From the UHGV virus genome UHGV-0214148: DNA of 64,000 nt. One strand, written 5' to 3'. Origin of the DNA: a virus. Under the pieces are notes generated by a model. The model was not told the origin of the DNA. It saw nothing but the letters and a program-made list of their open reading frames with translations, and did no database searches. Position numbers and translations under genes: made by a program. Of this stretch, positions 1 to 64,000 are shown piece after piece; positions within the stretch are counted from its first letter, which is position 1; every line of letters starts with the position of its first letter.

Positions 1-711
1 GTCTAACCCTGAACAGAGTGCCAGTTCAGAGATAATTGAACTACGCGGGCTACCACGCATAATGCTCGTTACGTTCATATATTCCTGAACATCAAAGTCT
101 GTCCACGGAATAACCAGGTCAGCACCCGATTCGACATAACGACCATCTGGAATTGCAACGGTACCATCGTCGTCGTAATCGTAGTCCGGCAATACCTTCG
201 GTACGGGGTTTAATTCCGTGTCTGTGTACACAAAGTCTTCGACGGTCTCAACACCGTTCTCACGCCTGATATCGTAATCGGTGGTTTTTACAGCGCGCAT
301 GTCGATGCGTTTTAAATAATACGCCCAGTATTCGCGTTTGTTAAACGTTTCCAAAGTACGAAAAGCGTAGTTCTTACGTTGTTCGTCAGACAGATCATTG
401 TCTTTTGTACGCAGGACAAACGGAACGCGGGAAAACATCCCGGAAGCAATAGGTTCTTTACCTACAGGCACAACGTCAGCCACCACATCAGAGGTGTCGA
501 CCATATGGCCACGGTTGCCAATTGCCATGTACTGCAAATGAGGACGCGCTTTACCGTCCGGCACTGGTGTTTGCATGAGTTTATAGAACTCATTCAGTGT
601 GGATTTTTGCGGGTATTGCACGTCAGCACCGGTAATTAATGCGGTAGCCAAACGCATCGCATTAAGCGTTACCGTCGAGAGTTTACCGTCGTAAACTTTG
701 ACATTAGACAT
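1..711 (-). CDS. hypothetical protein, 3'-truncated by window edge (N-terminal 237 codons present)
   Basis: ATG at 709-711, then open minus-strand frame to position 1 with no stop (hand translation MSNVKVYDGKLSTVTLNAMRLATALITGADVQ...). Start overlaps stop of upstream gene (ATGTCTAA). Absent from ORF track because no stop lies inside window. Confidence 0.6.
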   Translation of the reverse strand, partial: MSNVKVYDGKLSTVTLNAMRLATALITGADVQYPQKSTLNEFYKLMQTPVPDGKARPHLQYMAIGNRGHMVDTSDVVADVVPVGKEPIASGMFSRVPFVLRTKDNDLSDEQRKNYAFRTLETFNKREYWAYYLKRIDMRAVKTTDYDIRRENGVETVEDFVYTDTELNPVPKVLPDYDYDDDGTVAIPDGRYVESGADLVIPWTDFDVQEYMNVTSIMRGSPRSSIISELALCSGLD

Positions 712-1231
712 TGATTAATTCTCCTGGGCGGAACCCATCCAACGCTAATTTCGTCACAAGAGACGCCAATTTGCGTGGGGTGGAATCAGTAAATACGACC
801 GGAATCGTTCCTTTAAAAGACAAATGATTCGGGACGAGACGAACATCATAAGAATCCAGCTCCTCTGAAATCGGCTCAATCATAATGTCGTCAGCACGCA
901 GGTCAATCCCTGTTTGTGCAACGATATAATCAGCCAACTCCTCGCTGGACGTTACTGCGCCTTTCGGTACACTCACCGGTTCATCGGCCAGGAACGTTGC
1001 CAAATCAACGCGAGTTAAAATGAATTCCTGGTTACCGACAACGCCGTTACGGAAGACGGCAGCAACCTTTGATTCTAGTCCGTAACGTTGACGTTCTGCT
1101 AAAGTTAGTGGTTGAACGCCGTTTGCGTTAAACTCGATGTTATCAGCAGTATAGGATAGACTAAATACGTAGTTAATCCGGTCTACTAAAATTTGTTTAG
1201 GTGCTTTCGTTAAATCGACACGATATGCCAT
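704..1231 (-). CDS. hypothetical protein (175 aa)
   Basis: ORF track; ATG at 1229-1231; co-oriented and coupled to downstream partial gene. Confidence 0.7.
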   Translation of the reverse strand: MAYRVDLTKAPKQILVDRINYVFSLSYTADNIEFNANGVQPLTLAERQRYGLESKVAAVFRNGVVGNQEFILTRVDLATFLADEPVSVPKGAVTSSEELADYIVAQTGIDLRADDIMIEPISEELDSYDVRLVPNHLSFKGTIPVVFTDSTPRKLASLVTKLALDGFRPGELINV

Positions 1232-1238
1232 GATTCTC

Positions 1239-3422
1239 TCACTTAGGTAGCTGGTCTAACGTAAACCCTTCGAGATCGTTAATTTTCACCTGTTCGTTTA
1301 ACGCCCAGTCGTCAAGTGAAGACTTGACCTTAACAATCCCGGTGGTCGGTTCATTAATATCCACCACGACTTGCTGATTCACTCTCACACGGATACCCAT
1401 GTAAATGTTCATCCGTAGTTTGATGTGTTGCGGCATGGACAGTTCTTTAATCACCGGCGCTGCGGGAAGCACTTTGTCCGTCGTCATGTATTGGTGTCGC
1501 GTAACTGACTGTACGCCTAAGAGAGGTTCAATAATGGTAACTGTACCCTCCCCACTCATAGGGATATCCCCTAAGATTGGACAAAGCGGGTCCATAACGT
1601 CGTAAGAATCTGACCCCATCCGCGCAGCAAAATGTACGGTATACGACGAAAGCGTGGTCATTAATCGGACCATCGCGCGCTGTATTTCAGATTGCGAAAT
1701 TGTTGCACGCGTTTCAAGGTTTGTTGCGGTGTTCAATGCATCGACTGCAATATCTTGCCACGTCTCTGCAGAGACCAACGTATAGTCTAGCCCAAAGGTC
1801 TTAAAGAACTCGTCGTAGTTACGATACTTTAACTTTAAATCACAGCGATAATCACGATAATGGTAATCGAACAACATTAAGCCCGCAGCACGATCGGGAA
1901 TCTTACGGCGGTTTTGGCTGTAACGCCAACGGCGTCGCTTCTGTAAGATAATTTCATTAACCGTATCGTAAAGTTCGTCGGCACTGAGAATGGTCCCGAC
2001 TACCTCGGTGTGGGTGTCGGTATAGTAGTTAATCAGCGCATCGAAACGATGTTCCCAACTCGGGATAAGATGTTGTTCCATTTCATCGAAGGGCACCCAA
2101 CGTTTAATCAACACATCAAAAACGTTAAATACGGGGATTTCTTCAAGGGCAACATCGGAGTAACCTTTATACGCCGCGTACAGAAACAGTGCCAACAGTT
2201 CTTTCGAACTTAACTTTAATGTATCGCCGTTCGTTGGGTTAAGAATCTCATGGTAGATGCTGTATTTTCCCTTCGCTACCAAATGTACCCATTCATTAAA
2301 GAGGTTATGTGTGTATTCAAAACGCTCAATAGCTTCTGGGTCAACGGCGGTTACTTCTACGAGTTTCGTCGTTAAGTTGGGGTATTGTGTCAGACTCAGT
2401 CGTGTGTCTAAGTCTTCTTGGTACTCTGGTTCGTACGCCGGGTTGTTATACGCTAACCCCACCTCTTTTTGGATTATGTCCGTAGTGGTAACAATATCCA
2501 AATCGCGTCCAGAGTCTTTCTCTGTGTAGTTTAAAGATTGCTGATAACCGATAGGCAACGGTGTTAAGGTTGAATCGTCATCATCTTTCGGCTCGTGAAT
2601 CTGCTGCGCAACATTATACCCAACCGCAGGCATTCCCCAGCCTGTCAGTAGCGCATCGATTTGCCAGTCGAAGATCTCCTCTTTCCCTGAGTTACGTTCC
2701 CAGTATCGAATATTTCGATAAAGAATGAATTTTTGTTTCTGAGTCAGGTACGGCATAAACTCATGCAGTTCCTGGTGCGAAGCTAAAAATTCGGTAACGA
2801 AGAAAGAGTGTGTTTCTGTCGTATGCTGTAAAGAAGAACGAATATAACCAATTATGCCCGGTAGCTGCGGAAACAACATGCAGTAGAAAGCTAACACAAA
2901 CGCATCGTTGTGGACCTTCCAACCCTCAGCCATGTAACGGACGTGGGCTGCACGAATTCTCGCTTCCAGTCGGCTAATCAATGACGTCTCTTGTGATTCT
3001 ACTAACGAACTGTCGTAGTACAAAATAGAACAATCGTCTACACGTAACGCGTAATTTAAATCGATTGGCGTAAAGACGCCGCGAATATAAACCGCGTATT
3101 CGGGATAAGTTGCGATCAACGCCTCGATATACTCGACATTCGAACGAAAAACGTTAGAGGTCTTTTTATGACGGGACAGGTTGGCTGTCGTTAATTCTAT
3201 CTGCTCTTGCGTGTCGAGCGACGTGATGTAAATGGGTTTATCCATTTCGTGACGTTGTCCTGCTAAATGCAGGTAGTATCGCCACGTACTACGGTTATCG
3301 GAAACGAAACCGCCGTTCTCGGTTATTGCCAGATTCATCTGTTGTGCGATTGATTCTGATTTAATAATCAGCGATTTCGCCAACGCGATGTTCTGATCAC
3401 GAAATATGTTAAATCTCTGCAT
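1239..3422 (-). CDS. hypothetical protein (~727 aa)
   Basis: ORF track lists 1239..3434 from a TTG; first ATG (MQRFNIF...) is at 3420-3422. Start is uncertain. Confidence 0.75.
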   Translation of the reverse strand: MQRFNIFRDQNIALAKSLIIKSESIAQQMNLAITENGGFVSDNRSTWRYYLHLAGQRHEMDKPIYITSLDTQEQIELTTANLSRHKKTSNVFRSNVEYIEALIATYPEYAVYIRGVFTPIDLNYALRVDDCSILYYDSSLVESQETSLISRLEARIRAAHVRYMAEGWKVHNDAFVLAFYCMLFPQLPGIIGYIRSSLQHTTETHSFFVTEFLASHQELHEFMPYLTQKQKFILYRNIRYWERNSGKEEIFDWQIDALLTGWGMPAVGYNVAQQIHEPKDDDDSTLTPLPIGYQQSLNYTEKDSGRDLDIVTTTDIIQKEVGLAYNNPAYEPEYQEDLDTRLSLTQYPNLTTKLVEVTAVDPEAIERFEYTHNLFNEWVHLVAKGKYSIYHEILNPTNGDTLKLSSKELLALFLYAAYKGYSDVALEEIPVFNVFDVLIKRWVPFDEMEQHLIPSWEHRFDALINYYTDTHTEVVGTILSADELYDTVNEIILQKRRRWRYSQNRRKIPDRAAGLMLFDYHYRDYRCDLKLKYRNYDEFFKTFGLDYTLVSAETWQDIAVDALNTATNLETRATISQSEIQRAMVRLMTTLSSYTVHFAARMGSDSYDVMDPLCPILGDIPMSGEGTVTIIEPLLGVQSVTRHQYMTTDKVLPAAPVIKELSMPQHIKLRMNIYMGIRVRVNQQVVVDINEPTTGIVKVKSSLDDWALNEQVKINDLEGFTLDQLPK

Positions 3423-3433
3423 CGGAGACCCCA

Positions 3434-6151
3434 ATGGACGATATTAGTAAATTAACGGGCGACCCCGCCGTAGCTGCAATTCTTCGTAAAACTACGGGCC
3501 CAGCACCCCAGCAACAACGCGGTACGCGTAGCGAGGGTGGTTCTACGCCAACACGTCAGGAACTTGCAGGAATTGTAAGTTCGCGTATTCGTACTATCAA
3601 AAATGCGGAACGTATCTTTGATGCGTTACCTGAACTCGAAACGATTGTTACCATTGCAACTTCGAGCTTGCTGTCGACAAAAGACTTAATCAACACCACG
3701 TTGATTTACGACAACATCGCAGACATTCCAATTGACTTACGTAATGACCTACTGACACCAACGCGTGATTATCATGATAACGTACGTCAATTACCTAAGA
3801 AATTATATCAGTGGATTTACGACGCGTTAAAAACAAAAGGCGCAAGTCCAGTGATGATAATCTCGGACAACGGTTTTGACCAGTTGTTCGGTTTAGACGC
3901 CAAAGTCGCTACCGAATCCGTACGTCGTTCTCAAGCTGCCTATTTCGAAGAACAGCTCGGTATTCTCGGTCCAATCAACGGGCAAGATGACGGGCAACGG
4001 GTGGGTGTGGAATCTATTCTGAGTCGTGTCCGTGGGCCTGTTAAAGGACCACAATCACTGAAAATCAATTTCAGTAACCATGATAAGATGTTCTCAGATA
4101 AGTTCGAAATGGACATCTCGATCACCGACAACCCACGTATCACGTTACTACCCCATGCTTATCGTCGAATCGCTCATGAGAACGCACGTACTGGTCTCTA
4201 CGGCCAATTAGAGCAAGCCGCATATGAAAAGCCTGCCACACCGACAGGTGCTACGCCGTATGAAGTTAATCAACAGTTTAACGACCGTCAGCGTGACGCG
4301 GCTGAAAAAGGCTTCATTAACTTAGGCGATCTGAACGAAGCGTACAAAGGTACACCAAAAACTCAGACTTATGGCGATATTCCGATTATTTCGATGAATG
4401 AAAACAACCAAATCGAATATTTCGAATGCCTATTGCCTGCTGAGTCTACCGCACCGTTGGTTATCGGCGACGACGTTCGTAACCCTATTGGGTTTCTGAC
4501 CATTATTGACGATATGGGTAACTTCATCAACTCACGTTCTTCACTTTACGGGGACGCGAACTTTATGAACTACCTTAATAACGACGGCATGACGGACAGT
4601 ATTATCAACCGCTCTAATTTGGGTTTGGGTAATACCTCTCGTATAACGCCAGAGATCGCCAACCGTTTAAGTGCCCGTTGTAGCGAGATTGCTGAGAACG
4701 AATTTACCCGTGCGTTAAGCCAGGCATTGGGTGGAGCTGAAATCAGCATGAAAATTACCGAAACTTTCGGTCGTATTCTGCTGGCACGTCACCTCGCAAA
4801 ACGTCACACACAGGTTGTCTATATCCCGGTTAATAACTTGTGCTACTTTGCAACGGACTTTAACGAAGATGGTATTGGGGTGTCTATCACTGAACGTTCC
4901 TTTATCATTTCTACGGTCAGGATGGCGCTGTTGTTCGCAACGATGAACTCTTCAGTGTTGAACTCAGCACGTCACATGCAATACGACATCGAGTTATCGC
5001 CGGACGATATGAACGGTCAGAAAACGGTTGACCAGGTTAAATCAGATATCCTTAACTCCTATAACCGTCGTTTACCGATGTGGGGTGATATCAATGACGC
5101 TTGGTCGATGGGGGCTAATGCCGGGATTGCATTTAACGTGACGGGTAATGAATACTACGCCAGTCATAAAGTGTCCGTTTCGGACACAACGCCTGAGTAT
5201 AAAGTGCCCGATCAACAAATCGATGAAAACTTACTCCGTCGTACTTGTCACATCGCGTGTGTAGACCCGGATCTTGTTTTGACGCCGGAAAACCTGGAAT
5301 TTGCTTCGCAGATTTATTCCAAGTCACTGCTGGTCACTCAGCAAATCGTGAAGAAACAAGAAATTCTGTCTACGCCGTTAACACGCTACGTGACAAACAG
5401 TTTGCAAGCCTCTCCTAAATTACAAGCAGAGTTGGTTCGTATTATTGTTGAATATATTCGCAATCAAAATCCTAATGTAACAGGTGAAGACTTGACCAAA
5501 CAAACGTCGGAGTATCTGGCGAAGTTCATCAACGGTATGAAGGTCACTTTACCACCACCAGACACATCAGCTTCTTCTTCACAAGCGGATCTGTTTGATA
5601 AACGCTATGAGTTCATTGAGAAACTGGCGGATCTGGTTGTTACCGACGATATTTCGAATATGCTTCAGAATGAAGGTATCGAAATGCAGCCTGATGATCT
5701 CAAGACGATGATTAAATCGTTCTATACGCGTAACTGGCTGCGTAATCAAGGCATCGAAACCGATCTGTTTGATTTGATCTACGACGAAGATAAACGTGGT
5801 GAAAACGTCAAGATGATTTCTGATGAAATCGCAGCAGCATCGAAGACGCTGATTCAGTTAGCTAAACGCACAACAGGTAAAGTTGAAACCTTAGCAAAAG
5901 CGGCTGATTTGAATCCTGAGGACGCCAATAACTTCGGCGGGGGTAGCGACTTCGGTGGCGGCTCTGAAGACGACGGTGGCTTAGGGGGCGATGAGGACTT
6001 AGGTGGTGACGATATGGGCGGTGATGAAGACTTGGACATGTCTGATGATGAAACGACGGAAACCGATACGACAACGGAAGAAGACGTTTCTGCTGAAGAC
6101 ACAGACGAGACGGATACCGGTACAGACGACAACGCCGATGAAACTCTCTAA
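3434..6151 (+). CDS. hypothetical large protein (905 aa) with acidic Gly/Asp/Glu/Thr-rich C-terminal tail
   Basis: ORF track; GGAGA Shine-Dalgarno 5 nt upstream of ATG 3434; followed by intrinsic terminator at 6157-6221. C-terminal ~70 aa low complexity (GGGSDFGGGSEDDGG...TDETDTGTDDNADETL). Confidence 0.85.
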   Translation: MDDISKLTGDPAVAAILRKTTGPAPQQQRGTRSEGGSTPTRQELAGIVSSRIRTIKNAERIFDALPELETIVTIATSSLLSTKDLINTTLIYDNIADIPIDLRNDLLTPTRDYHDNVRQLPKKLYQWIYDALKTKGASPVMIISDNGFDQLFGLDAKVATESVRRSQAAYFEEQLGILGPINGQDDGQRVGVESILSRVRGPVKGPQSLKINFSNHDKMFSDKFEMDISITDNPRITLLPHAYRRIAHENARTGLYGQLEQAAYEKPATPTGATPYEVNQQFNDRQRDAAEKGFINLGDLNEAYKGTPKTQTYGDIPIISMNENNQIEYFECLLPAESTAPLVIGDDVRNPIGFLTIIDDMGNFINSRSSLYGDANFMNYLNNDGMTDSIINRSNLGLGNTSRITPEIANRLSARCSEIAENEFTRALSQALGGAEISMKITETFGRILLARHLAKRHTQVVYIPVNNLCYFATDFNEDGIGVSITERSFIISTVRMALLFATMNSSVLNSARHMQYDIELSPDDMNGQKTVDQVKSDILNSYNRRLPMWGDINDAWSMGANAGIAFNVTGNEYYASHKVSVSDTTPEYKVPDQQIDENLLRRTCHIACVDPDLVLTPENLEFASQIYSKSLLVTQQIVKKQEILSTPLTRYVTNSLQASPKLQAELVRIIVEYIRNQNPNVTGEDLTKQTSEYLAKFINGMKVTLPPPDTSASSSQADLFDKRYEFIEKLADLVVTDDISNMLQNEGIEMQPDDLKTMIKSFYTRNWLRNQGIETDLFDLIYDEDKRGENVKMISDEIAAASKTLIQLAKRTTGKVETLAKAADLNPEDANNFGGGSDFGGGSEDDGGLGGDEDLGGDDMGGDEDLDMSDDETTETDTTTEEDVSAEDTDETDTGTDDNADETL

Positions 6152-6156
6152 ATAGC

Positions 6157-6221
6157 AAAAAAAAAATAATTCGAGCTTACTCCGACCCTTCTGGGGTCGG
6201 AGTGGCTTTTCTTTTTTTTTT
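6157..6221. terminator. bidirectional intrinsic terminator
   Basis: A-run 6157-6166, stem ctccgaccc (6180-6188) / gggtcggag (6194-6202) with TTCT loop, T-run 6207-6220; sits between converging genes. Confidence 0.75.
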
Positions 6222-6520
6222 CACCACGCTATCTCGTCTTTCTTAATAGCAAGGTCCAGCATCACTCCTATTGCTAAGGGATCGTTATCGTACGCCGTCA
6301 GTTTCGCTAACAGTTCCGACTGACCTGATTTCTTGACGGCTTTCAGTAACTCATTACGTGCATTATAGTAGATAAGCCAGTATCTACCGTGATTGATTTT
6401 GGTGTTTGAATGCTCTAATAAGTAGCGATTAAACTCCATGGTTGCTTTGGTTTCAGGTAACTCAAAACGAAAACGTGGGCTACGTTCGTAGTCTACATTA
6501 ATAACGACATATTTAATCAT
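6221..6520 (-). CDS. hypothetical protein (99 aa)
   Basis: ORF track; ATG 6518-6520 preceded by GAGGGAATGAGGAA; flanked by terminators on both sides. Confidence 0.65.
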   Translation of the reverse strand: MIKYVVINVDYERSPRFRFELPETKATMEFNRYLLEHSNTKINHGRYWLIYYNARNELLKAVKKSGQSELLAKLTAYDNDPLAIGVMLDLAIKKDEIAW

Positions 6521-6561
6521 TTCCTCATTCCCTCACTATAGTGGGCGGCTATAATAAATTG

Positions 6562-6597
6562 GGGAATAAAAATAAAGGAGGAGAGCCGAAGCTCTCC
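6562..6597 (-). terminator. intrinsic terminator (minus strand)
   Basis: Stem ggagagc (6580-6586) / gctctcc (6591-6597), 4-nt loop; on minus strand followed by TCCTTTATTTTTATT. Confidence 0.6.
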
Positions 6598-6607
6598 TGT
6601 GGGGCGA

Positions 6608-6856
6608 TTAGACAATAGCGGCAATACGTTCTTCTAACAACAACTTCTCTGCGGCCATTACCTCCAGTTCCGCAGTGATCAGTTTCACTTGGCGATCGTC
6701 AATGAAAATTGGGCGTTTTTCAATGAACTGTTCGCGTTCGTGCATCCGAACTTGGAGTTGGTATAACTCCAGATTAAGCTGTTGCTTTAAACGAGCGGCG
6801 GTATCAATCTCCTTTAACTCAATTTTTGTATTACTGTAATCAACATAGGCTGCCAT
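6608..6856 (-). CDS. hypothetical small coiled-coil-like protein (82 aa)
   Basis: ORF track; ATG 6854-6856; heptad-like charged/Leu-rich sequence. Confidence 0.6.
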   Translation of the reverse strand: MAAYVDYSNTKIELKEIDTAARLKQQLNLELYQLQVRMHEREQFIEKRPIFIDDRQVKLITAELEVMAAEKLLLEERIAAIV

Positions 6857-6900
6857 GATACTGTCCTGTGGTGTCTATAGATTAGGGGGCACGAAGCCCC

Positions 6901-8541
6901 TTAGTAACGCACCGGTGCGGTAATTTCACCATTGCTAAGCAGTGTATAGGATGCCGACGGGGTAGCCAGCTTCACAATAGCTTCAGGTGCGCGTTGGTTA
7001 ATTGCTTCATAGATACCGACAATAGGTTCAAACGCATTACCGAAGGAGGAAATCTCTACGATATTGCGACCTTTTGCAGACGGGTAATCCGCAGGCAGCT
7101 GAATGGTGTAAGTTACACGGCAAATTTCAATAGCACGATCGTTAGATTTCAGACGGAAGTGCAGCTTACGAACAGAACGTGCAACCAGCAAGCACAGTTC
7201 GCGGAAGAAATCCGCAGCCGTGGTTACGCCATTTTCACCGATAGTGCGCGGGAACAGCGTGTCACGGAAGTATTCGAGATCGCTTAAGTTACAATCGAAT
7301 TGTACAAATTTCGTACCTGGAATTCCTTTACCGTAGTTTGTCGCAACAGCAATCGCGTTATGAACCAAAACAGTGAGCGTTGCGTTAAACTGCTGACAGA
7401 ACTCCACACAGCTTTGTTTCAGTGTATCCGGCTCCTCTGCCTGAGTATTGAAATATTGCAGTAGGCGCTCAGACATTTTACGGATGCGGAACACCTCATC
7501 GATCGTACGCTTCAGCATTTCTTCAGGATCGTCAATATCGCGAATATCTTCGATACCATCGATTGCCTGGCGGGTGGCAGTATAAAATTCTTGAAGGTAA
7601 GTTTTGCTCGAATCCGTACTCACCATCGGGAACAATTTATACTCGCTTTCGGTTTTCACCATCACATCCGCTTCATCATAAACGCAATAATCGACGTCTT
7701 CATTATCGATGATTTCGTCAACCTTTTCTGACCAATTGTGATGGCTAGAATACGGTGAATTTTTGATGCGTTCATTGAGTTCTTTCGGCGTAAGAATATT
7801 TTTCTTAATCTGTTCTCTAAGTTCGTGATCTAAATAGTCTTCCACAATTTCCACCCGGAAATGATCGATGATAGGTTTATTGTAACGTTCGACAAGTTCT
7901 TCGATAGTTTTCTCGTCGAGCTCACGCGGCTTGTTAGCTTCCACCATAGACTGCGAAACAGTCGGTTTAGGCTGTGCCTGTTGCACGGGTTGCTGTGCAG
8001 GCTGGCCGAAGTTACCTTGCGGTTGCGCTGTTTGCTTCTGTGCCGCTGTGCGCGGATCGTAAGTTGACATTGGGATAGAACCCCCTTGTACCGCTGGTGC
8101 TGGTTGTGGACTACCATAGCCGCTGCCTGGGAAGCTAGACGCTGGCATCGCTAAGCTCGGAGACCCACCCATTGCTGGGCCACCAAAAGTGCTCGATTGC
8201 GCCATAAGCTGTTTAGCTTGTACCGCATACTGATTTGCCGTACGGAATTCCTGTTCCAGCTGGCTGTGAATACGCGGGTCCAGTGGCTGCATACCACGCC
8301 CCAGTAAGTCACTATACAGCGTCGATTTAAAAGTTGCCAGAATCGCCGATGCAGTTTCGTTATCTGGACGACGGTTGTATACAAACCACGTGGCGACGGT
8401 AACGGCATTATCCATGTATTTGTCGTCATTCAATCCAGCAGCACGTGCTTGATTACAAAGATACGATAAAAGTTCATCACGACCACTGGAGATCGTGCTA
8501 TAGATGTGGTTACGAATTACGTCTTTATTGACAGTTGCCAT
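6901..8541 (-). CDS. hypothetical protein (546 aa) with internal Gln/Pro/Gly-rich linker
   Basis: ORF track; AGGAG Shine-Dalgarno upstream of ATG 8541; low-complexity segment GGPAMGGSPSL...QPAQQPVQQAQPKP. Confidence 0.85.
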   Translation of the reverse strand: MATVNKDVIRNHIYSTISSGRDELLSYLCNQARAAGLNDDKYMDNAVTVATWFVYNRRPDNETASAILATFKSTLYSDLLGRGMQPLDPRIHSQLEQEFRTANQYAVQAKQLMAQSSTFGGPAMGGSPSLAMPASSFPGSGYGSPQPAPAVQGGSIPMSTYDPRTAAQKQTAQPQGNFGQPAQQPVQQAQPKPTVSQSMVEANKPRELDEKTIEELVERYNKPIIDHFRVEIVEDYLDHELREQIKKNILTPKELNERIKNSPYSSHHNWSEKVDEIIDNEDVDYCVYDEADVMVKTESEYKLFPMVSTDSSKTYLQEFYTATRQAIDGIEDIRDIDDPEEMLKRTIDEVFRIRKMSERLLQYFNTQAEEPDTLKQSCVEFCQQFNATLTVLVHNAIAVATNYGKGIPGTKFVQFDCNLSDLEYFRDTLFPRTIGENGVTTAADFFRELCLLVARSVRKLHFRLKSNDRAIEICRVTYTIQLPADYPSAKGRNIVEISSFGNAFEPIVGIYEAINQRAPEAIVKLATPSASYTLLSNGEITAPVRY

Positions 8542-8580
8542 TATTATACTCCTGTTACGTCTTTTCTATAATTTAATTCG

Positions 8581-10356
8581 TTAACGGCCAATCTTCGCAA
8601 TGTCTTCTTCGGTTGCTTGGATCAACTCGTTGAGTTTTGGATTACGTACCATCACCAGTTGGGTGTTCGTCTTCATATACGGATTGAGAATACCCGATTT
8701 AAACGGTGATGATTTCGGAATGTAATACACGTTACCACATTCCAGATGAGATGCAGAGGCATGTTTTGTCCGGTCATTAAGGTTAACCGTCTTACCGCCC
8801 TTGCTGTTACGTTTGGATTCTGTTTCTGTCTGGCTGATAGCATGGGTTGAAACCCCCAGCACCATAGACTCGGTAGAAGCGTTGAAATAACTTACACCGC
8901 CATTGCCGGTAATGTTGCGTAATACCAGGCTAGTTACAATGTCTTTATTCAACGCGCTGCGTATCATGTTCGCACAAGACTCCGGTGTTCGATTTTCCGT
9001 TTGTCCCAAGTGGAAACGAATCGCTGCGATGGTAGGCGTAAAGCCACGCTCACCCAATAACAGGTAATCTGTTACGGTCAGACGTTTTCCATACATTGAC
9101 GGAATATCACCTTGTTTCGTAAGGCGCGTTCTCACCATCAACTTCGTCGCGTACCAGAAGAAATCAAACATATCCATATCGTCCGGGATATCGGGATCTG
9201 ACATCATTAACTCACCACGGAATGTTGAGTTAACGTAGCGTTCGCACTCCGTATAGTGTTTCGTCATGCTGTGTGCCAGTTCAATATCGGACGGTTTAAG
9301 TCCAACAATACTTCTCCCCAAAATCTCCCGCCAAATTGCGGAGGAATTCAGGTTTACAACATCGTCCTCCATTGCAAGTTCGTTAATCGCGGTAAACAAC
9401 GGCGGTAAAGGAACAACGTTGCCGTTTTTAATCGCTTGCTTTCCGCAATAATAGTGCGCTGCTTTAAAGAATGCAGAAATCGCCACGAGTAATAAGTGCT
9501 CGTTTTGATCCCATCCCGCTTTATCGAGATTTGGTAAAGCCTCTGCAGGAACCGTCACTACGTACATAATCGACCGATTATGTTTAGGCTCACCTGAACT
9601 GATTACTACTTTTTTATCGAGATCGATTTCAGGTACTTTGAATGCAGGATATATCTCCACATCCACGCCAGTATAACGTTTGATGGCTTCCTTAAATCCA
9701 TAACGCCCGAATAGCCAGTACATTAACGGCTTTTCGTCCGTGTCAGGATGTGTGGCGTTTTTGGCTTTAAACAAATTGTTTGTTCCGGGCAAGAACAACT
9801 CTTCTTTCTTCCCATTCACTAAAATCCGTACCGGGTGCTTACAGAATTTTAATGACGCTTTACGTTTAAAGTCAAAATTAACAAACACCCCGCCGTGCTC
9901 ACGACAGATACCCGGCTGATGAATAACAGGTGCAACATGATACGTTGTTCCGTAATAGTTCATCAACCCACCACGACGAATGAAAGGCAAGTTAATCGGT
10001 CTTGAGATTGGTCTTGAGTCTCCAGGAATACGGAACGACGACATGACCATATACGCATCGGTATTAGCGATTGACATCACACCACGACGCTTATCCATCC
10101 TGCTGCTCTCTGAACGAGACAGCTTATAGATAAAAGTTTCGAACGGCGACATTAAACGAACACCCAACACGGCCAAGCCTTCAGGAACACGAGGGTTCTC
10201 TACAGGATGGTAATCTAGCTCACGTTTCAAGATACGATGTACACGATCGTGAATACCATCTTTGGCTTGTGTATAACCGACTCCTTCCGCAATCGCACGG
10301 TTAAAGGGTACTATTTTACCACTCTCTTTAAGCTTTTTGATTGCATCTTTAAACAC
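8581..10356 (-). CDS. hypothetical protein (591 aa)
   Basis: ORF track; co-oriented block. Confidence 0.85.
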   Translation of the reverse strand: MFKDAIKKLKESGKIVPFNRAIAEGVGYTQAKDGIHDRVHRILKRELDYHPVENPRVPEGLAVLGVRLMSPFETFIYKLSRSESSRMDKRRGVMSIANTDAYMVMSSFRIPGDSRPISRPINLPFIRRGGLMNYYGTTYHVAPVIHQPGICREHGGVFVNFDFKRKASLKFCKHPVRILVNGKKEELFLPGTNNLFKAKNATHPDTDEKPLMYWLFGRYGFKEAIKRYTGVDVEIYPAFKVPEIDLDKKVVISSGEPKHNRSIMYVVTVPAEALPNLDKAGWDQNEHLLLVAISAFFKAAHYYCGKQAIKNGNVVPLPPLFTAINELAMEDDVVNLNSSAIWREILGRSIVGLKPSDIELAHSMTKHYTECERYVNSTFRGELMMSDPDIPDDMDMFDFFWYATKLMVRTRLTKQGDIPSMYGKRLTVTDYLLLGERGFTPTIAAIRFHLGQTENRTPESCANMIRSALNKDIVTSLVLRNITGNGGVSYFNASTESMVLGVSTHAISQTETESKRNSKGGKTVNLNDRTKHASASHLECGNVYYIPKSSPFKSGILNPYMKTNTQLVMVRNPKLNELIQATEEDIAKIGR

Positions 10357-10366
10357 GCCATGCTCC

Positions 10367-11377
10367 TTACGTTAGCATCCCTATAAATGCGACACCCGCC
10401 GCCAAATACGCAGGGACAGATTTAAATAGGTCTGAGCCGTCCTTACGAATGTAAGAACGCGTCTCGTAGAATTCTTTACGCGCCTCAGCCCGTGACTTCG
10501 CTTCCAATTCCTGTTGCTTGAATGCTAAAGTCAATCGCTCCTTTTCTAAAGCCATGCTCTGTAGTTGTTTCTTGTGTTCCAATTCTAACTTGTCTTTTGC
10601 CGAATCCAAGCTTTCTAATTTTTCTTTGTACTGCTCCTCTAAACGTTGCTTAATCTCAAAGAGGCCGGGAACTGCTTCTTGCCATCGAAACGCGTCTGCC
10701 GCTGCCTCATCCTTAAATAATCTAAACGGTGAAGTAATGTCGTCAAATTCAAAATGAATCATTCGACTGCCTTCCACCCTCGTTCCACCTCCTATTATCA
10801 TGTAAACGCCCGGTTCATAATAGCGTGACGTTATTGGTTCGATTTTCATTTTCGTACCGTAGAAACGTAGCCACCGATAATTGTCAGGCTCGTCGTAGCG
10901 CTGCACAACAACAACACCCAATGTAAATTCAGTGCGCTCACCTCCAGGGCGCATAGTTGGGGGTTTACTATCTAAGCGTATCGGTGTTGTTGAGAAAGCA
11001 AAGCCTAACTGCTTTAGTACAACCAAATCTCCTCGCAGCAACGCACCAACGTCGTTTACTGCATACTCTAACGTTACCTCCCCTTTTTCTTTCAATTGGT
11101 CGCAAAAGCGAGAAAACTGTTTTCCCGGCATCAGTTCAGCAAACCCATTGAGATTCGCGCATCTTCCGTATGATTGATACGTCACGTAAACGATAACCCC
11201 ATGCTCATCAGCGGGGTTTTTCGAAGCATTTAAAATAAAGCTACCGCCACTGGTTTCAGTGACGTGGATAGGCACGCCAGTGTTATTTTCAAACGTAACA
11301 AGTTTCCTCAATCCAGACGTTTGACATAACGAGCGTTCAGAGATACTGGGCACCACATCAATATCAAGACGTTTCAT
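10367..11377 (-). CDS. hypothetical protein (336 aa) with central coiled coil and C-terminal hydrophobic anchor
   Basis: ORF track; Lys/Glu-rich heptad region (EIKQRLEEQYKEKLESLDSAKDKLELEHKK...) and C-terminal VPAYLAAGVAFIGMLT. Confidence 0.8.
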   Translation of the reverse strand: MKRLDIDVVPSISERSLCQTSGLRKLVTFENNTGVPIHVTETSGGSFILNASKNPADEHGVIVYVTYQSYGRCANLNGFAELMPGKQFSRFCDQLKEKGEVTLEYAVNDVGALLRGDLVVLKQLGFAFSTTPIRLDSKPPTMRPGGERTEFTLGVVVVQRYDEPDNYRWLRFYGTKMKIEPITSRYYEPGVYMIIGGGTRVEGSRMIHFEFDDITSPFRLFKDEAAADAFRWQEAVPGLFEIKQRLEEQYKEKLESLDSAKDKLELEHKKQLQSMALEKERLTLAFKQQELEAKSRAEARKEFYETRSYIRKDGSDLFKSVPAYLAAGVAFIGMLT

Positions 11378-11467
11378 GGGAACCCAAGCTAAATTTTAAT
11401 GATGACACATATCTTTAGTTTAAACTGTATTTTTTCCATACATACTCCTTTAAAACCAACTGGCCGT

Positions 11468-11490
11468 CTCCCTTTAATAATATCTATCCA
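11468..11490 (-). promoter_or_regulatory. promoter-like conserved motif, copy 5 (weakest)
   Basis: Minus-sense TGGATAGATATTATTAAAGGGAG, ~90 nt upstream of ATG 11377, immediately after the MCP terminator. Confidence 0.35.
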
Positions 11491-11491
11491 A

Positions 11492-11544
11492 AAAATAATA
11501 GAAAGAAAAAAAAATAAAAGGTCTAAGCCCCGAAGGGCTTAGAC
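11492..11544 (-). terminator. intrinsic terminator after putative capsid gene
   Basis: Stem gtctaagccc / gggcttagac (11521-11544) with 4-nt loop; on minus strand followed by CTTTTATTTTTTTTTCTTTC. Confidence 0.8.
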
Positions 11545-11559
11545 TCTTTTTAAGCAAGA

Positions 11560-13854
11560 TTACTTACCAGCAGCAGCTTTGCCTTCGCCAGCAACGTTAC
11601 CTGCTACACCACCTTCGGTTTGTTTCTGACCGTTCTGTTCAACAGAAACATTGTAAGCCAGTTTTTCTTCAACCAGTTTGGTGATGCCTTTAACCCAGAT
11701 CAGACCAGTGATCGGGCAGTGGCAGATGTGCGCGTTACGCGGCTGTACGGCCAGCTCTTTAGAGGTAGAACCGTTACGCTGAATGTTGATGTTGGTAACC
11801 ATGATCGGAGACCAGAAGTGGTTACCCCAGTTCAGCACGTTGTAGGAACCATCGTCCGCAGTCGGAACTTTCAGGAACCATTGCAGACGACGAGTCCAGG
11901 AACCGTCAGCTGCGTTGTAGATACGCCAGCGGTCATCGTTGGTGGTGATCACTTCGTATTCGTAGCGATCGCCCAGCAGACGTTGGTCGCCCTGTACCAG
12001 CAGCAGCATAGATGCAGTCGGTTCGTCAGTTGCAATAACAACTTTCGGCAGAATGTCCGGATCGGCAGTGTACAGACGCAGCGCAGGAATGAAGCGAGAT
12101 TCCTGGATAGCCTGAGTTACCTGATTACCGATACGCTGTACCAGGCCCTGACGAGCGTTGATCAGTGCATCTTTGGTATCCAGGGACTGTACAACTTCAT
12201 CAACGTTGTAGTCAGACTCTTTGAACCACGGAGCAACCCAGTGACGGCCCAGACCACGAATGGCCGGTTTGTCCCACGGAGTGATCATGCTTGCAGCAGC
12301 GTTACGTACCGCTTCGGTGTAAGACAGCGTCTGAGTGATAGCCAGCTGTTCGTTACGGATGTTAACTGCGGAAATCAGGTCGTCCAGACGTTCGGTATCG
12401 TCGTATTCAACGCCAACCGGAGACTTGGTCAGGATCGGAGAACCGTATTGCAGTTTGTAGTTTTCTTGTTCCCAGATTGGGTCAAGCAGCAGACCCTGGG
12501 TACGACGGTTTTCGTTGGTACGAGTACCATCGAAGCGCCAGCCCATCAGTTCAAGTTTCAGACCGTCCAGGATAACTTTGCCGGTACCAGATTTGGTATC
12601 AACTTTGTTACCGGTAGCGTCGTACAGACCTTCGATTTCCAGTTTGTGACCAGCGATGTCAACTTTACCACCGAACTGACCGGTAGTGAACAGAGACATG
12701 TTGATGGTGATCACATAACGCAGGGTGTAGGAGTTCTGTTCCAGTGATTTCAGTGCCGGAATAGCTTCGCCTTTCCAGTCGGTGGTTTTCGCATTCAGAG
12801 AGAACGCAGTACGACGGAATTGCAGTACCAGCTCACGGCCATCACCTTCAGCAGGACGCTGGAAGGTTGCGAACTGCATGTCACGAACGTGCAGTTTGAT
12901 GAATTTACCTGCTTTCGCTTCTTCGGTCGGTTTACGTACGGAAATCAGCAGGCTGCCCAGAGCACAACCCGGTGCGATTTCATCAGTTTCGTCGTAACCT
13001 TCCTGAACGATACCCGGATGCGCAGACAGCTGGAACAGGTTCAGAGTGTCTTTAGCAAAGCTCAGGTAGTTAGTCGGGTACGGAGGTACACGACCCAGGC
13101 GAACAGATTCGTTCGGTACCAGTTCTTCGCTTACGAAGTATTCAGCGTTTTCACCGGTTTCCATTACGTAAGGAACGATGTTGATCGCTTCGTCCTGAAG
13201 AACGGTGTGGTCAGTCAGCGCTTCGTGCAGGTTACGACGATGATCTTCAACAACGTCTTTGGTCAGTAACGCGTGCATGACACCACGAGAAACGGTGGTC
13301 ACTTTGGTACGTACGGTAATACCAACATCGTTGGTGTCAACGGTGATGGTCGGGAACAGAGTCTCAGCAAAACGAGACTGAGTTTCCAGAGCACGTACGT
13401 TCAGCGTCCAGGTCAGACCCAGGTTTTTGTCGTAATCTTTGTTGGTGTAGTATTCCTGAGCAACAACCATACGCTCTTTGCCCCAGTCGCCGTTACCAGC
13501 TTGGGAACCAGGAATCGCAACGTCCAGGTTAAAACGGCTATGGAATTCTGGCTTAGCGTATTCTTGCGCTACTTTTTCTTGCAGGTCCATACCGTGACCA
13601 GCAGCACCCAGAATCATTGCAGAAGCAACTTCCGCAGCGTGGGACATTTTCTTACCGCCAGCAAACGCGTTTGCGTAGTGCTGTGCAGCATCGTCACGCA
13701 GGGTACCAAAAACTTTCGTGTTGCTACGTACAGACTCACCAGCAACGATGGTGTTCCACATTTCGCCAGCACTGTTGTTACTAATGACGCTTTGTACCAG
13801 CGAGTTACCAGCTTGTACGAGTTTCTCCAGATTAGAGATTCGGGTATCTTTCAT
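11560..13854 (-). CDS. putative major capsid protein (764 aa)
   Basis: ORF track; strongly biased highly-expressed-type codon usage (produces a 375-aa antisense ORF artefact); strong terminator downstream; size matches phiKZ-like jumbo-phage capsid proteins. Function is inference. Confidence 0.55.
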   Translation of the reverse strand: MKDTRISNLEKLVQAGNSLVQSVISNNSAGEMWNTIVAGESVRSNTKVFGTLRDDAAQHYANAFAGGKKMSHAAEVASAMILGAAGHGMDLQEKVAQEYAKPEFHSRFNLDVAIPGSQAGNGDWGKERMVVAQEYYTNKDYDKNLGLTWTLNVRALETQSRFAETLFPTITVDTNDVGITVRTKVTTVSRGVMHALLTKDVVEDHRRNLHEALTDHTVLQDEAINIVPYVMETGENAEYFVSEELVPNESVRLGRVPPYPTNYLSFAKDTLNLFQLSAHPGIVQEGYDETDEIAPGCALGSLLISVRKPTEEAKAGKFIKLHVRDMQFATFQRPAEGDGRELVLQFRRTAFSLNAKTTDWKGEAIPALKSLEQNSYTLRYVITINMSLFTTGQFGGKVDIAGHKLEIEGLYDATGNKVDTKSGTGKVILDGLKLELMGWRFDGTRTNENRRTQGLLLDPIWEQENYKLQYGSPILTKSPVGVEYDDTERLDDLISAVNIRNEQLAITQTLSYTEAVRNAAASMITPWDKPAIRGLGRHWVAPWFKESDYNVDEVVQSLDTKDALINARQGLVQRIGNQVTQAIQESRFIPALRLYTADPDILPKVVIATDEPTASMLLLVQGDQRLLGDRYEYEVITTNDDRWRIYNAADGSWTRRLQWFLKVPTADDGSYNVLNWGNHFWSPIMVTNINIQRNGSTSKELAVQPRNAHICHCPITGLIWVKGITKLVEEKLAYNVSVEQNGQKQTEGGVAGNVAGEGKAAAGK

Positions 13855-13866
13855 TTGTTTAATACC

Positions 13867-14391
13867 TTAATGAGATAAATGACATGCGTATAATTGCGTC
13901 AGCACTTCGTTAGCGGCAAACTGCGTTGAGGTACTGAAGCAGTCATCCACGACGCGAGTCTTGGTACGCATATATTTAAAAAGTTCTGCGCAGAACATCT
14001 TTTTCGCAGCGTGGTCTTCACCCGAAGAAAAACCCGAACCGGACTTCGCTTCTGCAAATGACGCCACAATCGTATCACCACGTTGAGTAAACACCCAACG
14101 TACGCGACAAGGAATTGTTTCCCCATATAAATCGTCAAGGGAAACCTTTTCGCCTGATTCGACCAGACGTAACACCTGATCATAATATTTACCTGGAAGC
14201 ACAGGCGGAGCCATCAGTGCTTTATAAATAGCAGAACGACTTACTTCAGGTAAGATAATAGAACTGAAACCATTCGGACAGTCATATAACCAGTTAAAGA
14301 ACCCTGCCTGGAGCAATTCTATACTTTTAACGGCAGCGCCTTTATCTATGTTAGGTTGAACTTCCCACGGTGGACTAAAACGAATTTGCAT
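13867..14391 (-). CDS. hypothetical protein (174 aa), upstream of putative capsid gene
   Basis: ORF track; only 12 nt before capsid ATG, so co-transcribed; start lies 14 nt from a divergent plus-strand start. Confidence 0.75.
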   Translation of the reverse strand: MQIRFSPPWEVQPNIDKGAAVKSIELLQAGFFNWLYDCPNGFSSIILPEVSRSAIYKALMAPPVLPGKYYDQVLRLVESGEKVSLDDLYGETIPCRVRWVFTQRGDTIVASFAEAKSGSGFSSGEDHAAKKMFCAELFKYMRTKTRVVDDCFSTSTQFAANEVLTQLYACHLSH

Positions 14392-14404
14392 TTAAGGATG
14401 CTCC

Positions 14405-15967
14405 ATGAATAACAAAATGATGTTGATAACCGCCTTAGCCACATTATACGCTGAAAGTCTTCTGACCGATCCTGAAAAGGACCACGACATCATAAGAAAA
14501 GTGCTGTTAGAGGCTAAGCTTCCTGATTACGCAGAAGAAGGTGACGAACGTGCCGCCCTCGTCGAAATCAAGGATATCATCACATCCATCATAGACGGCG
14601 GTATGCCTTACGACCACACAAACGTCATGAAACGTTTGAAACTGGCCACTACGCAAATACGTCCTCTATACGATACGATTACCAAATTCCTGGAAGATGA
14701 TATTCCAGAAGAACCAGAAGCACGCATCGAGCATCTTAATCGCCAAGTAGCACAATACTACTTTCAGTTACGTCAAGCTATTCAAGGCGTACAACTGAAA
14801 CAAAAATTGGGTCGTACGTTAGGCGCACTGAACGGCACTGAAACGCGTGTTGATTTACAAACGGCGCTCAACGACCTTAAGGATACCTTATCCACGTTCA
14901 GTGAACGCTCTCATAATAAGATTCCTTCTCTGGTAGGGGAATTGATTACTGACAATAAAGCACCCTTCGTACATGTATTCGACTCTATCAGTAAGAAAGC
15001 GGCAGGGAACGGGTTGCGTACGGGGTGGAAAGCAATTAACCAAATGCTTGGCTGTAACAAAGGGATCACTGAAGAACTCTGGCTGATGCCTGCTCTCCCC
15101 TTTAACTGTAAGTCATTATTCAGTTTATTGCTCTCTATTAGCATTCCTGTATTCAACACCCCAGAAAAGGTGATGGCAAATGTTAAAGGTGACTTACAAC
15201 CGGTTATTCTGGATTTAAGTTTAGAAAACGAATTAGATGTTAACTTGGCTTACGCGTATCAAGCACTTTACGGACACTTTGAAGGTACAGCTCCGGTAAT
15301 GGTTGCACCTGAAACGGCAACTGACGAAGAAAAAGCGCTACACAATGCACAAATGTCAGATTACCTCTGTAGTAAAATGCGGGCAAACGGTTGGGAGTAT
15401 ATTTTCCAAAAACACACAAACTCCGATTTTAAAATTCACTATTTGAATGATTTGATTTTAGATTTAAAACGTCGAGGTTATCATGTAGCTGGAATACGCG
15501 GAGACTATTTCGGTACTATCAGCAAAGCAGGACACGGTAACGGTATTGCGGGTAGTGACATTAAAGAAATTTATCGTATCGCGCGAAACATCCAAGTGGT
15601 ACGTAATCGTGGTTTCCTCTTAGCACCACACCAAATCTCACCAGAAGGCAAAAAATTAAAAGCACTCGACCCAGCAAGTTTCTGTAAGAGCTTACCTGGT
15701 CGTGGTCTTTACGACAACTGCTCTAGCTTAGACAACGAAGCTGACGGTGAGATGTATTTTAACAAACGTGTCGTCAGCGGACACAGCTATTTAGAAGTAC
15801 AACGCGGTAAACACCGTACCATTATTGACACCAAAGAAGCTTATCATTATACTGTAATACCTTTCCGCGATGTTGGCATTTTGCCATGGGATTGTGATAA
15901 AGAAGAAACTGTAACAGCCTCGTCGATTAACGTATTTACCGGCGGCATGGGTGACGAACTCTTTTGA
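14405..15967 (+). CDS. hypothetical protein (520 aa)
   Basis: ORF track; AAGGA Shine-Dalgarno 6 nt upstream; followed by hairpin 15972-15989. Confidence 0.85.
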   Translation: MNNKMMLITALATLYAESLLTDPEKDHDIIRKVLLEAKLPDYAEEGDERAALVEIKDIITSIIDGGMPYDHTNVMKRLKLATTQIRPLYDTITKFLEDDIPEEPEARIEHLNRQVAQYYFQLRQAIQGVQLKQKLGRTLGALNGTETRVDLQTALNDLKDTLSTFSERSHNKIPSLVGELITDNKAPFVHVFDSISKKAAGNGLRTGWKAINQMLGCNKGITEELWLMPALPFNCKSLFSLLLSISIPVFNTPEKVMANVKGDLQPVILDLSLENELDVNLAYAYQALYGHFEGTAPVMVAPETATDEEKALHNAQMSDYLCSKMRANGWEYIFQKHTNSDFKIHYLNDLILDLKRRGYHVAGIRGDYFGTISKAGHGNGIAGSDIKEIYRIARNIQVVRNRGFLLAPHQISPEGKKLKALDPASFCKSLPGRGLYDNCSSLDNEADGEMYFNKRVVSGHSYLEVQRGKHRTIIDTKEAYHYTVIPFRDVGILPWDCDKEETVTASSINVFTGGMGDELF

Positions 15968-15971
15968 GTCT

Positions 15972-15989
15972 GGGGAGCTTCGGCTCCCC
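15972..15989. terminator. stem-loop with UUCG-type tetraloop after plus-strand gene
   Basis: ggggagc TTCG gctcccc; no T-run on plus strand, A9 run at 16018-16026. Confidence 0.45.
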
Positions 15990-16109
15990 CTATAACCCCT
16001 TATGCGTCTCGGAAAGCAAAAAAAAACAGAAGACTATTAATTATGAATGGAAAACAACTACCGAACTAAGCAGGGGGTGGTAGCAACACCCCCTTTATTA
16101 GTTAGTAAC

Positions 16110-16271
16110 TTATCTCCTTACAGGTGGTTGGTGAACATTGTGGTTGTTAACCGTTTTCGGTGCCGCAACGAGGCCGAGACGAACATATTCGTCCATGCGT
16201 TGGTTAAACTGAATTTGTTTCTCACGATTTCGCATCGCGGTATTGAACATCTGTATTTGATATTCGTTCAT
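16110..16271 (-). CDS. small basic protein, paralog family member A (53 aa)
   Basis: Hand translation MNEYQIQMFNTAMRNREKQIQFNQRMDEYVRLGLVAAPKTVNNHNVHQPPVRR; lies downstream of repeat copy 1; not in ORF track (under 60 aa). Confidence 0.45.
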   Translation of the reverse strand: MNEYQIQMFNTAMRNREKQIQFNQRMDEYVRLGLVAAPKTVNNHNVHQPPVRR

Positions 16272-16330
16272 TTTTCATTACCTTTCGTAATGTTGTAAAA
16301 ACGTCAACAACTTTATGTGTTGACACCGTA

Positions 16331-16420
16331 CAGTAGAGACTGTTCCACCAGTCTCTACTGCTTTAACTTCTCTTTGGAAAAGTTAAAGCTAAGAAAAGGG
16401 GTGGTGAAGCACCCTTTTTT
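16331..16420. repeat. structured repeat unit, copy 1
   Basis: Variable hairpin (cagtagagactg/cagtctctactg) + conserved core CTGCTTTAACTTCTCTTTGGAAAAGTTAAAGC (16358-16389) + hairpin with T-run (16394-16420). Confidence 0.7.
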
Positions 16421-16492
16421 ATACCTACGACCACCATCTCGGCAGGTTACTGTACGAGGAGGAGGGGCGCTGACACGCCCCTCCTTTATTTG

Positions 16493-16666
16493 TTAGTAGT
16501 GTTCACTCCTCTTTTCAGTGAATATCTGCGTGAAACGGTTGGTAGACGGTTTTAACCGTTTATCCATGCCGAGCTGACTATACTTGTAGATACGTTGCTG
16601 TAAATTGGTCTTTGCTGCACTCTGTTCTGCAAGCATTTTGTCAGTAAAGTAGTAACCATTGTTCAT
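16493..16666 (-). CDS. small basic protein, paralog family member B1 (57 aa)
   Basis: Hand translation MNNGYYFTDKMLAEQSAAKTNLQQRIYKYSQLGMDKRLKPSTNRFTQIFTEKRSEHY; clear protein-level paralog of B2 with many synonymous codon differences. Confidence 0.6.
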   Translation of the reverse strand: MNNGYYFTDKMLAEQSAAKTNLQQRIYKYSQLGMDKRLKPSTNRFTQIFTEKRSEHY

Positions 16667-16727
16667 GGTAAGCCCTCTTTGTAGGGTGATTAAAGAAATC
16701 CACTACGGAAACGTGGTGGTGCTGTAA

Positions 16728-16820
16728 AGGGTACGCTGGTGCTACAGCGTACCCTGCTTTAACTTCTCTTTCGAAAAGTTAAAGCTATGTAAAGGGGTGT
16801 GACAGCACCCCTTTATTTTA
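16728..16820. repeat. structured repeat unit, copy 2
   Basis: Variable hairpin (agggtacgctg/cagcgtaccct) + core CTGCTTTAACTTCTCTTTCGAAAAGTTAAAGC (16754-16785) + hairpin with T-rich tail (16791-16820). Confidence 0.7.
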
Positions 16821-16821
16821 T

Positions 16822-16992
16822 TTAGTAGTTACTTCTCCTTTCGGTGAAGATCTGTACTCGAGGATTGTTAGAGGCTTTAAGCCTTTTATTTAATCCGAGT
16901 TGTTGAACCTCTCTTAGTCGTTCATTAAACCTCGCTTGTTCTGCATAGCTGTTTGAGATAGAAGTAAAGATACGTGTATTGTTGTTAGTCAT
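16822..16992 (-). CDS. small basic protein, paralog family member B2 (56 aa)
   Basis: Hand translation MTNNNTRIFTSISNSYAEQARFNERLREVQQLGLNKRLKASNNPRVQIFTERRSNY; shares QLG(M/L)xKRLK...QIFTE(K/R)RS..Y with B1. Confidence 0.6.
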   Translation of the reverse strand: MTNNNTRIFTSISNSYAEQARFNERLREVQQLGLNKRLKASNNPRVQIFTERRSNY

Positions 16993-17048
16993 GTTAAAAC
17001 CTCACACGAGTTGGGGATTAAGCTATTACGTACCGGTAATAGCGACAA

Positions 17049-17135
17049 GTAGGGACTGTATAGGCAGTCCCTACTGCTTTAACTTCTCTTTCGAAAAGAT
17101 AAAGCGCCTATGGGGAGTGTTGGCGCATTCCCCCT
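17049..17135. repeat. structured repeat unit, copy 3
   Basis: Variable hairpin (gtagggactg/cagtccctac) + core CTGCTTTAACTTCTCTTTCGAAAAGATAAAGC (17074-17105) + G/C-rich structure. Confidence 0.65.
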
Positions 17136-17153
17136 TTAGGTTGTTACCCCCTC

Positions 17154-17282
17154 TCAACTACCGACTGGGTGTTTCTTGGGTTGTGTTAACGTTGGTTGCG
17201 CTATTTCACTAACCCTTCGTTGAAATTCGAGCTGTTTTACGGACAACTCGTTTAACCGTCGAAACAACAGTTCATGTTTCAT
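17154..17282 (-). CDS. small basic ORF C (42 aa)
   Basis: ATG 17280-17282 preceded by AGGAG 8 nt upstream; hand translation MKHELLFRRLNELSVKQLEFQRRVSEIAQPTLTQPKKHPVGS. Confidence 0.35.
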   Translation of the reverse strand: MKHELLFRRLNELSVKQLEFQRRVSEIAQPTLTQPKKHPVGS

Positions 17283-17309
17283 GAACTTATCTCCTATGTT
17301 GAATTTGCG

Positions 17310-17365
17310 AAAATAAATAAAGTGTACCCCTAATCCCGAAAAGGATTAGGGGTTGCTTTTATTTA
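17310..17365. terminator. bidirectional intrinsic terminator
   Basis: Stem cccctaatcc (17327-17336) / ggattagggg (17343-17352), 6-nt loop, A/T-rich runs on both sides. Confidence 0.6.
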
Positions 17366-18174
17366 GTCGCTACGTATTGAACATGACCACATTCCTTACA
17401 TTGCACGTTGGCTTTCGGGATTGTCAGGCCGGTTAAAGGAACACGTATTTGGTACTGTGCTCCACATTCTTCACAAACAAAATCGTATTCTGGATAGACA
17501 CGACCTTTTAATTTCTCTTCTTTCCTTAGTGTGCCTGCTAAGAACAGCATCGCACCTAACGCTTCATTAATCTGCTGTTCCCATTCTCCGTCTAACGGGT
17601 AAGCGAACGCACGAGTCAACGTTTCCACCATCTCTGGAGCATTACTTACATAAACGTGTTTCAGTTCAAACTCAACACGCTGTAAGCCAAACAATACGCG
17701 CGCTGTTACTGTAACGTTATCTAATGTTTGTGCAAACACAACAGGATTATCGTCACCGTACATTGCGAATAACGCAGCACGTTCGTATTCGATATCACTC
17801 CACTCGATTAGTTCTACAGATTTAATCTCTTCCGCAATCGCTGCATTACCGAACGTTTCATGTTCCAATAATCCGACGATAACTTCATTCAACGATTTCA
17901 ATTGCTGTAAACGAATCACAGGATCGGTGTTCACGATAAGCAAACGATGCATTCTGGATTTCAACCAGTTAATCGTTCCTTCTACACCACCCCCAAACGA
18001 GCAGATGCTTATCACTTCAGGTTCGCGAAGGATAAGAGTGGATTTTCCTGCTGCCGTACTCAAGTAGAGTTTAAAAGACTTATCGCTGGACTCTACAACG
18101 ATGGCAATGTCTTCAGTTGGAACGAAGTTTTCATTGCTCAGTCCACGCGGAAAATAATCTTTAATGGTAATCAT
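17359..18174 (-). CDS. hypothetical protein (271 aa) with C-terminal C4 zinc-ribbon-like motif
   Basis: ORF track; GGAG Shine-Dalgarno upstream of ATG 18174; C-terminal CEECG...(17 aa)...CKECG. Confidence 0.8.
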   Translation of the reverse strand: MITIKDYFPRGLSNENFVPTEDIAIVVESSDKSFKLYLSTAAGKSTLILREPEVISICSFGGGVEGTINWLKSRMHRLLIVNTDPVIRLQQLKSLNEVIVGLLEHETFGNAAIAEEIKSVELIEWSDIEYERAALFAMYGDDNPVVFAQTLDNVTVTARVLFGLQRVEFELKHVYVSNAPEMVETLTRAFAYPLDGEWEQQINEALGAMLFLAGTLRKEEKLKGRVYPEYDFVCEECGAQYQIRVPLTGLTIPKANVQCKECGHVQYVATK

Positions 18175-18190
18175 CTTTTATGCTCCAATT

Positions 18191-18222
18191 AATAAAAAAA
18201 TTAAGGGCACCCGAAGGTGCCT
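18191..18222 (-). terminator. intrinsic terminator after small lipoprotein-like gene
   Basis: Stem aagggcacc / ggtgcctt (18203-18222) with 4-nt loop; on minus strand followed by AATTTTTTTATT. Confidence 0.75.
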
Positions 18223-18228
18223 TATACA

Positions 18229-18372
18229 TTAACCACGACCAGTGCACTGTGCAACGGAATTACCGTTGTCGATGCAAGTGTCGTAGCCTTTGTCGATGTC
18301 CAGATACAGGCAACCCAGAACAACAGCGATAACAACAGCGAAGATAGCTTTTTTGTGTTTTACAGAAATCAT
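18229..18372 (-). CDS. small membrane/lipoprotein-like protein (47 aa)
   Basis: ATG 18370-18372 with AGGAG 8 nt upstream; hand translation MISVKHKKAIFAVVIAVVLGCLYLDIDKGYDTCIDNGNSVAQCTGRG; lipobox-like VVLGC; optimal codons; terminator directly downstream; promoter-like motif upstream. Not in ORF track. Confidence 0.55.
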   Translation of the reverse strand: MISVKHKKAIFAVVIAVVLGCLYLDIDKGYDTCIDNGNSVAQCTGRG

Positions 18373-18419
18373 GATATAACTCCTAATTAAGTATTCGATA
18401 AATGAGTATTACGTAAACT

Positions 18420-18443
18420 CTCACCTAGGTAATATATATCTGA
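18420..18443 (-). promoter_or_regulatory. promoter-like conserved motif, copy 1
   Basis: Minus-sense TCAGATATATATTACCTAGGTGAG, ~48 nt upstream of ATG 18372. Confidence 0.5.
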
Positions 18444-18607
18444 AATCTTTTTGAATCCATATACCCTCTAGAACGCTCTAAAACGCATTCTGACGCAATT
18501 TTCTTTTTAAAGGGTAATTAGTCGTCTTAGCGGTTAAATGACTTCTGCGTGTCGTTTAGGAATAAATAAAAGGTATTCCCGTTACCCATAGAGGTAACGG
18601 GAAGTTT

Positions 18608-19408
18608 TTACAGACCTTGCATCTTATCCATTACAGCGATTTCAGGATCGTTAATGCCCGTCTTCGAAGAAATCATAAAGCGCTTATCGCTAATAGCTTC
18701 TACAGATTCGCGAATAAACAATGACTTTTCTTCCGCAACAGGGAGAATAGAATCGTTATCCTGCGGACCCACAAGCTGACAACTGAATGGCACATAGCTG
18801 TTGAAAGTCACATAAGGACCTAACTGCAAGACCGGATACACTTCATTAAAGTTATTTGATGTACCGCTGTCTGTAGAAATCACAGAATAGCGCACCACCG
18901 CACGAACCGCTGTTGTGTATTCAGGATCGCGGGCTTCACCCACCACGGTAAAACGAAACGCATTGAAGTCGTAGTCTTCCGACTCACTAAAGTGTGAAGG
19001 GAGAATACGTTCAATATACTGAGGATAGGTTTCTTGTTGCCCTGGAACAACCGCTGCAGCTAATTTCTGAGCATAGAAGTAACAATAAGCAAAGCCGTAT
19101 TGCGCTTCTAAAGCACCAGACACCACGGCGGTTGTGATCGCGTGCAGGAACAACAAATGGCCTAACGTCCCTTTTTCTTCGATTGGTAATAAGCGACAAT
19201 TCTGTACACCGTCTACGGTATAAATAACAGAAATCGTTTTGTCAGCACTGGACGCCATGATGTAGTCCAACTGGCGTTGTTCGCCACCAGGAATAACATT
19301 AAGGCAACGTTCTAACAACTTCGACGGTTTCGAAAAATTCTCTTCTTCGAACTTGTCGATTTGAATTAACGTTTGGCCAGACATTCTGAAAGTAAGTAGA
19401 TTACTCAT
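18608..19408 (-). CDS. hypothetical protein (~266 aa)
   Basis: ORF track lists a TTG at 19414; ATG at 19406-19408 has AAAGGA Shine-Dalgarno 8 nt upstream. Confidence 0.8.
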   Translation of the reverse strand: MSNLLTFRMSGQTLIQIDKFEEENFSKPSKLLERCLNVIPGGEQRQLDYIMASSADKTISVIYTVDGVQNCRLLPIEEKGTLGHLLFLHAITTAVVSGALEAQYGFAYCYFYAQKLAAAVVPGQQETYPQYIERILPSHFSESEDYDFNAFRFTVVGEARDPEYTTAVRAVVRYSVISTDSGTSNNFNEVYPVLQLGPYVTFNSYVPFSCQLVGPQDNDSILPVAEEKSLFIRESVEAISDKRFMISSKTGINDPEIAVMDKMQGL

Positions 19409-19440
19409 TAACAAATCCTTTAGGTTACGGACGACATAAT

Positions 19441-20760
19441 TTACGTAGCGGTTGTAAATTTTTCATTAGTCAACCACAACGTCAATTGACTAATGGTATT
19501 AAATTGTGGGGACGCCATCGAACCACCGTCAACGGCAGCTTGGAAAACTTCACCAACCAACGTCCCATAACGAGTGTATACACCGTAATTATTCGCATAC
19601 AGATATTTTACTGCCATACCCGGCTGCAATAAACCGTACGCTGAACGGTTCCAGGTCGTTGCGGTCAGTGTCCCTCTGGCGGCAGCCAACTTAGAACGAC
19701 GAGGCTTATCCGTGTCGCTGAAGTGCTCGTTTGGATCAATAGGTGCATTAACAACACCGCCGGGGTACTGTGTAGGGTCTGCTGCCGAAACAAACGAATC
19801 TGACGTCGTTGCTGAAACGTCGCCTGGAGAGAAAGAACTTGCACGTCCATCTAAGGCACGGATTGAACCCACACGGTAACCTGTTCCCTGATTTAACGCG
19901 AGGGCGTCTTTGTCTTCGAAGGTGTGAACATCGCCACCGCAAATCAGATAAATGACGTCACCTGCAATGTGACACGTTTTATCTAAATAGGCAACTTTCT
20001 CTCTTGGAAGGTTAATTACCACCAGTTTCTTTTTTGCCGAAGAGAATTTCTTAGAATCCCACGGTTGAAAGATATGCCAACGGTGTTTATACAAGAAGAC
20101 ACCTAATCCTTGACTATACACACCGTAGCGGTTCTGAATGAAATCGAAAACCGAAAGAAAACTTTGCGAATCGGGAATCAAAATGTCACGATAAGGCTGT
20201 TGTTCTTCTTCCTCGTATTCCACACCAACCAACTGACCTTCTGGTGCATCCCCGGTAGGTAACGTATCGGCAAGTAATGCACGAACGACACTTAATCCAT
20301 CGGTTTCGTGGTAAATCCCTCCTACCTGACGACAACGAAGGAACCACATCGATTCGTCCATCAGTTCCAACGTTACCACGCCCAACCCTTTTTGGTCAGA
20401 TTCACCCAAAAACATTGTAGGTGATTCCATATCAGGATCGTGGTTGTTAACCACAATTCCTCGGTAGTTCAGTTGCGCAATGGTTTTCTTGTTCATTGTC
20501 CGCATCAGGATTTTAACTGATAAATCCCCTTCTGCCGATGACGTAAGAATACGTTGCTGGCTCAGTGGAATCACCACACTGAGGTGCGTGATGGTCGTTA
20601 AATCCTGAGCGAAATTACTGGCATGGATTATCGACATGGTTTTGTAAACGTCAATCGTCACCCCACGGACCGTGATAAGGGGTACGTAGTCGATGGCCGG
20701 TAATCCCGCCGCTTGTGCAATGTGCACGTTTGCTATGTTCTGTAACCGACCAAACGACAT
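19441..20760 (-). CDS. hypothetical protein (439 aa)
   Basis: ORF track; start overlaps upstream stop (TAATG). Confidence 0.85.
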   Translation of the reverse strand: MSFGRLQNIANVHIAQAAGLPAIDYVPLITVRGVTIDVYKTMSIIHASNFAQDLTTITHLSVVIPLSQQRILTSSAEGDLSVKILMRTMNKKTIAQLNYRGIVVNNHDPDMESPTMFLGESDQKGLGVVTLELMDESMWFLRCRQVGGIYHETDGLSVVRALLADTLPTGDAPEGQLVGVEYEEEEQQPYRDILIPDSQSFLSVFDFIQNRYGVYSQGLGVFLYKHRWHIFQPWDSKKFSSAKKKLVVINLPREKVAYLDKTCHIAGDVIYLICGGDVHTFEDKDALALNQGTGYRVGSIRALDGRASSFSPGDVSATTSDSFVSAADPTQYPGGVVNAPIDPNEHFSDTDKPRRSKLAAARGTLTATTWNRSAYGLLQPGMAVKYLYANNYGVYTRYGTLVGEVFQAAVDGGSMASPQFNTISQLTLWLTNEKFTTAT

Positions 20761-21299
20761 TACAGAATTCCTCCACGTCTACGGTATATCTGTTCAATAC
20801 GGTGCATAATCGTATCGTTGAACTGATGCCGCTCTGTTTCCAATCGGACTTCGCCAAATAACGCTTGTACGGAAACCGCCATTGTTACTTCGGGTTTCTT
20901 AAAGTAACCGTAACGGTTCGCTACCGGGAACAGTTTACGCGCTAACGCATTAAACTGACGCAAGCCCTCCATAGGGACTTTACGTGTTGTCAGGTGTGGG
21001 GTCTGCATGTAATTTAGCCAATCAGCTAAGTGTTCCATGATATACCCGTACACGATGATCCCGTCATGTGGGTCGTGGACGTCTAACGCCGCGCCAGATT
21101 CTGCATAAACCGCAACTTCGAAAGGTCGCATGTATACAGTCTTTTTATTGAGCAGTATCGCGCGTGCTTTTTTCTCGTCTTCCGGTAAGAACAACCCATG
21201 TTCCTGAGACATGTACGTTGAAATCGTCGTCCATTCAGGGACACGCCATCCCACCCACTTGTGAAACAGCATAAATGCTGCGCTACGTTTTTCAGCCAC
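20760..21299 (-). CDS. hypothetical protein (~179 aa; start uncertain)
   Basis: Track ORF 20760..21401 overlaps upstream gene by 100 nt; a GTG at 21297-21299 has GAGGGA Shine-Dalgarno 5 nt upstream. ATG alternatives at 21314 and 21272. Confidence 0.55.
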   Translation of the reverse strand: MAEKRSAAFMLFHKWVGWRVPEWTTISTYMSQEHGLFLPEDEKKARAILLNKKTVYMRPFEVAVYAESGAALDVHDPHDGIIVYGYIMEHLADWLNYMQTPHLTTRKVPMEGLRQFNALARKLFPVANRYGYFKKPEVTMAVSVQALFGEVRLETERHQFNDTIMHRIEQIYRRRGGIL

Positions 21300-21300
21300 G

Positions 21301-22671
21301 TTAATCCCTCGCATACCGTAACAACAAATACACCATCGGAATGTAATAGAATTGCGCATCCTTCGGCAAACGGTAAACTTCTTCAAACAACCGTAATGCA
21401 ATTACCGTTGACAGTGGGCGTTTATTCAGATAGAGATATAAACCGTATTCTAATAACGAACTGTACGAGCCCTCGTAGAACGTTGGGCTTAACAAATACG
21501 GTTCGTAAGTCAGTGGTAGAAATGCAGGGATTGATTCGCCTTCATTACCCCGATAGTTCTCCACTTCAACCGGTTCAAACTCCGTCCACTTCGGCCACTG
21601 TCCAGGGAAACGTTGCGCCATCCCATAGCCCGGTTTTAATTCATCGGTAAAGAATCGGGTATCCGAAATTAATGACCAGGTCACAGAATTCCGATGCTGC
21701 ATCGTACGGAAGGTTTTTACCTGCCAGACACTGGAATCACGTTTATAATCCGCTAAGAACGTTGGCGATTGATTTAACAACGCTGTCCAGACCGTTTCAA
21801 TATCTTCCACACGCATTGGTGGGTGCGGATAGATTTGAATATCTTTACCGACAGTCCGTAAACCTACAGAACGTACAAACTGTGCTAAGAACACGTCGTA
21901 GTACGCGCGACTACGCAGCCCATCGCTGTGCCGATCGTGCGGGAAAAGCAACGTTGCCGTTTCCCCATCGTAAAACCGTTTTACGTAAGTCTGTTCAATA
22001 TCCGCAATCGCATCAACAACCTTCAAAAACGCACGGTATTCTTTCGGTGTCAGTAACGTATCACCGCCCGTCCAGGCACGTTCAGAAACGTAATAATACT
22101 CACGGACCGTACAACGGCGAATGGTTTCTGCAACTTCTGGATCAACTTCAAACAGCAGCGTATATTCAATGTTATACGTTGCAATTTTGTTATTGGACAT
22201 CCGCACGACGTTCGTGACATTGAACAACGCGAACCGTCCGTCTCCAATCGGGGCAACAAAAAAACACCCTTCGTTGGGAATCACCGAGTTCGCCATTGTT
22301 GCGGCACCGGACATGGTGAACGTTTTGTTTGTCGTGTCCTGAGAACGATCTAACGGTGTAGTAACCCGCAATTCTAACCCGATGATTTTCTCTACTTGCT
22401 GGTCAGGCGTAAGTACCTTCGAATCGAAGAATTTCTTCGCGTCGTTACGCCCTTTCAGGAAATTAAAGAAATCCACTGTCCAGGAAGACCCTTCCAGGTA
22501 CTTCATCAGGTACTGTTTCGGTATACGCTCTAAATCCGTCACCGTTGTACGTGTCGGTTGTGTCACCACGTTCGTGGTTTCTTTCACACCGTCTTGTGGT
22601 TTATTCAACTCAGGGATCGGGCGTTCCACCGGTTCGAAAGAAGACGGTTTATCACGCTTCGCTTTGAGCAT
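21301..22671 (-). CDS. hypothetical protein (456 aa)
   Basis: ORF track; GAGGAA Shine-Dalgarno 7 nt upstream of ATG 22671; 20-nt overlap with upstream gene. Confidence 0.85.
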   Translation of the reverse strand: MLKAKRDKPSSFEPVERPIPELNKPQDGVKETTNVVTQPTRTTVTDLERIPKQYLMKYLEGSSWTVDFFNFLKGRNDAKKFFDSKVLTPDQQVEKIIGLELRVTTPLDRSQDTTNKTFTMSGAATMANSVIPNEGCFFVAPIGDGRFALFNVTNVVRMSNNKIATYNIEYTLLFEVDPEVAETIRRCTVREYYYVSERAWTGGDTLLTPKEYRAFLKVVDAIADIEQTYVKRFYDGETATLLFPHDRHSDGLRSRAYYDVFLAQFVRSVGLRTVGKDIQIYPHPPMRVEDIETVWTALLNQSPTFLADYKRDSSVWQVKTFRTMQHRNSVTWSLISDTRFFTDELKPGYGMAQRFPGQWPKWTEFEPVEVENYRGNEGESIPAFLPLTYEPYLLSPTFYEGSYSSLLEYGLYLYLNKRPLSTVIALRLFEEVYRLPKDAQFYYIPMVYLLLRYARD

Positions 22672-24160
22672 TCTCTGTTCCTCGCATGGTAATAATGGTC
22701 GAGTTCAGCACCGTCAATAACACACGGGCTTCTACGTTCGGAATCAGTTTATTAATGTCATCGATAACACTCGGCGGTAACACCGGCTTATCCCACCACC
22801 AATCAGGAACGTCCCATTTCGGGAACAACCACTCAATTAATACTTTCGCTGCCTGTGGATATAACTGTAATGGCCAGAGGTTCATTCCACGCCAGTCAAA
22901 CATGACCGATTCGGTTAAGTAATAACCCTTATTTACTTTCAGGTCACGACCTTTAAGCGAAAACGTATTTCCTTCCCAATGGTAGAAACGCGGTTCGATA
23001 ATCTGTCCCTCTTCGAACAACTCGATACGGAAAACACCCGTCTGTCCTGTCGGGTCGATCGCACGACAATGTTCGATATACGGTAGCAACGCTTCGTTCC
23101 ATTCGTAAGGTAAATCTTCCGTAGACATCACCTTCGGCGATAACATGTTGTCCGGTTCAAAAACAACATCTGTACCGAAAATCGGTAAGAGTTTATCTTT
23201 AAGCGGGGAGTGCGTACGATGGAACTGTTCCGTGGGAGATAACAAATACGGGAGACGAATATACTGACGAGTTTCGTTAATCCACCAGGTTGAATCGAGA
23301 TTCTTCTGTTGTGGATGGCGGTAAACTAACTCCTCGTTAGATACCCACGGAGGATCTATCTCCGGCCAATATTCATCGGGCAGTGGTGTCTGATTGATGA
23401 TATACGGATACGATACCACAATCTCTTCAGGGCGCTGATAAGAGAAACGGATAACGAACGTTGCTTCCCAGTGGTTTTCATCTTTATCCCAAGCCGGTGT
23501 TTGAACGTCATATACCGTTTCTAAACGCGTAGGTGCGTAACGTACCGCAATGGTTTCCTGCCCCCCGGCAACATTGGCTGCACGAAATACGTCGGGCGTA
23601 AAATACGCTTTCAAATAAGCTTTAAAATCGTCAAACGTCGGTACTCGTGTTCCTGCAGCAACGTAGCAGGCATTCAACAACTTTAACGCGGGTTTAGGGA
23701 TATAATAGAACGCTTCTGACTCTGTCATGGTCGAATAACGGCCCATGTCCACTAATGAGTCTAAACGGTTCGTCCAGCGCAATAACTCATCACGTGAGGC
23801 ACTGGTACGTCGTAACGTTACTGTTACGTTATACATCGTTCTAACGGGCCAGGCGCGTACCTGATCGACACGGTTCTCAAAGAAGTACGGTTCAGCCTGC
23901 TGACCAACCTGACGATTGATTCTGGCCCACTCATCGCGTTCTTCTTCTACTTCAACGTAAACCTTTTCAGGTGAACTGTACTCTACTTCAGTACCGTCAC
24001 CTAAAGTAGAATCCGGTTGATGGGCGCTATTGAATTCATCGAGGAAAACAACCGCTGCTGTATCAATACCAGACTCATTAAGTACACGTTGTATAACGCC
24101 ATCGATTATTGGTTTGCGAATGGTCGCGTCTAACGACGGAATTTCAAAATACTGTTGCAT
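22652..24160 (-). CDS. hypothetical protein (502 aa)
   Basis: ORF track; AAGGAA Shine-Dalgarno 8 nt upstream of ATG 24160. Confidence 0.85.
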   Translation of the reverse strand: MQQYFEIPSLDATIRKPIIDGVIQRVLNESGIDTAAVVFLDEFNSAHQPDSTLGDGTEVEYSSPEKVYVEVEEERDEWARINRQVGQQAEPYFFENRVDQVRAWPVRTMYNVTVTLRRTSASRDELLRWTNRLDSLVDMGRYSTMTESEAFYYIPKPALKLLNACYVAAGTRVPTFDDFKAYLKAYFTPDVFRAANVAGGQETIAVRYAPTRLETVYDVQTPAWDKDENHWEATFVIRFSYQRPEEIVVSYPYIINQTPLPDEYWPEIDPPWVSNEELVYRHPQQKNLDSTWWINETRQYIRLPYLLSPTEQFHRTHSPLKDKLLPIFGTDVVFEPDNMLSPKVMSTEDLPYEWNEALLPYIEHCRAIDPTGQTGVFRIELFEEGQIIEPRFYHWEGNTFSLKGRDLKVNKGYYLTESVMFDWRGMNLWPLQLYPQAAKVLIEWLFPKWDVPDWWWDKPVLPPSVIDDINKLIPNVEARVLLTVLNSTIITMRGTENAQSEA

Positions 24161-24250
24161 TGGCTTGTTCCTTCGTTATAGTCATATCACAGGCGCGAAA
24201 TGAAAAAAAAAATAAAAGGGAACCGAAGCCCCCTTTTACGTTTAACCTGC

Positions 24251-24547
24251 CTATAACAGATAAGGTATACCTTCAAAGATAATCTCATCGTTAGCGAAGC
24301 CAACAGACGCTTCCTCACCCCCAGAGGTGGTTGCCCAAATCTCTGCCGCAAAACGCTGGTTGTTAATCAACAGCCCACGGTTGTTTTCGAACAACACTAT
24401 CAAGATCAACCTGACGCTTTTCTCTTGATGTAAACGGCGTATAAACGCGTGCTTTACAGGAGAAGGATACCAGGTGAAGCGCGCTATTTTCCCTTTCGCA
24501 ACTCTACCTAAAAAGAGCTTTTCTAAGGTTACAAACTCAGTGCCCAT
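24251..24547 (-). CDS. hypothetical protein (~98 aa; start uncertain)
   Basis: Track ORF 24251..24583 overlaps the DHFR 3' end; in-frame ATG at 24545-24547 reduces overlap to 11 nt. Confidence 0.45.
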   Translation of the reverse strand: MGTEFVTLEKLFLGRVAKGKIARFTWYPSPVKHAFIRRLHQEKSVRLILIVLFENNRGLLINNQRFAAEIWATTSGGEEASVGFANDEIIFEGIPYLL

Positions 24548-25073
24548 CTCTTTTCCAAATCTGATAATGCCAACGCGGAACATCGCTATCCGGTTTGGAA
24601 GCGTGCGTTAAGTTATAAACCAGTCTAAACGTGTTACGATCGATTTCAGGAAAGAACGCATCCGCACCATCGACTTTAACTTCTACGCGTGACAAGTAAA
24701 TCTTATCCACGTAAGGTAACGCCTGATGGTAAATTTCTGCACCACCGATAATAAAGATTTCTTTAGGATAACCCTTTTTCTCAACCTCAGTTTTGAGGAA
24801 CTCAATAATCGAACCCATTTCACCCTTAAGGTTAAGCACCCCATCGATTTCGGGCACACCACCAGGTCTTCTCGTCAACACGACATGGTGACGATTAGGC
24901 AGGGGTTTATGCCCTAACGATTCCCATGTCTTGCTTCCCATCACGATAACCTTACCTGATGTAAGTGCCTTAAAATTCTTTAAGTCATCGGGAATACGCC
25001 ACGGTAATTTATTGTCTTTCCCAATTTCGTTATTCAACCCAGCAGCAGCTATCATCGAAACTGTAATTGTCAT
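24537..25073 (-). CDS. folA: dihydrofolate reductase
   Basis: Track ORF trimmed to ATG 25071-25073 (MTITVSMIAAAGLNNEIG...). Classical DHFR motifs: LPW, VIMGSKTWES, PLPNR, IIGGAEIY, FFP. GGAG Shine-Dalgarno upstream; ATGA overlap with upstream gene. Confidence 0.9.
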   Translation of the reverse strand: MTITVSMIAAAGLNNEIGKDNKLPWRIPDDLKNFKALTSGKVIVMGSKTWESLGHKPLPNRHHVVLTRRPGGVPEIDGVLNLKGEMGSIIEFLKTEVEKKGYPKEIFIIGGAEIYHQALPYVDKIYLSRVEVKVDGADAFFPEIDRNTFRLVYNLTHASKPDSDVPRWHYQIWKRDGH

Positions 25074-25375
25074 TTCTTTATCTCCAGTGAGCCTCTTAAA
25101 TGGCGTATAAAATCTTTTCGGGTATACCGACTCGTTTTGTACTGATCGGCTAAATGGTAAACGGTAACGTACCGCCCTTTGGCTTCCATATGCAAATGCG
25201 TTATATTGCCATCGTTCGTAGGGAGTGGTCTGATCAGAGGAATCATCAAATCCCCATTCCAACCAGGTTCATTAAGTCTCGGTATCAGTAATCGAATGTC
25301 TAGCCGTTTTACGCAGTACACCACATTACTTTCCGGCAACTTAACAACACATATCGCATCGGCTTTGAGTTTCAT
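25070..25375 (-). CDS. hypothetical protein (101 aa)
   Basis: ORF track; coupled to DHFR start. Confidence 0.6.
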   Translation of the reverse strand: MKLKADAICVVKLPESNVVYCVKRLDIRLLIPRLNEPGWNGDLMIPLIRPLPTNDGNITHLHMEAKGRYVTVYHLADQYKTSRYTRKDFIRHLRGSLEIKK

Positions 25376-25377
25376 TT

Positions 25378-25929
25378 TTAACCTTCCTGGTATTGTCTAA
25401 TTCCGTAATCAGGTAGAATGTTTTCTACTGTGTTTTTCGGTACAACTGAAAGCTGGTTGTATAAATTCAACAAATCTTCACGCAGTAACTTCTGCTCGAT
25501 ATCAAGTTTATAACAAGCCAGTTCTTTTTCTAGCGGTTTAAGTAACACAACGCGTGTTTGAAAACCGTCAATAGGCTCAGGAACACGATAACCACGACGA
25601 CGGTAAAAGGTTTCCAGCTTCGAATAATCGCGAATGTATGTTTTCGTCAGTGTGGAATAACCTGCGTCTAACATAAACTTGTAGAACGGACGTAAAGCAA
25701 TGAAACGATCGTATTCCAGGTGTTCTGGAATATAGAATTCGTAATTGTTGTAAGTGAGCGTGGAGAGTTGAGAACCATTACAATGCGCACAGTTAATAAA
25801 AATAGCCAGTCCAATCATTACCGGACGTGGGACGATAAGGGTTTTATCGCCAAACCGAATACGAAAGATTTCCTGCTGTAAACTGGTTTCAGATACAACT
25901 TCAGCGTCTAAAATATTAAATTTGTTCAT
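25378..25929 (-). CDS. hypothetical protein (~183 aa)
   Basis: Track ORF 25378..25977; ATG at 25927-25929 (MNKFNILDAEVV...) has AGGAG Shine-Dalgarno 8 nt upstream and lies just after the upstream stop. Confidence 0.7.
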   Translation of the reverse strand: MNKFNILDAEVVSETSLQQEIFRIRFGDKTLIVPRPVMIGLAIFINCAHCNGSQLSTLTYNNYEFYIPEHLEYDRFIALRPFYKFMLDAGYSTLTKTYIRDYSKLETFYRRRGYRVPEPIDGFQTRVVLLKPLEKELACYKLDIEQKLLREDLLNLYNQLSVVPKNTVENILPDYGIRQYQEG

Positions 25930-25982
25930 TTCTATTCTCCTAAAGGTCGAAAAAATAAAGCCCTCCGTAGAGGGCATTCTGA

Positions 25983-26624
25983 TTATAGAGCTTCGAAGAA
26001 ACGATCTACCGCCTGCGCAGCGGTAAGGTTAATCTGAATGAAAGTGCTTTCCTGTTCTGTTTCTTCGCTTGCTACCAGCGGGAGCAGCTTAAAGCCATCA
26101 CCTACTTCCAATACGCGCTCCACGATACGCGGTATGTCATTTAATCCAGATAGTGAACTGGTGACATCATCCATACGCATCTCGGCCGCATCATTCGCAA
26201 TACTGCAAACCAACTCTTCATTCGTAGGTTCAACAATACGAAAGTAGATAACGGTCGTAAAGAACTTATTCTCGCCTTCACAGATAGCAACATGCGAATC
26301 TTCAAAAGAGTAATATTTCACACCATCAAAAGTTCTGGTAACAACCGGGGTGTTGACATCTTTAAGCAAGCTGTTTAAAAGGGTCTGTGGCAAACGGCTC
26401 TGAATTTCTGTTTTATACACAAATTCACGTCGACCAACCTTCAGCACCTCTTCATCAAGACCCTTACAGCCAGCGTCTATAGCCCTTGCTAACCAAATCG
26501 AAATTGCAATAACTTCGGCTTGATACAACGATAAGACTCTTGCGTTTGGTGCCGCCATTACGAGTTTGTCGCCTTCAACAGAAAAGGCACATTCACAGAA
26601 GTCAGCTAAATTGTAACGTGTCAT
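25983..26624 (-). CDS. hypothetical protein (213 aa), first gene of the DHFR-containing block
   Basis: ORF track; AGGAG Shine-Dalgarno upstream; promoter-like motif ~50 nt upstream. Confidence 0.75.
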   Translation of the reverse strand: MTRYNLADFCECAFSVEGDKLVMAAPNARVLSLYQAEVIAISIWLARAIDAGCKGLDEEVLKVGRREFVYKTEIQSRLPQTLLNSLLKDVNTPVVTRTFDGVKYYSFEDSHVAICEGENKFFTTVIYFRIVEPTNEELVCSIANDAAEMRMDDVTSSLSGLNDIPRIVERVLEVGDGFKLLPLVASEETEQESTFIQINLTAAQAVDRFFEAL

Positions 26625-26675
26625 GATAATTCTCCTAAACGTAATAAACAGGTCGTTAAAAGATTACATTGTAAT

Positions 26676-26699
26676 CTCACTAAGGTAATATCTATCTGA
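26676..26699 (-). promoter_or_regulatory. promoter-like conserved motif, copy 2
   Basis: Minus-sense TCAGATAGATATTACCTTAGTGAG, between paralog-1 terminator and ATG 26624. Confidence 0.5.
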
Positions 26700-26715
26700 G
26701 ATTATTTTTAATGCG

Positions 26716-26761
26716 AAAAAAAAAAGAAAGGGGAGAACCACCCCATTACAGGGTGGTTCTC
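26716..26761 (-). terminator. intrinsic terminator after paralog 1
   Basis: Stem gagaaccaccc (26733-26743) / gggtggttctc (26751-26761); on minus strand followed by CCTTTCTTTTTTTTTT. Confidence 0.75.
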
Positions 26762-26779
26762 TTACTAAACAATCAGGGA

Positions 26780-28042
26780 TTATTTAGATTTTTCGTAAGC
26801 AGCGATACCTGCGGAGATATAGCCGTTCAGACCGCCAGCCAGATGTTTCTGAGTAGAGGCAATAACTTTCTCGCCCAGAGACACTGCCTGGTTAATGCTG
26901 TTGATGTAACGACGTGCGGTACGTACAGATTCGGTCAGTTCCGGTTTTTCGTCGATCTTCACGCTGTCGATTTCTTTCAGCAGCTTCTCAATCTGCTGAC
27001 TGAATTTCTCGCGAGCCTGTTCGGTCTTACGATATTCCAGAACGTTCTTCTCAATCTGTTTACCCACTTCGTTGAAGAAGGCATTGGTCTTAGCCAGTTC
27101 GCTAACAGACGGAGTTTTAACGTTGGTTTCAGCACGGTTTTCAGCTTCCACGTAGCTGGAGCTAAAGCCGCCTTCTTCGTCATATTCCATCTTCAGCGCC
27201 ATGTTACCAAGTTTGAACTTGTTAACGTCTTCTTTGGCCAGAGCAGCGAAGTCTGCTTTCAGTTTATCAACTTTAGCGCCATCGCCTTTAACAACGTTAC
27301 CAACCAAATCCGTACCGTTGTTCAGGAAGCTCTGAACGTTACCACTGTAGTAGGTGGAAACGTGGTTCAGGATATTCTTCAGGCGCACCAGATCGTCACC
27401 AACGAATTTACCGTCGACGGACAGAGACTTGATGAAGCCACCAGAGATTTCATCTTTCTTCTGTTTGCCCAGCTTACGAATAGCTTCGTCGTATTTCTTA
27501 GAACGGGCCTGGATGGATTTACCCTGGTTGGAGAATTTCAGCCAACGATCTTTGATCTTACGGCCTTGTTCTTTCAGCCATTCCCAAATACGTTTCAGGA
27601 AGGCTTTAATGTCTTCCCACAGGGATTCACGAGCAACCTGACGACGGTTACGAGAACCGTAGGATTCGTGAGCAACAGAAGAACGGTGTTCGAAGTTCCA
27701 ACGAGAACGGATAGATTCCTGAGCAACGTCCAGCGCAGTCGCAGCGTCGTCCGGCATATCTTCTTCGGCGTCCATCGGTTCTTCACCGTCTTCGCCAGCA
27801 CCTTCACCGTCAGCAGCAGCCTGAGCTTCATCCAGAACTTCCAGCTGAGCATCAGTTTCGTCACCGTCTTCTGCCAGCAGTTCAGCGTCAGCGTCCAGGG
27901 CTTCGATCGGTTTGGTATCATGCTCGATATCGGCCAGAGTACCTTCAACAGATTCTGCTGGCAGTTCGATGCCGTCTGGAACTACAGTGGCAGTAGCTTC
28001 CATCGATTCACGAGCGGCGCGAGTTTTTGCGAAATTTGCCAT
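26780..28042 (-). CDS. acidic paralog 1 of tandem pair (~420 aa); possible abundant virion/head protein
   Basis: Track ORF 26780..28069 starts at GTG; ATG at 28040-28042 gives MANFAKTRAARESMEA, identical to the paralog 2 N-terminus; shared C-terminus GLNGY..AGI.AY.KSK; optimal codon usage. Confidence 0.85.
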   Translation of the reverse strand: MANFAKTRAARESMEATATVVPDGIELPAESVEGTLADIEHDTKPIEALDADAELLAEDGDETDAQLEVLDEAQAAADGEGAGEDGEEPMDAEEDMPDDAATALDVAQESIRSRWNFEHRSSVAHESYGSRNRRQVARESLWEDIKAFLKRIWEWLKEQGRKIKDRWLKFSNQGKSIQARSKKYDEAIRKLGKQKKDEISGGFIKSLSVDGKFVGDDLVRLKNILNHVSTYYSGNVQSFLNNGTDLVGNVVKGDGAKVDKLKADFAALAKEDVNKFKLGNMALKMEYDEEGGFSSSYVEAENRAETNVKTPSVSELAKTNAFFNEVGKQIEKNVLEYRKTEQAREKFSQQIEKLLKEIDSVKIDEKPELTESVRTARRYINSINQAVSLGEKVIASTQKHLAGGLNGYISAGIAAYEKSK

Positions 28043-28118
28043 TTTAAGCTTTTCCTCTAAGGGGAACACGTCGTTCCCCTATTGATTTATTTCAAGAACT
28101 GTACGAGCGTAAGTCTAA

Positions 28119-29390
28119 TTATTTAGACTTTTTGTACGCGCCGATACCAGCACCCAGGTAACCGTTCAGACCGCTAATGACGGTGTTAGCTACGTAGCTA
28201 ACGGCACGGTTCAGGGTCTGGTAGTTCTTCACAGACTGATCAGCAGCTTGACGTGCATTACGCAGTCCTTCCCACTTACTCTCGTCTTTTTCGTTGTTCA
28301 GCGCGTTGGACGCTTTTTCAGCAGCCTGTTGCAGTTTCACGATTTCAGAATCGTAAGCACGGAAATCTTTCAGTACGGCTTCGAAGCCTTTACCGATTGC
28401 TTCCAGAGCAGATGCTGCGCCAGCCATTTCAGAAACAGACGGAGTAGCCACTTCTTTATCGTCAGAAGCGTCACCGGTGCTCATGAAAGCAATTGCGGTG
28501 AACTTGTGGCCGCCAGCCAGTTCTTTAGTACCAGCCTGAACGTAAGCGTTGCCCGGCAGTGCCAGCAGTTTAGACGCATCACCATTTTCAAAGTTCGGCA
28601 GAGAATGCAGTTTAGACGCTGCTTTACCAAACAGTTCTACCGGCTGATCGCCACGCATTGCTTTGAATGCGTCATCGTCACCTTTGGTAACAGCGGTCAC
28701 AGCTTCACCGGCTTGTTTTTCCAGTGCACCGATAGCACCTTTCGCTTTACCTGCGGTAACTTCTTTAGCGATGGCAATAGAGCCAGCAGCATCGAATTTA
28801 CCTTCGATGGACAGTTTGGTGATAAAGCCACCAGAAATGTTGTCTTTATCTTGTTTGCCCAGCTTGCGGATCATTTCCTGATATTTCTTCGCACGTTTCT
28901 GCGCGGTCTTACCGACGTTGAAATATTTCAGTTTCAGGTCTTTGATCTTCGCGATCACTTCTTTACAGAACTGAATGAAGCGCTCGTAAAGACCCTTCAG
29001 GGTTTCTTTCCAACCTTCCTGGGCAGCAGCAGTCATGCCACGACCACGGCGATAGGATTCGCGAGCCAGTTTAGTGCGCTCCAGGTTCCAACGACGTGCG
29101 ATGGATTCCTGTGCCACTTCGTGCAGGGCAACCGCTTCTTCCGGCATTTCTTCACCGTTAGCAACGGCTTCTTCCGCCTGTTCGATAGCGTCTTCAGTAC
29201 GCTCGGTATCGGCAGCCAGGGTTTCACCGTCGGTTTCCAGCTGATCGAGCTGACCGTCGATAGATGCTACGTCCGCAAGTTGGACGTCCAGGTTCTCTTC
29301 TGCCGGTTCAACGTTGCTGATACCGTCGATTACTTCATCGGCCGCTTCCATCGATTCACGAGCGGCGCGAGTTTTTGCGAAATTTGCCAT
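28119..29390 (-). CDS. acidic paralog 2 of tandem pair (423 aa); possible abundant virion/head protein
   Basis: ORF track; ATG 29388-29390 with AAGGA Shine-Dalgarno; N-terminal 16 aa identical to paralog 1 (47 nt identical at DNA level). Confidence 0.85.
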   Translation of the reverse strand: MANFAKTRAARESMEAADEVIDGISNVEPAEENLDVQLADVASIDGQLDQLETDGETLAADTERTEDAIEQAEEAVANGEEMPEEAVALHEVAQESIARRWNLERTKLARESYRRGRGMTAAAQEGWKETLKGLYERFIQFCKEVIAKIKDLKLKYFNVGKTAQKRAKKYQEMIRKLGKQDKDNISGGFITKLSIEGKFDAAGSIAIAKEVTAGKAKGAIGALEKQAGEAVTAVTKGDDDAFKAMRGDQPVELFGKAASKLHSLPNFENGDASKLLALPGNAYVQAGTKELAGGHKFTAIAFMSTGDASDDKEVATPSVSEMAGAASALEAIGKGFEAVLKDFRAYDSEIVKLQQAAEKASNALNNEKDESKWEGLRNARQAADQSVKNYQTLNRAVSYVANTVISGLNGYLGAGIGAYKKSK

Positions 29391-29449
29391 TTCGTTTATT
29401 TCCTTTGGTTATATAACCCAATTACACGCCCCTAGAATGAGGGGCCCCC

Positions 29450-30010
29450 TTAGGGACGTGCGATTTTCAAAAACACTGCTAACGACGAGATCATGTCGGA
29501 CAACCCGTTCGGGCGCGTCATCCAGCGTGCCAGCAGTTCATGGTCTGCATAAGATAAAAGACGTTTGCTACACTCAACAGATTGGTGAGCGGAGCCCATA
29601 TTACGTACAGTACCTCGGCGACCAAACGCAGCAGCTAACAGACGCGAGCCTAATGCACCCGTCTGTTCAACATTCTTCGTGTTACGAACATCGTTCATAT
29701 ACGACGACAGCAAAGTCGACCACTGCCCTAACGTCACATTACGTCGCTTACCATCCAGCAGGAAGGCTACGCTTTCGTTATAAAACGTATTAAAGGTAAA
29801 TCCGACCTGCGGATATTCGTCATATAATACCTGCTGCAATGAGTCAGCAGCCATCAGACGAAAGTACGGTAAAATAACGGCGGCGGCTTCCAGTGTTTTG
29901 TGAATAACCTCGTCATCGTGTGTGTCGATTGGGTTTTTCGATAAAATCGACATGTAGGATTTAATGCGCTCTACAGCAACATTAAATTCTGGACTATCGT
30001 GCTCAAACAT
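29450..30010 (-). CDS. hypothetical protein (186 aa)
   Basis: ORF track; co-oriented block. Confidence 0.75.
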   Translation of the reverse strand: MFEHDSPEFNVAVERIKSYMSILSKNPIDTHDDEVIHKTLEAAAVILPYFRLMAADSLQQVLYDEYPQVGFTFNTFYNESVAFLLDGKRRNVTLGQWSTLLSSYMNDVRNTKNVEQTGALGSRLLAAAFGRRGTVRNMGSAHQSVECSKRLLSYADHELLARWMTRPNGLSDMISSLAVFLKIARP

Positions 30011-30027
30011 TCGCCTCTCCTAACGGT

Positions 30028-30963
30028 TTACGCTAAACCGTATTTCTTTTCAAGACGCTCACGCTTGTGCTTGAGTTCCATCAGATGCTTTTCACTGATT
30101 TCAATCAGTTTCTCAATGTGGGCATCACCCTTACCTTCTGCGACTTGCTTTTTGTAAAGTAAGATACGCAGTTCCGCCGCTTTCGCCGCTTCTACACACT
30201 CGTCGTACTTATCCATCTGCCGTTCAGCGATATTCAAACGTACGCGCAATATCAGCGAGATTGGGAACGGTACACTGCTCATTCCCAGTGGGTCAACGGA
30301 GCTCGAACCGAACTGTTGCGCCAACTCACCGTAAGTTTCGTCGTTAAAGATCGCTTCAGGAATTTCCGCATAATCCGCTTTCAGTTTATTCAGCGGCGTT
30401 GCCAGCACACGGACAGCAATGCAGTAAGAAATAGAACGAGTATTGAGGTATTGAAGGTCATTCGGACCGACGCCTTTTACTTCAATATTCGAGCCTTCTA
30501 CGGCGGCTATTTCTTCTGCGGTTACGTAGTTAAGTAAGGTGGCACTGTAACCTGTAAAGAAGTCAATCAGGTCAAGCAGTCTGAGCACCGTTAATTTATT
30601 AAACGTCATTGAAGACGTGACTAACGCTTTACCAATGTCACGCGTAATACATTGGTCTAAGAAAGAACGCAATTGTAGCGTGTTTTCCATCGAGGCAACG
30701 ATGTATTCCAGCATCGAAGGATTACGGAGACCTTTGGCTTCCAGACCGGAATTCCGCAGGTATTTAACCAAATCATCCGACATGTCCTGCACCGTTTTCG
30801 ATTTAAACGGCTTGCCTTCTTTCGACGCTACCAGCTCTTGCAGAGACTGGAAACGCGGTAAAAGTTGTTCACCAATCGCATCACAGTTTGATGAGAGTTG
30901 GTTTTTCAAGTTTGTTGCTTCAAAGCTCGGCAACAACATAGCGAGCATATTCGGGATTGCCAT
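30028..30963 (-). CDS. hypothetical protein (311 aa)
   Basis: ORF track. Confidence 0.8.
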   Translation of the reverse strand: MAIPNMLAMLLPSFEATNLKNQLSSNCDAIGEQLLPRFQSLQELVASKEGKPFKSKTVQDMSDDLVKYLRNSGLEAKGLRNPSMLEYIVASMENTLQLRSFLDQCITRDIGKALVTSSMTFNKLTVLRLLDLIDFFTGYSATLLNYVTAEEIAAVEGSNIEVKGVGPNDLQYLNTRSISYCIAVRVLATPLNKLKADYAEIPEAIFNDETYGELAQQFGSSSVDPLGMSSVPFPISLILRVRLNIAERQMDKYDECVEAAKAAELRILLYKKQVAEGKGDAHIEKLIEISEKHLMELKHKRERLEKKYGLA

Positions 30964-30973
30964 GCCTTACCCC

Positions 30974-32080
30974 TTAAAGAACTGGCTGAGCGCCAGAGCG
31001 ATACGCTTCGATGATTTTATTTACATCGGCGCTACCAGACTTCGATTTACTAAAGTCAGATTTATCGAGTTCCTGAGAGCCGTTCTGACCACGGGTATAA
31101 ATAGTGACACGATTCCAGGTGGTGTCCACAACAACATAGTAGACGGTCAAGGTGTCTTTGAATACACGTTGACGGATATTGAAATCGTCGAATTCGCCAC
31201 CTAGCTGTGCGGTCAAACCGTCGATGGTGTCTTGAGAAACCACCATGACGGAAGATGCGTTATTGATAGACGGTGCCAGAGACAGCAAACCAGACAACCA
31301 GTTACCGTTCTTCTTCTCCATCATCTTACGGTAATAACCGGACTTATCGCGATAACGGTTCTTACGATATTCTTCTACCAGGTCGTTACAGAACGCGATG
31401 TCTTTTACGTAACTCAACGCACCAACACGTGCACGCAGCCAACGTTCCCAGAATGTTTTCGTCTGGTCACTGAACGCAATCAGCGTTTCAATTTGTTCGG
31501 TCGGTAAGGATTTCACATCCAAACGTAGGCGCATTGGGAGTTCGACTTTATTACCGTCACGTTCGAATGTTACTGAGAACATTTTCCCGTTGGACAACCC
31601 TTCTTGATCGAAAAGCAGTTTAATCGGTTCACCTTTCCCGCCACTGACCGAACCTTTTGATTCCTGGGCGACCCGTCGGGCAGATTCGCCGACTGCAATG
31701 CCGATTTTATCGTATGATGGTAAACCATAACGGGCAGATTCGCCGACTGCAAGCGCTGCTAAGCGGGAACCGCTGCGGACTGCGTTATCAAGTGCACTAC
31801 GACGTGTGCTGACCTGATCCAGGGTACCGATAATGTCAACATCCGGTACACCGGTTAACAGTGAGATAGCCGTTAATTGGTTTCCTGCCAGCAAAATTTG
31901 GATTTTCTCCAGAATTCCCGGAAGGTAATCTAAACCCAGCAGGCTTTGTTCGACTAAGGTAATGTGCTCGTTATAGAGCACTGAGTTAAATTCCTCCATC
32001 GACTCCGCACGCGAACGAAACAGCATGGGAAGTCTGGAGAGGAAAGAGACAACGCTTGTCTCAAACGTTTTTTCTAACAT
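30974..32080 (-). CDS. hypothetical protein (368 aa)
   Basis: ORF track; divergent from plus-strand gene at 32107. Confidence 0.8.
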   Translation of the reverse strand: MLEKTFETSVVSFLSRLPMLFRSRAESMEEFNSVLYNEHITLVEQSLLGLDYLPGILEKIQILLAGNQLTAISLLTGVPDVDIIGTLDQVSTRRSALDNAVRSGSRLAALAVGESARYGLPSYDKIGIAVGESARRVAQESKGSVSGGKGEPIKLLFDQEGLSNGKMFSVTFERDGNKVELPMRLRLDVKSLPTEQIETLIAFSDQTKTFWERWLRARVGALSYVKDIAFCNDLVEEYRKNRYRDKSGYYRKMMEKKNGNWLSGLLSLAPSINNASSVMVVSQDTIDGLTAQLGGEFDDFNIRQRVFKDTLTVYYVVVDTTWNRVTIYTRGQNGSQELDKSDFSKSKSGSADVNKIIEAYRSGAQPVL

Positions 32081-32106
32081 TTTCCTAATGAACTCCGGAG
32101 TTAAAG

Positions 32107-33405
32107 ATGAGTGACGAGACAGATAAGAACGATCCGGGGTATGACCCGAATACTGACTACGACGATTCTCTCCACAATCCGAATAACGCGGACGCGGTGC
32201 CTTCGGTCGCAGGATATTTCGACGGACGGATTAGTAATGCTAACCCCCCGACGCCTTACGACGCTAATACTGAACTTACGGCATGGAACGATCGTATCCG
32301 TCTTACTGTAGGTTTGGGTCTTGCTGCGCAGCGTTTGACCAACCCCTACATGGGGTTCAACCATATGATGGCGTCTAACCCCACGCCAATCAACCGAGAA
32401 TACGGTGGACTAACTTTTATTACCCGGCCCGATTTTAACCTGTGCTACGACAACATTGCTAAGTCACGTAAAATGTCGAACATGGCAATGCAGCCAAAGG
32501 ACTCCATAGATTATTCGATTTTAGCTGCGCTTGACCCCGATTTTGAACTCGGATTTACGGACGCACCTATGGAAAACGGTAGGCGGAAAAATCGCTTAGG
32601 TACGCCGTTTATGCCTCAAGTAAAATTCGATAATCTACAAGCGTTCATACCAATACTCAGTACGCAGCTGATTAGCCTTAGTGGTGCACCCGATCAATCT
32701 ATTGATAACTGGATGGCAAGTGAAGGTTTAATGCGTGAACAGTGGGGGATGGTTGACTCTACCCATGAAGTTAACAACAGCTTTTCCATCAGCATGTCAT
32801 TAAACAACCCCTATGGCGACCCATTAATGAAAATGATGGGCGTGTGGCTAGAGTATATGTCTGGTGTGAAGATGGGTAAGTTCCGTCCGAAAATGCGTAA
32901 CTCCATTCAACGTAGAATCGATTATCAATCGCGAATCTACGGGATGCGTTACGATGCCTTAGGGAACATCACCCGTTTCTGGACGATTTGTGTCGCATGG
33001 CCGATGAACGATAACGCGGGACAAATGGCGAACGTTGATAACTCCAAACCGCAGTTAAACGACGATGTTACGATTACTATTAACTGGCAAGCTATCGGTG
33101 CGCGGTTTAACGATCCATTATACATGGAAATGTTTAACCGCACCGTTTCCATTTTTAATCCCGATATGCTCCCGCAGCCAGGCTCTATTCAATCGGGCAA
33201 CTTCATCCCGATTGCTAGTGATCAATTAGTCCCCATCGCACCACAATTGCTGCCGTTGTTTAACTATTACGGTTATCCGCATATCGATTCCGTACGACGC
33301 AAACTTACCTGGTATGTTTACCAGGCAGACTACCAACATATTCTCAAGAAAGCGGGATTACTGGATAACGCTAATGCCGCTTCACTACCGACAGGTAATA
33401 ACTGA
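32107..33405 (+). CDS. hypothetical protein (432 aa)
   Basis: ORF track; GGAG Shine-Dalgarno 8 nt upstream; stop overlaps next start (TGATG). Confidence 0.8.
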   Translation: MSDETDKNDPGYDPNTDYDDSLHNPNNADAVPSVAGYFDGRISNANPPTPYDANTELTAWNDRIRLTVGLGLAAQRLTNPYMGFNHMMASNPTPINREYGGLTFITRPDFNLCYDNIAKSRKMSNMAMQPKDSIDYSILAALDPDFELGFTDAPMENGRRKNRLGTPFMPQVKFDNLQAFIPILSTQLISLSGAPDQSIDNWMASEGLMREQWGMVDSTHEVNNSFSISMSLNNPYGDPLMKMMGVWLEYMSGVKMGKFRPKMRNSIQRRIDYQSRIYGMRYDALGNITRFWTICVAWPMNDNAGQMANVDNSKPQLNDDVTITINWQAIGARFNDPLYMEMFNRTVSIFNPDMLPQPGSIQSGNFIPIASDQLVPIAPQLLPLFNYYGYPHIDSVRRKLTWYVYQADYQHILKKAGLLDNANAASLPTGNN

Positions 33406-36359
33406 TGAGTTCTACGACTTACGATACTTTGGCAAAGAACATATTGTTGTTTGCCCACCATCCGGCAGCGATGCAAACACTGCTCTTGAATCAGCTTCTG
33501 GATGTAGAAGACGCCGAAGGCCAAATAGTGTTACGTGACCCAACAGACCCTGTTGTTTATTTGGCGGAAATGGGGACAATGTTGGGCCATGCAACGCTTA
33601 TGGGGTTGCAAGAATCAGTGCCAAAGACATTTCCATCAATGGCGCAAACGTACGACGACCTGTTCCGACATATGTCCGATGTGGACTACGTTGATGTGTT
33701 CGCCCAACCTTCAACCACCGAGCTGTTGTTATTAATCGATGTTGATAGCTTAATCTCCAAGGCGTACCCTTTACAGATTGCGGGTGTGCGTAAGGTTGTT
33801 ATCCCACGTGACACAGTTTTCACGGTGTCAGGTTACACCTTTGCCATCCAGTACCCGATTGAAATCAGGGTACTTCCTTACGGCACCAATGAAAACCCAG
33901 CGTTTCAAGTTCTTTGGATTACCGAAACACAGTCGCCTATTTCTCCTGTGTCGACGAATGCGCTGGATTGGGAATTGACATCGTCTAACACCACGGCCTC
34001 GCAACTACTGGCAATCCATATCCCGGTTATGCAGTATGCGGTGAAGAACGAAAGCGACACCGTTGCGGGGAAAAATACCTTTGTCATGACCCGCCATTAC
34101 ACTAACAAATTTTTCTACGTAAGGGTGTGGATGAAATCAACCAACGATAACAAGTGGGTTGAAATTCAGCATACGCACAGTCGTGACGTTTACGACCCCA
34201 ACACCCCAACCGCGTTAATCCAGGTCGGTGACGGTGTTATACGGTGTACTATCCCCTCGATCTACATGGCGAAGAATTTGGTCAGTGGTGAAATTCGTAT
34301 GGATATCTACACGACCTTAGGGCCTTTAAGTGTCGATATCTCGGCTTATCCGTCTGACGAATACACGTTCACGTTGCGTGATTTAAACGGCGAATACGAC
34401 GAAAACTACGTTAACCCGATTAAGAGTTTTTCCATCAAACAGATGGCTGCAAAAGCAGGTAAAATGTTGTCAGGTGGTCGTAGCCAGCTCACGTTCGAAG
34501 ATTTGCGTACACGTGTAGTCAACAACGCTGTAGGTGCACGAAAACTCCCTGTAACGGAGAAACAATTAGAAGCAACGGTTTCTGACTACGGTCTAACGTT
34601 GTCGAAACCAAACGACTATGTTACTAGCCGTACATACTTCTTAACGGCACCGATGCTCGAATCGACAATTCCTAATGTCAGTTCTCCCATCGGGACGATC
34701 ACGGCACCGTTCTATTTCTCCTGGAATGAATTGGTTAATCTACCGACGGTAAAGGTTAACGGTAATCGCCTGACGATTCTTCCTGACACACTTTATCGGT
34801 TCACCGACACCAGCCTGACGGTTGATGCGGAGATGACGGTCTTGGCAAAAACCATGCGAAAAGAAGATTTGATTAACGCGGCCAACGCTAATCGTTATCT
34901 CTTTACACCATTCCATTACGTTGTGGATATCAACAATAAAGCCATTGACGTTCGTATTTATCAATTAGATAAACCGACGTTAAACTCCAAACGCTTTATT
35001 GCTACTAACGTAAGCACGGAACTCAGTGTGGTAACGGCCGACTACACTATCGAAAAGACCGAAGCAGGTTATGTTTTGCGTACCGTAACGAAGTCGGAGG
35101 CACCTTATCAAGCACTGACTGACGACCAAGTTTTTGCGCAGCTATCGTTCCGTCCGCGTAACGCAGACAACACTTTAGCGTACATCAACGGTACGTTAGT
35201 CGGTAAGCAGGGTAGCGAACGTGTATGGGAGTTCCTACTGGAAACCAACCTGGACGTTGACCGTAATGACGAATTGGTACTAACGAATACGCGTATTAGT
35301 AGTAGCACGCCAACGGAAACGCCTGTACCGCTGACAACAGACTTCAACCTGTTCTACGGCTGCACGGGTTACTACCCTGGCAATTACGAACGTGCGGAAA
35401 TGGATGCGTTAATCACTGCCCCATCACGTGATGCGATAGGTATTACCCATGAAATTTTCAAAATCGAATTGGGTAAGGCAATGACGTACTACTGGCGTAA
35501 AGCGCGTGCTGTTACTGACAGCATTAACTACCAGTATTACGAACAAGACGTGATGGCAACGTGGGAGATCGATGTTGTTAAACGCGATGAGAATGGTGTA
35601 CCAATCTATACTTACGATGCAGGCCGCACACCACCACTTCAGATCACGTACGAACATCGTAAAGGCGATCCTAAACTCGACGAAGCTGGGGAACAGATCG
35701 TCCTACATCGTGAAGGCGACTTAGTTAAAGACGAGTTTGGTAATCCGAAAATTGCGAAATCACGTTCTATCAAATTCCGGAGTGAGATGGCAGTGTTCGA
35801 TGCGCGATATAAATTCGCGACGACGTCTTCTGCAAAATCGTATCTGAATGAAGTTATCGAAAACATCGTTAACTACGTCACGGTAATACTCCCGACTTTG
35901 AAGCCTATGTTGTTAGAACGCACCGAAGGTTACTTTGTGCCGATTACAACAATGGGGTATATCGACGCTCGTACAGAGGACGGGGTAGTAACACCTGTCC
36001 CTGCGGAAAACCAGTTCACAGTACGCTATTACCTAACGGCTGCTAACCGTAATAACACCGAGCTCTTAACGCAGATTCGTAAGAAAACTTCTCAGGTTAT
36101 CAACGATTACTTGGGTAGCCATCTAACAATCTCTGCAACAGAAATCGGTAATGCGTTGAGTGAAACCCTCGATGCGTCTATTATCGGTGTTGAACTCGAT
36201 GCTATGGGGCCAGATAAAGACATGCGTCTCTTTACCGTTGTCTCAGAAGCATCAAGAGCAACTATAGGTAAAAAGCTGGACATTGAGGCCAGCGGCGACA
36301 TCGGGCTTAAAGACGATATCGTTATTGTTTATAACCGCCACGATACTACCGCCGATTAA
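33405..36359 (+). CDS. hypothetical large protein (984 aa), possibly structural
   Basis: ORF track; coupled to upstream gene; strong terminator downstream. Confidence 0.85.
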   Translation: MSSTTYDTLAKNILLFAHHPAAMQTLLLNQLLDVEDAEGQIVLRDPTDPVVYLAEMGTMLGHATLMGLQESVPKTFPSMAQTYDDLFRHMSDVDYVDVFAQPSTTELLLLIDVDSLISKAYPLQIAGVRKVVIPRDTVFTVSGYTFAIQYPIEIRVLPYGTNENPAFQVLWITETQSPISPVSTNALDWELTSSNTTASQLLAIHIPVMQYAVKNESDTVAGKNTFVMTRHYTNKFFYVRVWMKSTNDNKWVEIQHTHSRDVYDPNTPTALIQVGDGVIRCTIPSIYMAKNLVSGEIRMDIYTTLGPLSVDISAYPSDEYTFTLRDLNGEYDENYVNPIKSFSIKQMAAKAGKMLSGGRSQLTFEDLRTRVVNNAVGARKLPVTEKQLEATVSDYGLTLSKPNDYVTSRTYFLTAPMLESTIPNVSSPIGTITAPFYFSWNELVNLPTVKVNGNRLTILPDTLYRFTDTSLTVDAEMTVLAKTMRKEDLINAANANRYLFTPFHYVVDINNKAIDVRIYQLDKPTLNSKRFIATNVSTELSVVTADYTIEKTEAGYVLRTVTKSEAPYQALTDDQVFAQLSFRPRNADNTLAYINGTLVGKQGSERVWEFLLETNLDVDRNDELVLTNTRISSSTPTETPVPLTTDFNLFYGCTGYYPGNYERAEMDALITAPSRDAIGITHEIFKIELGKAMTYYWRKARAVTDSINYQYYEQDVMATWEIDVVKRDENGVPIYTYDAGRTPPLQITYEHRKGDPKLDEAGEQIVLHREGDLVKDEFGNPKIAKSRSIKFRSEMAVFDARYKFATTSSAKSYLNEVIENIVNYVTVILPTLKPMLLERTEGYFVPITTMGYIDARTEDGVVTPVPAENQFTVRYYLTAANRNNTELLTQIRKKTSQVINDYLGSHLTISATEIGNALSETLDASIIGVELDAMGPDKDMRLFTVVSEASRATIGKKLDIEASGDIGLKDDIVIVYNRHDTTAD

Positions 36360-36360
36360 G

Positions 36361-36412
36361 AAAAAATAATAAAAGTTACCCTACTCCCGGAGGAGTAGGG
36401 TAATCTTTTTTT
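36361..36412. terminator. bidirectional intrinsic terminator (stem shared with 41721-41770)
   Basis: A-run, stem ttaccctactcc (36376-36387) / ggagtagggtaa (36392-36403), T-run 36404-36412. Confidence 0.8.
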
Positions 36413-38081
36413 AATCAACTAATTTATTGAACTTCCCGCCTTTTACAAGTGGGTTGGACTTGGCGCGTTTCAACACCGTTGCCATAGACCCTGCAGCCTT
36501 GCACCACATGTTAATCATGTTTGCACTGTGCGCAACAGAATCCCAGACATTACGGTCAGGGTTTAACACCATCATCGTGGTCAATTCACGGCCGTGAATG
36601 TTAAAATTTTCCCTTCGCGTCACCTGGTCTTTAAACGCCTGTTCCATCGCCTGCCATTTCTCAGTGTCAACACCAGAACGTGACTGACGCGCCATCTCTT
36701 TCAGCGTTTTTACAACCTGATCGACACGTTTTTCCAACACCTTATACTTGTCCAGCGCAGTATTCGCCACACCGTCCGAGATACCACTACGTGCCAGCGT
36801 AATCAGACATGCTAACAGCTCACGATAGTCGCCGTTACTTAAGCTCAACTCCTGGCGCATCATCTCCAGGTTTGTTGTGGAGCCAAAGAAAGAGTTAACA
36901 CCGACTGATGCAATCATCCAACCGTTGTCTAATTCACGTGTGGTATAGCCGAGAAGCTCAACCTTGTCTTTTACACGCAAAATTGGGCCCGGGCTACCTT
37001 TCTGTCGACCGAACTCCGTGGCAGTAAATTCAATTCGGCCGTTGATCTCACCTAACGCACGGACCAGATGCACCGCAGCAACTTGGTTCTCTTGCGACGT
37101 GCCTACCTTCGGGTTATTTGACAGGTAGTAAGTTTTGATATCTTTCAGCGACTGGTCTAAGTCCTGAAGCGCACGAGCAAAACTGTCAAGAATCATGCTC
37201 ATTAGGTTGAACTGGGTATCTGACGGAATGTTCACACCAGCACGTTTCACATCAGGCGGCAAACCGTTATAGACTTCCTCAGCAACCCCGAAATCAAATA
37301 CACCGTAACCGATGTTCGTCCGTAGCAGCGTATCTAGCAGATCCTGAATAACCTGCAGCTCATTCTGACGTCGTTTAAGGTGGTTCTTAAACGTATCGAT
37401 AAACGGCGATTTCCCTAACGCGGCGGCGAGTTTATTTAGAAACTCTTCAGCTTCCATGTTCACGAAAACATCGTCGGCCAGTGAAAGAGATAACTCCAGG
37501 TTGCTTAACTCGCTGTCTTTCAAACCTTTTGACAGTACCAGATAAACTTCTTTCAGTACAGTAGTTTTCAAGCGCTCTGTGAAAGGAAGATCGGCCAACT
37601 TCTCTTCCAGTTTCTCGCGATAGTCGTTCCCGTCAATGTTCGCAGCGCCCGCAAAAGGAACAGCGTTGCTGATAATCCAACTGAGGATTTTCATTATCCC
37701 CATCATCACCATCACGATAAGGCTAATCTTACCGAAATTAGCGTAAGACTCTAATGCCACCACCGTTTCTTTCTGGTGTGTTTTGGAATAATTCGACGTC
37801 AGTACACTTTGTACAGCCTTCGGGATCGTGCCAGGACGCAAAGATTCAGTCGCTACAGCAACATCACGGTTCAATCCTGCTTTACGGATTTCACGCAGAA
37901 TCGCTTCAATCTGTGCGATAAGACGAGAACCGTAGATCAGGTCTGCTTCATTACGCTGCATGTAGAGATTGAGTTGGCTAACAGAATCGATTCGTTCTTC
38001 CATACGTTGTTCTAATAACGCAGGAAGTTCATCGAGTTTCCACTGCGGTTGCGCAATGTTTGCCATCATCTCCATGCTCAT
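36411..38081 (-). CDS. hypothetical protein (556 aa) with a hydrophobic segment
   Basis: ORF track; ISLIVMVMMGIMKILSWIISNAV hydrophobic stretch; ATGA overlap with upstream gene. Confidence 0.8.
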   Translation of the reverse strand: MSMEMMANIAQPQWKLDELPALLEQRMEERIDSVSQLNLYMQRNEADLIYGSRLIAQIEAILREIRKAGLNRDVAVATESLRPGTIPKAVQSVLTSNYSKTHQKETVVALESYANFGKISLIVMVMMGIMKILSWIISNAVPFAGAANIDGNDYREKLEEKLADLPFTERLKTTVLKEVYLVLSKGLKDSELSNLELSLSLADDVFVNMEAEEFLNKLAAALGKSPFIDTFKNHLKRRQNELQVIQDLLDTLLRTNIGYGVFDFGVAEEVYNGLPPDVKRAGVNIPSDTQFNLMSMILDSFARALQDLDQSLKDIKTYYLSNNPKVGTSQENQVAAVHLVRALGEINGRIEFTATEFGRQKGSPGPILRVKDKVELLGYTTRELDNGWMIASVGVNSFFGSTTNLEMMRQELSLSNGDYRELLACLITLARSGISDGVANTALDKYKVLEKRVDQVVKTLKEMARQSRSGVDTEKWQAMEQAFKDQVTRRENFNIHGRELTTMMVLNPDRNVWDSVAHSANMINMWCKAAGSMATVLKRAKSNPLVKGGKFNKLVD

Positions 38082-38521
38082 ACCAGTTTGCCTCGCGTTT
38101 CATCCATATAGAATTTCACCGTTTCCATGAAGCGTTCCAGCCACAGGTTAACGGTATCCCATACATCATCGCCCAGCGCTTCATTGAAAATCTCACGAAC
38201 AGAGAAATTCTCAATAGCGCGACGACCGCCCCAAGCACTGTCGTAACGGTTGCAGAATAGCCCAACGGTCAAATCTTCGATGCTGCCCAGGTCGACACAA
38301 TAGAGTTCGTTCACATCGGACACAACATTTTTCATCAACGGACGAAGTTTAAGTTGTGCTACCTCATTCGCTCCCAGCGGTCCATTATCGGGCATATCGG
38401 CGTTATACGCCAGTGTGAATGCAACCAGGCCAGTCAGAGCACGTTGTGCCTGTACTCCCTTACCCTCGTTCGTACGTTTAAAGTCCAGAACTAAGGAGTT
38501 TAAAGAAACTTTATGCGTCAT
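38078..38521 (-). CDS. hypothetical protein (147 aa)
   Basis: ORF track. Confidence 0.7.
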   Translation of the reverse strand: MTHKVSLNSLVLDFKRTNEGKGVQAQRALTGLVAFTLAYNADMPDNGPLGANEVAQLKLRPLMKNVVSDVNELYCVDLGSIEDLTVGLFCNRYDSAWGGRRAIENFSVREIFNEALGDDVWDTVNLWLERFMETVKFYMDETRGKLV

Positions 38522-38535
38522 GATTTTACCTTTAC

Positions 38536-39903
38536 TTATTCGACATTAAACATGGCTGAAGCAATACGAAGGTCATTCGACATGTACTTCCCGATTGCAC
38601 GCTGATAGTCCACAGCAGCACGTGAACGACGACCCTTCGGCGTCAAGGTATTCCAGATAAACTGATACAGATTATCTTTGTCTTTTACCGTTTCTAACAG
38701 CTTGTCGATAACCGCAATACCATCCAGAATACGTTTACGTTGTTCGTTAGCAGCTTTCGTATTCTTGTCTTTAATCGTATTGAGTTCTTCAACGAGTGTA
38801 CGACGCATCGCCTCAAAACGCTGCTGCGGCGGATCGTAAATGGTGTTATCCGGGTCATTTAAGATCATTCCGAACGTCACAGAGATCACCGGAATAATTG
38901 GAATCGTAGAAGAAACTATCAGCGCAGTCACGCGGAAAAGCTCCAGTGTCAAATGGACACCCATGTTCATATACGCTGAGTTCCGCAGCAAATAGAACGG
39001 ACTGGTTTCCATTTTATACAGTGCCGAGGCCAGATAAGGAGCGCCACCAAAGCGGGAAGCAAAATCATCCGCAGCACGTTCCCATGTCCTGTTAGCAAAA
39101 CCTTGACTGCCGCTAATGTACGGACGATCTAATAACAGCTGTGTGACTAAGTGCATATAGACGTTTTCTTTTTTGTACTCAGTACAAATCGTTTCCGGCT
39201 GATTCACTTTCGTGTTCAGCATCTTTTCCACGTCTTTAACGATACGCAGGCGGACAGTTTGGTCTTCCGTTTCCATAATGCGGTTAGCCGCAGCATCTGC
39301 CAGCAAATCAGTCACTACAGTGCGCATCAGCGTACGGAAATAATAGTAGATGTGGCCCACCTCGTGAAGAATCACCGAAGCGATCTCCAGATCGGTCAAG
39401 TTTAGTTTTTCCAGCAGCACCGGGGTAAGGTAAAGCGGAGAACCTACTTTGCTTAGGTCACCACTGATTTTTGCACTGCTGTCATCGATTGTTGTGTTTA
39501 ACTCGTTTTCTTTGATGAACTTACTGTACATATCCAGGTCTTTGTTACCTGCGTACAGTGCGCGAGTCATCGATGCGATGATTGGGCTGTTTGCATCCAA
39601 TTTCGGTGGTTCTACACCTGCAAAAGCAACGTCAGCAAGACCCAGTTCGCCACCGTTCTTAAAGTGAATCGTAATGCCGATATTCTTAAATACCCAATCC
39701 GAAACCCCGGCACTTTCGTAGCCCGCAGGACTGAAATCGCCTGCCCCACGAAACTTAGCAATAACATCAGCCAATTCTGCCAGCTTCTTTTTGTCTTGGA
39801 ATTTAATCGATTCTGCGGCTACAACCTTTGCATCCGCAACTGATGCAATGTGATTTTGCCAATATCCCATTTGTGTTTCCTTTTGAGAAATTACATTACC
39901 CAC
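38536..39903 (-). CDS. putative zinc metalloprotease (HExxH; M48/M56-like)
   Basis: ORF track; ILHEVGHIYYY (HExxH) followed ~75 aa later by WERAADDFA (ExxADxxA-like third-ligand motif). Confidence 0.6.
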   Translation of the reverse strand: MGNVISQKETQMGYWQNHIASVADAKVVAAESIKFQDKKKLAELADVIAKFRGAGDFSPAGYESAGVSDWVFKNIGITIHFKNGGELGLADVAFAGVEPPKLDANSPIIASMTRALYAGNKDLDMYSKFIKENELNTTIDDSSAKISGDLSKVGSPLYLTPVLLEKLNLTDLEIASVILHEVGHIYYYFRTLMRTVVTDLLADAAANRIMETEDQTVRLRIVKDVEKMLNTKVNQPETICTEYKKENVYMHLVTQLLLDRPYISGSQGFANRTWERAADDFASRFGGAPYLASALYKMETSPFYLLRNSAYMNMGVHLTLELFRVTALIVSSTIPIIPVISVTFGMILNDPDNTIYDPPQQRFEAMRRTLVEELNTIKDKNTKAANEQRKRILDGIAVIDKLLETVKDKDNLYQFIWNTLTPKGRRSRAAVDYQRAIGKYMSNDLRIASAMFNVE

Positions 39904-39941
39904 AAATCAGTATAGCAGCCGCTAGATTTGAGAGTGAAATC

Positions 39942-41723
39942 ATGAATAACTATTACGCACCGGAAGACGTTATTGCCAAGGAGTGCAAGTTTGTTTCTTA
40001 CGCAACCGATCAGCAGAAAGAAAACGACTTCGTGCTCATAAAGGAGGTCGTCCATACTAAAGATGGCAGATATATCCCACGAATTGTCATGCGTGAAAAT
40101 CTGAAACGTCCCATCTACATTACATTACCACAACATCGTAACCACAAGGAAAAGAAGGAATACGAGGAACGTAGTAAGTGTCAGGAGTATTTAACAACGG
40201 ATGTAATGATGTCCTCAACCATACAGATGGGTTTGGGGATTCGTTTTCCCGACAAAAAGAAACCACTCCGCCAAGTTTGCACTTCACCGTTTGTTTACTG
40301 GGCCGATTTGCCCATTACGAGCTGGATTAAAGAAAAGTACATGCGTAAATGGCCTAATGCTGTTTCACCCAACCGCATCTGTGTATACGACGTGGAAACT
40401 CGAGAAGAAGACAAATCTCGAGACCCCTGGATTATGAGTTTTGTTTTAGACGACGAAATTCATTTCTTTGCTACGAAAGACTATGTCACACGCTGCGGAC
40501 GTGAAAACTTTGAAGCGCGACTCGTCAATCGTGCTCAGGAATTGCTTTCTAAAATCGCTTTTCGTGGGAAAGACGAGAACGACAATCCTATCGTTAAATA
40601 CAAAAACGTTATCGACGGTTACAAAATCTTCGTTTACGAATGTCTCAATTCGGGCTGTTGTATTCAACGGATGTTTGAGGAAATTCACCCTCGTCTCCCT
40701 GACTTACTCGTCGCATGGAACCACGAGTTCGATATTTCACGTATGTTAGAAGCTTTAGAAGCAGCGGGCATTCCACCGGAAGACGTCTTCTGTCATCCAG
40801 ACGTGCCGAAACAGTACCGTCGTGTCTACTTTAAGAAAGACGAAGCATCGAAGAAAACGGAATCAAAGTCACTAACAAAAGCACCTTCACAGCAGTGGCA
40901 CATTCTTTATTGTACGGCGTCATTCTACTGTGTAGATGCGATGTGTCTATTCCGTTCATTGCGTGTACACGAAGGGCAACGTCCTTCTTACAAACTTAAC
41001 GCGATACTGGAAACCGAGTTGGGTTTAAACAAGTTAGACTTACCGGATTTACCCTACGAGGAAAAATTGGAATGGCACTTAAAGGCACAGAAAGATTTCC
41101 CGTTAGAATACTGCGTTTATAACATCTTCGATAACCTGATGATTGTTCTGCTTGATAAAAAGACGAACGATCTGTCTTCTGCTATTTCAGTGTTGGCAGG
41201 TTATTCGATGTACGATATCTTCCCTTCACTGCCGAAGCGAATCTGTATTGCGTACACGTACTACCTCTACGAACAAGGTCTGGTTATCGGCTGTGTTGGT
41301 AGCGCGATGCGTAACGATTTTGACAATGAAGTCATTGGGACAGACGGTTGGATTGTTACATTGACCGCGTGTATGAACGCAGAGAATGGCCTACGAAACA
41401 TCATCAAGGAGGTTGATGATTTCTACACGGCTTTCCGTGGACAAACCGCAGATGCTGACTTAACCCAGGCATACCCATCCGCAACAAACATGATGAACCA
41501 GTCTCGTGAGACGACGTTAATCGAGTTATTAAGCATTCACGGTGTTCCTGAAGAAGTACGGCGTCGCGTCGGTATTAACCTTACTGCAGGTCGCGTTAAC
41601 GCAATGGAGATCGCGACAGATTTCTTCCTATTACCCGATAAAAACGACGTCTTAGAAGCTTTTCTACGTCGACAAGGAGAAGCAATTACCGATCCTTTTG
41701 AATACATCAAAGCCGCAAAGTAA
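39942..41723 (+). CDS. putative 3'-5' exonuclease (DnaQ / family-B polymerase exonuclease-domain-like)
   Basis: Track ORF 39828..41723 trimmed to ATG 39942 (MNNYYAPEDV) to avoid overlapping the divergent gene; motifs VYDVETRE (Exo I DxE), WNHEFD (Exo II), YNIFDNL (Exo III YxxxD). No polymerase motifs A/C seen. Confidence 0.55.
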   Translation: MNNYYAPEDVIAKECKFVSYATDQQKENDFVLIKEVVHTKDGRYIPRIVMRENLKRPIYITLPQHRNHKEKKEYEERSKCQEYLTTDVMMSSTIQMGLGIRFPDKKKPLRQVCTSPFVYWADLPITSWIKEKYMRKWPNAVSPNRICVYDVETREEDKSRDPWIMSFVLDDEIHFFATKDYVTRCGRENFEARLVNRAQELLSKIAFRGKDENDNPIVKYKNVIDGYKIFVYECLNSGCCIQRMFEEIHPRLPDLLVAWNHEFDISRMLEALEAAGIPPEDVFCHPDVPKQYRRVYFKKDEASKKTESKSLTKAPSQQWHILYCTASFYCVDAMCLFRSLRVHEGQRPSYKLNAILETELGLNKLDLPDLPYEEKLEWHLKAQKDFPLEYCVYNIFDNLMIVLLDKKTNDLSSAISVLAGYSMYDIFPSLPKRICIAYTYYLYEQGLVIGCVGSAMRNDFDNEVIGTDGWIVTLTACMNAENGLRNIIKEVDDFYTAFRGQTADADLTQAYPSATNMMNQSRETTLIELLSIHGVPEEVRRRVGINLTAGRVNAMEIATDFFLLPDKNDVLEAFLRRQGEAITDPFEYIKAAK

Positions 41724-41770
41724 AAAAAAATAAACGTTACCCTACTCCCATCGGGAGTAGGGTAATACTT
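41721..41770. terminator. bidirectional intrinsic terminator (stem shared with 36361-36412)
   Basis: A-run 41721-41733, stem ttaccctactccc (41737-41749) / gggagtagggtaa (41753-41765), T-rich tail. Confidence 0.8.
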
Positions 41771-42280
41771 TTATGCCGCGTTGAAGCAGTAAGCCAGTAA
41801 GTGTTGCAGCTCTGGATCGGTCACACGTTGTACCAAACGACCAACGTTGTCACGCTGAGCGAAGTTTGCTTTATCCTGGGAATTTGCGAAACGTACTAAC
41901 ATATTGATGAACACGACGTATGTTTCACGTTCGGCGGAATCGTAAAACCAATCTAAATGGTAGTTTACATTCGGATAGTAGAAGATACCGCGCTTGTGTT
42001 TAATTGCAGCTTCAACGAACACGTTGAAAGCATCAATGAACGCCTGACCGCGTAATTCAAATAACGAACGGAACGATTGATGCAGCTTACGGAAAGCGTC
42101 GTCAGCTTCTGGGGTATCTTTCGGTTTATTTTGGCTAATTGCCCCGCCAGCCTCATCGAGCTGAGTAGCAATAAGTCGCACCTGGTACGCATCATCCTGA
42201 CTGTAAGTTACCGCATTTTCCTCAGCGCGTCTTACCGCTGATGGGCGTTCATCTTGTGTCGAAATATCTTTAGTTGCCAT
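41771..42280 (-). CDS. hypothetical protein (169 aa)
   Basis: ORF track. Confidence 0.7.
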   Translation of the reverse strand: MATKDISTQDERPSAVRRAEENAVTYSQDDAYQVRLIATQLDEAGGAISQNKPKDTPEADDAFRKLHQSFRSLFELRGQAFIDAFNVFVEAAIKHKRGIFYYPNVNYHLDWFYDSAERETYVVFINMLVRFANSQDKANFAQRDNVGRLVQRVTDPELQHLLAYCFNAA

Positions 42281-42293
42281 TGGCTAATAATCC

Positions 42294-43595
42294 TTACGTA
42301 ATGTGGATCGATGGATTAAATTCGTGTACCACTGTCTCTTTACCGTGCATCGCGGCCATTGCCACGGACATAACGTTAGAGAACGCCGAGGATATATCCG
42401 CAGCGATTGCGCGAGGTTCTTCCCCTTTATTCGCAGACGAACACGCTGTGCAGGTGTCGATGTGGCCATACTGACATAAGATGGGTCGGCGTAACCGCAC
42501 CACTTTACCTAACTGCTGTTTTAAATATTCCTCAGTCAGTGGTGTCAGTTTACCATTAACCATCGCGTTCATCCCAACGTAACGTTTTACGTTATCATCG
42601 GTAATCACAACTGGATACGTTAATTTCGTTCCACAGTCACCAGGGACGATTCGGTGGTTCTGGAAAATCATCTGGATAATACGTACCTGCTCACCCCCTT
42701 TCGCTGTTTCCGCACCACGAGAGAACGAACCTTCGCGGATAGAGTTGAATTTCGCGACCAGGTTTTCCATCCCCGCCTTATCAACTTCAACTAATGCGTT
42801 CGGAATGAGCGTATAATGCCCCCCTTCCTGAAAAGACGATTCAATACCGTACATCAGCATTAATTTACGTCGACGCATCCGCGATTTCGGCGAGTTATAA
42901 AACTCAATAGATTGGTCACCCGACAACCACTCTTTATCTAACTCATCCAGCGCTTTTTCAATCTTAACGATAACGGCAGGATCGTCTAACTCGTCCTTAT
43001 GCTTTAATAGCAACGCATCACGTATTTTATACGCATCAGGATGCACCGTGAGACTTCGTAACGTACCGGTTGGTGCAATACCTGACGTGAGCGGTGCGAG
43101 CTCGTGTAAGCCGCTTACAAAGCGCTCAATCATACTCGGTCGAATTGCACCTTCGTTTTCTGGCTCATCGGTTTCATGGTCTAAACAACGACGATGCATC
43201 TCTTTGCGATATTCCAACGGGTTTTGTGAAATCGCCAGATAGGGTAAGCGTGTACCAAATGCATACCAGATAACAATCCAGTTAAAAACGTATCGTCCTA
43301 CTGTCGTGGGAATAGGACCGTCTAAACCGGGATAATCGTCAGGGCGTAGCTCGAACTGTTCTTCAGGGATAAACAGCTCCTGGTCCTTTACACCGTCAGT
43401 AATCGGTTCCCAACTGCCCTTACCGTCTTCTACAGCGTAATAATGCGGTAAGCCGTCGATATACGTTATATCAAACGCTTCGGGTTCTTCGCGTCCTGTT
43501 GGAAACACCGACATGTTAAAAATAGCAATACGCCAAACCAGACGTCGCCAAGCTTCTGCTTTACATGCCGCTACTAAGAACTCAAACCTCGTCAT
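42294..43595 (-). CDS. hypothetical protein (~433 aa)
   Basis: Track ORF starts at TTG 43613; ATG at 43593-43595 has GAGGAGG Shine-Dalgarno ~10 nt upstream. Confidence 0.8.
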   Translation of the reverse strand: MTRFEFLVAACKAEAWRRLVWRIAIFNMSVFPTGREEPEAFDITYIDGLPHYYAVEDGKGSWEPITDGVKDQELFIPEEQFELRPDDYPGLDGPIPTTVGRYVFNWIVIWYAFGTRLPYLAISQNPLEYRKEMHRRCLDHETDEPENEGAIRPSMIERFVSGLHELAPLTSGIAPTGTLRSLTVHPDAYKIRDALLLKHKDELDDPAVIVKIEKALDELDKEWLSGDQSIEFYNSPKSRMRRRKLMLMYGIESSFQEGGHYTLIPNALVEVDKAGMENLVAKFNSIREGSFSRGAETAKGGEQVRIIQMIFQNHRIVPGDCGTKLTYPVVITDDNVKRYVGMNAMVNGKLTPLTEEYLKQQLGKVVRLRRPILCQYGHIDTCTACSSANKGEEPRAIAADISSAFSNVMSVAMAAMHGKETVVHEFNPSIHIT

Positions 43596-44448
43596 CGTGC
43601 TCTGCCTCCTCAACCTGATAAATCAGCCGTAGGCTTTTTAATGCAGGTTGTAAAACAGTAATGGGTTGTAACCCATCATTATTAAGTTTCTCTAAGTTCG
43701 TCGAAAGATCGGCATACGCGTCATCGAAGTCATCGTTATCGATAATCGAAAGTCCTACCGTATACATCTCGAGTAACTCTGTTTCGCTGTAATCTTCGAC
43801 GTCAAACACTAACGATTGTTGGACAACCGTCAAATCAGGATCTTCAGGTAAGTTTAGGAATACGAACGCAGAAGGGTTTTGCGGATAAAGACGCAAGTAT
43901 TCTGCAATACGTGTCAGACGCGCATCGTTACCTACTGCGAGTTGTTCATCCACAACCATAGCTGAGAGATAGTTACGCATCACTGTCATTACACGGGGTG
44001 AAACACGAATGACTAAATCTTCAAAATGGATATTGTCATCGCCGTATACGTAACGGCAGATACTTTCCAGGATAAACTCTGGCGTTTCTCCAGACATCAC
44101 GAGGCCGTATAGCGTATCGGTGTCTTCGAACTCTTCGAATTTAGACGTAATACCATCCAGAATACGTACGGTCTCTTTCGGTTTACGGAAAACTTCTTGT
44201 GGGTTTAAAGCAACGCCTAAACGGTTACCTAACGCCACGGCACATTTTACAATAATCCCTTCCAGTCTTACGGTTTCGTCGGCAGGATCAGACGACGGTT
44301 GCCAATACACATCGCTTAACGCAACATCGTAACCGTAATCCATACACAGCGTTACTAAGTCCAGGAAAGGCGCAGCACGTTCTTCCGCACGATTGACGGT
44401 AAGAACGGCGGCGTAATCGGTATAAATGTCAATCATAGCCTTTTCCAA
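43582..44448 (-). CDS. hypothetical protein (288 aa)
   Basis: ORF track. Confidence 0.8.
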   Translation of the reverse strand: MEKAMIDIYTDYAAVLTVNRAEERAAPFLDLVTLCMDYGYDVALSDVYWQPSSDPADETVRLEGIIVKCAVALGNRLGVALNPQEVFRKPKETVRILDGITSKFEEFEDTDTLYGLVMSGETPEFILESICRYVYGDDNIHFEDLVIRVSPRVMTVMRNYLSAMVVDEQLAVGNDARLTRIAEYLRLYPQNPSAFVFLNLPEDPDLTVVQQSLVFDVEDYSETELLEMYTVGLSIIDNDDFDDAYADLSTNLEKLNNDGLQPITVLQPALKSLRLIYQVEEAEHDDEV

Positions 44449-44470
44449 TACAAGGGGTTCATACCAAAGC

Positions 44471-44513
44471 GAAAAAAAAAAGAAAAAGCTAAGGGAGTCG
44501 TAAAGACTCCCTT
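44471..44513 (-). terminator. intrinsic terminator
   Basis: Stem aagggagtc (44491-44499) / gactccctt (44505-44513), loop GTAAA; on minus strand followed by AGCTTTTTCTTTTTTTTTT. Confidence 0.75.
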
Positions 44514-44517
44514 ATAC

Positions 44518-44823
44518 TTAATTTTTCAGCTTAAGTTCTTTCTCCAAACCTTGTAGCTCTGGATCACCGGCAGTAACGTCACTCATGACTTTCTTAATCG
44601 CAGCTTTACGACGATTAAGCACACGGAGCATCATCATAATCTCCCACCGTGGCCGATCTAACCACTCGTCGAAGGTCATTCTGAAATGCTCGCCTATCTG
44701 CTCGCGCAGATACACTTCCATCCAGATTTCATACAGACTTCCATATTCGGCGTTTTCGAAATCTGATAACCCAACATGTCTCGTCCCGGTGTCTAGTCCG
44801 ACCGATAAATCGTACGCACCCAA
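44518..44823 (-). CDS. hypothetical protein (101 aa; start uncertain)
   Basis: ORF track begins at TTG; first in-frame ATG would give 67 aa. Confidence 0.45.
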   Translation of the reverse strand: MGAYDLSVGLDTGTRHVGLSDFENAEYGSLYEIWMEVYLREQIGEHFRMTFDEWLDRPRWEIMMMLRVLNRRKAAIKKVMSDVTAGDPELQGLEKELKLKN

Positions 44824-44939
44824 AAGCTCGTCGTGGGCTTCCTGATAAGTTATCGGGCGCGTGCTACGTTGTTTGAACAGAGAGGTGGTATCAAGCTTAA
44901 GCGTATTAATGACGTGATCCGAAGGAATCTCGTTCGGGT

Positions 44940-46898
44940 CTAGCCAATAACGGCGTATTGATCCCTCAGATACCGCTGAATCTCGGACACCACTCGAGAT
45001 AGCTCGAAAAAAACGCGGTCCGGTGAGATCGTCACGATACCACGGTAAGTGCCTTCTTTCTCGCCTTCATGCGTTTTGCCGCAAGACGGACATTTCTGTC
45101 CCATATATCCGAACACCGCCAAACGACTACGTTCGTTATAGTTCGCTGCAGCCGCCTCAAACTCATACACATAGCGACGATCGGAGGACAGCTCCTCCAG
45201 AATCTGGATAATCTTATCAGTATCCGTTTCTGTGGTGCTTACCTCACGAATCTCATCGTCCTGCACAACTTCTTCACTTACTGTAATGGATTCCACCATG
45301 TACGCGTAACGTGTTAGGCGACGTGCTTCGGTAATGAGCCGGAGATGATTTTCACGCTCACGTTCGGTACCTTTCTCAGCCAACGCAGATGTAGACGCGG
45401 TGTTGTTCTCTTCCACCCAACGTTCTGTATTGTCAAAGAACTTACCTAACGTCGAACGGCCGAATTTAACGGTAATACCATCGCTTACGAATGTCGCAGA
45501 CGGATCTTTCAGATGTTCTTCAACAAACTTACGTTGCTCCAAACGACTGATCGTAACGTCTTCTTTACCGCGCTGCTGGGCCCACAGGCTACGCTGCATA
45601 TCGGTGTAAAGTGACGTACCCATACGGATACAACGAGCCAAGTTCAGACGAATGTCTTCCTGATAGCCACAACCCTCATGGCCACAGATTAACGTCCACG
45701 GTAAACCACCCGGATATTTCGCTTGCATCACACCAATCAGCAACAGCCAATAATCCGCAAGATCGATAGTATCCAGCAGCACGGTCTTCATGTCGTTCCC
45801 TTCGCAATCCAACGTGCAGTCGGTGACGAAGCGTAACGCAAATTCAACCATATGGCTTAAATAGATACCTGAAGACGCAGATAACATCAGACCGTAAGTC
45901 TGCATACCGATTTTTGCAGTTTCCAGGGTCAGCTGAATATCAAAATCACAGATTTCGCGTTCTAACGGTGCGCGGAAACCTACGAAGATGCCCGTTGCGG
46001 GTAGCCATACCCAGTTAGGGATACCTGACTTACGGCGACGACGAAGTGCCGCAATAGCACCAGTGTGTTGACTGTTACGTGGTGTAATGAAGCCGACCGG
46101 CTTAGACATTCCCGGCAACTGCACACGCTGTTCCCAGGCGGTATCTTCACGAGACAATGCACCATCGAACGCTTGCTGTTGGTTTTGTAAACGCGGCGGC
46201 ATCATGTTCAATGCACGATACAAACGCTCGTACAGGTCACGCTGTTCTTCCGATTTAAACAGGAGCCGACCATCATTACCACGCGGAACGCTGGAAAAGA
46301 ATTTCTTCAGTTCTCTACCGATGAGATTAGGATCTTCACGTAAACCAATCAGTGTATTAAACTCCGTCAGAATTTGACCCGGGTCGTCTTCAGGCAATTC
46401 ACTGAACTCTTCGTGCGGTGCTTGCGTACCGAAATTCACATGGTGTTCACCAGGTTGTTCTTTCACTGCCGGTGACGCTTCAGGTTCGTGATCAGCGGCA
46501 ATCTTCGAACCTTCAATCGCTTGAGGAACGTAAGGTTCTTCGGCTTTCTTTTCTACCACAGGCTCAGACTTGTGTGTGGCAGGGGCAGCATCAGTTTGCT
46601 GAATAACCGGCTCAACGACGACGGGTTCTGGCTCGGTAATTGTCACTACCGGAGCAGGTTCTTCTTCATAAACCGGTTTAGGTAGAACGGGTTCTTCAGC
46701 AGGTTTCGCTTTTACGAGATTGTGATACATCTCTTCTGCTTGAGCAAATGAAAATTGGGGATTACTGCGCTTGATTGCCATAATCCCATCATCGGCGGAC
46801 ATCGTAGACAAGTCAACCTCAGGCACGACGACGTGAGGTGCGTCTTCCTGAGCCCGCCGACGCCCATTGCCCGGGCGTTGGTCTAAAGTATCTGACAT
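44940..46898 (-). CDS. hypothetical protein (652 aa) with Pro/Glu/Val-rich N-terminal region
   Basis: ORF track; N-terminal ~150 aa low complexity (PEPVVVEPV...EPVVEKKAEEPYVPQ). Confidence 0.85.
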   Translation of the reverse strand: MSDTLDQRPGNGRRRAQEDAPHVVVPEVDLSTMSADDGIMAIKRSNPQFSFAQAEEMYHNLVKAKPAEEPVLPKPVYEEEPAPVVTITEPEPVVVEPVIQQTDAAPATHKSEPVVEKKAEEPYVPQAIEGSKIAADHEPEASPAVKEQPGEHHVNFGTQAPHEEFSELPEDDPGQILTEFNTLIGLREDPNLIGRELKKFFSSVPRGNDGRLLFKSEEQRDLYERLYRALNMMPPRLQNQQQAFDGALSREDTAWEQRVQLPGMSKPVGFITPRNSQHTGAIAALRRRRKSGIPNWVWLPATGIFVGFRAPLEREICDFDIQLTLETAKIGMQTYGLMLSASSGIYLSHMVEFALRFVTDCTLDCEGNDMKTVLLDTIDLADYWLLLIGVMQAKYPGGLPWTLICGHEGCGYQEDIRLNLARCIRMGTSLYTDMQRSLWAQQRGKEDVTISRLEQRKFVEEHLKDPSATFVSDGITVKFGRSTLGKFFDNTERWVEENNTASTSALAEKGTERERENHLRLITEARRLTRYAYMVESITVSEEVVQDDEIREVSTTETDTDKIIQILEELSSDRRYVYEFEAAAANYNERSRLAVFGYMGQKCPSCGKTHEGEKEGTYRGIVTISPDRVFFELSRVVSEIQRYLRDQYAVIG

Positions 46899-46901
46899 TA
46901 A

Positions 46902-47474
46902 TTAACCCTCTGCTTCAACGACGGTGTCTGGTTGTTTTACAGCCTGCTCGGCTTGCTGTAGAAGTTCGTACGCTTCGGCGAACGTGCTACCTTGCTGCAT
47001 TGCACGTTTTACGAAATCGGCGCGACTATTGTACAGTGACAAGATTTCAATCGCGGCACCCTGAATATCTTTGCCCAGGAAGATCGCATCGGTTTCCAGG
47101 TTAGTCACCAGAAGGGTATCCAGCTCGTATTGCTCTTTGACATTGGCCCAATTTGTGCTTTCCAACATCGTTTTGGTTTTGGTTGCCACTTCATCGATCG
47201 CAATCAATTTAGCACCCAGCTTTTCTTTCCCCTCTGCCATCAGACCCACGAAAGCCGCTTTCGCTTCGTCTAACGCGTTAATGGCAAATTCTTTATATTC
47301 TGGTTCTTGCAGCGCGTCCAGAATCTCGCGTTCTTTGTCGATACGCTCAGCCAAAATCTTCATTTGGTCTTCGAACAGAATGACCAGTTTATACACGTTC
47401 TTCACGCTATCACGAAGGGTTTTCTTCGCCAGAGCACGTGGGTTATAAGCGGGTTTCTTTTTACGACGTGACAT
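46902..47474 (-). CDS. hypothetical protein (190 aa)
   Basis: ORF track; AAAGGAA Shine-Dalgarno upstream. Confidence 0.75.
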   Translation of the reverse strand: MSRRKKKPAYNPRALAKKTLRDSVKNVYKLVILFEDQMKILAERIDKEREILDALQEPEYKEFAINALDEAKAAFVGLMAEGKEKLGAKLIAIDEVATKTKTMLESTNWANVKEQYELDTLLVTNLETDAIFLGKDIQGAAIEILSLYNSRADFVKRAMQQGSTFAEAYELLQQAEQAVKQPDTVVEAEG

Positions 47475-47491
47475 TTTTATATTCCTTTAGC

Positions 47492-47523
47492 AAAAAAAGA
47501 AAGGGTGTACACAATATACACCC
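47492..47523 (-). terminator. intrinsic terminator
   Basis: Stem gggtgta (47503-47509) / tacaccc (47517-47523); on minus strand followed by TTTCTTTTTTTG. Confidence 0.65.
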
Positions 47524-47535
47524 GTTCTGTTCTTT

Positions 47536-47784
47536 TTAACCGTTATCATGAGGAACGGTTACCCAACTGTGCCATTTCTCGGAGTATAACCGATAGGCCA
47601 CTTTCGGGTTTTGGTCTACATTACCTGCTGGGTTTTCAGACCACAGAACCCAACTGTACAATTCATAAGACGAAGTATTACGAATACTGGAGTTACGTGT
47701 GATATAATAGCATTTACCACGTTGGAAAATCTGCATTCCTGCATAGTGTTCATTCACCATGTAATAGTGAAATGCAACGCCCAT
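47536..47784 (-). CDS. hypothetical small protein (~82 aa; start uncertain)
   Basis: Track ORF 47536..47919 overlaps the upstream helicase gene by 116 nt; first ATG after the helicase stop is at 47782-47784; no clear Shine-Dalgarno. Confidence 0.4.
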   Translation of the reverse strand: MGVAFHYYMVNEHYAGMQIFQRGKCYYITRNSSIRNTSSYELYSWVLWSENPAGNVDQNPKVAYRLYSEKWHSWVTVPHDNG

Positions 47785-47803
47785 CACAGGATCGGTACAG
47801 AGT

Positions 47804-49513
47804 TTATTTACGACGTCTAAAACGTCGGGATACGCCTTTAAAACTTTTTCGAGAAAACTTGCTAAGTTCAGACCGGCATACGGCGCGGTTGGCTCTGTTG
47901 GCTGCGGCGGTAGTAACATCAGCTTTCCTTACAATATACGGTGAGGTGGCTATCTTAAACGACAACACAGAATCACTCAGTGATTTTTGACGCGCATTCA
48001 AATAATTACAATGCTTCGGTATCGAATAAGAATGGAATAACCACACAACGGGATCGAGTTCACCCCAGTCGTTGTGGAGAATCTTACGAGGGCGTCCGGC
48101 CATCTGGCGGTTTAACTGCTGGTCTTCCACAGGGGTAGTGATGTACATGTGTACCAACCCCGGTTTGTCGACCGCAGTACCTGCTTTCCCTGGTGTTGAA
48201 ATAGAGAAATCCGCTTGAATAAAGTCGTCATACGAATCCCCTGCGTTATATTTCGCAACCATCAAAGCGTGGAACTTATCAGATTGTGCGAGCTTCTCTC
48301 GCACGTAATCCGTAAAGAACTCACACATTGCGACGGTTGCAAACAACACCAACACTTTCTGACCAGGTTGATAACCTGCCAGATACGTCCGTTCTATTAC
48401 ATCCCAGACCATATCCGCGTACGACTGATGAAGGTTTTCGCTAATCAGCTTCCCTTCAAACAGTTTGTGGTTATACGGGGTCATCTTCGTTGCCCACCAC
48501 GCAAACCGTTTATTCTCAATTCGGTAATACAACGCTTTCACGTGCACCGCAGGAATAATCGGAATGGTGATACGTGCCTCTTGTGGGAAACGTTCTTTAT
48601 ACCGTTCTGCCAAGAACGCTTTCGATTCACCCGGTTGGAGTGTGGCTGACATCTCAACAGAGGGCGGCGGATTCAACATAATTCCAGCCATGTACACCAA
48701 GTGGAAATGTTCGTGCACTTCATCCATCGATAAAAACCCAACACCTAGCGTGTTATAGAAATCATCGATGTTCGCTGGGTTAGTCGCAGCGGTATTGATA
48801 TATTCTTTCAAAAACCGCTGTAACGTCACTGTAGAGACGATAATAACTTTGATGCCACGTTTATCCAACTCACCACTTTCACCCATTTCTAGCGCTTCGT
48901 AGACCGCTTGTACGCCCTGTATAACCAAGACGTCCTCTTTCGATTCACGAAGTCCAGTAGGATCTTCCGTTAAGTCGAATAACCATTTAGAGATGTACGT
49001 GGGTCGATGAATCAATAACGTTCTTACCCCTTTACGAACCATCACTTTCATGTTCGTCTTCGACTTACCCATCCCTGTACCAATCTCAAAGATGGTTTGT
49101 AAGCGGTTAGGCTGGCACGCCGTTTCTACAACGCCATTCTGATAAAAGAAACGTGACGACTCATCTTCTTCTATCATGTTAAAGCCGTAGTTTTCAAACG
49201 TACAGCGGTAAGGTGTTCCCTGGGTTAAGTGGTGCTCGTAGAGTTTAAAGTCAATAGCAAACTCAGCGGCCGTTCGGTTAATAATGATTCGTAAACGTTC
49301 GGAAAAATTCCGGTGGAATATAAAGGTACGGATAGAAGGTATATGCGCGTAATACGGATCGCCACGTTCGGTGATGATTCTTCCGTATTGTTTACCCATT
49401 TTCGGGGCGTGCATATTCTCTTCTGCCCACTTTAGGATTGCCGACTCTATAGGTCGACAAGGGACTTCGACCCTCACGCCCATGCTCGTAAAGGTCATGT
49501 GGAATTCGTACAT
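47804..49513 (-). CDS. SF2 DExH-box helicase
   Basis: ORF track; Walker A GTGMGKSKT, Walker B DEVHE, motif III SAT, motif VI QMAGRPRK. Confidence 0.8.
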   Translation of the reverse strand: MYEFHMTFTSMGVRVEVPCRPIESAILKWAEENMHAPKMGKQYGRIITERGDPYYAHIPSIRTFIFHRNFSERLRIIINRTAAEFAIDFKLYEHHLTQGTPYRCTFENYGFNMIEEDESSRFFYQNGVVETACQPNRLQTIFEIGTGMGKSKTNMKVMVRKGVRTLLIHRPTYISKWLFDLTEDPTGLRESKEDVLVIQGVQAVYEALEMGESGELDKRGIKVIIVSTVTLQRFLKEYINTAATNPANIDDFYNTLGVGFLSMDEVHEHFHLVYMAGIMLNPPPSVEMSATLQPGESKAFLAERYKERFPQEARITIPIIPAVHVKALYYRIENKRFAWWATKMTPYNHKLFEGKLISENLHQSYADMVWDVIERTYLAGYQPGQKVLVLFATVAMCEFFTDYVREKLAQSDKFHALMVAKYNAGDSYDDFIQADFSISTPGKAGTAVDKPGLVHMYITTPVEDQQLNRQMAGRPRKILHNDWGELDPVVWLFHSYSIPKHCNYLNARQKSLSDSVLSFKIATSPYIVRKADVTTAAANRANRAVCRSELSKFSRKSFKGVSRRFRRRK

Positions 49514-49523
49514 GCTCCCCTCT

Positions 49524-49551
49524 TACAAAAAAAGAGGGGCGCAGGCCCCTC
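49524..49551 (-). terminator. intrinsic terminator between beta-prime-like gene and helicase gene
   Basis: Stem gaggggc (49534-49540) / gcccctc (49545-49551); on minus strand followed by TTTTTTTGT. Confidence 0.6.
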
Positions 49552-49555
49552 TCGT

Positions 49556-51655
49556 TTACTCAATGATAGTCGCGGCCACCGTATTGTCGTATAACGACGC
49601 CGGACGTTTACGCGACGTGTAGAAACGCACGTTGTCCAGGTTTTTCTGTTGGCCTTCGAATAACAACATCGGTACAGCTGAACGCATCGCAATCAACGTA
49701 TTGTGATCCTCGAAACGTTTGCCATCCATCACATCAGCATCTTCACTATCAAACCCAACCGCCGGGAAAGGATTGGTCGGTGATTCAACGCGTGATATCG
49801 CCAGCATAATCGCGATGTGTGTCATCGGAATACCACCGAGCTTACGTTGGATATATTTAAACACATCAAATAACGCGTGCGTACATTGCTTTTCTGTAGC
49901 ACCGCGCATCTGAACCAGTGTCGTTGGTTTTACCTTACCCGACTTCTTGCTCAAGCGCATTGAGTCATCAGAGAACTGTTCGAAAGTATCCGATTTATCA
50001 GATGCAACCGAACGAAGTTTCAATTCTAACCCTGCTACAAACTCCGCCATAGATTCAGACCGATTCGTATAAATTAGTATCGGCCAACTCGGCTTCCAAC
50101 CTTTCAGAGGAATCCGTACCAGTTTCTTCGACGGAAACGTAATGTTATCACGCTGCTTCAGGAAGAAATGCAAGAAGGCTTTCGAGAAGTTACCACAAAC
50201 CCCCATACGGACGTCAATGGGATCTTCAGCCAACACATTCCCAGCTTCATCCAACCGCAAAAAGGTCAGTTCGTTAATCTCCGGCAATGCCGTTTCGTCA
50301 ATCACTTCCAAATCGTCGTGATACGCGATTTGGCTGATTTCAGAATAGACTTCATCAGAAATAACGAGTTGGTATTCATCCCAATTACCGTACTGTGGTT
50401 TCTCCCGTAAACTCAACCCTTTTACGGAGTTGTGTTTATACTCCCCAAGATAATCCCGCATTCTTGGGGTCAGCACCAGATTCAGCAGATAACGTAAGAA
50501 GTCCAAGTGCTTCGTTGAGAGAATCCCCTGCGTACCCTTTACAGATATCGAGGTTGAGGCCAAGTGACCTGGGGATGTTCCCGGCGAAAGGTTATAAATC
50601 AAATCACCCATGCATGTTGCACAAATGCTTTGACGTGCCATCCCCTTACAACACATCGCGGTACGAAACTCAATAGGTTTGCCTAAGACTTTCTCAAACT
50701 CCCCTTTCTCGAATCGTAGCCACGGGCCACCCACACCTTCAAAACGATAACGCATCCCTACCATCGCATCGTACTTCTTACGCTCCAGTTTACTTTCTGT
50801 AAACGTGTGGCGATGAACATGATGCGTACCACAATCGTCGTATTCGAAATACATTAACACGTTGGCTGCTAACTGTAGCTTACGTGACGCATATTCCGCA
50901 TCGGCGATTTTATCGGTATTATACAGGTGAGAACGTGACGTTGCTCCCGCTTCTTTCAGACGACTAATTACAGAATGTAGACCCGTAAAGAAACCTTCCC
51001 ATACCTGGTTAGAATAAACACGAGAATCAATCTCTGATGTTTTCCCGCGTATATACGCCTGAAGAACCTGGTTCATTTTGATGGTCTTATCCAAGACCGA
51101 CATCACCACAGGGTTTAAACGAAGTTGTGGGTCTTTGAAGATATCTTCGATAAGAAGATACGCTTCCTCAACCATATCCCGACCTTCTTCGTCGTACCCA
51201 GTAGGATACATTTGTGCCCACTGATGAATCTGCGTAAAGTTTCGGTGTTGGTAAATTTCCATCATCGTATCGTAGTCAATCGTGACGCAATACGATAACA
51301 AATTTTTCACCGATAAATTAAACGCATCCGCATAAACGTGCTGCTGTAATAAATAACGGGTGTCTGCTAAATCCACACCCGCTTTACGAGCCGCTACAGC
51401 TGCCAATGACATAAACTTCAGATGTGCGTCGTCTGTAGCAGTATCGCCATGTTTATACGCCATTTGCGAACTGATTGGGATCTGCGGATAAAATCGTGTT
51501 AGCCCCCAATAAGGCCAACTGATTTTAATGTGACGTCCTGACATGTTTAAGGTTACCCCGTCATCAAACGTCACTTCATATCTGCCGCGCAATAGCCACA
51601 CCTGATCCGAGTTCAGTTTACACAGATCACGCACGTGAACTGGAGTGCCCTTCAT
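49556..51655 (-). CDS. possible RNA polymerase beta-prime-like subunit (bridge-helix region)
   Basis: ORF track; coupled to beta gene (TAATG). Segment KGTQGILSTKHLDFLRYLLNLV resembles the beta-prime bridge helix (G.RKGLADTALKTA.SGYLTRRLV). No NADFDGD motif present. Confidence 0.4.
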   Translation of the reverse strand: MKGTPVHVRDLCKLNSDQVWLLRGRYEVTFDDGVTLNMSGRHIKISWPYWGLTRFYPQIPISSQMAYKHGDTATDDAHLKFMSLAAVAARKAGVDLADTRYLLQQHVYADAFNLSVKNLLSYCVTIDYDTMMEIYQHRNFTQIHQWAQMYPTGYDEEGRDMVEEAYLLIEDIFKDPQLRLNPVVMSVLDKTIKMNQVLQAYIRGKTSEIDSRVYSNQVWEGFFTGLHSVISRLKEAGATSRSHLYNTDKIADAEYASRKLQLAANVLMYFEYDDCGTHHVHRHTFTESKLERKKYDAMVGMRYRFEGVGGPWLRFEKGEFEKVLGKPIEFRTAMCCKGMARQSICATCMGDLIYNLSPGTSPGHLASTSISVKGTQGILSTKHLDFLRYLLNLVLTPRMRDYLGEYKHNSVKGLSLREKPQYGNWDEYQLVISDEVYSEISQIAYHDDLEVIDETALPEINELTFLRLDEAGNVLAEDPIDVRMGVCGNFSKAFLHFFLKQRDNITFPSKKLVRIPLKGWKPSWPILIYTNRSESMAEFVAGLELKLRSVASDKSDTFEQFSDDSMRLSKKSGKVKPTTLVQMRGATEKQCTHALFDVFKYIQRKLGGIPMTHIAIMLAISRVESPTNPFPAVGFDSEDADVMDGKRFEDHNTLIAMRSAVPMLLFEGQQKNLDNVRFYTSRKRPASLYDNTVAATIIE

Positions 51656-53892
51656 TATTCATCGCCCCTTTTCATTTTCACCAATTCAAACCCTTCACAG
51701 TTGTGGATGTTTTTCATCATCCTGTCAATCTGCGAATCCCCTAACGGGAATTTATTCCGGTCTACTAATGGACCCGGATTAGATGGGGTTTGAGATCGAT
51801 AAAGCCCTACTAAAATCTCACGATGTACCGCAGGGTTATTTGCCCTGTCGTGAACTTCTTCGTAGTTACCTGGACCATAACCCGCTAACAGTCGTTCTTC
51901 CGAAGGACCAGCCCATTTTAGCGTTTTATAGTTTATCGGATACGAGCCACGACCTTGGTTAGACGCGTCTATCGTACCCAGATAATTCAGATACATTGAC
52001 GAGATACTGGAAAACTCACGACCTGTTTTATCCAGACGTAATGTCTCCACACCACCTACGTAAAACTCATTTTTTGTCCATTCCTGTTTACCATCGAAAT
52101 TAGTAATCAGGAGTTTGGATTTACGCGGTTTAAATTCACCCAACCGTTCACTAATATCGACTGGTGTGTCGTCAAGTTCATGTGGTAAGTAAATACGGAT
52201 TGTAAAATCGTAAATCTCTTTGAAAAGTTCGCGTTGTAAATCCTCCGTAGGATGTGTTACCTGTAGTGTGTTGGCCCATTCAGGATTAAAGCGTGACAGA
52301 TAATCCATCAGAATTTCCCAACACTCACTGATACGACCTTCGTCCAGCATCGGTTTAAGACGCATCTTCAACTGCTCAGACGCAGCTGACCAATACATGT
52401 GGAATAATGCTGCATAAGTCGAGCGACGAATTACAGCGTTCATCGAACGTAAAACGTGAACACGTTCACCGAATTCGTTAATCGGCATCTGTTCAACGGG
52501 TAATACACGACCAACAATCCCTTTCGTGCCCGAGCGGTCGGTAATCTTAGACGACACCGTTACCGGGATCGGATAACGAACAGCAATACGAATGGTATAC
52601 GTGTTGATGGGATCGCTGAGTCCACGTTGTACTGGTGAGGTCAACTTAGAAAGAATCTGCTGACTGACATTTTCTTTACCGTATTCACCACGACGAATTG
52701 CTTCATCAATCACCACGCGTATCTCTTCACGAAACTCGTGATAGACCTCGTACGTTTCAGAAGCGAACGCTTTTTCCAACAACACACACGCTTTCGGCGA
52801 CCAGATAATATTTTTGTCACGGGACATCGAGAAATAGAATCGTACGATGGCATTGTAATAGTCTTTCAATGCTAATGCGTATTTATCCAGTTCTCGTTTG
52901 TTCTCTTCGGTACAAGAAATATTGTTAGCACCATTCGCGCAAGACGTTTCATCACGCCACACCTGGATATCGACGATACGTGTACCGCTACGTTCCATCA
53001 GTTCTTTGTCGCCTGCAAGGCGTGCTTTATAGTGAACGGGATCGGCATCCACATATTCGCAGCTATCGAAGAACGGAGAGACGTGTTGGGTTTCCCCAAG
53101 CGACGCATCAATTGCACCGTAAAGCTCATCGAAACGACGCGATGCAATGACCAACCCATCGTCACGAATAGCCTCCCCCACATCCGGGAAATACCGTGGG
53201 ACGCGATTACCGTTCGGATCGATATAACCGTAAGTATCCAGTAAAAACTCGTCTTCACGTAGCGTCTTTTCAACGATTTTCAAACCATAACCGTGGAGTT
53301 TTTGGGCGGCGTACTCAGAGATGGTGTAGGAATCCTCGATGATATCAGGATGCGAAATCGTAACGGTTGGTAACACGACGCTATCGGCGTACTCGCCTTC
53401 CACCATACACGACATCGTTGTAAGGATTTCATCCTTTTCCAACTGATCGGTTTCGCCACGTAAAATACTACGCAGTTTCATCGACTCACGTTTCTCAGAT
53501 GAGAAGATGTTGTCGTGGTTAGTATAGAAATTAATCTCCAGCACATCTATCATGGTTTTACCGCCCTTCATTTCTGCACGGCGGAAGAAGATAGCATGTT
53601 CCAACGCTTTAGAATCCCCACGACGTCCATAACGTGTAAACGTCGCGCGGCGCTGACGACCGTCTTTGGTCATATAGTGGCAGATGCTACCGGGATCTTC
53701 TACAACGTCATTGAACAGAAAATCGTGGTAGTTTATATCAGCCCCTGTAAAATGTGGCGATGGTTCAGGATTGTCGATAGGGACCGCAGACTTCATATGG
53801 TTGCCTACCATCGATGCCCTTGCACCTGATACTTCGGTGATATTAATCTCACGGTCAGCCACACTGCTCATTAGCTCTACTGGCGTTTTCAT
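51655..53892 (-). CDS. multisubunit RNA polymerase beta subunit, C-terminal half
   Basis: ORF track; GEYADSVVLP matches beta NGYNFEDS; RSGTKGIVGRVLPVEQMP...LRSMNAVI matches beta GNKGVISKINPIEDMP...SRMNIGQ. AAAGGAG Shine-Dalgarno; promoter-like motif ~22 nt upstream. Confidence 0.8.
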   Translation of the reverse strand: MKTPVELMSSVADREINITEVSGARASMVGNHMKSAVPIDNPEPSPHFTGADINYHDFLFNDVVEDPGSICHYMTKDGRQRRATFTRYGRRGDSKALEHAIFFRRAEMKGGKTMIDVLEINFYTNHDNIFSSEKRESMKLRSILRGETDQLEKDEILTTMSCMVEGEYADSVVLPTVTISHPDIIEDSYTISEYAAQKLHGYGLKIVEKTLREDEFLLDTYGYIDPNGNRVPRYFPDVGEAIRDDGLVIASRRFDELYGAIDASLGETQHVSPFFDSCEYVDADPVHYKARLAGDKELMERSGTRIVDIQVWRDETSCANGANNISCTEENKRELDKYALALKDYYNAIVRFYFSMSRDKNIIWSPKACVLLEKAFASETYEVYHEFREEIRVVIDEAIRRGEYGKENVSQQILSKLTSPVQRGLSDPINTYTIRIAVRYPIPVTVSSKITDRSGTKGIVGRVLPVEQMPINEFGERVHVLRSMNAVIRRSTYAALFHMYWSAASEQLKMRLKPMLDEGRISECWEILMDYLSRFNPEWANTLQVTHPTEDLQRELFKEIYDFTIRIYLPHELDDTPVDISERLGEFKPRKSKLLITNFDGKQEWTKNEFYVGGVETLRLDKTGREFSSISSMYLNYLGTIDASNQGRGSYPINYKTLKWAGPSEERLLAGYGPGNYEEVHDRANNPAVHREILVGLYRSQTPSNPGPLVDRNKFPLGDSQIDRMMKNIHNCEGFELVKMKRGDE

Positions 53893-53913
53893 TTTAATGC
53901 TCCTTTAGGTTGA

Positions 53914-53937
53914 TTCAGTAGGATAATATCTATCTCA
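53914..53937 (-). promoter_or_regulatory. promoter-like conserved motif, copy 3
   Basis: Minus-sense TGAGATAGATATTATCCTACTGAA, ~22 nt upstream of beta gene ATG 53892; sits in the divergent region with plus gene 53956. Confidence 0.5.
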
Positions 53938-53955
53938 CTTATTTTAGGAACGATT

Positions 53956-54279
53956 ATGTTAGACAATTTTATTACCCTAGAAGAATTCATACCTGCGCCT
54001 TACACCACGACATGGAAAGTGATGCACGATTACACAGACTATCTGCGTAAACACCCGAAAACTAAAATAGAAAATGTTGACCCACGCTACAGTTGGCCTG
54101 AGGTCCACAATTTCTACGCCTACTGTAAACTCAAAGGTTACGCCGATATCATTATCTATCCGATGATGCTATTAAACGGGCTAGAAGACCCCATGAATTT
54201 CACCCCTGAAATCACGCAACTAATCGTACCCGACGTCGGAACGGTTAGTGAGATTATTAGCACCATCGGTAATGATTAA
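53956..54279 (+). CDS. hypothetical protein (107 aa)
   Basis: ORF track; AGGAA Shine-Dalgarno upstream; bidirectional terminator downstream. Confidence 0.65.
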   Translation: MLDNFITLEEFIPAPYTTTWKVMHDYTDYLRKHPKTKIENVDPRYSWPEVHNFYAYCKLKGYADIIIYPMMLLNGLEDPMNFTPEITQLIVPDVGTVSEIISTIGND

Positions 54280-54310
54280 AAAAAGAAGGGACCGAGTCCC
54301 TTCTTTTATA
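54277..54310. terminator. bidirectional intrinsic terminator
   Basis: A-run, stem aagaagggac (54283-54292) / gtcccttctt (54296-54305), 3-nt loop, T-rich tail. Confidence 0.75.
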
Positions 54311-54316
54311 CTTCAC

Positions 54317-55672
54317 TTAACGCGTAAATGCCGAAGTTGCAAATCCACCGAAACTGCTGTTCGTTGCAAATGCTGAACTCGTGCTAAACGCGCTAGTCCC
54401 ACCGACATCCCCGCTGAAAGAATTATTCCCTCCACCAAAGGTACTTGCCAAAGAGCCTCCGGTATTCCCTACACCAAAAATACTCTGACCACCGAAAGGT
54501 GACACCTTGCGCTCACCACCAAACGCATCCACAACAGAAATTCGACTTACCATACCGTTGGCAGGGCTAGTTGTTCCGTGTTGCTCAGCGTAACGTTGCA
54601 TCGCTGGCGTCAAATTCCCATAAGGACTTCGCGCGGCCATGTTACGTTCACGAGCACGGAAGAATTCCATCGGATCTGACTTATCCGCTTTATCCGCATC
54701 CGATGCACGTTTTTGTGGAATCTGCTGCGGAGCCTGCGCACGATCGATACGGAAATCATGCGCCGTGGTATCACGTTCAGGGCTGTCAGAACGTGGGCCG
54801 GTGTTATACGGTAAAGTCTGAATAACGTTATCGTAAATATCCATATTGTCCAGCTGAGAAATCCATTCATCTTCCAACGGACGTAAAGATGTGTGGTCGC
54901 GCAATCCCTTAACGACATTATTGTAATTCACAACGTACTGCGCCCAGCCACGTGCTAAGCAACCGAAATACGGACGCGAATCATTAGACCCCGTTACGCT
55001 CGGATACCAACCGAACACGGTGGTCAGTAAACGGTGGATAATGATTTTGTCTTGTTTACGTTGAAGCTTCGCAGAGAAGTACATTGCAGTACCATCTAAC
55101 GATTCTTCTTCGAACATATTCCGATAATTAGCTACGCGGTTAAACTTCACGCCGTCGATAACTAAATCAGATGCAATAAAAAGCTGGGTGATCTTGTGCT
55201 TTTTATCTTTTTCCAATTGTCCATAGACGAACGCTTTCACCGCTTCCCAGGATTTCACCAAACGTTCGTCGAACGTCGGATCTTTCATCCCTTCGCAAAT
55301 CTGTTCTGTTAAGAACTTCTTGTAGGATGCAGAACGTACTGCTTTACCACTTGCCCCCGTTTCCAGAATCGCGTCGATTAATGCAAAGGAACGAATGAAC
55401 AGGTTCGCATTAATGGATTTCTTCAGGAAACGAATTGTCCCTGATTCACCTGCCAGTACCGATTCACACAGTGGATGAAATGCCTGACATTCACGACCAT
55501 CATCGTCTTCCATACCACGCTTAATCATCGCTGGGGTGGGAAGCGCCAAACGGCGCTTCACTTTGTTATACGTAAACTCTGCCGGTTCACCACCGTCACG
55601 AGTGAGTAAATCGTTTTCAAAATCGAATCCTTGTGATTTAAGAAACGATTTGTAGAATTCAATAATTTTCAT
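54317..55672 (-). CDS. hypothetical protein (451 aa) with Gly/Ser/Phe-rich C-terminal tail
   Basis: ORF track; AAGGA Shine-Dalgarno; C-terminal ~60 aa FGGQSIFGVGNTGGSLASTFGGGNNSFSG...FGGFATSAF. Confidence 0.8.
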   Translation of the reverse strand: MKIIEFYKSFLKSQGFDFENDLLTRDGGEPAEFTYNKVKRRLALPTPAMIKRGMEDDDGRECQAFHPLCESVLAGESGTIRFLKKSINANLFIRSFALIDAILETGASGKAVRSASYKKFLTEQICEGMKDPTFDERLVKSWEAVKAFVYGQLEKDKKHKITQLFIASDLVIDGVKFNRVANYRNMFEEESLDGTAMYFSAKLQRKQDKIIIHRLLTTVFGWYPSVTGSNDSRPYFGCLARGWAQYVVNYNNVVKGLRDHTSLRPLEDEWISQLDNMDIYDNVIQTLPYNTGPRSDSPERDTTAHDFRIDRAQAPQQIPQKRASDADKADKSDPMEFFRARERNMAARSPYGNLTPAMQRYAEQHGTTSPANGMVSRISVVDAFGGERKVSPFGGQSIFGVGNTGGSLASTFGGGNNSFSGDVGGTSAFSTSSAFATNSSFGGFATSAFTR

Positions 55673-55694
55673 TTAAGAGTCCTTGATTAATCTT

Positions 55695-57401
55695 TTACTC
55701 GCCGAATGCACCAAAGCCAGACACTGGCGCAGAGGTTGACATATCGCCACCACCAAAGCTACCGAAGCTACCCAGGCTCGTAGGTGCAGACACAGGGGCA
55801 GTTGGGATATTCGACAGGATATTCGAACGGTTCTGACCACGGTTGAATTCTTGGTACCCTTCTTCCACTTTGTTCATCAGCTGCGCTGTTTCTGCAGCTA
55901 ACTGGTTCGTGTACTGAAGGTCAGTCGTTGTACCACAATGCAGACGTGCTTTCATGAACGACGCATGAGTATAATACTCAGGTAGCTCACCATCGATTTC
56001 GATTTCAATACGTGAAACCACCCCAACGATACACGTTACGGTCATCTTACAACGAATACGGTTGTGTTTAGTCACTTGCAAGAACACGCCTTGTAAGTCA
56101 CTTAAGAAGCGACGTGCTAACACATCCGGTAATCCGTCTTCAGTTAATGCCCCAACGTTGTGTTTTGACACTTGCAGCAGAGGAGGTGTTGCAATATCCG
56201 CCATACGGTTATCGTAGAAGAAAGTCACTTCGCCGATAAGGTTACGAGTGACCACAGGCCCCAGTAACATGGCTAAATCAAATGCCACCAACGAACCCTG
56301 AGTAGAATAGTTGTTACGTCCTACCCAATCATCGGTGCGTTCAATTTCACCAAAACCACGACGGGCTGCGACAGCCAGCGAGTGCGCAATTGCAGCATCC
56401 ACATCTTCGGGATTAATCACCGCGTTACGCAGGTCGCACAGTTTGAATGCTGCACGGTTCGCAACGTTCCAACCGCTAGTCATATCGGACGTGGCGTTGG
56501 ATATGGCGGTTCTAAAAGCCTTCACCAACTCGTAACTGTTGAAATTACGCATCACACCAATCTGGCTAAGTTCAGATTCTACCCCAAGAGAATGATCTCC
56601 TGCGAAGAAGCTGTCTACTGCGCTCAACTCCGTTTCAATCCCCATGGTGTTAATAAAGGAATTGGAGATCGCCGTCACGAAAGATTCTGGTCTGGTTAAT
56701 TGACTAGACATCAACTGTGGCGCACGCTGGCAATTAGCGGAGATAACGGTGTTGTTATCCAGCTCAATCTGCTCACCTGCTTTCACCACTTTACGCACCA
56801 TATCAGCTGCTTTCGCGGTAGAAATAACGTCAATGGTGTGCTCTACATAGCTGTCTGCGGTTAATGTCTTGGACAACACATAGTTGTCTATCAAACGGAA
56901 GGAATCCGGGTTGATACGACGTCCACCAAACGCATCGGTGATATACGTACATTGTAACCCGTATATTTCGTTGATATACAGAACCATGTCATCCGGCAGG
57001 TGATTAAACATGGATCGCTCTGCCTGGGACGTATACCCGGAAACAACATAACGTGTTTCTTGAGTCCGTGTGTCATTTAACGAGTTCGAAACAATAATCG
57101 CCACGAAGTTATACACACCAGTATCGCGAGAATTATACGCAAAATGGATTGGTTGCGATTCGTTATCACTCACGTTAATGAATGGACGTTCAATGCCAGT
57201 TGGGGTATTGTCGAAACCCACAATCTGCCCCAAGGCTTCTTGATAAGCCCGAGAACCTGTTGCTTTATCACCATGTTCTGCAACCACATCCACTAACTCA
57301 TCCAAAGCGTGCTGCGATTCAAAGAACCCAATGCGACGACGAATCTGCTCTGGGATTTCGTACACTGGATACATTTGTAGTTTCAAAAGTTTCATTGCCA
57401 T
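55695..57401 (-). CDS. hypothetical protein (568 aa) with Gly/Ser/Phe-rich C-terminal tail
   Basis: ORF track; AAAGGAG Shine-Dalgarno; C-terminus SLGSFGSFGGGDMSTSAPVSGFGAFGE. Confidence 0.8.
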   Translation of the reverse strand: MAMKLLKLQMYPVYEIPEQIRRRIGFFESQHALDELVDVVAEHGDKATGSRAYQEALGQIVGFDNTPTGIERPFINVSDNESQPIHFAYNSRDTGVYNFVAIIVSNSLNDTRTQETRYVVSGYTSQAERSMFNHLPDDMVLYINEIYGLQCTYITDAFGGRRINPDSFRLIDNYVLSKTLTADSYVEHTIDVISTAKAADMVRKVVKAGEQIELDNNTVISANCQRAPQLMSSQLTRPESFVTAISNSFINTMGIETELSAVDSFFAGDHSLGVESELSQIGVMRNFNSYELVKAFRTAISNATSDMTSGWNVANRAAFKLCDLRNAVINPEDVDAAIAHSLAVAARRGFGEIERTDDWVGRNNYSTQGSLVAFDLAMLLGPVVTRNLIGEVTFFYDNRMADIATPPLLQVSKHNVGALTEDGLPDVLARRFLSDLQGVFLQVTKHNRIRCKMTVTCIVGVVSRIEIEIDGELPEYYTHASFMKARLHCGTTTDLQYTNQLAAETAQLMNKVEEGYQEFNRGQNRSNILSNIPTAPVSAPTSLGSFGSFGGGDMSTSAPVSGFGAFGE

Positions 57402-57431
57402 TGTAAATGCTCCTTTAGGTCAAGCCGAAAA

Positions 57432-59060
57432 TTATTGATTAAACCATGCTACTTCTTCGCATTTCTTTCTGTTTTGAATTAACAGAAATTCTGCTAACAT
57501 GTTCTGAAGTCGCGGATGAGGTGAATAGTCCAACATCACTGTCCCACACCGTAACATTCTGGCTGCTTCCGGTGTTGCCCTGAGATTGAAGTTGAACGGC
57601 GCAATATGTTCACGAACCAACAAGCTGAGAGAATCCTTCAATGTTGATTGTTCGTAAGTATTACGATGTTTACGGTATGCTTGTGGATAATATCTATCCG
57701 TTTTTATTTTAATCTCATTATCGATAGGCTCGATGGGATACCCGCCATTTAGTGGTGCCCGGATCATTTCACAACTTAACAACTGTGCAATCTCAGGCAT
57801 TCCGTAATAGATGTAAACGGCTTGGGATATACCCATCGCGTTCTTAAACGCTTCTGAGTCGATTTCCTTGTATGTACGACGATCTGCAAATCGGTGCATC
57901 ACTGCCGCCACCAACCATTCGTAGAGTTCGTAGAACGGATATTGATGATTAATGTTGATGGAATCTATCAACACTTTCACATCAGCGGGAGCAATATCGA
58001 GATTCAAAGCACGTACCGCACGACGATAGTCATTAAAGAATTCTTGGGTACGAACGAATTCCTTCATTGGTGCTTTAGTCCGAGCTTGAACCAGGTCAAT
58101 CGACGAAGTTTTCCCCTTCTCGCCATTGAACATGATTTTCTCAGGATTCGCTTTTAACATCACGTTTTGGCCGGAAATTTTTCCCGCGAAGCCCGTTTCG
58201 ATTTCTTGTCGAATATTGAAATACATCCCCGCCACGATGTTGTTTTCAACCATCGTACCTGGCGGTAGTTCGGCACCGATTAACTTCATTGCAATTAAAC
58301 GGATAACGGCGAACGCTATGATGTATTCCTCTACCATATCCGTACCGTAGCCACAGATAGATGCCAGGACGGTAAGGTTTGCAGTATTGGGTCCTTTACT
58401 CCCTCCGTCCTGAACTTTCGAAATCACCGACACTAAAAACTCACGCAACTTTGTAATGGCTGGCAGTGTAGCAATCTCGGTATCAGACAACAACTCCATG
58501 CAGTAGGTCAGGTTATAAACACTTTTGCGCTTCGACTCAACAGAAGCGCGTGTTGCAGGAAAAGCGTCCAAAATCAAGAATACGGGAATAAACGGTTTTG
58601 TCATCAAAGACAAAATCACCAATTCGTAATAATCTTGTACGATATACGTCATCTCTTTTGGATAATTCGACGACATCTCTTCGTACGTTTCGTGGACGTT
58701 TTGAGGAATCCACACCGAACCGTGTGGATAAAGCTGGCGGAATCTATCTGCGTGATGAAATTTAGCAATTCTCGCGACGAGCGTGGGGACGTGTTCACGA
58801 ATAACTTCTGGGGGTTCATTAGCTAACAACTCTAATTCTTCGTAAACTGAAAACAGTTCGCTTTTCTCTTCAGGCGTTAAAGTTGACCAATAACGCTCGA
58901 TTTCCATGAACATGATTTTATCGTGCGTTACGATCTGTCCGAAACTATCGCGTACGTCTGGCACATTCACGTCTTTACGTCCATTTCGGAAACCATTAAA
59001 CGCGACCTCTTTTTCGCCGTACTTTATCACTAAACGGTCACGATTCTTTTCAATGCGCAT
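57432..59060 (-). CDS. hypothetical protein (~542 aa)
   Basis: Track ORF starts upstream at a non-ATG codon (59144); ATG at 59058-59060 (MRIEKNRDRL) has GGAG Shine-Dalgarno 9 nt upstream and lies ~30 nt downstream of promoter-like motif copy 4. Confidence 0.75.
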   Translation of the reverse strand: MRIEKNRDRLVIKYGEKEVAFNGFRNGRKDVNVPDVRDSFGQIVTHDKIMFMEIERYWSTLTPEEKSELFSVYEELELLANEPPEVIREHVPTLVARIAKFHHADRFRQLYPHGSVWIPQNVHETYEEMSSNYPKEMTYIVQDYYELVILSLMTKPFIPVFLILDAFPATRASVESKRKSVYNLTYCMELLSDTEIATLPAITKLREFLVSVISKVQDGGSKGPNTANLTVLASICGYGTDMVEEYIIAFAVIRLIAMKLIGAELPPGTMVENNIVAGMYFNIRQEIETGFAGKISGQNVMLKANPEKIMFNGEKGKTSSIDLVQARTKAPMKEFVRTQEFFNDYRRAVRALNLDIAPADVKVLIDSININHQYPFYELYEWLVAAVMHRFADRRTYKEIDSEAFKNAMGISQAVYIYYGMPEIAQLLSCEMIRAPLNGGYPIEPIDNEIKIKTDRYYPQAYRKHRNTYEQSTLKDSLSLLVREHIAPFNFNLRATPEAARMLRCGTVMLDYSPHPRLQNMLAEFLLIQNRKKCEEVAWFNQ

Positions 59061-59088
59061 TTTAAAATCTCCAGGAATAACATAGTCG

Positions 59089-59112
59089 TCCACTAAGATA
59101 AAATCTATCTCA
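59089..59112 (-). promoter_or_regulatory. promoter-like conserved motif, copy 4
   Basis: Minus-sense TGAGATAGATTTTATCTTAGTGGA, ~29 nt upstream of ATG 59060. Confidence 0.45.
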
Positions 59113-59193
59113 GATAACTTCGACTGTATTCTACACACATACACGATAAAGAGCCCCAGGATATCCTGGGGCTATGTTATAGTTTTACATTAT

Positions 59194-59838
59194 TTAGATA
59201 ATATCGTCAAAATCGTTAGTTGGTGTTGGGGCTTTTGCACCGGATTGGTTGTTATAACCGCCGCCATTGCCGCCGTTATTGTAACCACCACGACCGTAAC
59301 TACCACCACCCGCATTATTAAACTCACGCGGTTTGTAGTTGTCACGGAAATCTTCCAGGAATACATCCGCATTTTTCAGGAACGCGCGTAGCTGACGCTC
59401 TGCCAGTTCCAGATCGGAGACCAGTTGTCCATTACGGAAAACACGATAACCTTTCGGATAAGTGAAATAGAATTTCTTCTGACGCGCACCAACCCCTGGG
59501 ATCTCGCCGCTCAGTGCAAAGAACGGTGTCAGGTTTTCATCACGACCTACGTGTAAGCTAACCGGTGCCTTCTTACCTTTTGCATCTTCCCATTTGAAAA
59601 CAACTTTTTCGGGTTTCTGCATCACCGTACGTAGGGTTTCAAAGATATCAACGCAAACGGTATAGCCTGCGGTGAAATAAAGACCTTCGCCTTTACCAAA
59701 GGAGTAGTGGAATTTCATCAGTTCCACATCACCATTGAACTCGTTCAGTTCAATGCCCAGTTTACGCGTACGGCCCTGTTGATCCGGCTCAGTCTGCGGG
59801 TAAAGCCATTTCTCTTTAAGGAAGTTTTTATTGACCAT
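59194..59838 (-). CDS. putative single-stranded DNA-binding protein (SSB-like)
   Basis: ORF track; C-terminal Gly/Asn/Tyr-rich linker ending in acidic tip NDFDDII, like the SSB C-terminal tail (DFDDDIPF); AGGA Shine-Dalgarno. Confidence 0.5.
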   Translation of the reverse strand: MVNKNFLKEKWLYPQTEPDQQGRTRKLGIELNEFNGDVELMKFHYSFGKGEGLYFTAGYTVCVDIFETLRTVMQKPEKVVFKWEDAKGKKAPVSLHVGRDENLTPFFALSGEIPGVGARQKKFYFTYPKGYRVFRNGQLVSDLELAERQLRAFLKNADVFLEDFRDNYKPREFNNAGGGSYGRGGYNNGGNGGGYNNQSGAKAPTPTNDFDDII

Positions 59839-59896
59839 TTACTTATCCTATTTTTACATTTTCGGAGTGCTCAAACTAACAAAACGATCTGTAAAA

Positions 59897-60733
59897 TTAG
59901 CGAGACAATCTACGAAGGAACTCAATGACAAAGGGTTCGTTAACCAACTTCAAACAACTGTAAATACGATCCATAGTCGTATCTTGTCGCCAGTGGTATT
60001 TCTCGGCAGTCTTCAAAACCACCTTACGCACCTTTCTGTCAAGTGGGGAGAACATATACCCATCGCCAAATAGCGTTAGAAACGCTTTGTTAAACGGGAT
60101 CTGTTCGGGTTTACCGTAAAGCTTCGTGTACCATTCTAACCGACCTTTAATCTTACCCGTGTGTGATTCTAGCAGATTCAACAGCGGGAAATCTTTGTAG
60201 GCCAGTAGATCGGCAGGGTAATGGGTTAAAATCAATGTGTCATGCTGCCCTTTCGGAAACACATCAAAGCTTTTGAATTGTTCAGGGTATTTTTCACCGT
60301 ATAACTTTAACGTATCGTGTTCTAGCGCATTAAAGTGATGCTGGTTAGGTGTCATCTTTTCCTGCCCTCCTGCAATCGTACGGAACGCTGCTTCGGGGAA
60401 GATTCTGTTCGCACTTTTATACGTACAGATATAGGGGACACATAGCACCGAAGGCGCTACCGCTTTCGCGGTAGCGTTAATAGAAGCAATATCTTCTTCA
60501 ATCGATGCCAGCAACACTTCAGGTGTTAATCGTTCACGATTCGTTTCAAACGCGTAAAACGCGTTACGGAACAACGTCCGTAGATTCAGGTAAATATCCT
60601 GATACTTGTGGATAGGGACAGGACCCTTCCAATCGGCATATTCTCCTTCATGGAGAAGCCCTTCAAAAGCCAACGATGTAGCAATTGACATTTGATAAAA
60701 CCCAAACGTGCGATCAACACTGATTGGGGTCAT
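59897..60733 (-). CDS. hypothetical protein (278 aa)
   Basis: ORF track; ATGA overlap with upstream gene. Confidence 0.75.
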   Translation of the reverse strand: MTPISVDRTFGFYQMSIATSLAFEGLLHEGEYADWKGPVPIHKYQDIYLNLRTLFRNAFYAFETNRERLTPEVLLASIEEDIASINATAKAVAPSVLCVPYICTYKSANRIFPEAAFRTIAGGQEKMTPNQHHFNALEHDTLKLYGEKYPEQFKSFDVFPKGQHDTLILTHYPADLLAYKDFPLLNLLESHTGKIKGRLEWYTKLYGKPEQIPFNKAFLTLFGDGYMFSPLDRKVRKVVLKTAEKYHWRQDTTMDRIYSCLKLVNEPFVIEFLRRLSR

Positions 60734-61878
60734 TTGATGCTCCTGATAATGTCAGTGACAATTTGTGCATCGTATTTAAACGGCACTAATGCTTCTAACA
60801 AAATCGCTTCCACATTCTCTTCAGAGATGGTTTCCTCGACCTCTGCGTCGATAGCAAAACCGGCTGCGAGAATTTGCTCCTCTTCAGGCGTACGTATACG
60901 CGTACCTGAAATATGGAAAGAATATTGTGATTTCCAACGAGTGATGGCTTCCGCCAATGGAGAATCAGGGTAATATTCAATTTCCAATCGTCCAATCACT
61001 GAGGACGGATGAGTATCAATGTACTCAAGCGCAGAGAGACATTTCGCGTACTGCGATTCATAGTCCTCCTCCGCAGCAATCTTAATCTGCGGGCAAGCGC
61101 GTTCATTAACCAAGAAATAATCTCTGGCTAAATCAGGAGTGAAATCGACAATAGCAAAGCCTTTGTCCTCTTCTTCACCCATTGCCAGGCGATCAGGGCT
61201 GCCTGGTACACGAATCTTACCCAATTGTTTCCTACGATGATCGTGATGGATGATAATCAAATGCTTGACTAACGGTTCCCAAAAATCCGTATGGAAAAAG
61301 CGGGTAGACTCAACGGGAACTTGGAACTGAAAGCAGCCATGCATAAAGCAGAAATCCATCTGCTGTATACCACGCGTGGCTAATAATTCAGCCATTTCCT
61401 GTTCTGTTGCGGCAGCATCAATGGATTCGGAACCCAGGGCTTTATACTCGTCCTGGACCCAACCGACTGTCGCTTCTAACGCCTCGTCGTAAAACACGCC
61501 AATCTTATCCAGATACAAACAATCTGCACCCACCGCCTGATTTAACTCTTCGACGATTTTCGATTGTTTGTGATCGTGGGAGGGTGTTCCTTCCAAGACA
61601 CGAATAGCGGTATTCGTCTGTTTGGCCCAGAGCAATAACCAAGTTAAAAACCCTATGGCTTCCTGAGAATCTTCTTGCCGCAAATGCCGGGAATCATCAA
61701 ATAAATCACCAGCTATATAAATAGCGTCAATCGTATTATCGAACCGTTCTAAGGTTTCCTTGAGCACGTTAACAATATGCCACGTCGGTACACGACGGTG
61801 CAATAAGTGTACATCGCCCGTTGAGAAAATGCGCTTAACGCCAACTGGTTTCGGTGGCGGATTAGTAATCCTCTTCAT
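60730..61878 (-). CDS. calcineurin-like metallophosphoesterase, Mre11/SbcD-like nuclease
   Basis: ORF track; phosphoesterase motifs GDVHL (I), AGDLFDD (II), GTPSHDH (III), MHG (IV), IIHHDH (V). Confidence 0.65.
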   Translation of the reverse strand: MKRITNPPPKPVGVKRIFSTGDVHLLHRRVPTWHIVNVLKETLERFDNTIDAIYIAGDLFDDSRHLRQEDSQEAIGFLTWLLLWAKQTNTAIRVLEGTPSHDHKQSKIVEELNQAVGADCLYLDKIGVFYDEALEATVGWVQDEYKALGSESIDAAATEQEMAELLATRGIQQMDFCFMHGCFQFQVPVESTRFFHTDFWEPLVKHLIIIHHDHRRKQLGKIRVPGSPDRLAMGEEEDKGFAIVDFTPDLARDYFLVNERACPQIKIAAEEDYESQYAKCLSALEYIDTHPSSVIGRLEIEYYPDSPLAEAITRWKSQYSFHISGTRIRTPEEEQILAAGFAIDAEVEETISEENVEAILLEALVPFKYDAQIVTDIIRSIK

Positions 61879-62530
61879 CGATGATTCTTCTTCCCTTAGC
61901 AGGGGAGGACTGTTCAGGCTGTGCCGCCGTTACAGGTTTCTTTTGTCCCTGGATACGATTGCACAATTCTTCAAGTCCTTCAGGATAAGGTAATTGTCCT
62001 GACACGTTATAACGACGGAAGATCCAGTTTAACAGATCGATAGTCTGTTTCGCACGAAGTGCATTTTCTTCGTACGACAACTTTTCGATGCCGTCCAACG
62101 TATAGTCGATCATCTGATACATCTGCCGTTCACCGACCTCGGAAATGATATCGGCTTGTTGGCGAATCATCTCTGTTTCTTCAGTGAGCGACGGCTGACC
62201 ATCGACGTGTTGGAGCGACCGACCAGTATTAAGCAGGGGCGGGATCGTAAAGAGTAGTTTTGAATTATCCGAATCCGAAACAATCTGTAACGGAACGAAA
62301 GCACTACCTACATAATCCGTCCAGGTATCTTCGTTAAACGTACCGTCCAACATCCCCGACAACAGCGGTAAACCTTGTCGACGGAACATCGATTCAGTAA
62401 ACACGCTGCACACACCCTGGCCCTGTTTAAGCATCTCTTCCATTTCAAGAAGTTTCTCAAACTCAAACTTAGCACGGCCAGAAAGTTCTTCAATGGCCAC
62501 CCCATTAAATTTTCCCGGTTCTTGATCCAT
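61862..62530 (-). CDS. hypothetical protein (222 aa)
   Basis: ORF track. Confidence 0.7.
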   Translation of the reverse strand: MDQEPGKFNGVAIEELSGRAKFEFEKLLEMEEMLKQGQGVCSVFTESMFRRQGLPLLSGMLDGTFNEDTWTDYVGSAFVPLQIVSDSDNSKLLFTIPPLLNTGRSLQHVDGQPSLTEETEMIRQQADIISEVGERQMYQMIDYTLDGIEKLSYEENALRAKQTIDLLNWIFRRYNVSGQLPYPEGLEELCNRIQGQKKPVTAAQPEQSSPAKGRRIIDEEDY

Positions 62531-62532
62531 CC

Positions 62533-62916
62533 TTACTCATCCTCAATGACTGATGATTCAGTTTCAACGTAACGTTCCACATCATACCACACCCCACCCG
62601 ACATAACACGAGCTTGGATGATGATACGGTAGCGTACATCGGTATCCGGCAAATATTCCCAGGTTGTCTCTACTTCAACCCCCTCAGGGAAAATATGTTC
62701 GTAAAGCGTGGTTAAGTCTGTTTTCACCCGATTGGCTAAGCCGTCGGGATCTTGAGCAAACATTTGCTTTGCTTTCGCAAGTGACCGGACGTTGCCTTGA
62801 TAAATTTGCGATTGGCTATACCCCGCTTCCGTGTAATGATTCATCATCTCACGAATACGTTCACGGGGAGTTTTTGCCCAGCCGCGTGTAGAAACCGTGC
62901 CTACTGCAATCGCCAT
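62533..62916 (-). CDS. hypothetical protein (127 aa)
   Basis: ORF track; AGGAG Shine-Dalgarno upstream. Confidence 0.65.
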   Translation of the reverse strand: MAIAVGTVSTRGWAKTPRERIREMMNHYTEAGYSQSQIYQGNVRSLAKAKQMFAQDPDGLANRVKTDLTTLYEHIFPEGVEVETTWEYLPDTDVRYRIIIQARVMSGGVWYDVERYVETESSVIEDE

Positions 62917-62954
62917 TCTCTACTCCTATCACATTGATAGCTGCTGCTGTAAAT

Positions 62955-62990
62955 AAGAAAAAAGAAGGGGGTGCCCAATCCCCTTCTTTT
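62955..62990. terminator. bidirectional intrinsic terminator
   Basis: A-run, stem agaagggg (62963-62970) / ccccttct (62980-62987), T-run 62987-62990. Confidence 0.65.
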
Positions 62991-62993
62991 CGA

Positions 62994-63581
62994 TTAACAC
63001 GAAGCGCCGAGTTCAGAACACGGATCTTCGTCTTCCCAATCAAAACTCCGCATACGTGCCCAGTTGATTTGCATGTCAACTTGCTCCACACGCGTGAGTT
63101 TGTTGGATCGATCTTCGTTGGATACCCAGTTCCAAATACGATCTTCATCGTACTCGTTGGACATACCCGACGTTACTTCGCGGAAGTTATCGTCCGTATG
63201 CATATACGCCGAACCACGGAAGTTATCGATTTTCGAATACCCGTTCTCGTAACCGGTCGCCATGTTGTTATTGTACAATTGTCGATATTCAGGCAATGCC
63301 ATCAGCAACGGCTGTAAAGTTGCGTTTGCAAACTGGAATTGTCCTATCTTCTCCAATTGTCGTACAACGTCAGTCGCATCGCTGTGCTGTACTTTGCGTG
63401 CGGCTGCATACATCTCACGGAAACGCTCTAATGAAATTAACTCATTACATTTTCGTTTAACGCTTTCGATCATGTCAGGAGCAAAGGCGTTAATATCGAA
63501 ATTGTCTCTGAAATAGCGATACATCCCGCTATTTTCAGTTTGTCGCGTCCAGATGGTTCCGCCTAAGTTCCACATGCCCAT
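62994..63581 (-). CDS. hypothetical protein (195 aa)
   Basis: ORF track; separated from the upstream ORF by tandem in-frame stops TAA TGA. Confidence 0.65.
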   Translation of the reverse strand: MGMWNLGGTIWTRQTENSGMYRYFRDNFDINAFAPDMIESVKRKCNELISLERFREMYAAARKVQHSDATDVVRQLEKIGQFQFANATLQPLLMALPEYRQLYNNNMATGYENGYSKIDNFRGSAYMHTDDNFREVTSGMSNEYDEDRIWNWVSNEDRSNKLTRVEQVDMQINWARMRSFDWEDEDPCSELGASC

Positions 63582-63587
63582 GTTTCA

Positions 63588-63872
63588 TTACCCCGCCAAT
63601 TTTAATAATTCCGAGTCAAGCGCGATACCGGCTTCCAAGTCCTCTTCAGTATCCTGGAAGAAACTGTTTATGTTGCTGATATTCTCGTTATGGAGAATCA
63701 TGCAACTCGAAACCTCGTCCACATTCGTGCTTGACATAAACCCGTTGTCTGGGCGATAAGCCATGCCCAGTTCCATTTCAATCTGGTCGATTGCCAATCT
63801 GCATTGTAACTGGTCGCCATCGAAATCCTGTTTGTCCACTCCATTCCTTTTGGAGCAGGTGTGCAATGACAC
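63588..63872 (-). CDS. hypothetical small protein (94 aa) carrying a DFDGD motif
   Basis: ORF track; starts at GTG, in-frame stop 13 nt upstream; contains KQDFDGDQLQCRLAIDQIEMEL. Confidence 0.45.
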   Translation of the reverse strand: MSLHTCSKRNGVDKQDFDGDQLQCRLAIDQIEMELGMAYRPDNGFMSSTNVDEVSSCMILHNENISNINSFFQDTEEDLEAGIALDSELLKLAG

Positions 63873-64000
63873 CCTCCCATGCTTTCACATGGGCACAGAC
63901 TATATCATAACCGTAGGTATTGCTACCCGTAGGTCTCCCCCACTTCGCCGCTAAACTAAGCAGCTACTCTACTCGGTTTTACCCTTTCGATAGTCGTTGA

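Follow-up and report, generated by a model that had tools for sequence, protein, structure and literature searches.

The import factor PicA/Imp1 is essential for selectively importing proteins into the phage nucleus and forms a nuclear-shell punctum (PMC11087766; 10.1101/2024.03.27.586873; PMC12908238). Its import role, its shell punctum and its binding to Imp6/ChmC are so far known only for phiKZ, PhiPA3 and Goslar (PMC11087766; 10.1101/2024.03.27.586873). Imp6 binds Imp1 (10.1101/2024.03.27.586873), and the cargo is chosen by the folded surfaces of PicA (PMC11087766). In PhiPA3 the proteins gp61, gp63 (PicA) and gp64 are located at the nuclear shell and are absent from the virion proteomes (PMC10643120). 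The N/G-rich tail of ChmC is required for the formation of condensates in vitro (PMC11077065), and the flexibly tethered C-terminal segments CTS1 and CTS2 of chimallin mediate lattice contacts and assembly (PMC9365700).

The window analysed here is a stretch of 64,000 nucleotides of the virus genome UHGV-0214148, and its source phage is an uncultured SPN3US/phiEaH2-like chimallivirus, a jumbo phage. The window harbours a chimallivirus gene block encoding, in this order, SbcD, gp66, ChmC/Imp6, gp68, PicA/Imp1, gp70 and the nvRNAP beta subunit. According to a profile search the window proteins match the PHROG profiles of phiKZ gp66 to gp70 in the same order as in phiKZ, and the order of the block is the same in SPN3US, PhiPA3, phiKZ, RAY, Goslar, the Vibrio phage pVp-JHP1101, SA002, Phabio and Derbicus. 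The gene encoding chimallin (ChmA) is located outside the window; two contigs with 97.6% DNA identity to the window (L012 and L014), on which the co-occurrence of the PicA/Imp1 family with chimallin was found, encode a phrog_8316 protein approximately 8 kb past the window end (upstream). This family includes the SPN3US chimallin homologue gp244 (PMC9365700). The preliminary description had suggested a nucleus-like compartment only as an inference, which is now supported by the gene block and by the chimallin homologue.

Within the block, the gene encoding the ChmC/Imp6 orthologue (59194..59838, minus strand, 214 aa) lies two genes upstream of the PicA/gp70 pair. Its product matches phrog_3284 at 5.2e-51 (phiKZ gp67 on the same profile: 6.1e-80) and has a G/N/Y-rich tail with the acidic tip NDFDDII. 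The gene in between (57432..59144, minus strand) is predicted to encode a sigma-like, phiKZ gp68-like nvRNAP subunit based on phrog_3209, which it has in common with phiKZ gp68. The role of this protein as nvRNAP subunit has been described (10.64898/2026.09.21.753271), and its gene start is uncertain (570 aa from a GTG versus 542 aa in database gene calls). The downstream neighbour of the pair in the block encodes the nvRNAP beta subunit (51655..53892, minus strand; phrog_3295 at 4.2e-251; Pfam RNA_pol_Rpb2_6). A small conserved gene of 107 aa (53956..54279, plus strand; phrog_3455 at 4.3e-33) is located between the latter and the gp70 orthologue; an opposite-strand gene of approximately 105-127 aa is found at the corresponding position of SPN3US, RAY, Goslar, pVp-JHP1101, SA002, Phabio and Derbicus as well as in all metagenomic loci with a flank long enough to reach it.

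The two genes under study adjoin on the minus strand at exactly 55695-57401 (568 aa) and 54317-55672 (451 aa), separated by a gap of 22 nt in which a search for a terminator-like site found none. The 568-aa protein was shown to be an orthologue of PicA/Imp1 (phiKZ gp69) by the shared PHROG profile, the gene order and the fold. It matches phrog_3141 with 1.5e-127 over aa 1-536 (phiKZ gp69 on the same profile: 2.7e-179), and its gene occupies the gp69 slot, flanked by those for the gp68-like nvRNAP subunit and the gp70 homologue and upstream of nvRNAP beta. The AF2 model reached a pTM of 0.76, and a Foldseek search against BFVD returned 15 full-length matches (E 6e-24 to 2e-17, TM 0.6-0.74), all of them uncharacterised and the named ones originating from jumbo (large) phages, including a RAY-like phage. 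A pairwise similarity to phiKZ gp69 was not detectable by BLASTP (E=1.2). Functional statements made here on PicA and gp70 are a transfer from distant orthologues, with approximately 20% identity to phiKZ.

The 451-aa protein was likewise shown, by the PHROG profile, the gene order and the fold, to be the orthologue of phiKZ gp70 and PhiPA3 gp64, i.e. of a nuclear-shell-associated protein. It matches phrog_3520 at 2.4e-123 (phiKZ gp70 on the same profile: 4.1e-122), BLASTP aligned its N-domain with that of phiKZ gp70 (2e-11), and tblastn retrieved PhiPA3 gp064, Goslar and RAY. The folded N-terminal domain comprises aa 1 to ~288 (54809..55672, minus strand), with an AF2 pLDDT >90 for aa 1 to ~285, while the values from ~291 onwards are mostly <50, including aa 385-451. 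A short motif within the predicted disordered region (aa ~350-385; 54518..54625, minus strand; consensus LTPAQQ...SL..A.GG) is conserved in the consensus of alignment A2, where L380 is nearly invariant, and AF2 places weak helices at 350-365 and 380-383. The relation of the two proteins to the shell that the preliminary description proposed, as distinct from a putative shell binding or phase separation by their tails, gains support from orthology, given that PhiPA3 gp63 and gp64 are found at the nuclear shell (PMC10643120) and that PicA is an import factor. As to the comparison with chimallin and its associated proteins suggested there, both proteins are chimallin-associated and not chimallin homologues, so that chimallin itself is not the relevant comparison.

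Both orthologues end in the Gly/Ser/Phe-rich, FG-containing disordered tails that had been noticed initially, as confirmed by the gene coordinates, the FG counts and the AF2 pLDDT values below 50. The PicA tail (aa 535-568; 55698..55799, minus strand; APVSAPTSLGSFGSFGGGDMSTSAPVSGFGAFGE) lies outside the PHROG match and is predicted to be disordered throughout (pLDDT <50). Each of its four Phe residues is followed by Gly (mean of shuffled tails 0.94 FG, p=0.0015), two of the 34 residues are charged, and the DNA encoding it contains a short tandem repeat. The gp70 tail (aa 381-451; 54320..54532, minus strand) holds ten Phe in 71 residues as compared to 4.6% Phe across the window ORFs (binomial P=0.0015) and five FG dipeptides (shuffle mean 2.26, p=0.04); only six of its residues carry a charge, and S, G, T, N and A make up the spacers. 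The initial estimate of about 30-60 residues is exceeded in gp70, whose FG tail is the end of a predicted disordered region of ~160 aa. The C-termini of both orthologues and of the ChmC-like gene product are among the six of lowest entropy within 53 greedily called window ORFs.

A sister lineage with 81-85% protein identity keeps the FG pattern in both tails, even with a stronger enrichment (five FG in the PicA tail, p=8e-5; nine FG in the gp70 tail, p=5e-5), although the tails share 54% (PicA) and 38% (gp70) identity as compared to 83% and 86% in the folded parts. Between near-identical phages the gp70 tail differs by an indel of one 8-aa FG unit (451 versus 459 aa).

A search with the gp70-family profile yielded 1102 representatives, of which 510 reach E<=1e-10; among the 150 that were listed, the majority match in the N-domain only. 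All 147 representatives inspected (147/147) have a C-terminal extension of 88-301 aa (median 161), which is of low complexity in those tails that were read. By lineage, the uncharged tails (102/147) are enriched in M, Y, W, F or L, whereas 37/147 are R/D-rich; the F-enriched ones amount to only ~11/102, so that the FG type represents a minority. In gp70 the tail is Met/Gln/Pro-rich in phiKZ, PhiPA3, RAY and SA002, Gly/Leu-rich in SPN3US and Arg/Asp-rich in the Vibrio phage; the PicA tail of phiKZ, PhiPA3 and Phabio is rich in Q, N and P and ends in a hydrophobic tip, that of the Vibrio phage is charged, and the PicA proteins of RAY, SA002 and Goslar are without a low-complexity tail. Since the PicA of Goslar is essential (PMC12908238) yet tailless, the PicA tail appears to be dispensable for import in some phages. 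It is the property of the tails that is conserved and not their sequence. FG itself did not prove to be a conserved feature, and since L, M, Y, W or R/D chemistry takes its place in the relatives, an FG-specific mechanism cannot be the conserved one. Related phages do have such tails and the orthologues are not virion components (PMC10643120), the two points on which the preliminary description had made its proposal depend.

Within a phage the two tails resemble each other. They are both of the FG type in the window phage, both GL-rich in SPN3US and both charged in the Vibrio phage and in lineage L039, and they have GNSLLD in common in the Caitlin-like phage, NNPFG in L035 and PMMPM in L042. 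Across 26 lineages the composition cosine was 0.742 for PicA and gp70 tails of the same phage and 0.595 for mismatched ones, and the shared 3-mers (3.23 versus 1.53) and 4-mers (1.42 versus 0.28) differed likewise (permutation p<=1e-5 each, the p-values ignoring residual phylogenetic relatedness). The signal persisted upon exclusion of the SPN3US-like clade (n=17, p~5e-5). Recent gene conversion between the tails was ruled out, the shared DNA being a single stretch of 22 nt with 77% identity. The comparison shows that the tails of PicA and gp70 are a family-wide pair whose composition shifts jointly between phages. For the SPN3US-like clade and phiKZ, the ChmA C-tail also follows the gp70 tail in composition (p=0.001) and, less strongly, the PicA tail (p=0.04). 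No such tracking of the gp70 and PicA tails was seen for the ChmC tail in 13 lineages (p=0.48 and 0.08, respectively), which argues against a simple genome-wide composition bias; ChmC may, as a control, be held fixed by a constraint of its own. The paired tails appear to be undescribed in the searched literature on PicA, Imp1-6 and the shell interactome.

Each of the two proteins consists of a folded body that ends in a flexible tail with few charges, where Gly, Ser, Thr and Asn separate hydrophobic "sticker" residues (in this phage Phe, for the most part within FG). To account for the pairing we propose that the tails act as weakly cohesive, multivalent sticker-and-spacer regions in mutual contact, probably also contacting the flexible C-terminal tail region of chimallin; by these contacts PicA and gp70 would be retained and clustered at the shell or the import site. 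Any of several sticker chemistries (F, L, M, Y, W or R/D) would serve, provided that the partners match, FG being the flavour of this lineage and not a conserved requirement. Such a need for matched partners would explain the joint change of both tails between lineages. Taken as a whole, the reading that the PicA/Imp1 and gp70 orthologues are clustered at the shell or import site by co-evolving, weakly cohesive tails is the most likely one and appears evenly balanced to us. The PicA proteins of RAY, SA002 and Goslar, which end without such a tail, count against it, as do two reports on phiKZ: gp70 was listed as nuclear (10.1101/2024.03.27.586873), as opposed to the shell location of PhiPA3 gp64 (PMC10643120), and upon co-expression in E. 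coli gp70 did not co-purify with Imp1 (10.1101/2024.03.27.586873). Furthermore, gp70 is absent from the hit table of the phiKZ antisense screen, and the main text of the transposon study does not mention orf70.

Alternatively, the tails might be passive linkers, i.e. unconstrained disordered spacers or entropic bristles evolving by slippage, with their likeness within a phage reflecting not an interaction but a mutational or codon bias common to unconstrained DNA of low complexity. The much faster divergence of the tails than of the folded parts, the indel of a repeat unit between near-identical phages, the tandem repeat in the PicA tail DNA and the extremely labile composition across the family would all be in agreement with this. 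However, an extension was present in every representative inspected of a family of >500 clusters, the exact common motifs NNPFG, PMMPM, GNSLLD and SLFG exceed what bulk composition provides, and the FG dipeptides are above the expectation from the tail's own composition. In addition, the flavour is not common to the ChmC tail, the acidic tail of the protein at 3434-6151 and a Q/P-rich stretch within 6901-8541 of the same genome. Taking these points into account, passive linkers seem rather unlikely, while still deserving consideration.

A more far-reaching possibility is a barrier resembling that of nucleoporins, in which the tails of gp70, PicA and perhaps ChmA would fill an opening in the chimallin lattice as a cohesive selective phase, and PicA-bound cargo would partition into it, as a convergent counterpart of the FG-repeat barrier in eukaryotic nuclear pores. 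In its favour, uncharged, predicted-disordered xFG tails with S, T, N, G and Q spacers are present on the importer itself and on its neighbour, and xFG tails recur in distant lineages, namely Phabio (GLFG, TLFG, SLFG), P0077 (SLFG, GLFG), P0088/L033 (SMFG, SLFG in both proteins), P0089/L034 and L041; moreover, the route by which cargo physically passes the shell may be a pore, a flippase or an unfoldase (10.1101/2024.03.27.586873). Set against this are the shortness of the tails with four and five FG, the rarity of F-enriched and the frequency of highly charged R/D tails in the gp70 family, the lack of such a tail in the PicA of RAY, SA002 and Goslar, the lack of a nucleoporin match in Pfam, and the selection of cargo by the folded surfaces of PicA (PMC11087766). 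The filling of a lattice opening therefore seems quite improbable. The related idea that the matched C-terminal tails of PicA, gp70 and chimallin jointly give rise to a small phase of cohesive nature and selective permeability where import takes place, which would be a convergent minimal analogue of FG-nucleoporins with the sticker (F, M, Y, W or L) free to vary if all partners change together, is equally doubtful.

It is also conceivable that only the extreme C-terminal tip matters, as a short hydrophobic motif that mimics chimallin CTS2 and plugs into a chimallin pocket, the low-complexity part serving as a leash. Chimallin assembly indeed relies on C-terminal segments with flexible tethers (PMC9365700), the tips of ChmA, PicA and gp70 are alike in L025 (SSFNF/DSFNF/GGFSF) and L030 (HFTF/PFSF/NFTF), those of ChmA and PicA only in L027 (SFTL/NFTL), and 88% of the gp70 representatives have a hydrophobic residue among the last three positions. 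However, the tip similarity anchored at the C-terminus was not significant for ChmA-PicA or ChmA-gp70 (p=0.12-0.53) and marginal for PicA-gp70 (p=0.027, last eight residues), and the tips of the window lineage (...TDWRPTF, ...GFGAFGE, ...TSAFTR) are unlike each other, which makes a docking peptide very doubtful. That the two are virion or structural proteins of the ordinary kind, bearing glycine-rich tails, can practically be dismissed, since, despite the glycine-rich low-complexity segments of some phage structural proteins and the low-complexity acidic tail of the virion protein at 3434-6151 in the window, both belong to PHROGs of unknown function with no structural annotation (head, tail or packaging), their genes have early, non-virion RNA polymerase genes as neighbours, and the PhiPA3 orthologues were not detected by virion mass spectrometry (PMC10643120).

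The paired tails of the importer and its conserved neighbour provide a testable lead to protein entry into the phage nucleus, with gp70 as candidate third partner. C-terminal tags on PicA or gp70 may disturb a functional end.

Compared with known systems, the tails resemble the FG-repeat domains of nucleoporins (GLFG/SxFG/PxFG) in being predicted as disordered and mostly uncharged, in xFG motifs above the expectation from composition and in spacers rich in polar, uncharged S, T, N, G and Q, and they are likewise borne on a folded anchor at the edge of a DNA-containing compartment with selective protein import. Nucleoporin FG arrays comprise tens of repeats over hundreds (roughly 150-700) of residues. 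In contrast, the tails described here have 34 and 71 residues with four and ten Phe, their spacers are of 3-14 residues and FG is not kept among relatives. Searches of both proteins against Pfam (no family at E<=0.1) and PDB profiles (chance-level matches only) revealed no homology to nucleoporins. To our knowledge, neither a pore structure nor a karyopherin-like transport receptor is known in the phage-nucleus system.

ChmC/Imp6 (PhiPA3 gp61, phiKZ gp67) is similar in being a shell-associated protein of the same gene block and in having a disordered low-complexity tail. Its tail is, however, N/G/Y/Q-rich and of constant flavour, ending in an acidic tip that is conserved throughout the lineages examined, whereas the FG tails lack both the Asn/Gly-rich stretch followed by an S/D/E-rich acidic cluster that marks the ChmC type and a known RNA-binding body. 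As with CTS1/CTS2 of chimallin, the tails of PicA and gp70 are flexible C-terminal regions, with a composition partly tracking the ChmA tail; the ChmA tails hold alignable conserved segments (e.g. ..F.LSG.G....GSDFG..), to which the PicA and gp70 tails cannot be aligned. The gp70 orthologue differs from phiKZ gp70 and PhiPA3 gp64 in its S/G/F (FG) tail, theirs being Met/Gln/Pro-rich, and agrees with them in phrog_3520, in position and in an architecture where a folded N-domain of ~290 aa precedes a long C-terminal region of low complexity. Similarly, the PicA orthologue is set apart from phiKZ gp69 by its FG-type tail and the undetectable BLASTP similarity, and shares with PicA/Imp1 (phiKZ gp69, PhiPA3 gp63) phrog_3141, the length class of 548-568 aa and the position in the block, its fold being common to other chimallivirus proteins of that position.

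Protein A (568 aa ORF, 55695..57401) and protein B (451 aa ORF, 54317..55672) are both encoded on the minus strand and separated by 22 nt, with no terminator-like site found between their genes. The C-terminal tail of protein A (APVSAPTSLGSFGSFGGGDMSTSAPVSGFGAFGE, aa 535-568) contains four phenylalanines, each directly followed by glycine, compared to a mean of 0.94 FG dipeptides in shuffled versions of the tail (p=0.0015). The tail of protein B comprises 71 residues (aa 381-451) and includes 10 phenylalanines (P=0.0015, given a proportion of 4.6% Phe in the ORFs of the window), five FG dipeptides (shuffle mean 2.26; p=0.04) and six charged residues, its spacers consisting of S, G, T, N and A. 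In the AlphaFold2 models, which were generated from family alignments, the body of protein A was modelled confidently (pTM 0.76) and residues 1 to about 285 of protein B reached pLDDT values >90; residues 535-568 of protein A fell below 50. Since most of protein B from about residue 291 onwards also shows pLDDT <50, residues 385-451 included, its FG tail represents the end of a disordered region of ~160 residues, which additionally holds a conserved short motif (LTPAQQ...SL..A.GG, aa ~350-385). The preliminary description of two adjacent proteins with Gly/Ser/Phe-rich, disordered C-terminal tails is thus borne out, both for the composition of the 34- and 71-aa tails and for their predicted disorder.

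Among the 53 greedily called ORFs of the window, protein A, protein B and the product of the gene two positions upstream belong to the six with the lowest-entropy C-termini. Low-complexity stretches elsewhere in the window are either acidic or Q/P-rich and not FG-like. They include the long acidic tail (GGGSDFGGGSEDDGG...DETDTGTDDNADETL) of a 905-aa virion structural protein (3434-6151, plus strand; phrog_3004), which differs in kind from the tails of proteins A and B, and a Q/P/A-rich internal stretch around residue 165 of a 546-aa protein without assigned function (6901-8541, minus strand; phrog_8185).

A Pfam search assigned neither protein to a family, and PDB sequence-profile searches returned chance-level matches only (E about 0.5). 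Protein A matches phrog_3141 (1.5e-127) and protein B phrog_3520 (2.4e-123). The five consecutive phiKZ proteins gp66-gp70 match the same five PHROGs in the same order as the window genes from 60733 to 54317, namely the counterparts of gp66 (59897-60733; phrog_3229), of gp67, or ChmC/Imp6 (59194-59838, minus strand; phrog_3284), and of gp68, a sigma-like subunit of the non-virion RNA polymerase (57432-59144; phrog_3209), followed by protein A for gp69 and protein B for gp70. The gene of the non-virion RNA polymerase beta subunit (51655-53892) comes after this block, and the annotations of SPN3US, PhiPA3, phiKZ, RAY, Goslar, Vibrio phage pVp-JHP1101, SA002, Phabio and Derbicus show the same gene order. 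Protein B can be aligned directly with phiKZ gp70 by BLASTP (2e-11). As the direct BLASTP alignment of protein A with phiKZ gp69 was not significant (E=1.2), its assignment to the gp69 family is based on the shared PHROG profile, the synteny and the fold; its model yielded full-length matches to uncharacterised BFVD proteins (TM 0.6-0.74), the named ones belonging to large phages. Proteins A and B each add a member to a chimallivirus family that was already known.

Two further features were detected in this gene block. Between the gp70 orthologue and the polymerase beta subunit, the opposite strand carries an ORF of 107 aa (53956-54279, plus strand; phrog_3455), and a gene of ~105-127 aa occupies the same place and orientation in all annotated chimalliviruses checked and in the metagenomic loci with a long enough flank. 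A strong terminator-like hairpin (59152-59173, minus strand; 9-bp stem with 7 GC pairs, T-rich tail) directly follows the ChmC-like gene ahead of the gp68-like gene and could set a level of ChmC exceeding that of PicA and gp70, whose genes lie downstream.

PhiKZ gp69 is PicA/Imp1, an essential import factor that selects the cargo of the phage nucleus, binds Imp6/ChmC and forms a punctum on the shell (PMC11087766; 10.1101/2024.03.27.586873; PMC12908238; PMC12571901). In PhiPA3, gp63 (PicA), gp64 (the gp70 homologue) and gp61 (ChmC) localise to the nuclear shell, and virion proteomes did not contain them (PMC10643120). For phiKZ gp70 a nuclear location is given, and no co-purification with Imp1 was observed in E. 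coli (10.1101/2024.03.27.586873). The hits tabulated for an antisense screen do not include gp70, nor does the main text of a transposon study mention orf70.

The window phage is uncultured. Among cultured phages, its closest relatives are Salmonella phage SPN3US and Erwinia phage phiEaH2 (56-72% protein identity), phiEaH2 being the best match (62-72%). When 54317-57401 was searched for near-identical DNA in 50,697 phage records, no match was obtained, and a scan of viral contigs with the PicA alignment recovered the SPN3US-like clade only. Two metagenomic contigs with 97.6% DNA identity to the window phage encode, ~8 kb past the window end, a member of phrog_8316, to which SPN3US gp244 belongs; gp244 has been published as a diverged homologue of the nuclear shell protein chimallin (PMC9365700). 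Because of this chimallin-family gene and the shell-associated orthologues of proteins A and B, the earlier guess that the phage forms a nucleus-like compartment is well founded. The chimallin of the SPN3US-like clade (loci L010, 3769-5622; L014, 275-2122; L011, 1649-3529) belongs to phrog_8316, annotated as 'unknown function' and distinct from phrog_4795, the 'nuclear shell protein' family of phiKZ, so that PHROG-based annotation pipelines miss the shell gene in this clade.

The tails are conserved as a property and not as a sequence. In the protein database every member of the SPN3US-like clade carries a tail (34 homologues of protein A and 43 of protein B). Its dominant chemistry is S/G/F (FG) for the window lineage; SPN3US, phiEaH2 and Asesino have GGLGG/LLGG, Caitlin-like phages GNSLLD, CR5- and Derbicus-like phages NPF and one metagenomic lineage SLFG/GLFG. 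Beyond the clade, the tail of gp70 is Met/Gln/Pro-rich in phiKZ, PhiPA3, RAY and SA002, of the GLFG/TLFG/SLFG type in Phabio and Arg/Asp-rich in the Vibrio phage. Scanning 1.84 billion representatives with a profile of the protein B family revealed 1102 proteins (510 at E<=1e-10), and most of the best 150 matches cover the N-domain only. All 147 representatives inspected from these best 150 extend C-terminally past the N-domain by 88-301 residues (median 161), and the tails that were read are of low complexity. The tail is uncharged in 102 of the 147, R/D-rich in 37 and intermediate in 8; the most enriched hydrophobic residue of the uncharged tails is Met in 40, Tyr in 26, Trp in 23, Phe in 11 and Leu in 2, so that FG represents a minority type of a feature found across the family. 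PicA tails are less widespread: the SPN3US-like clade and phiKZ-like phages have one, the Vibrio phage has a charged one, and RAY, SA002 and Goslar have none. With respect to conservation in related phages, the presence of a tail holds throughout the clade and in all gp70-family representatives inspected but the FG pattern and the sequence do not. Tail evolution is rapid in the window lineage: between the window phage and a sister lineage, in which the FG pattern is kept and denser, the tails share 54% (A) and 38% (B) identity compared to 83% and 86% for the folded parts.

Among phages of 96-98% DNA identity (window 54320-54400, minus strand; contigs L014 and L015, 11730-13109) the gp70 tail differs by one 8-residue FG unit (QPQSSFGG), resulting in proteins of 451 and 459 aa, which indicates that the tail grows and shrinks by repeat units on very short timescales. 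About a quarter of the gp70-family tails (database representatives P0092-P0142 and others; loci L006 and L039) consist of extreme Arg/Asp repeats (RDRDRD, DRRDDRR) resembling the RD/RS domains of eukaryotic RNA-processing proteins, and the PicA tail is charged too in both of the two phages with such gp70 tails that were checked. Proteins of Salmonella phage SPFM (P0035-P0038, P0082-P0086) were left out of the analysis as scrambled: the records of SPFM5/7/8/9/10/12/14/15/20 contain apparently shuffled fragments of SPN3US proteins, with many short pieces of high identity in the wrong order, which suggests assembly or annotation artefacts in these GenBank entries.

When the tails were read phage by phage, the PicA tail was found to resemble the gp70 tail of the same genome: both tails are of the FG type in the window lineage and of the GL type in SPN3US, both contain GNSLLD in Caitlin-like phages, PhiPA3 and Phabio have ...ADLGLL and ...GGGLGLL/...GGGLGLI, one metagenomic lineage has ...FNY in the two proteins, and the Vibrio phage has two R/D/S-rich tails. 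Outside the clade, ten diverse gp70 representatives were picked by their own tail type only and the C-terminus of the upstream gene was read on the contig. Mirroring was apparent in most of the ten loci (PicA position and gp70, respectively: NNPFG and NNPFG in L035, SLFG and SLFG/SMFG in L033, PMMPM and PMMPM in L042, NPAPMQY and QMNPY repeats in L038, charged and charged in L039, RFNFGV and SRFGF in L041) and unclear in L036 and L037. Over 26 lineages, matched PicA-gp70 pairs exceeded mismatched pairs in composition cosine (0.742 vs 0.595), shared 3-mers (3.23 vs 1.53) and shared 4-mers (1.42 vs 0.28), each with a permutation p<=1e-5 that does not fully correct for shared ancestry; without the SPN3US-like clade p was about 5e-5 (n=17). 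In the 13 lineages with all four proteins, the C-terminal tail of chimallin tracks gp70 (p=0.001) and PicA (p=0.04), and the tail of ChmC follows neither of them (p=0.48 and p=0.08, respectively), which argues against a plain genome-wide composition bias, although this control is of limited size and the function of ChmC itself may hold it constant. Recent gene conversion between the tails of proteins A and B is not the cause, since their coding DNAs share only a 22-nt stretch at 77% identity.

The ChmC/Imp6 orthologue of the window (59194-59838, minus strand) has a G/N/Y-rich tail ending in NDFDDII. Nearly all of the ChmC homologues looked at carry such an acidic-hydrophobic tip ([DE][FY]D[DE][FILMV][FLV]), which is similar to the C-terminal end of bacterial SSB and, as Imp6 binds Imp1, could be a docking motif.

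The analysis establishes which families the two proteins belong to, the composition and predicted disorder of their tails, the persistence of these tails despite sequence turnover, and the co-variation between them. We presume, with about an even chance of being right, that cohesive, co-evolving tails retain PicA and gp70 at the shell or at the import site. The tails would act as weakly cohesive sticker-and-spacer regions which contact each other and probably also the flexible C-terminal region of chimallin, keeping both proteins in place, and selection would preserve the matching chemistry between them. This explanation fits the shell localisation of the orthologues (PMC10643120), the condensate-forming activity of the ChmC tail in vitro (PMC11077065) and the use of flexibly tethered C-terminal segments in the lattice contacts of chimallin (PMC9365700).

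That the tails are instead passive linkers drifting under a shared mutational bias seems rather unlikely: their rapid turnover and indels would be expected of such linkers, but their universal retention, the exact motifs shared between them and the ChmC control speak against it. A selective phase like that of nucleoporins is improbable, even though xFG motifs with polar spacers occur on the import machinery in several distant lineages, given that the tails are short, Phe is lacking in most relatives, a quarter of the tails carry a high charge and the PicA tail is missing in three phages. We likewise give little credence to a tethered docking tip mimicking CTS2, the C-terminal segment of chimallin, of which loci L025, L027 and L030 offer striking examples, as the effect was not significant over 13 lineages. 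Finally, an identity of proteins A and B as ordinary virion components, considered in the preliminary description, can practically be dismissed since their orthologues are shell-associated and missing from virion proteomes (PMC10643120).

The preferred explanation of cohesive tails, like the entire finding a computational one, bears directly on how proteins cross the phage nuclear shell. The term 'disordered' is absent from the main texts of the papers describing PicA, Imp1-6 and the shell interactome, respectively, as well as from a recent review and the Imp7 preprint, and 'phage nucleus' and 'nucleoporin' occur together only in unrelated papers of the literature searched, within which the PicA and gp70 tails, and above all their co-variation, appear to be undescribed. 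Proteins A and B are not relatives of nucleoporins. Although their tails differ from nucleoporin FG domains in having neither long arrays nor any sequence relationship to them, they share with these domains the disorder, the enrichment in FG and the polar spacers.
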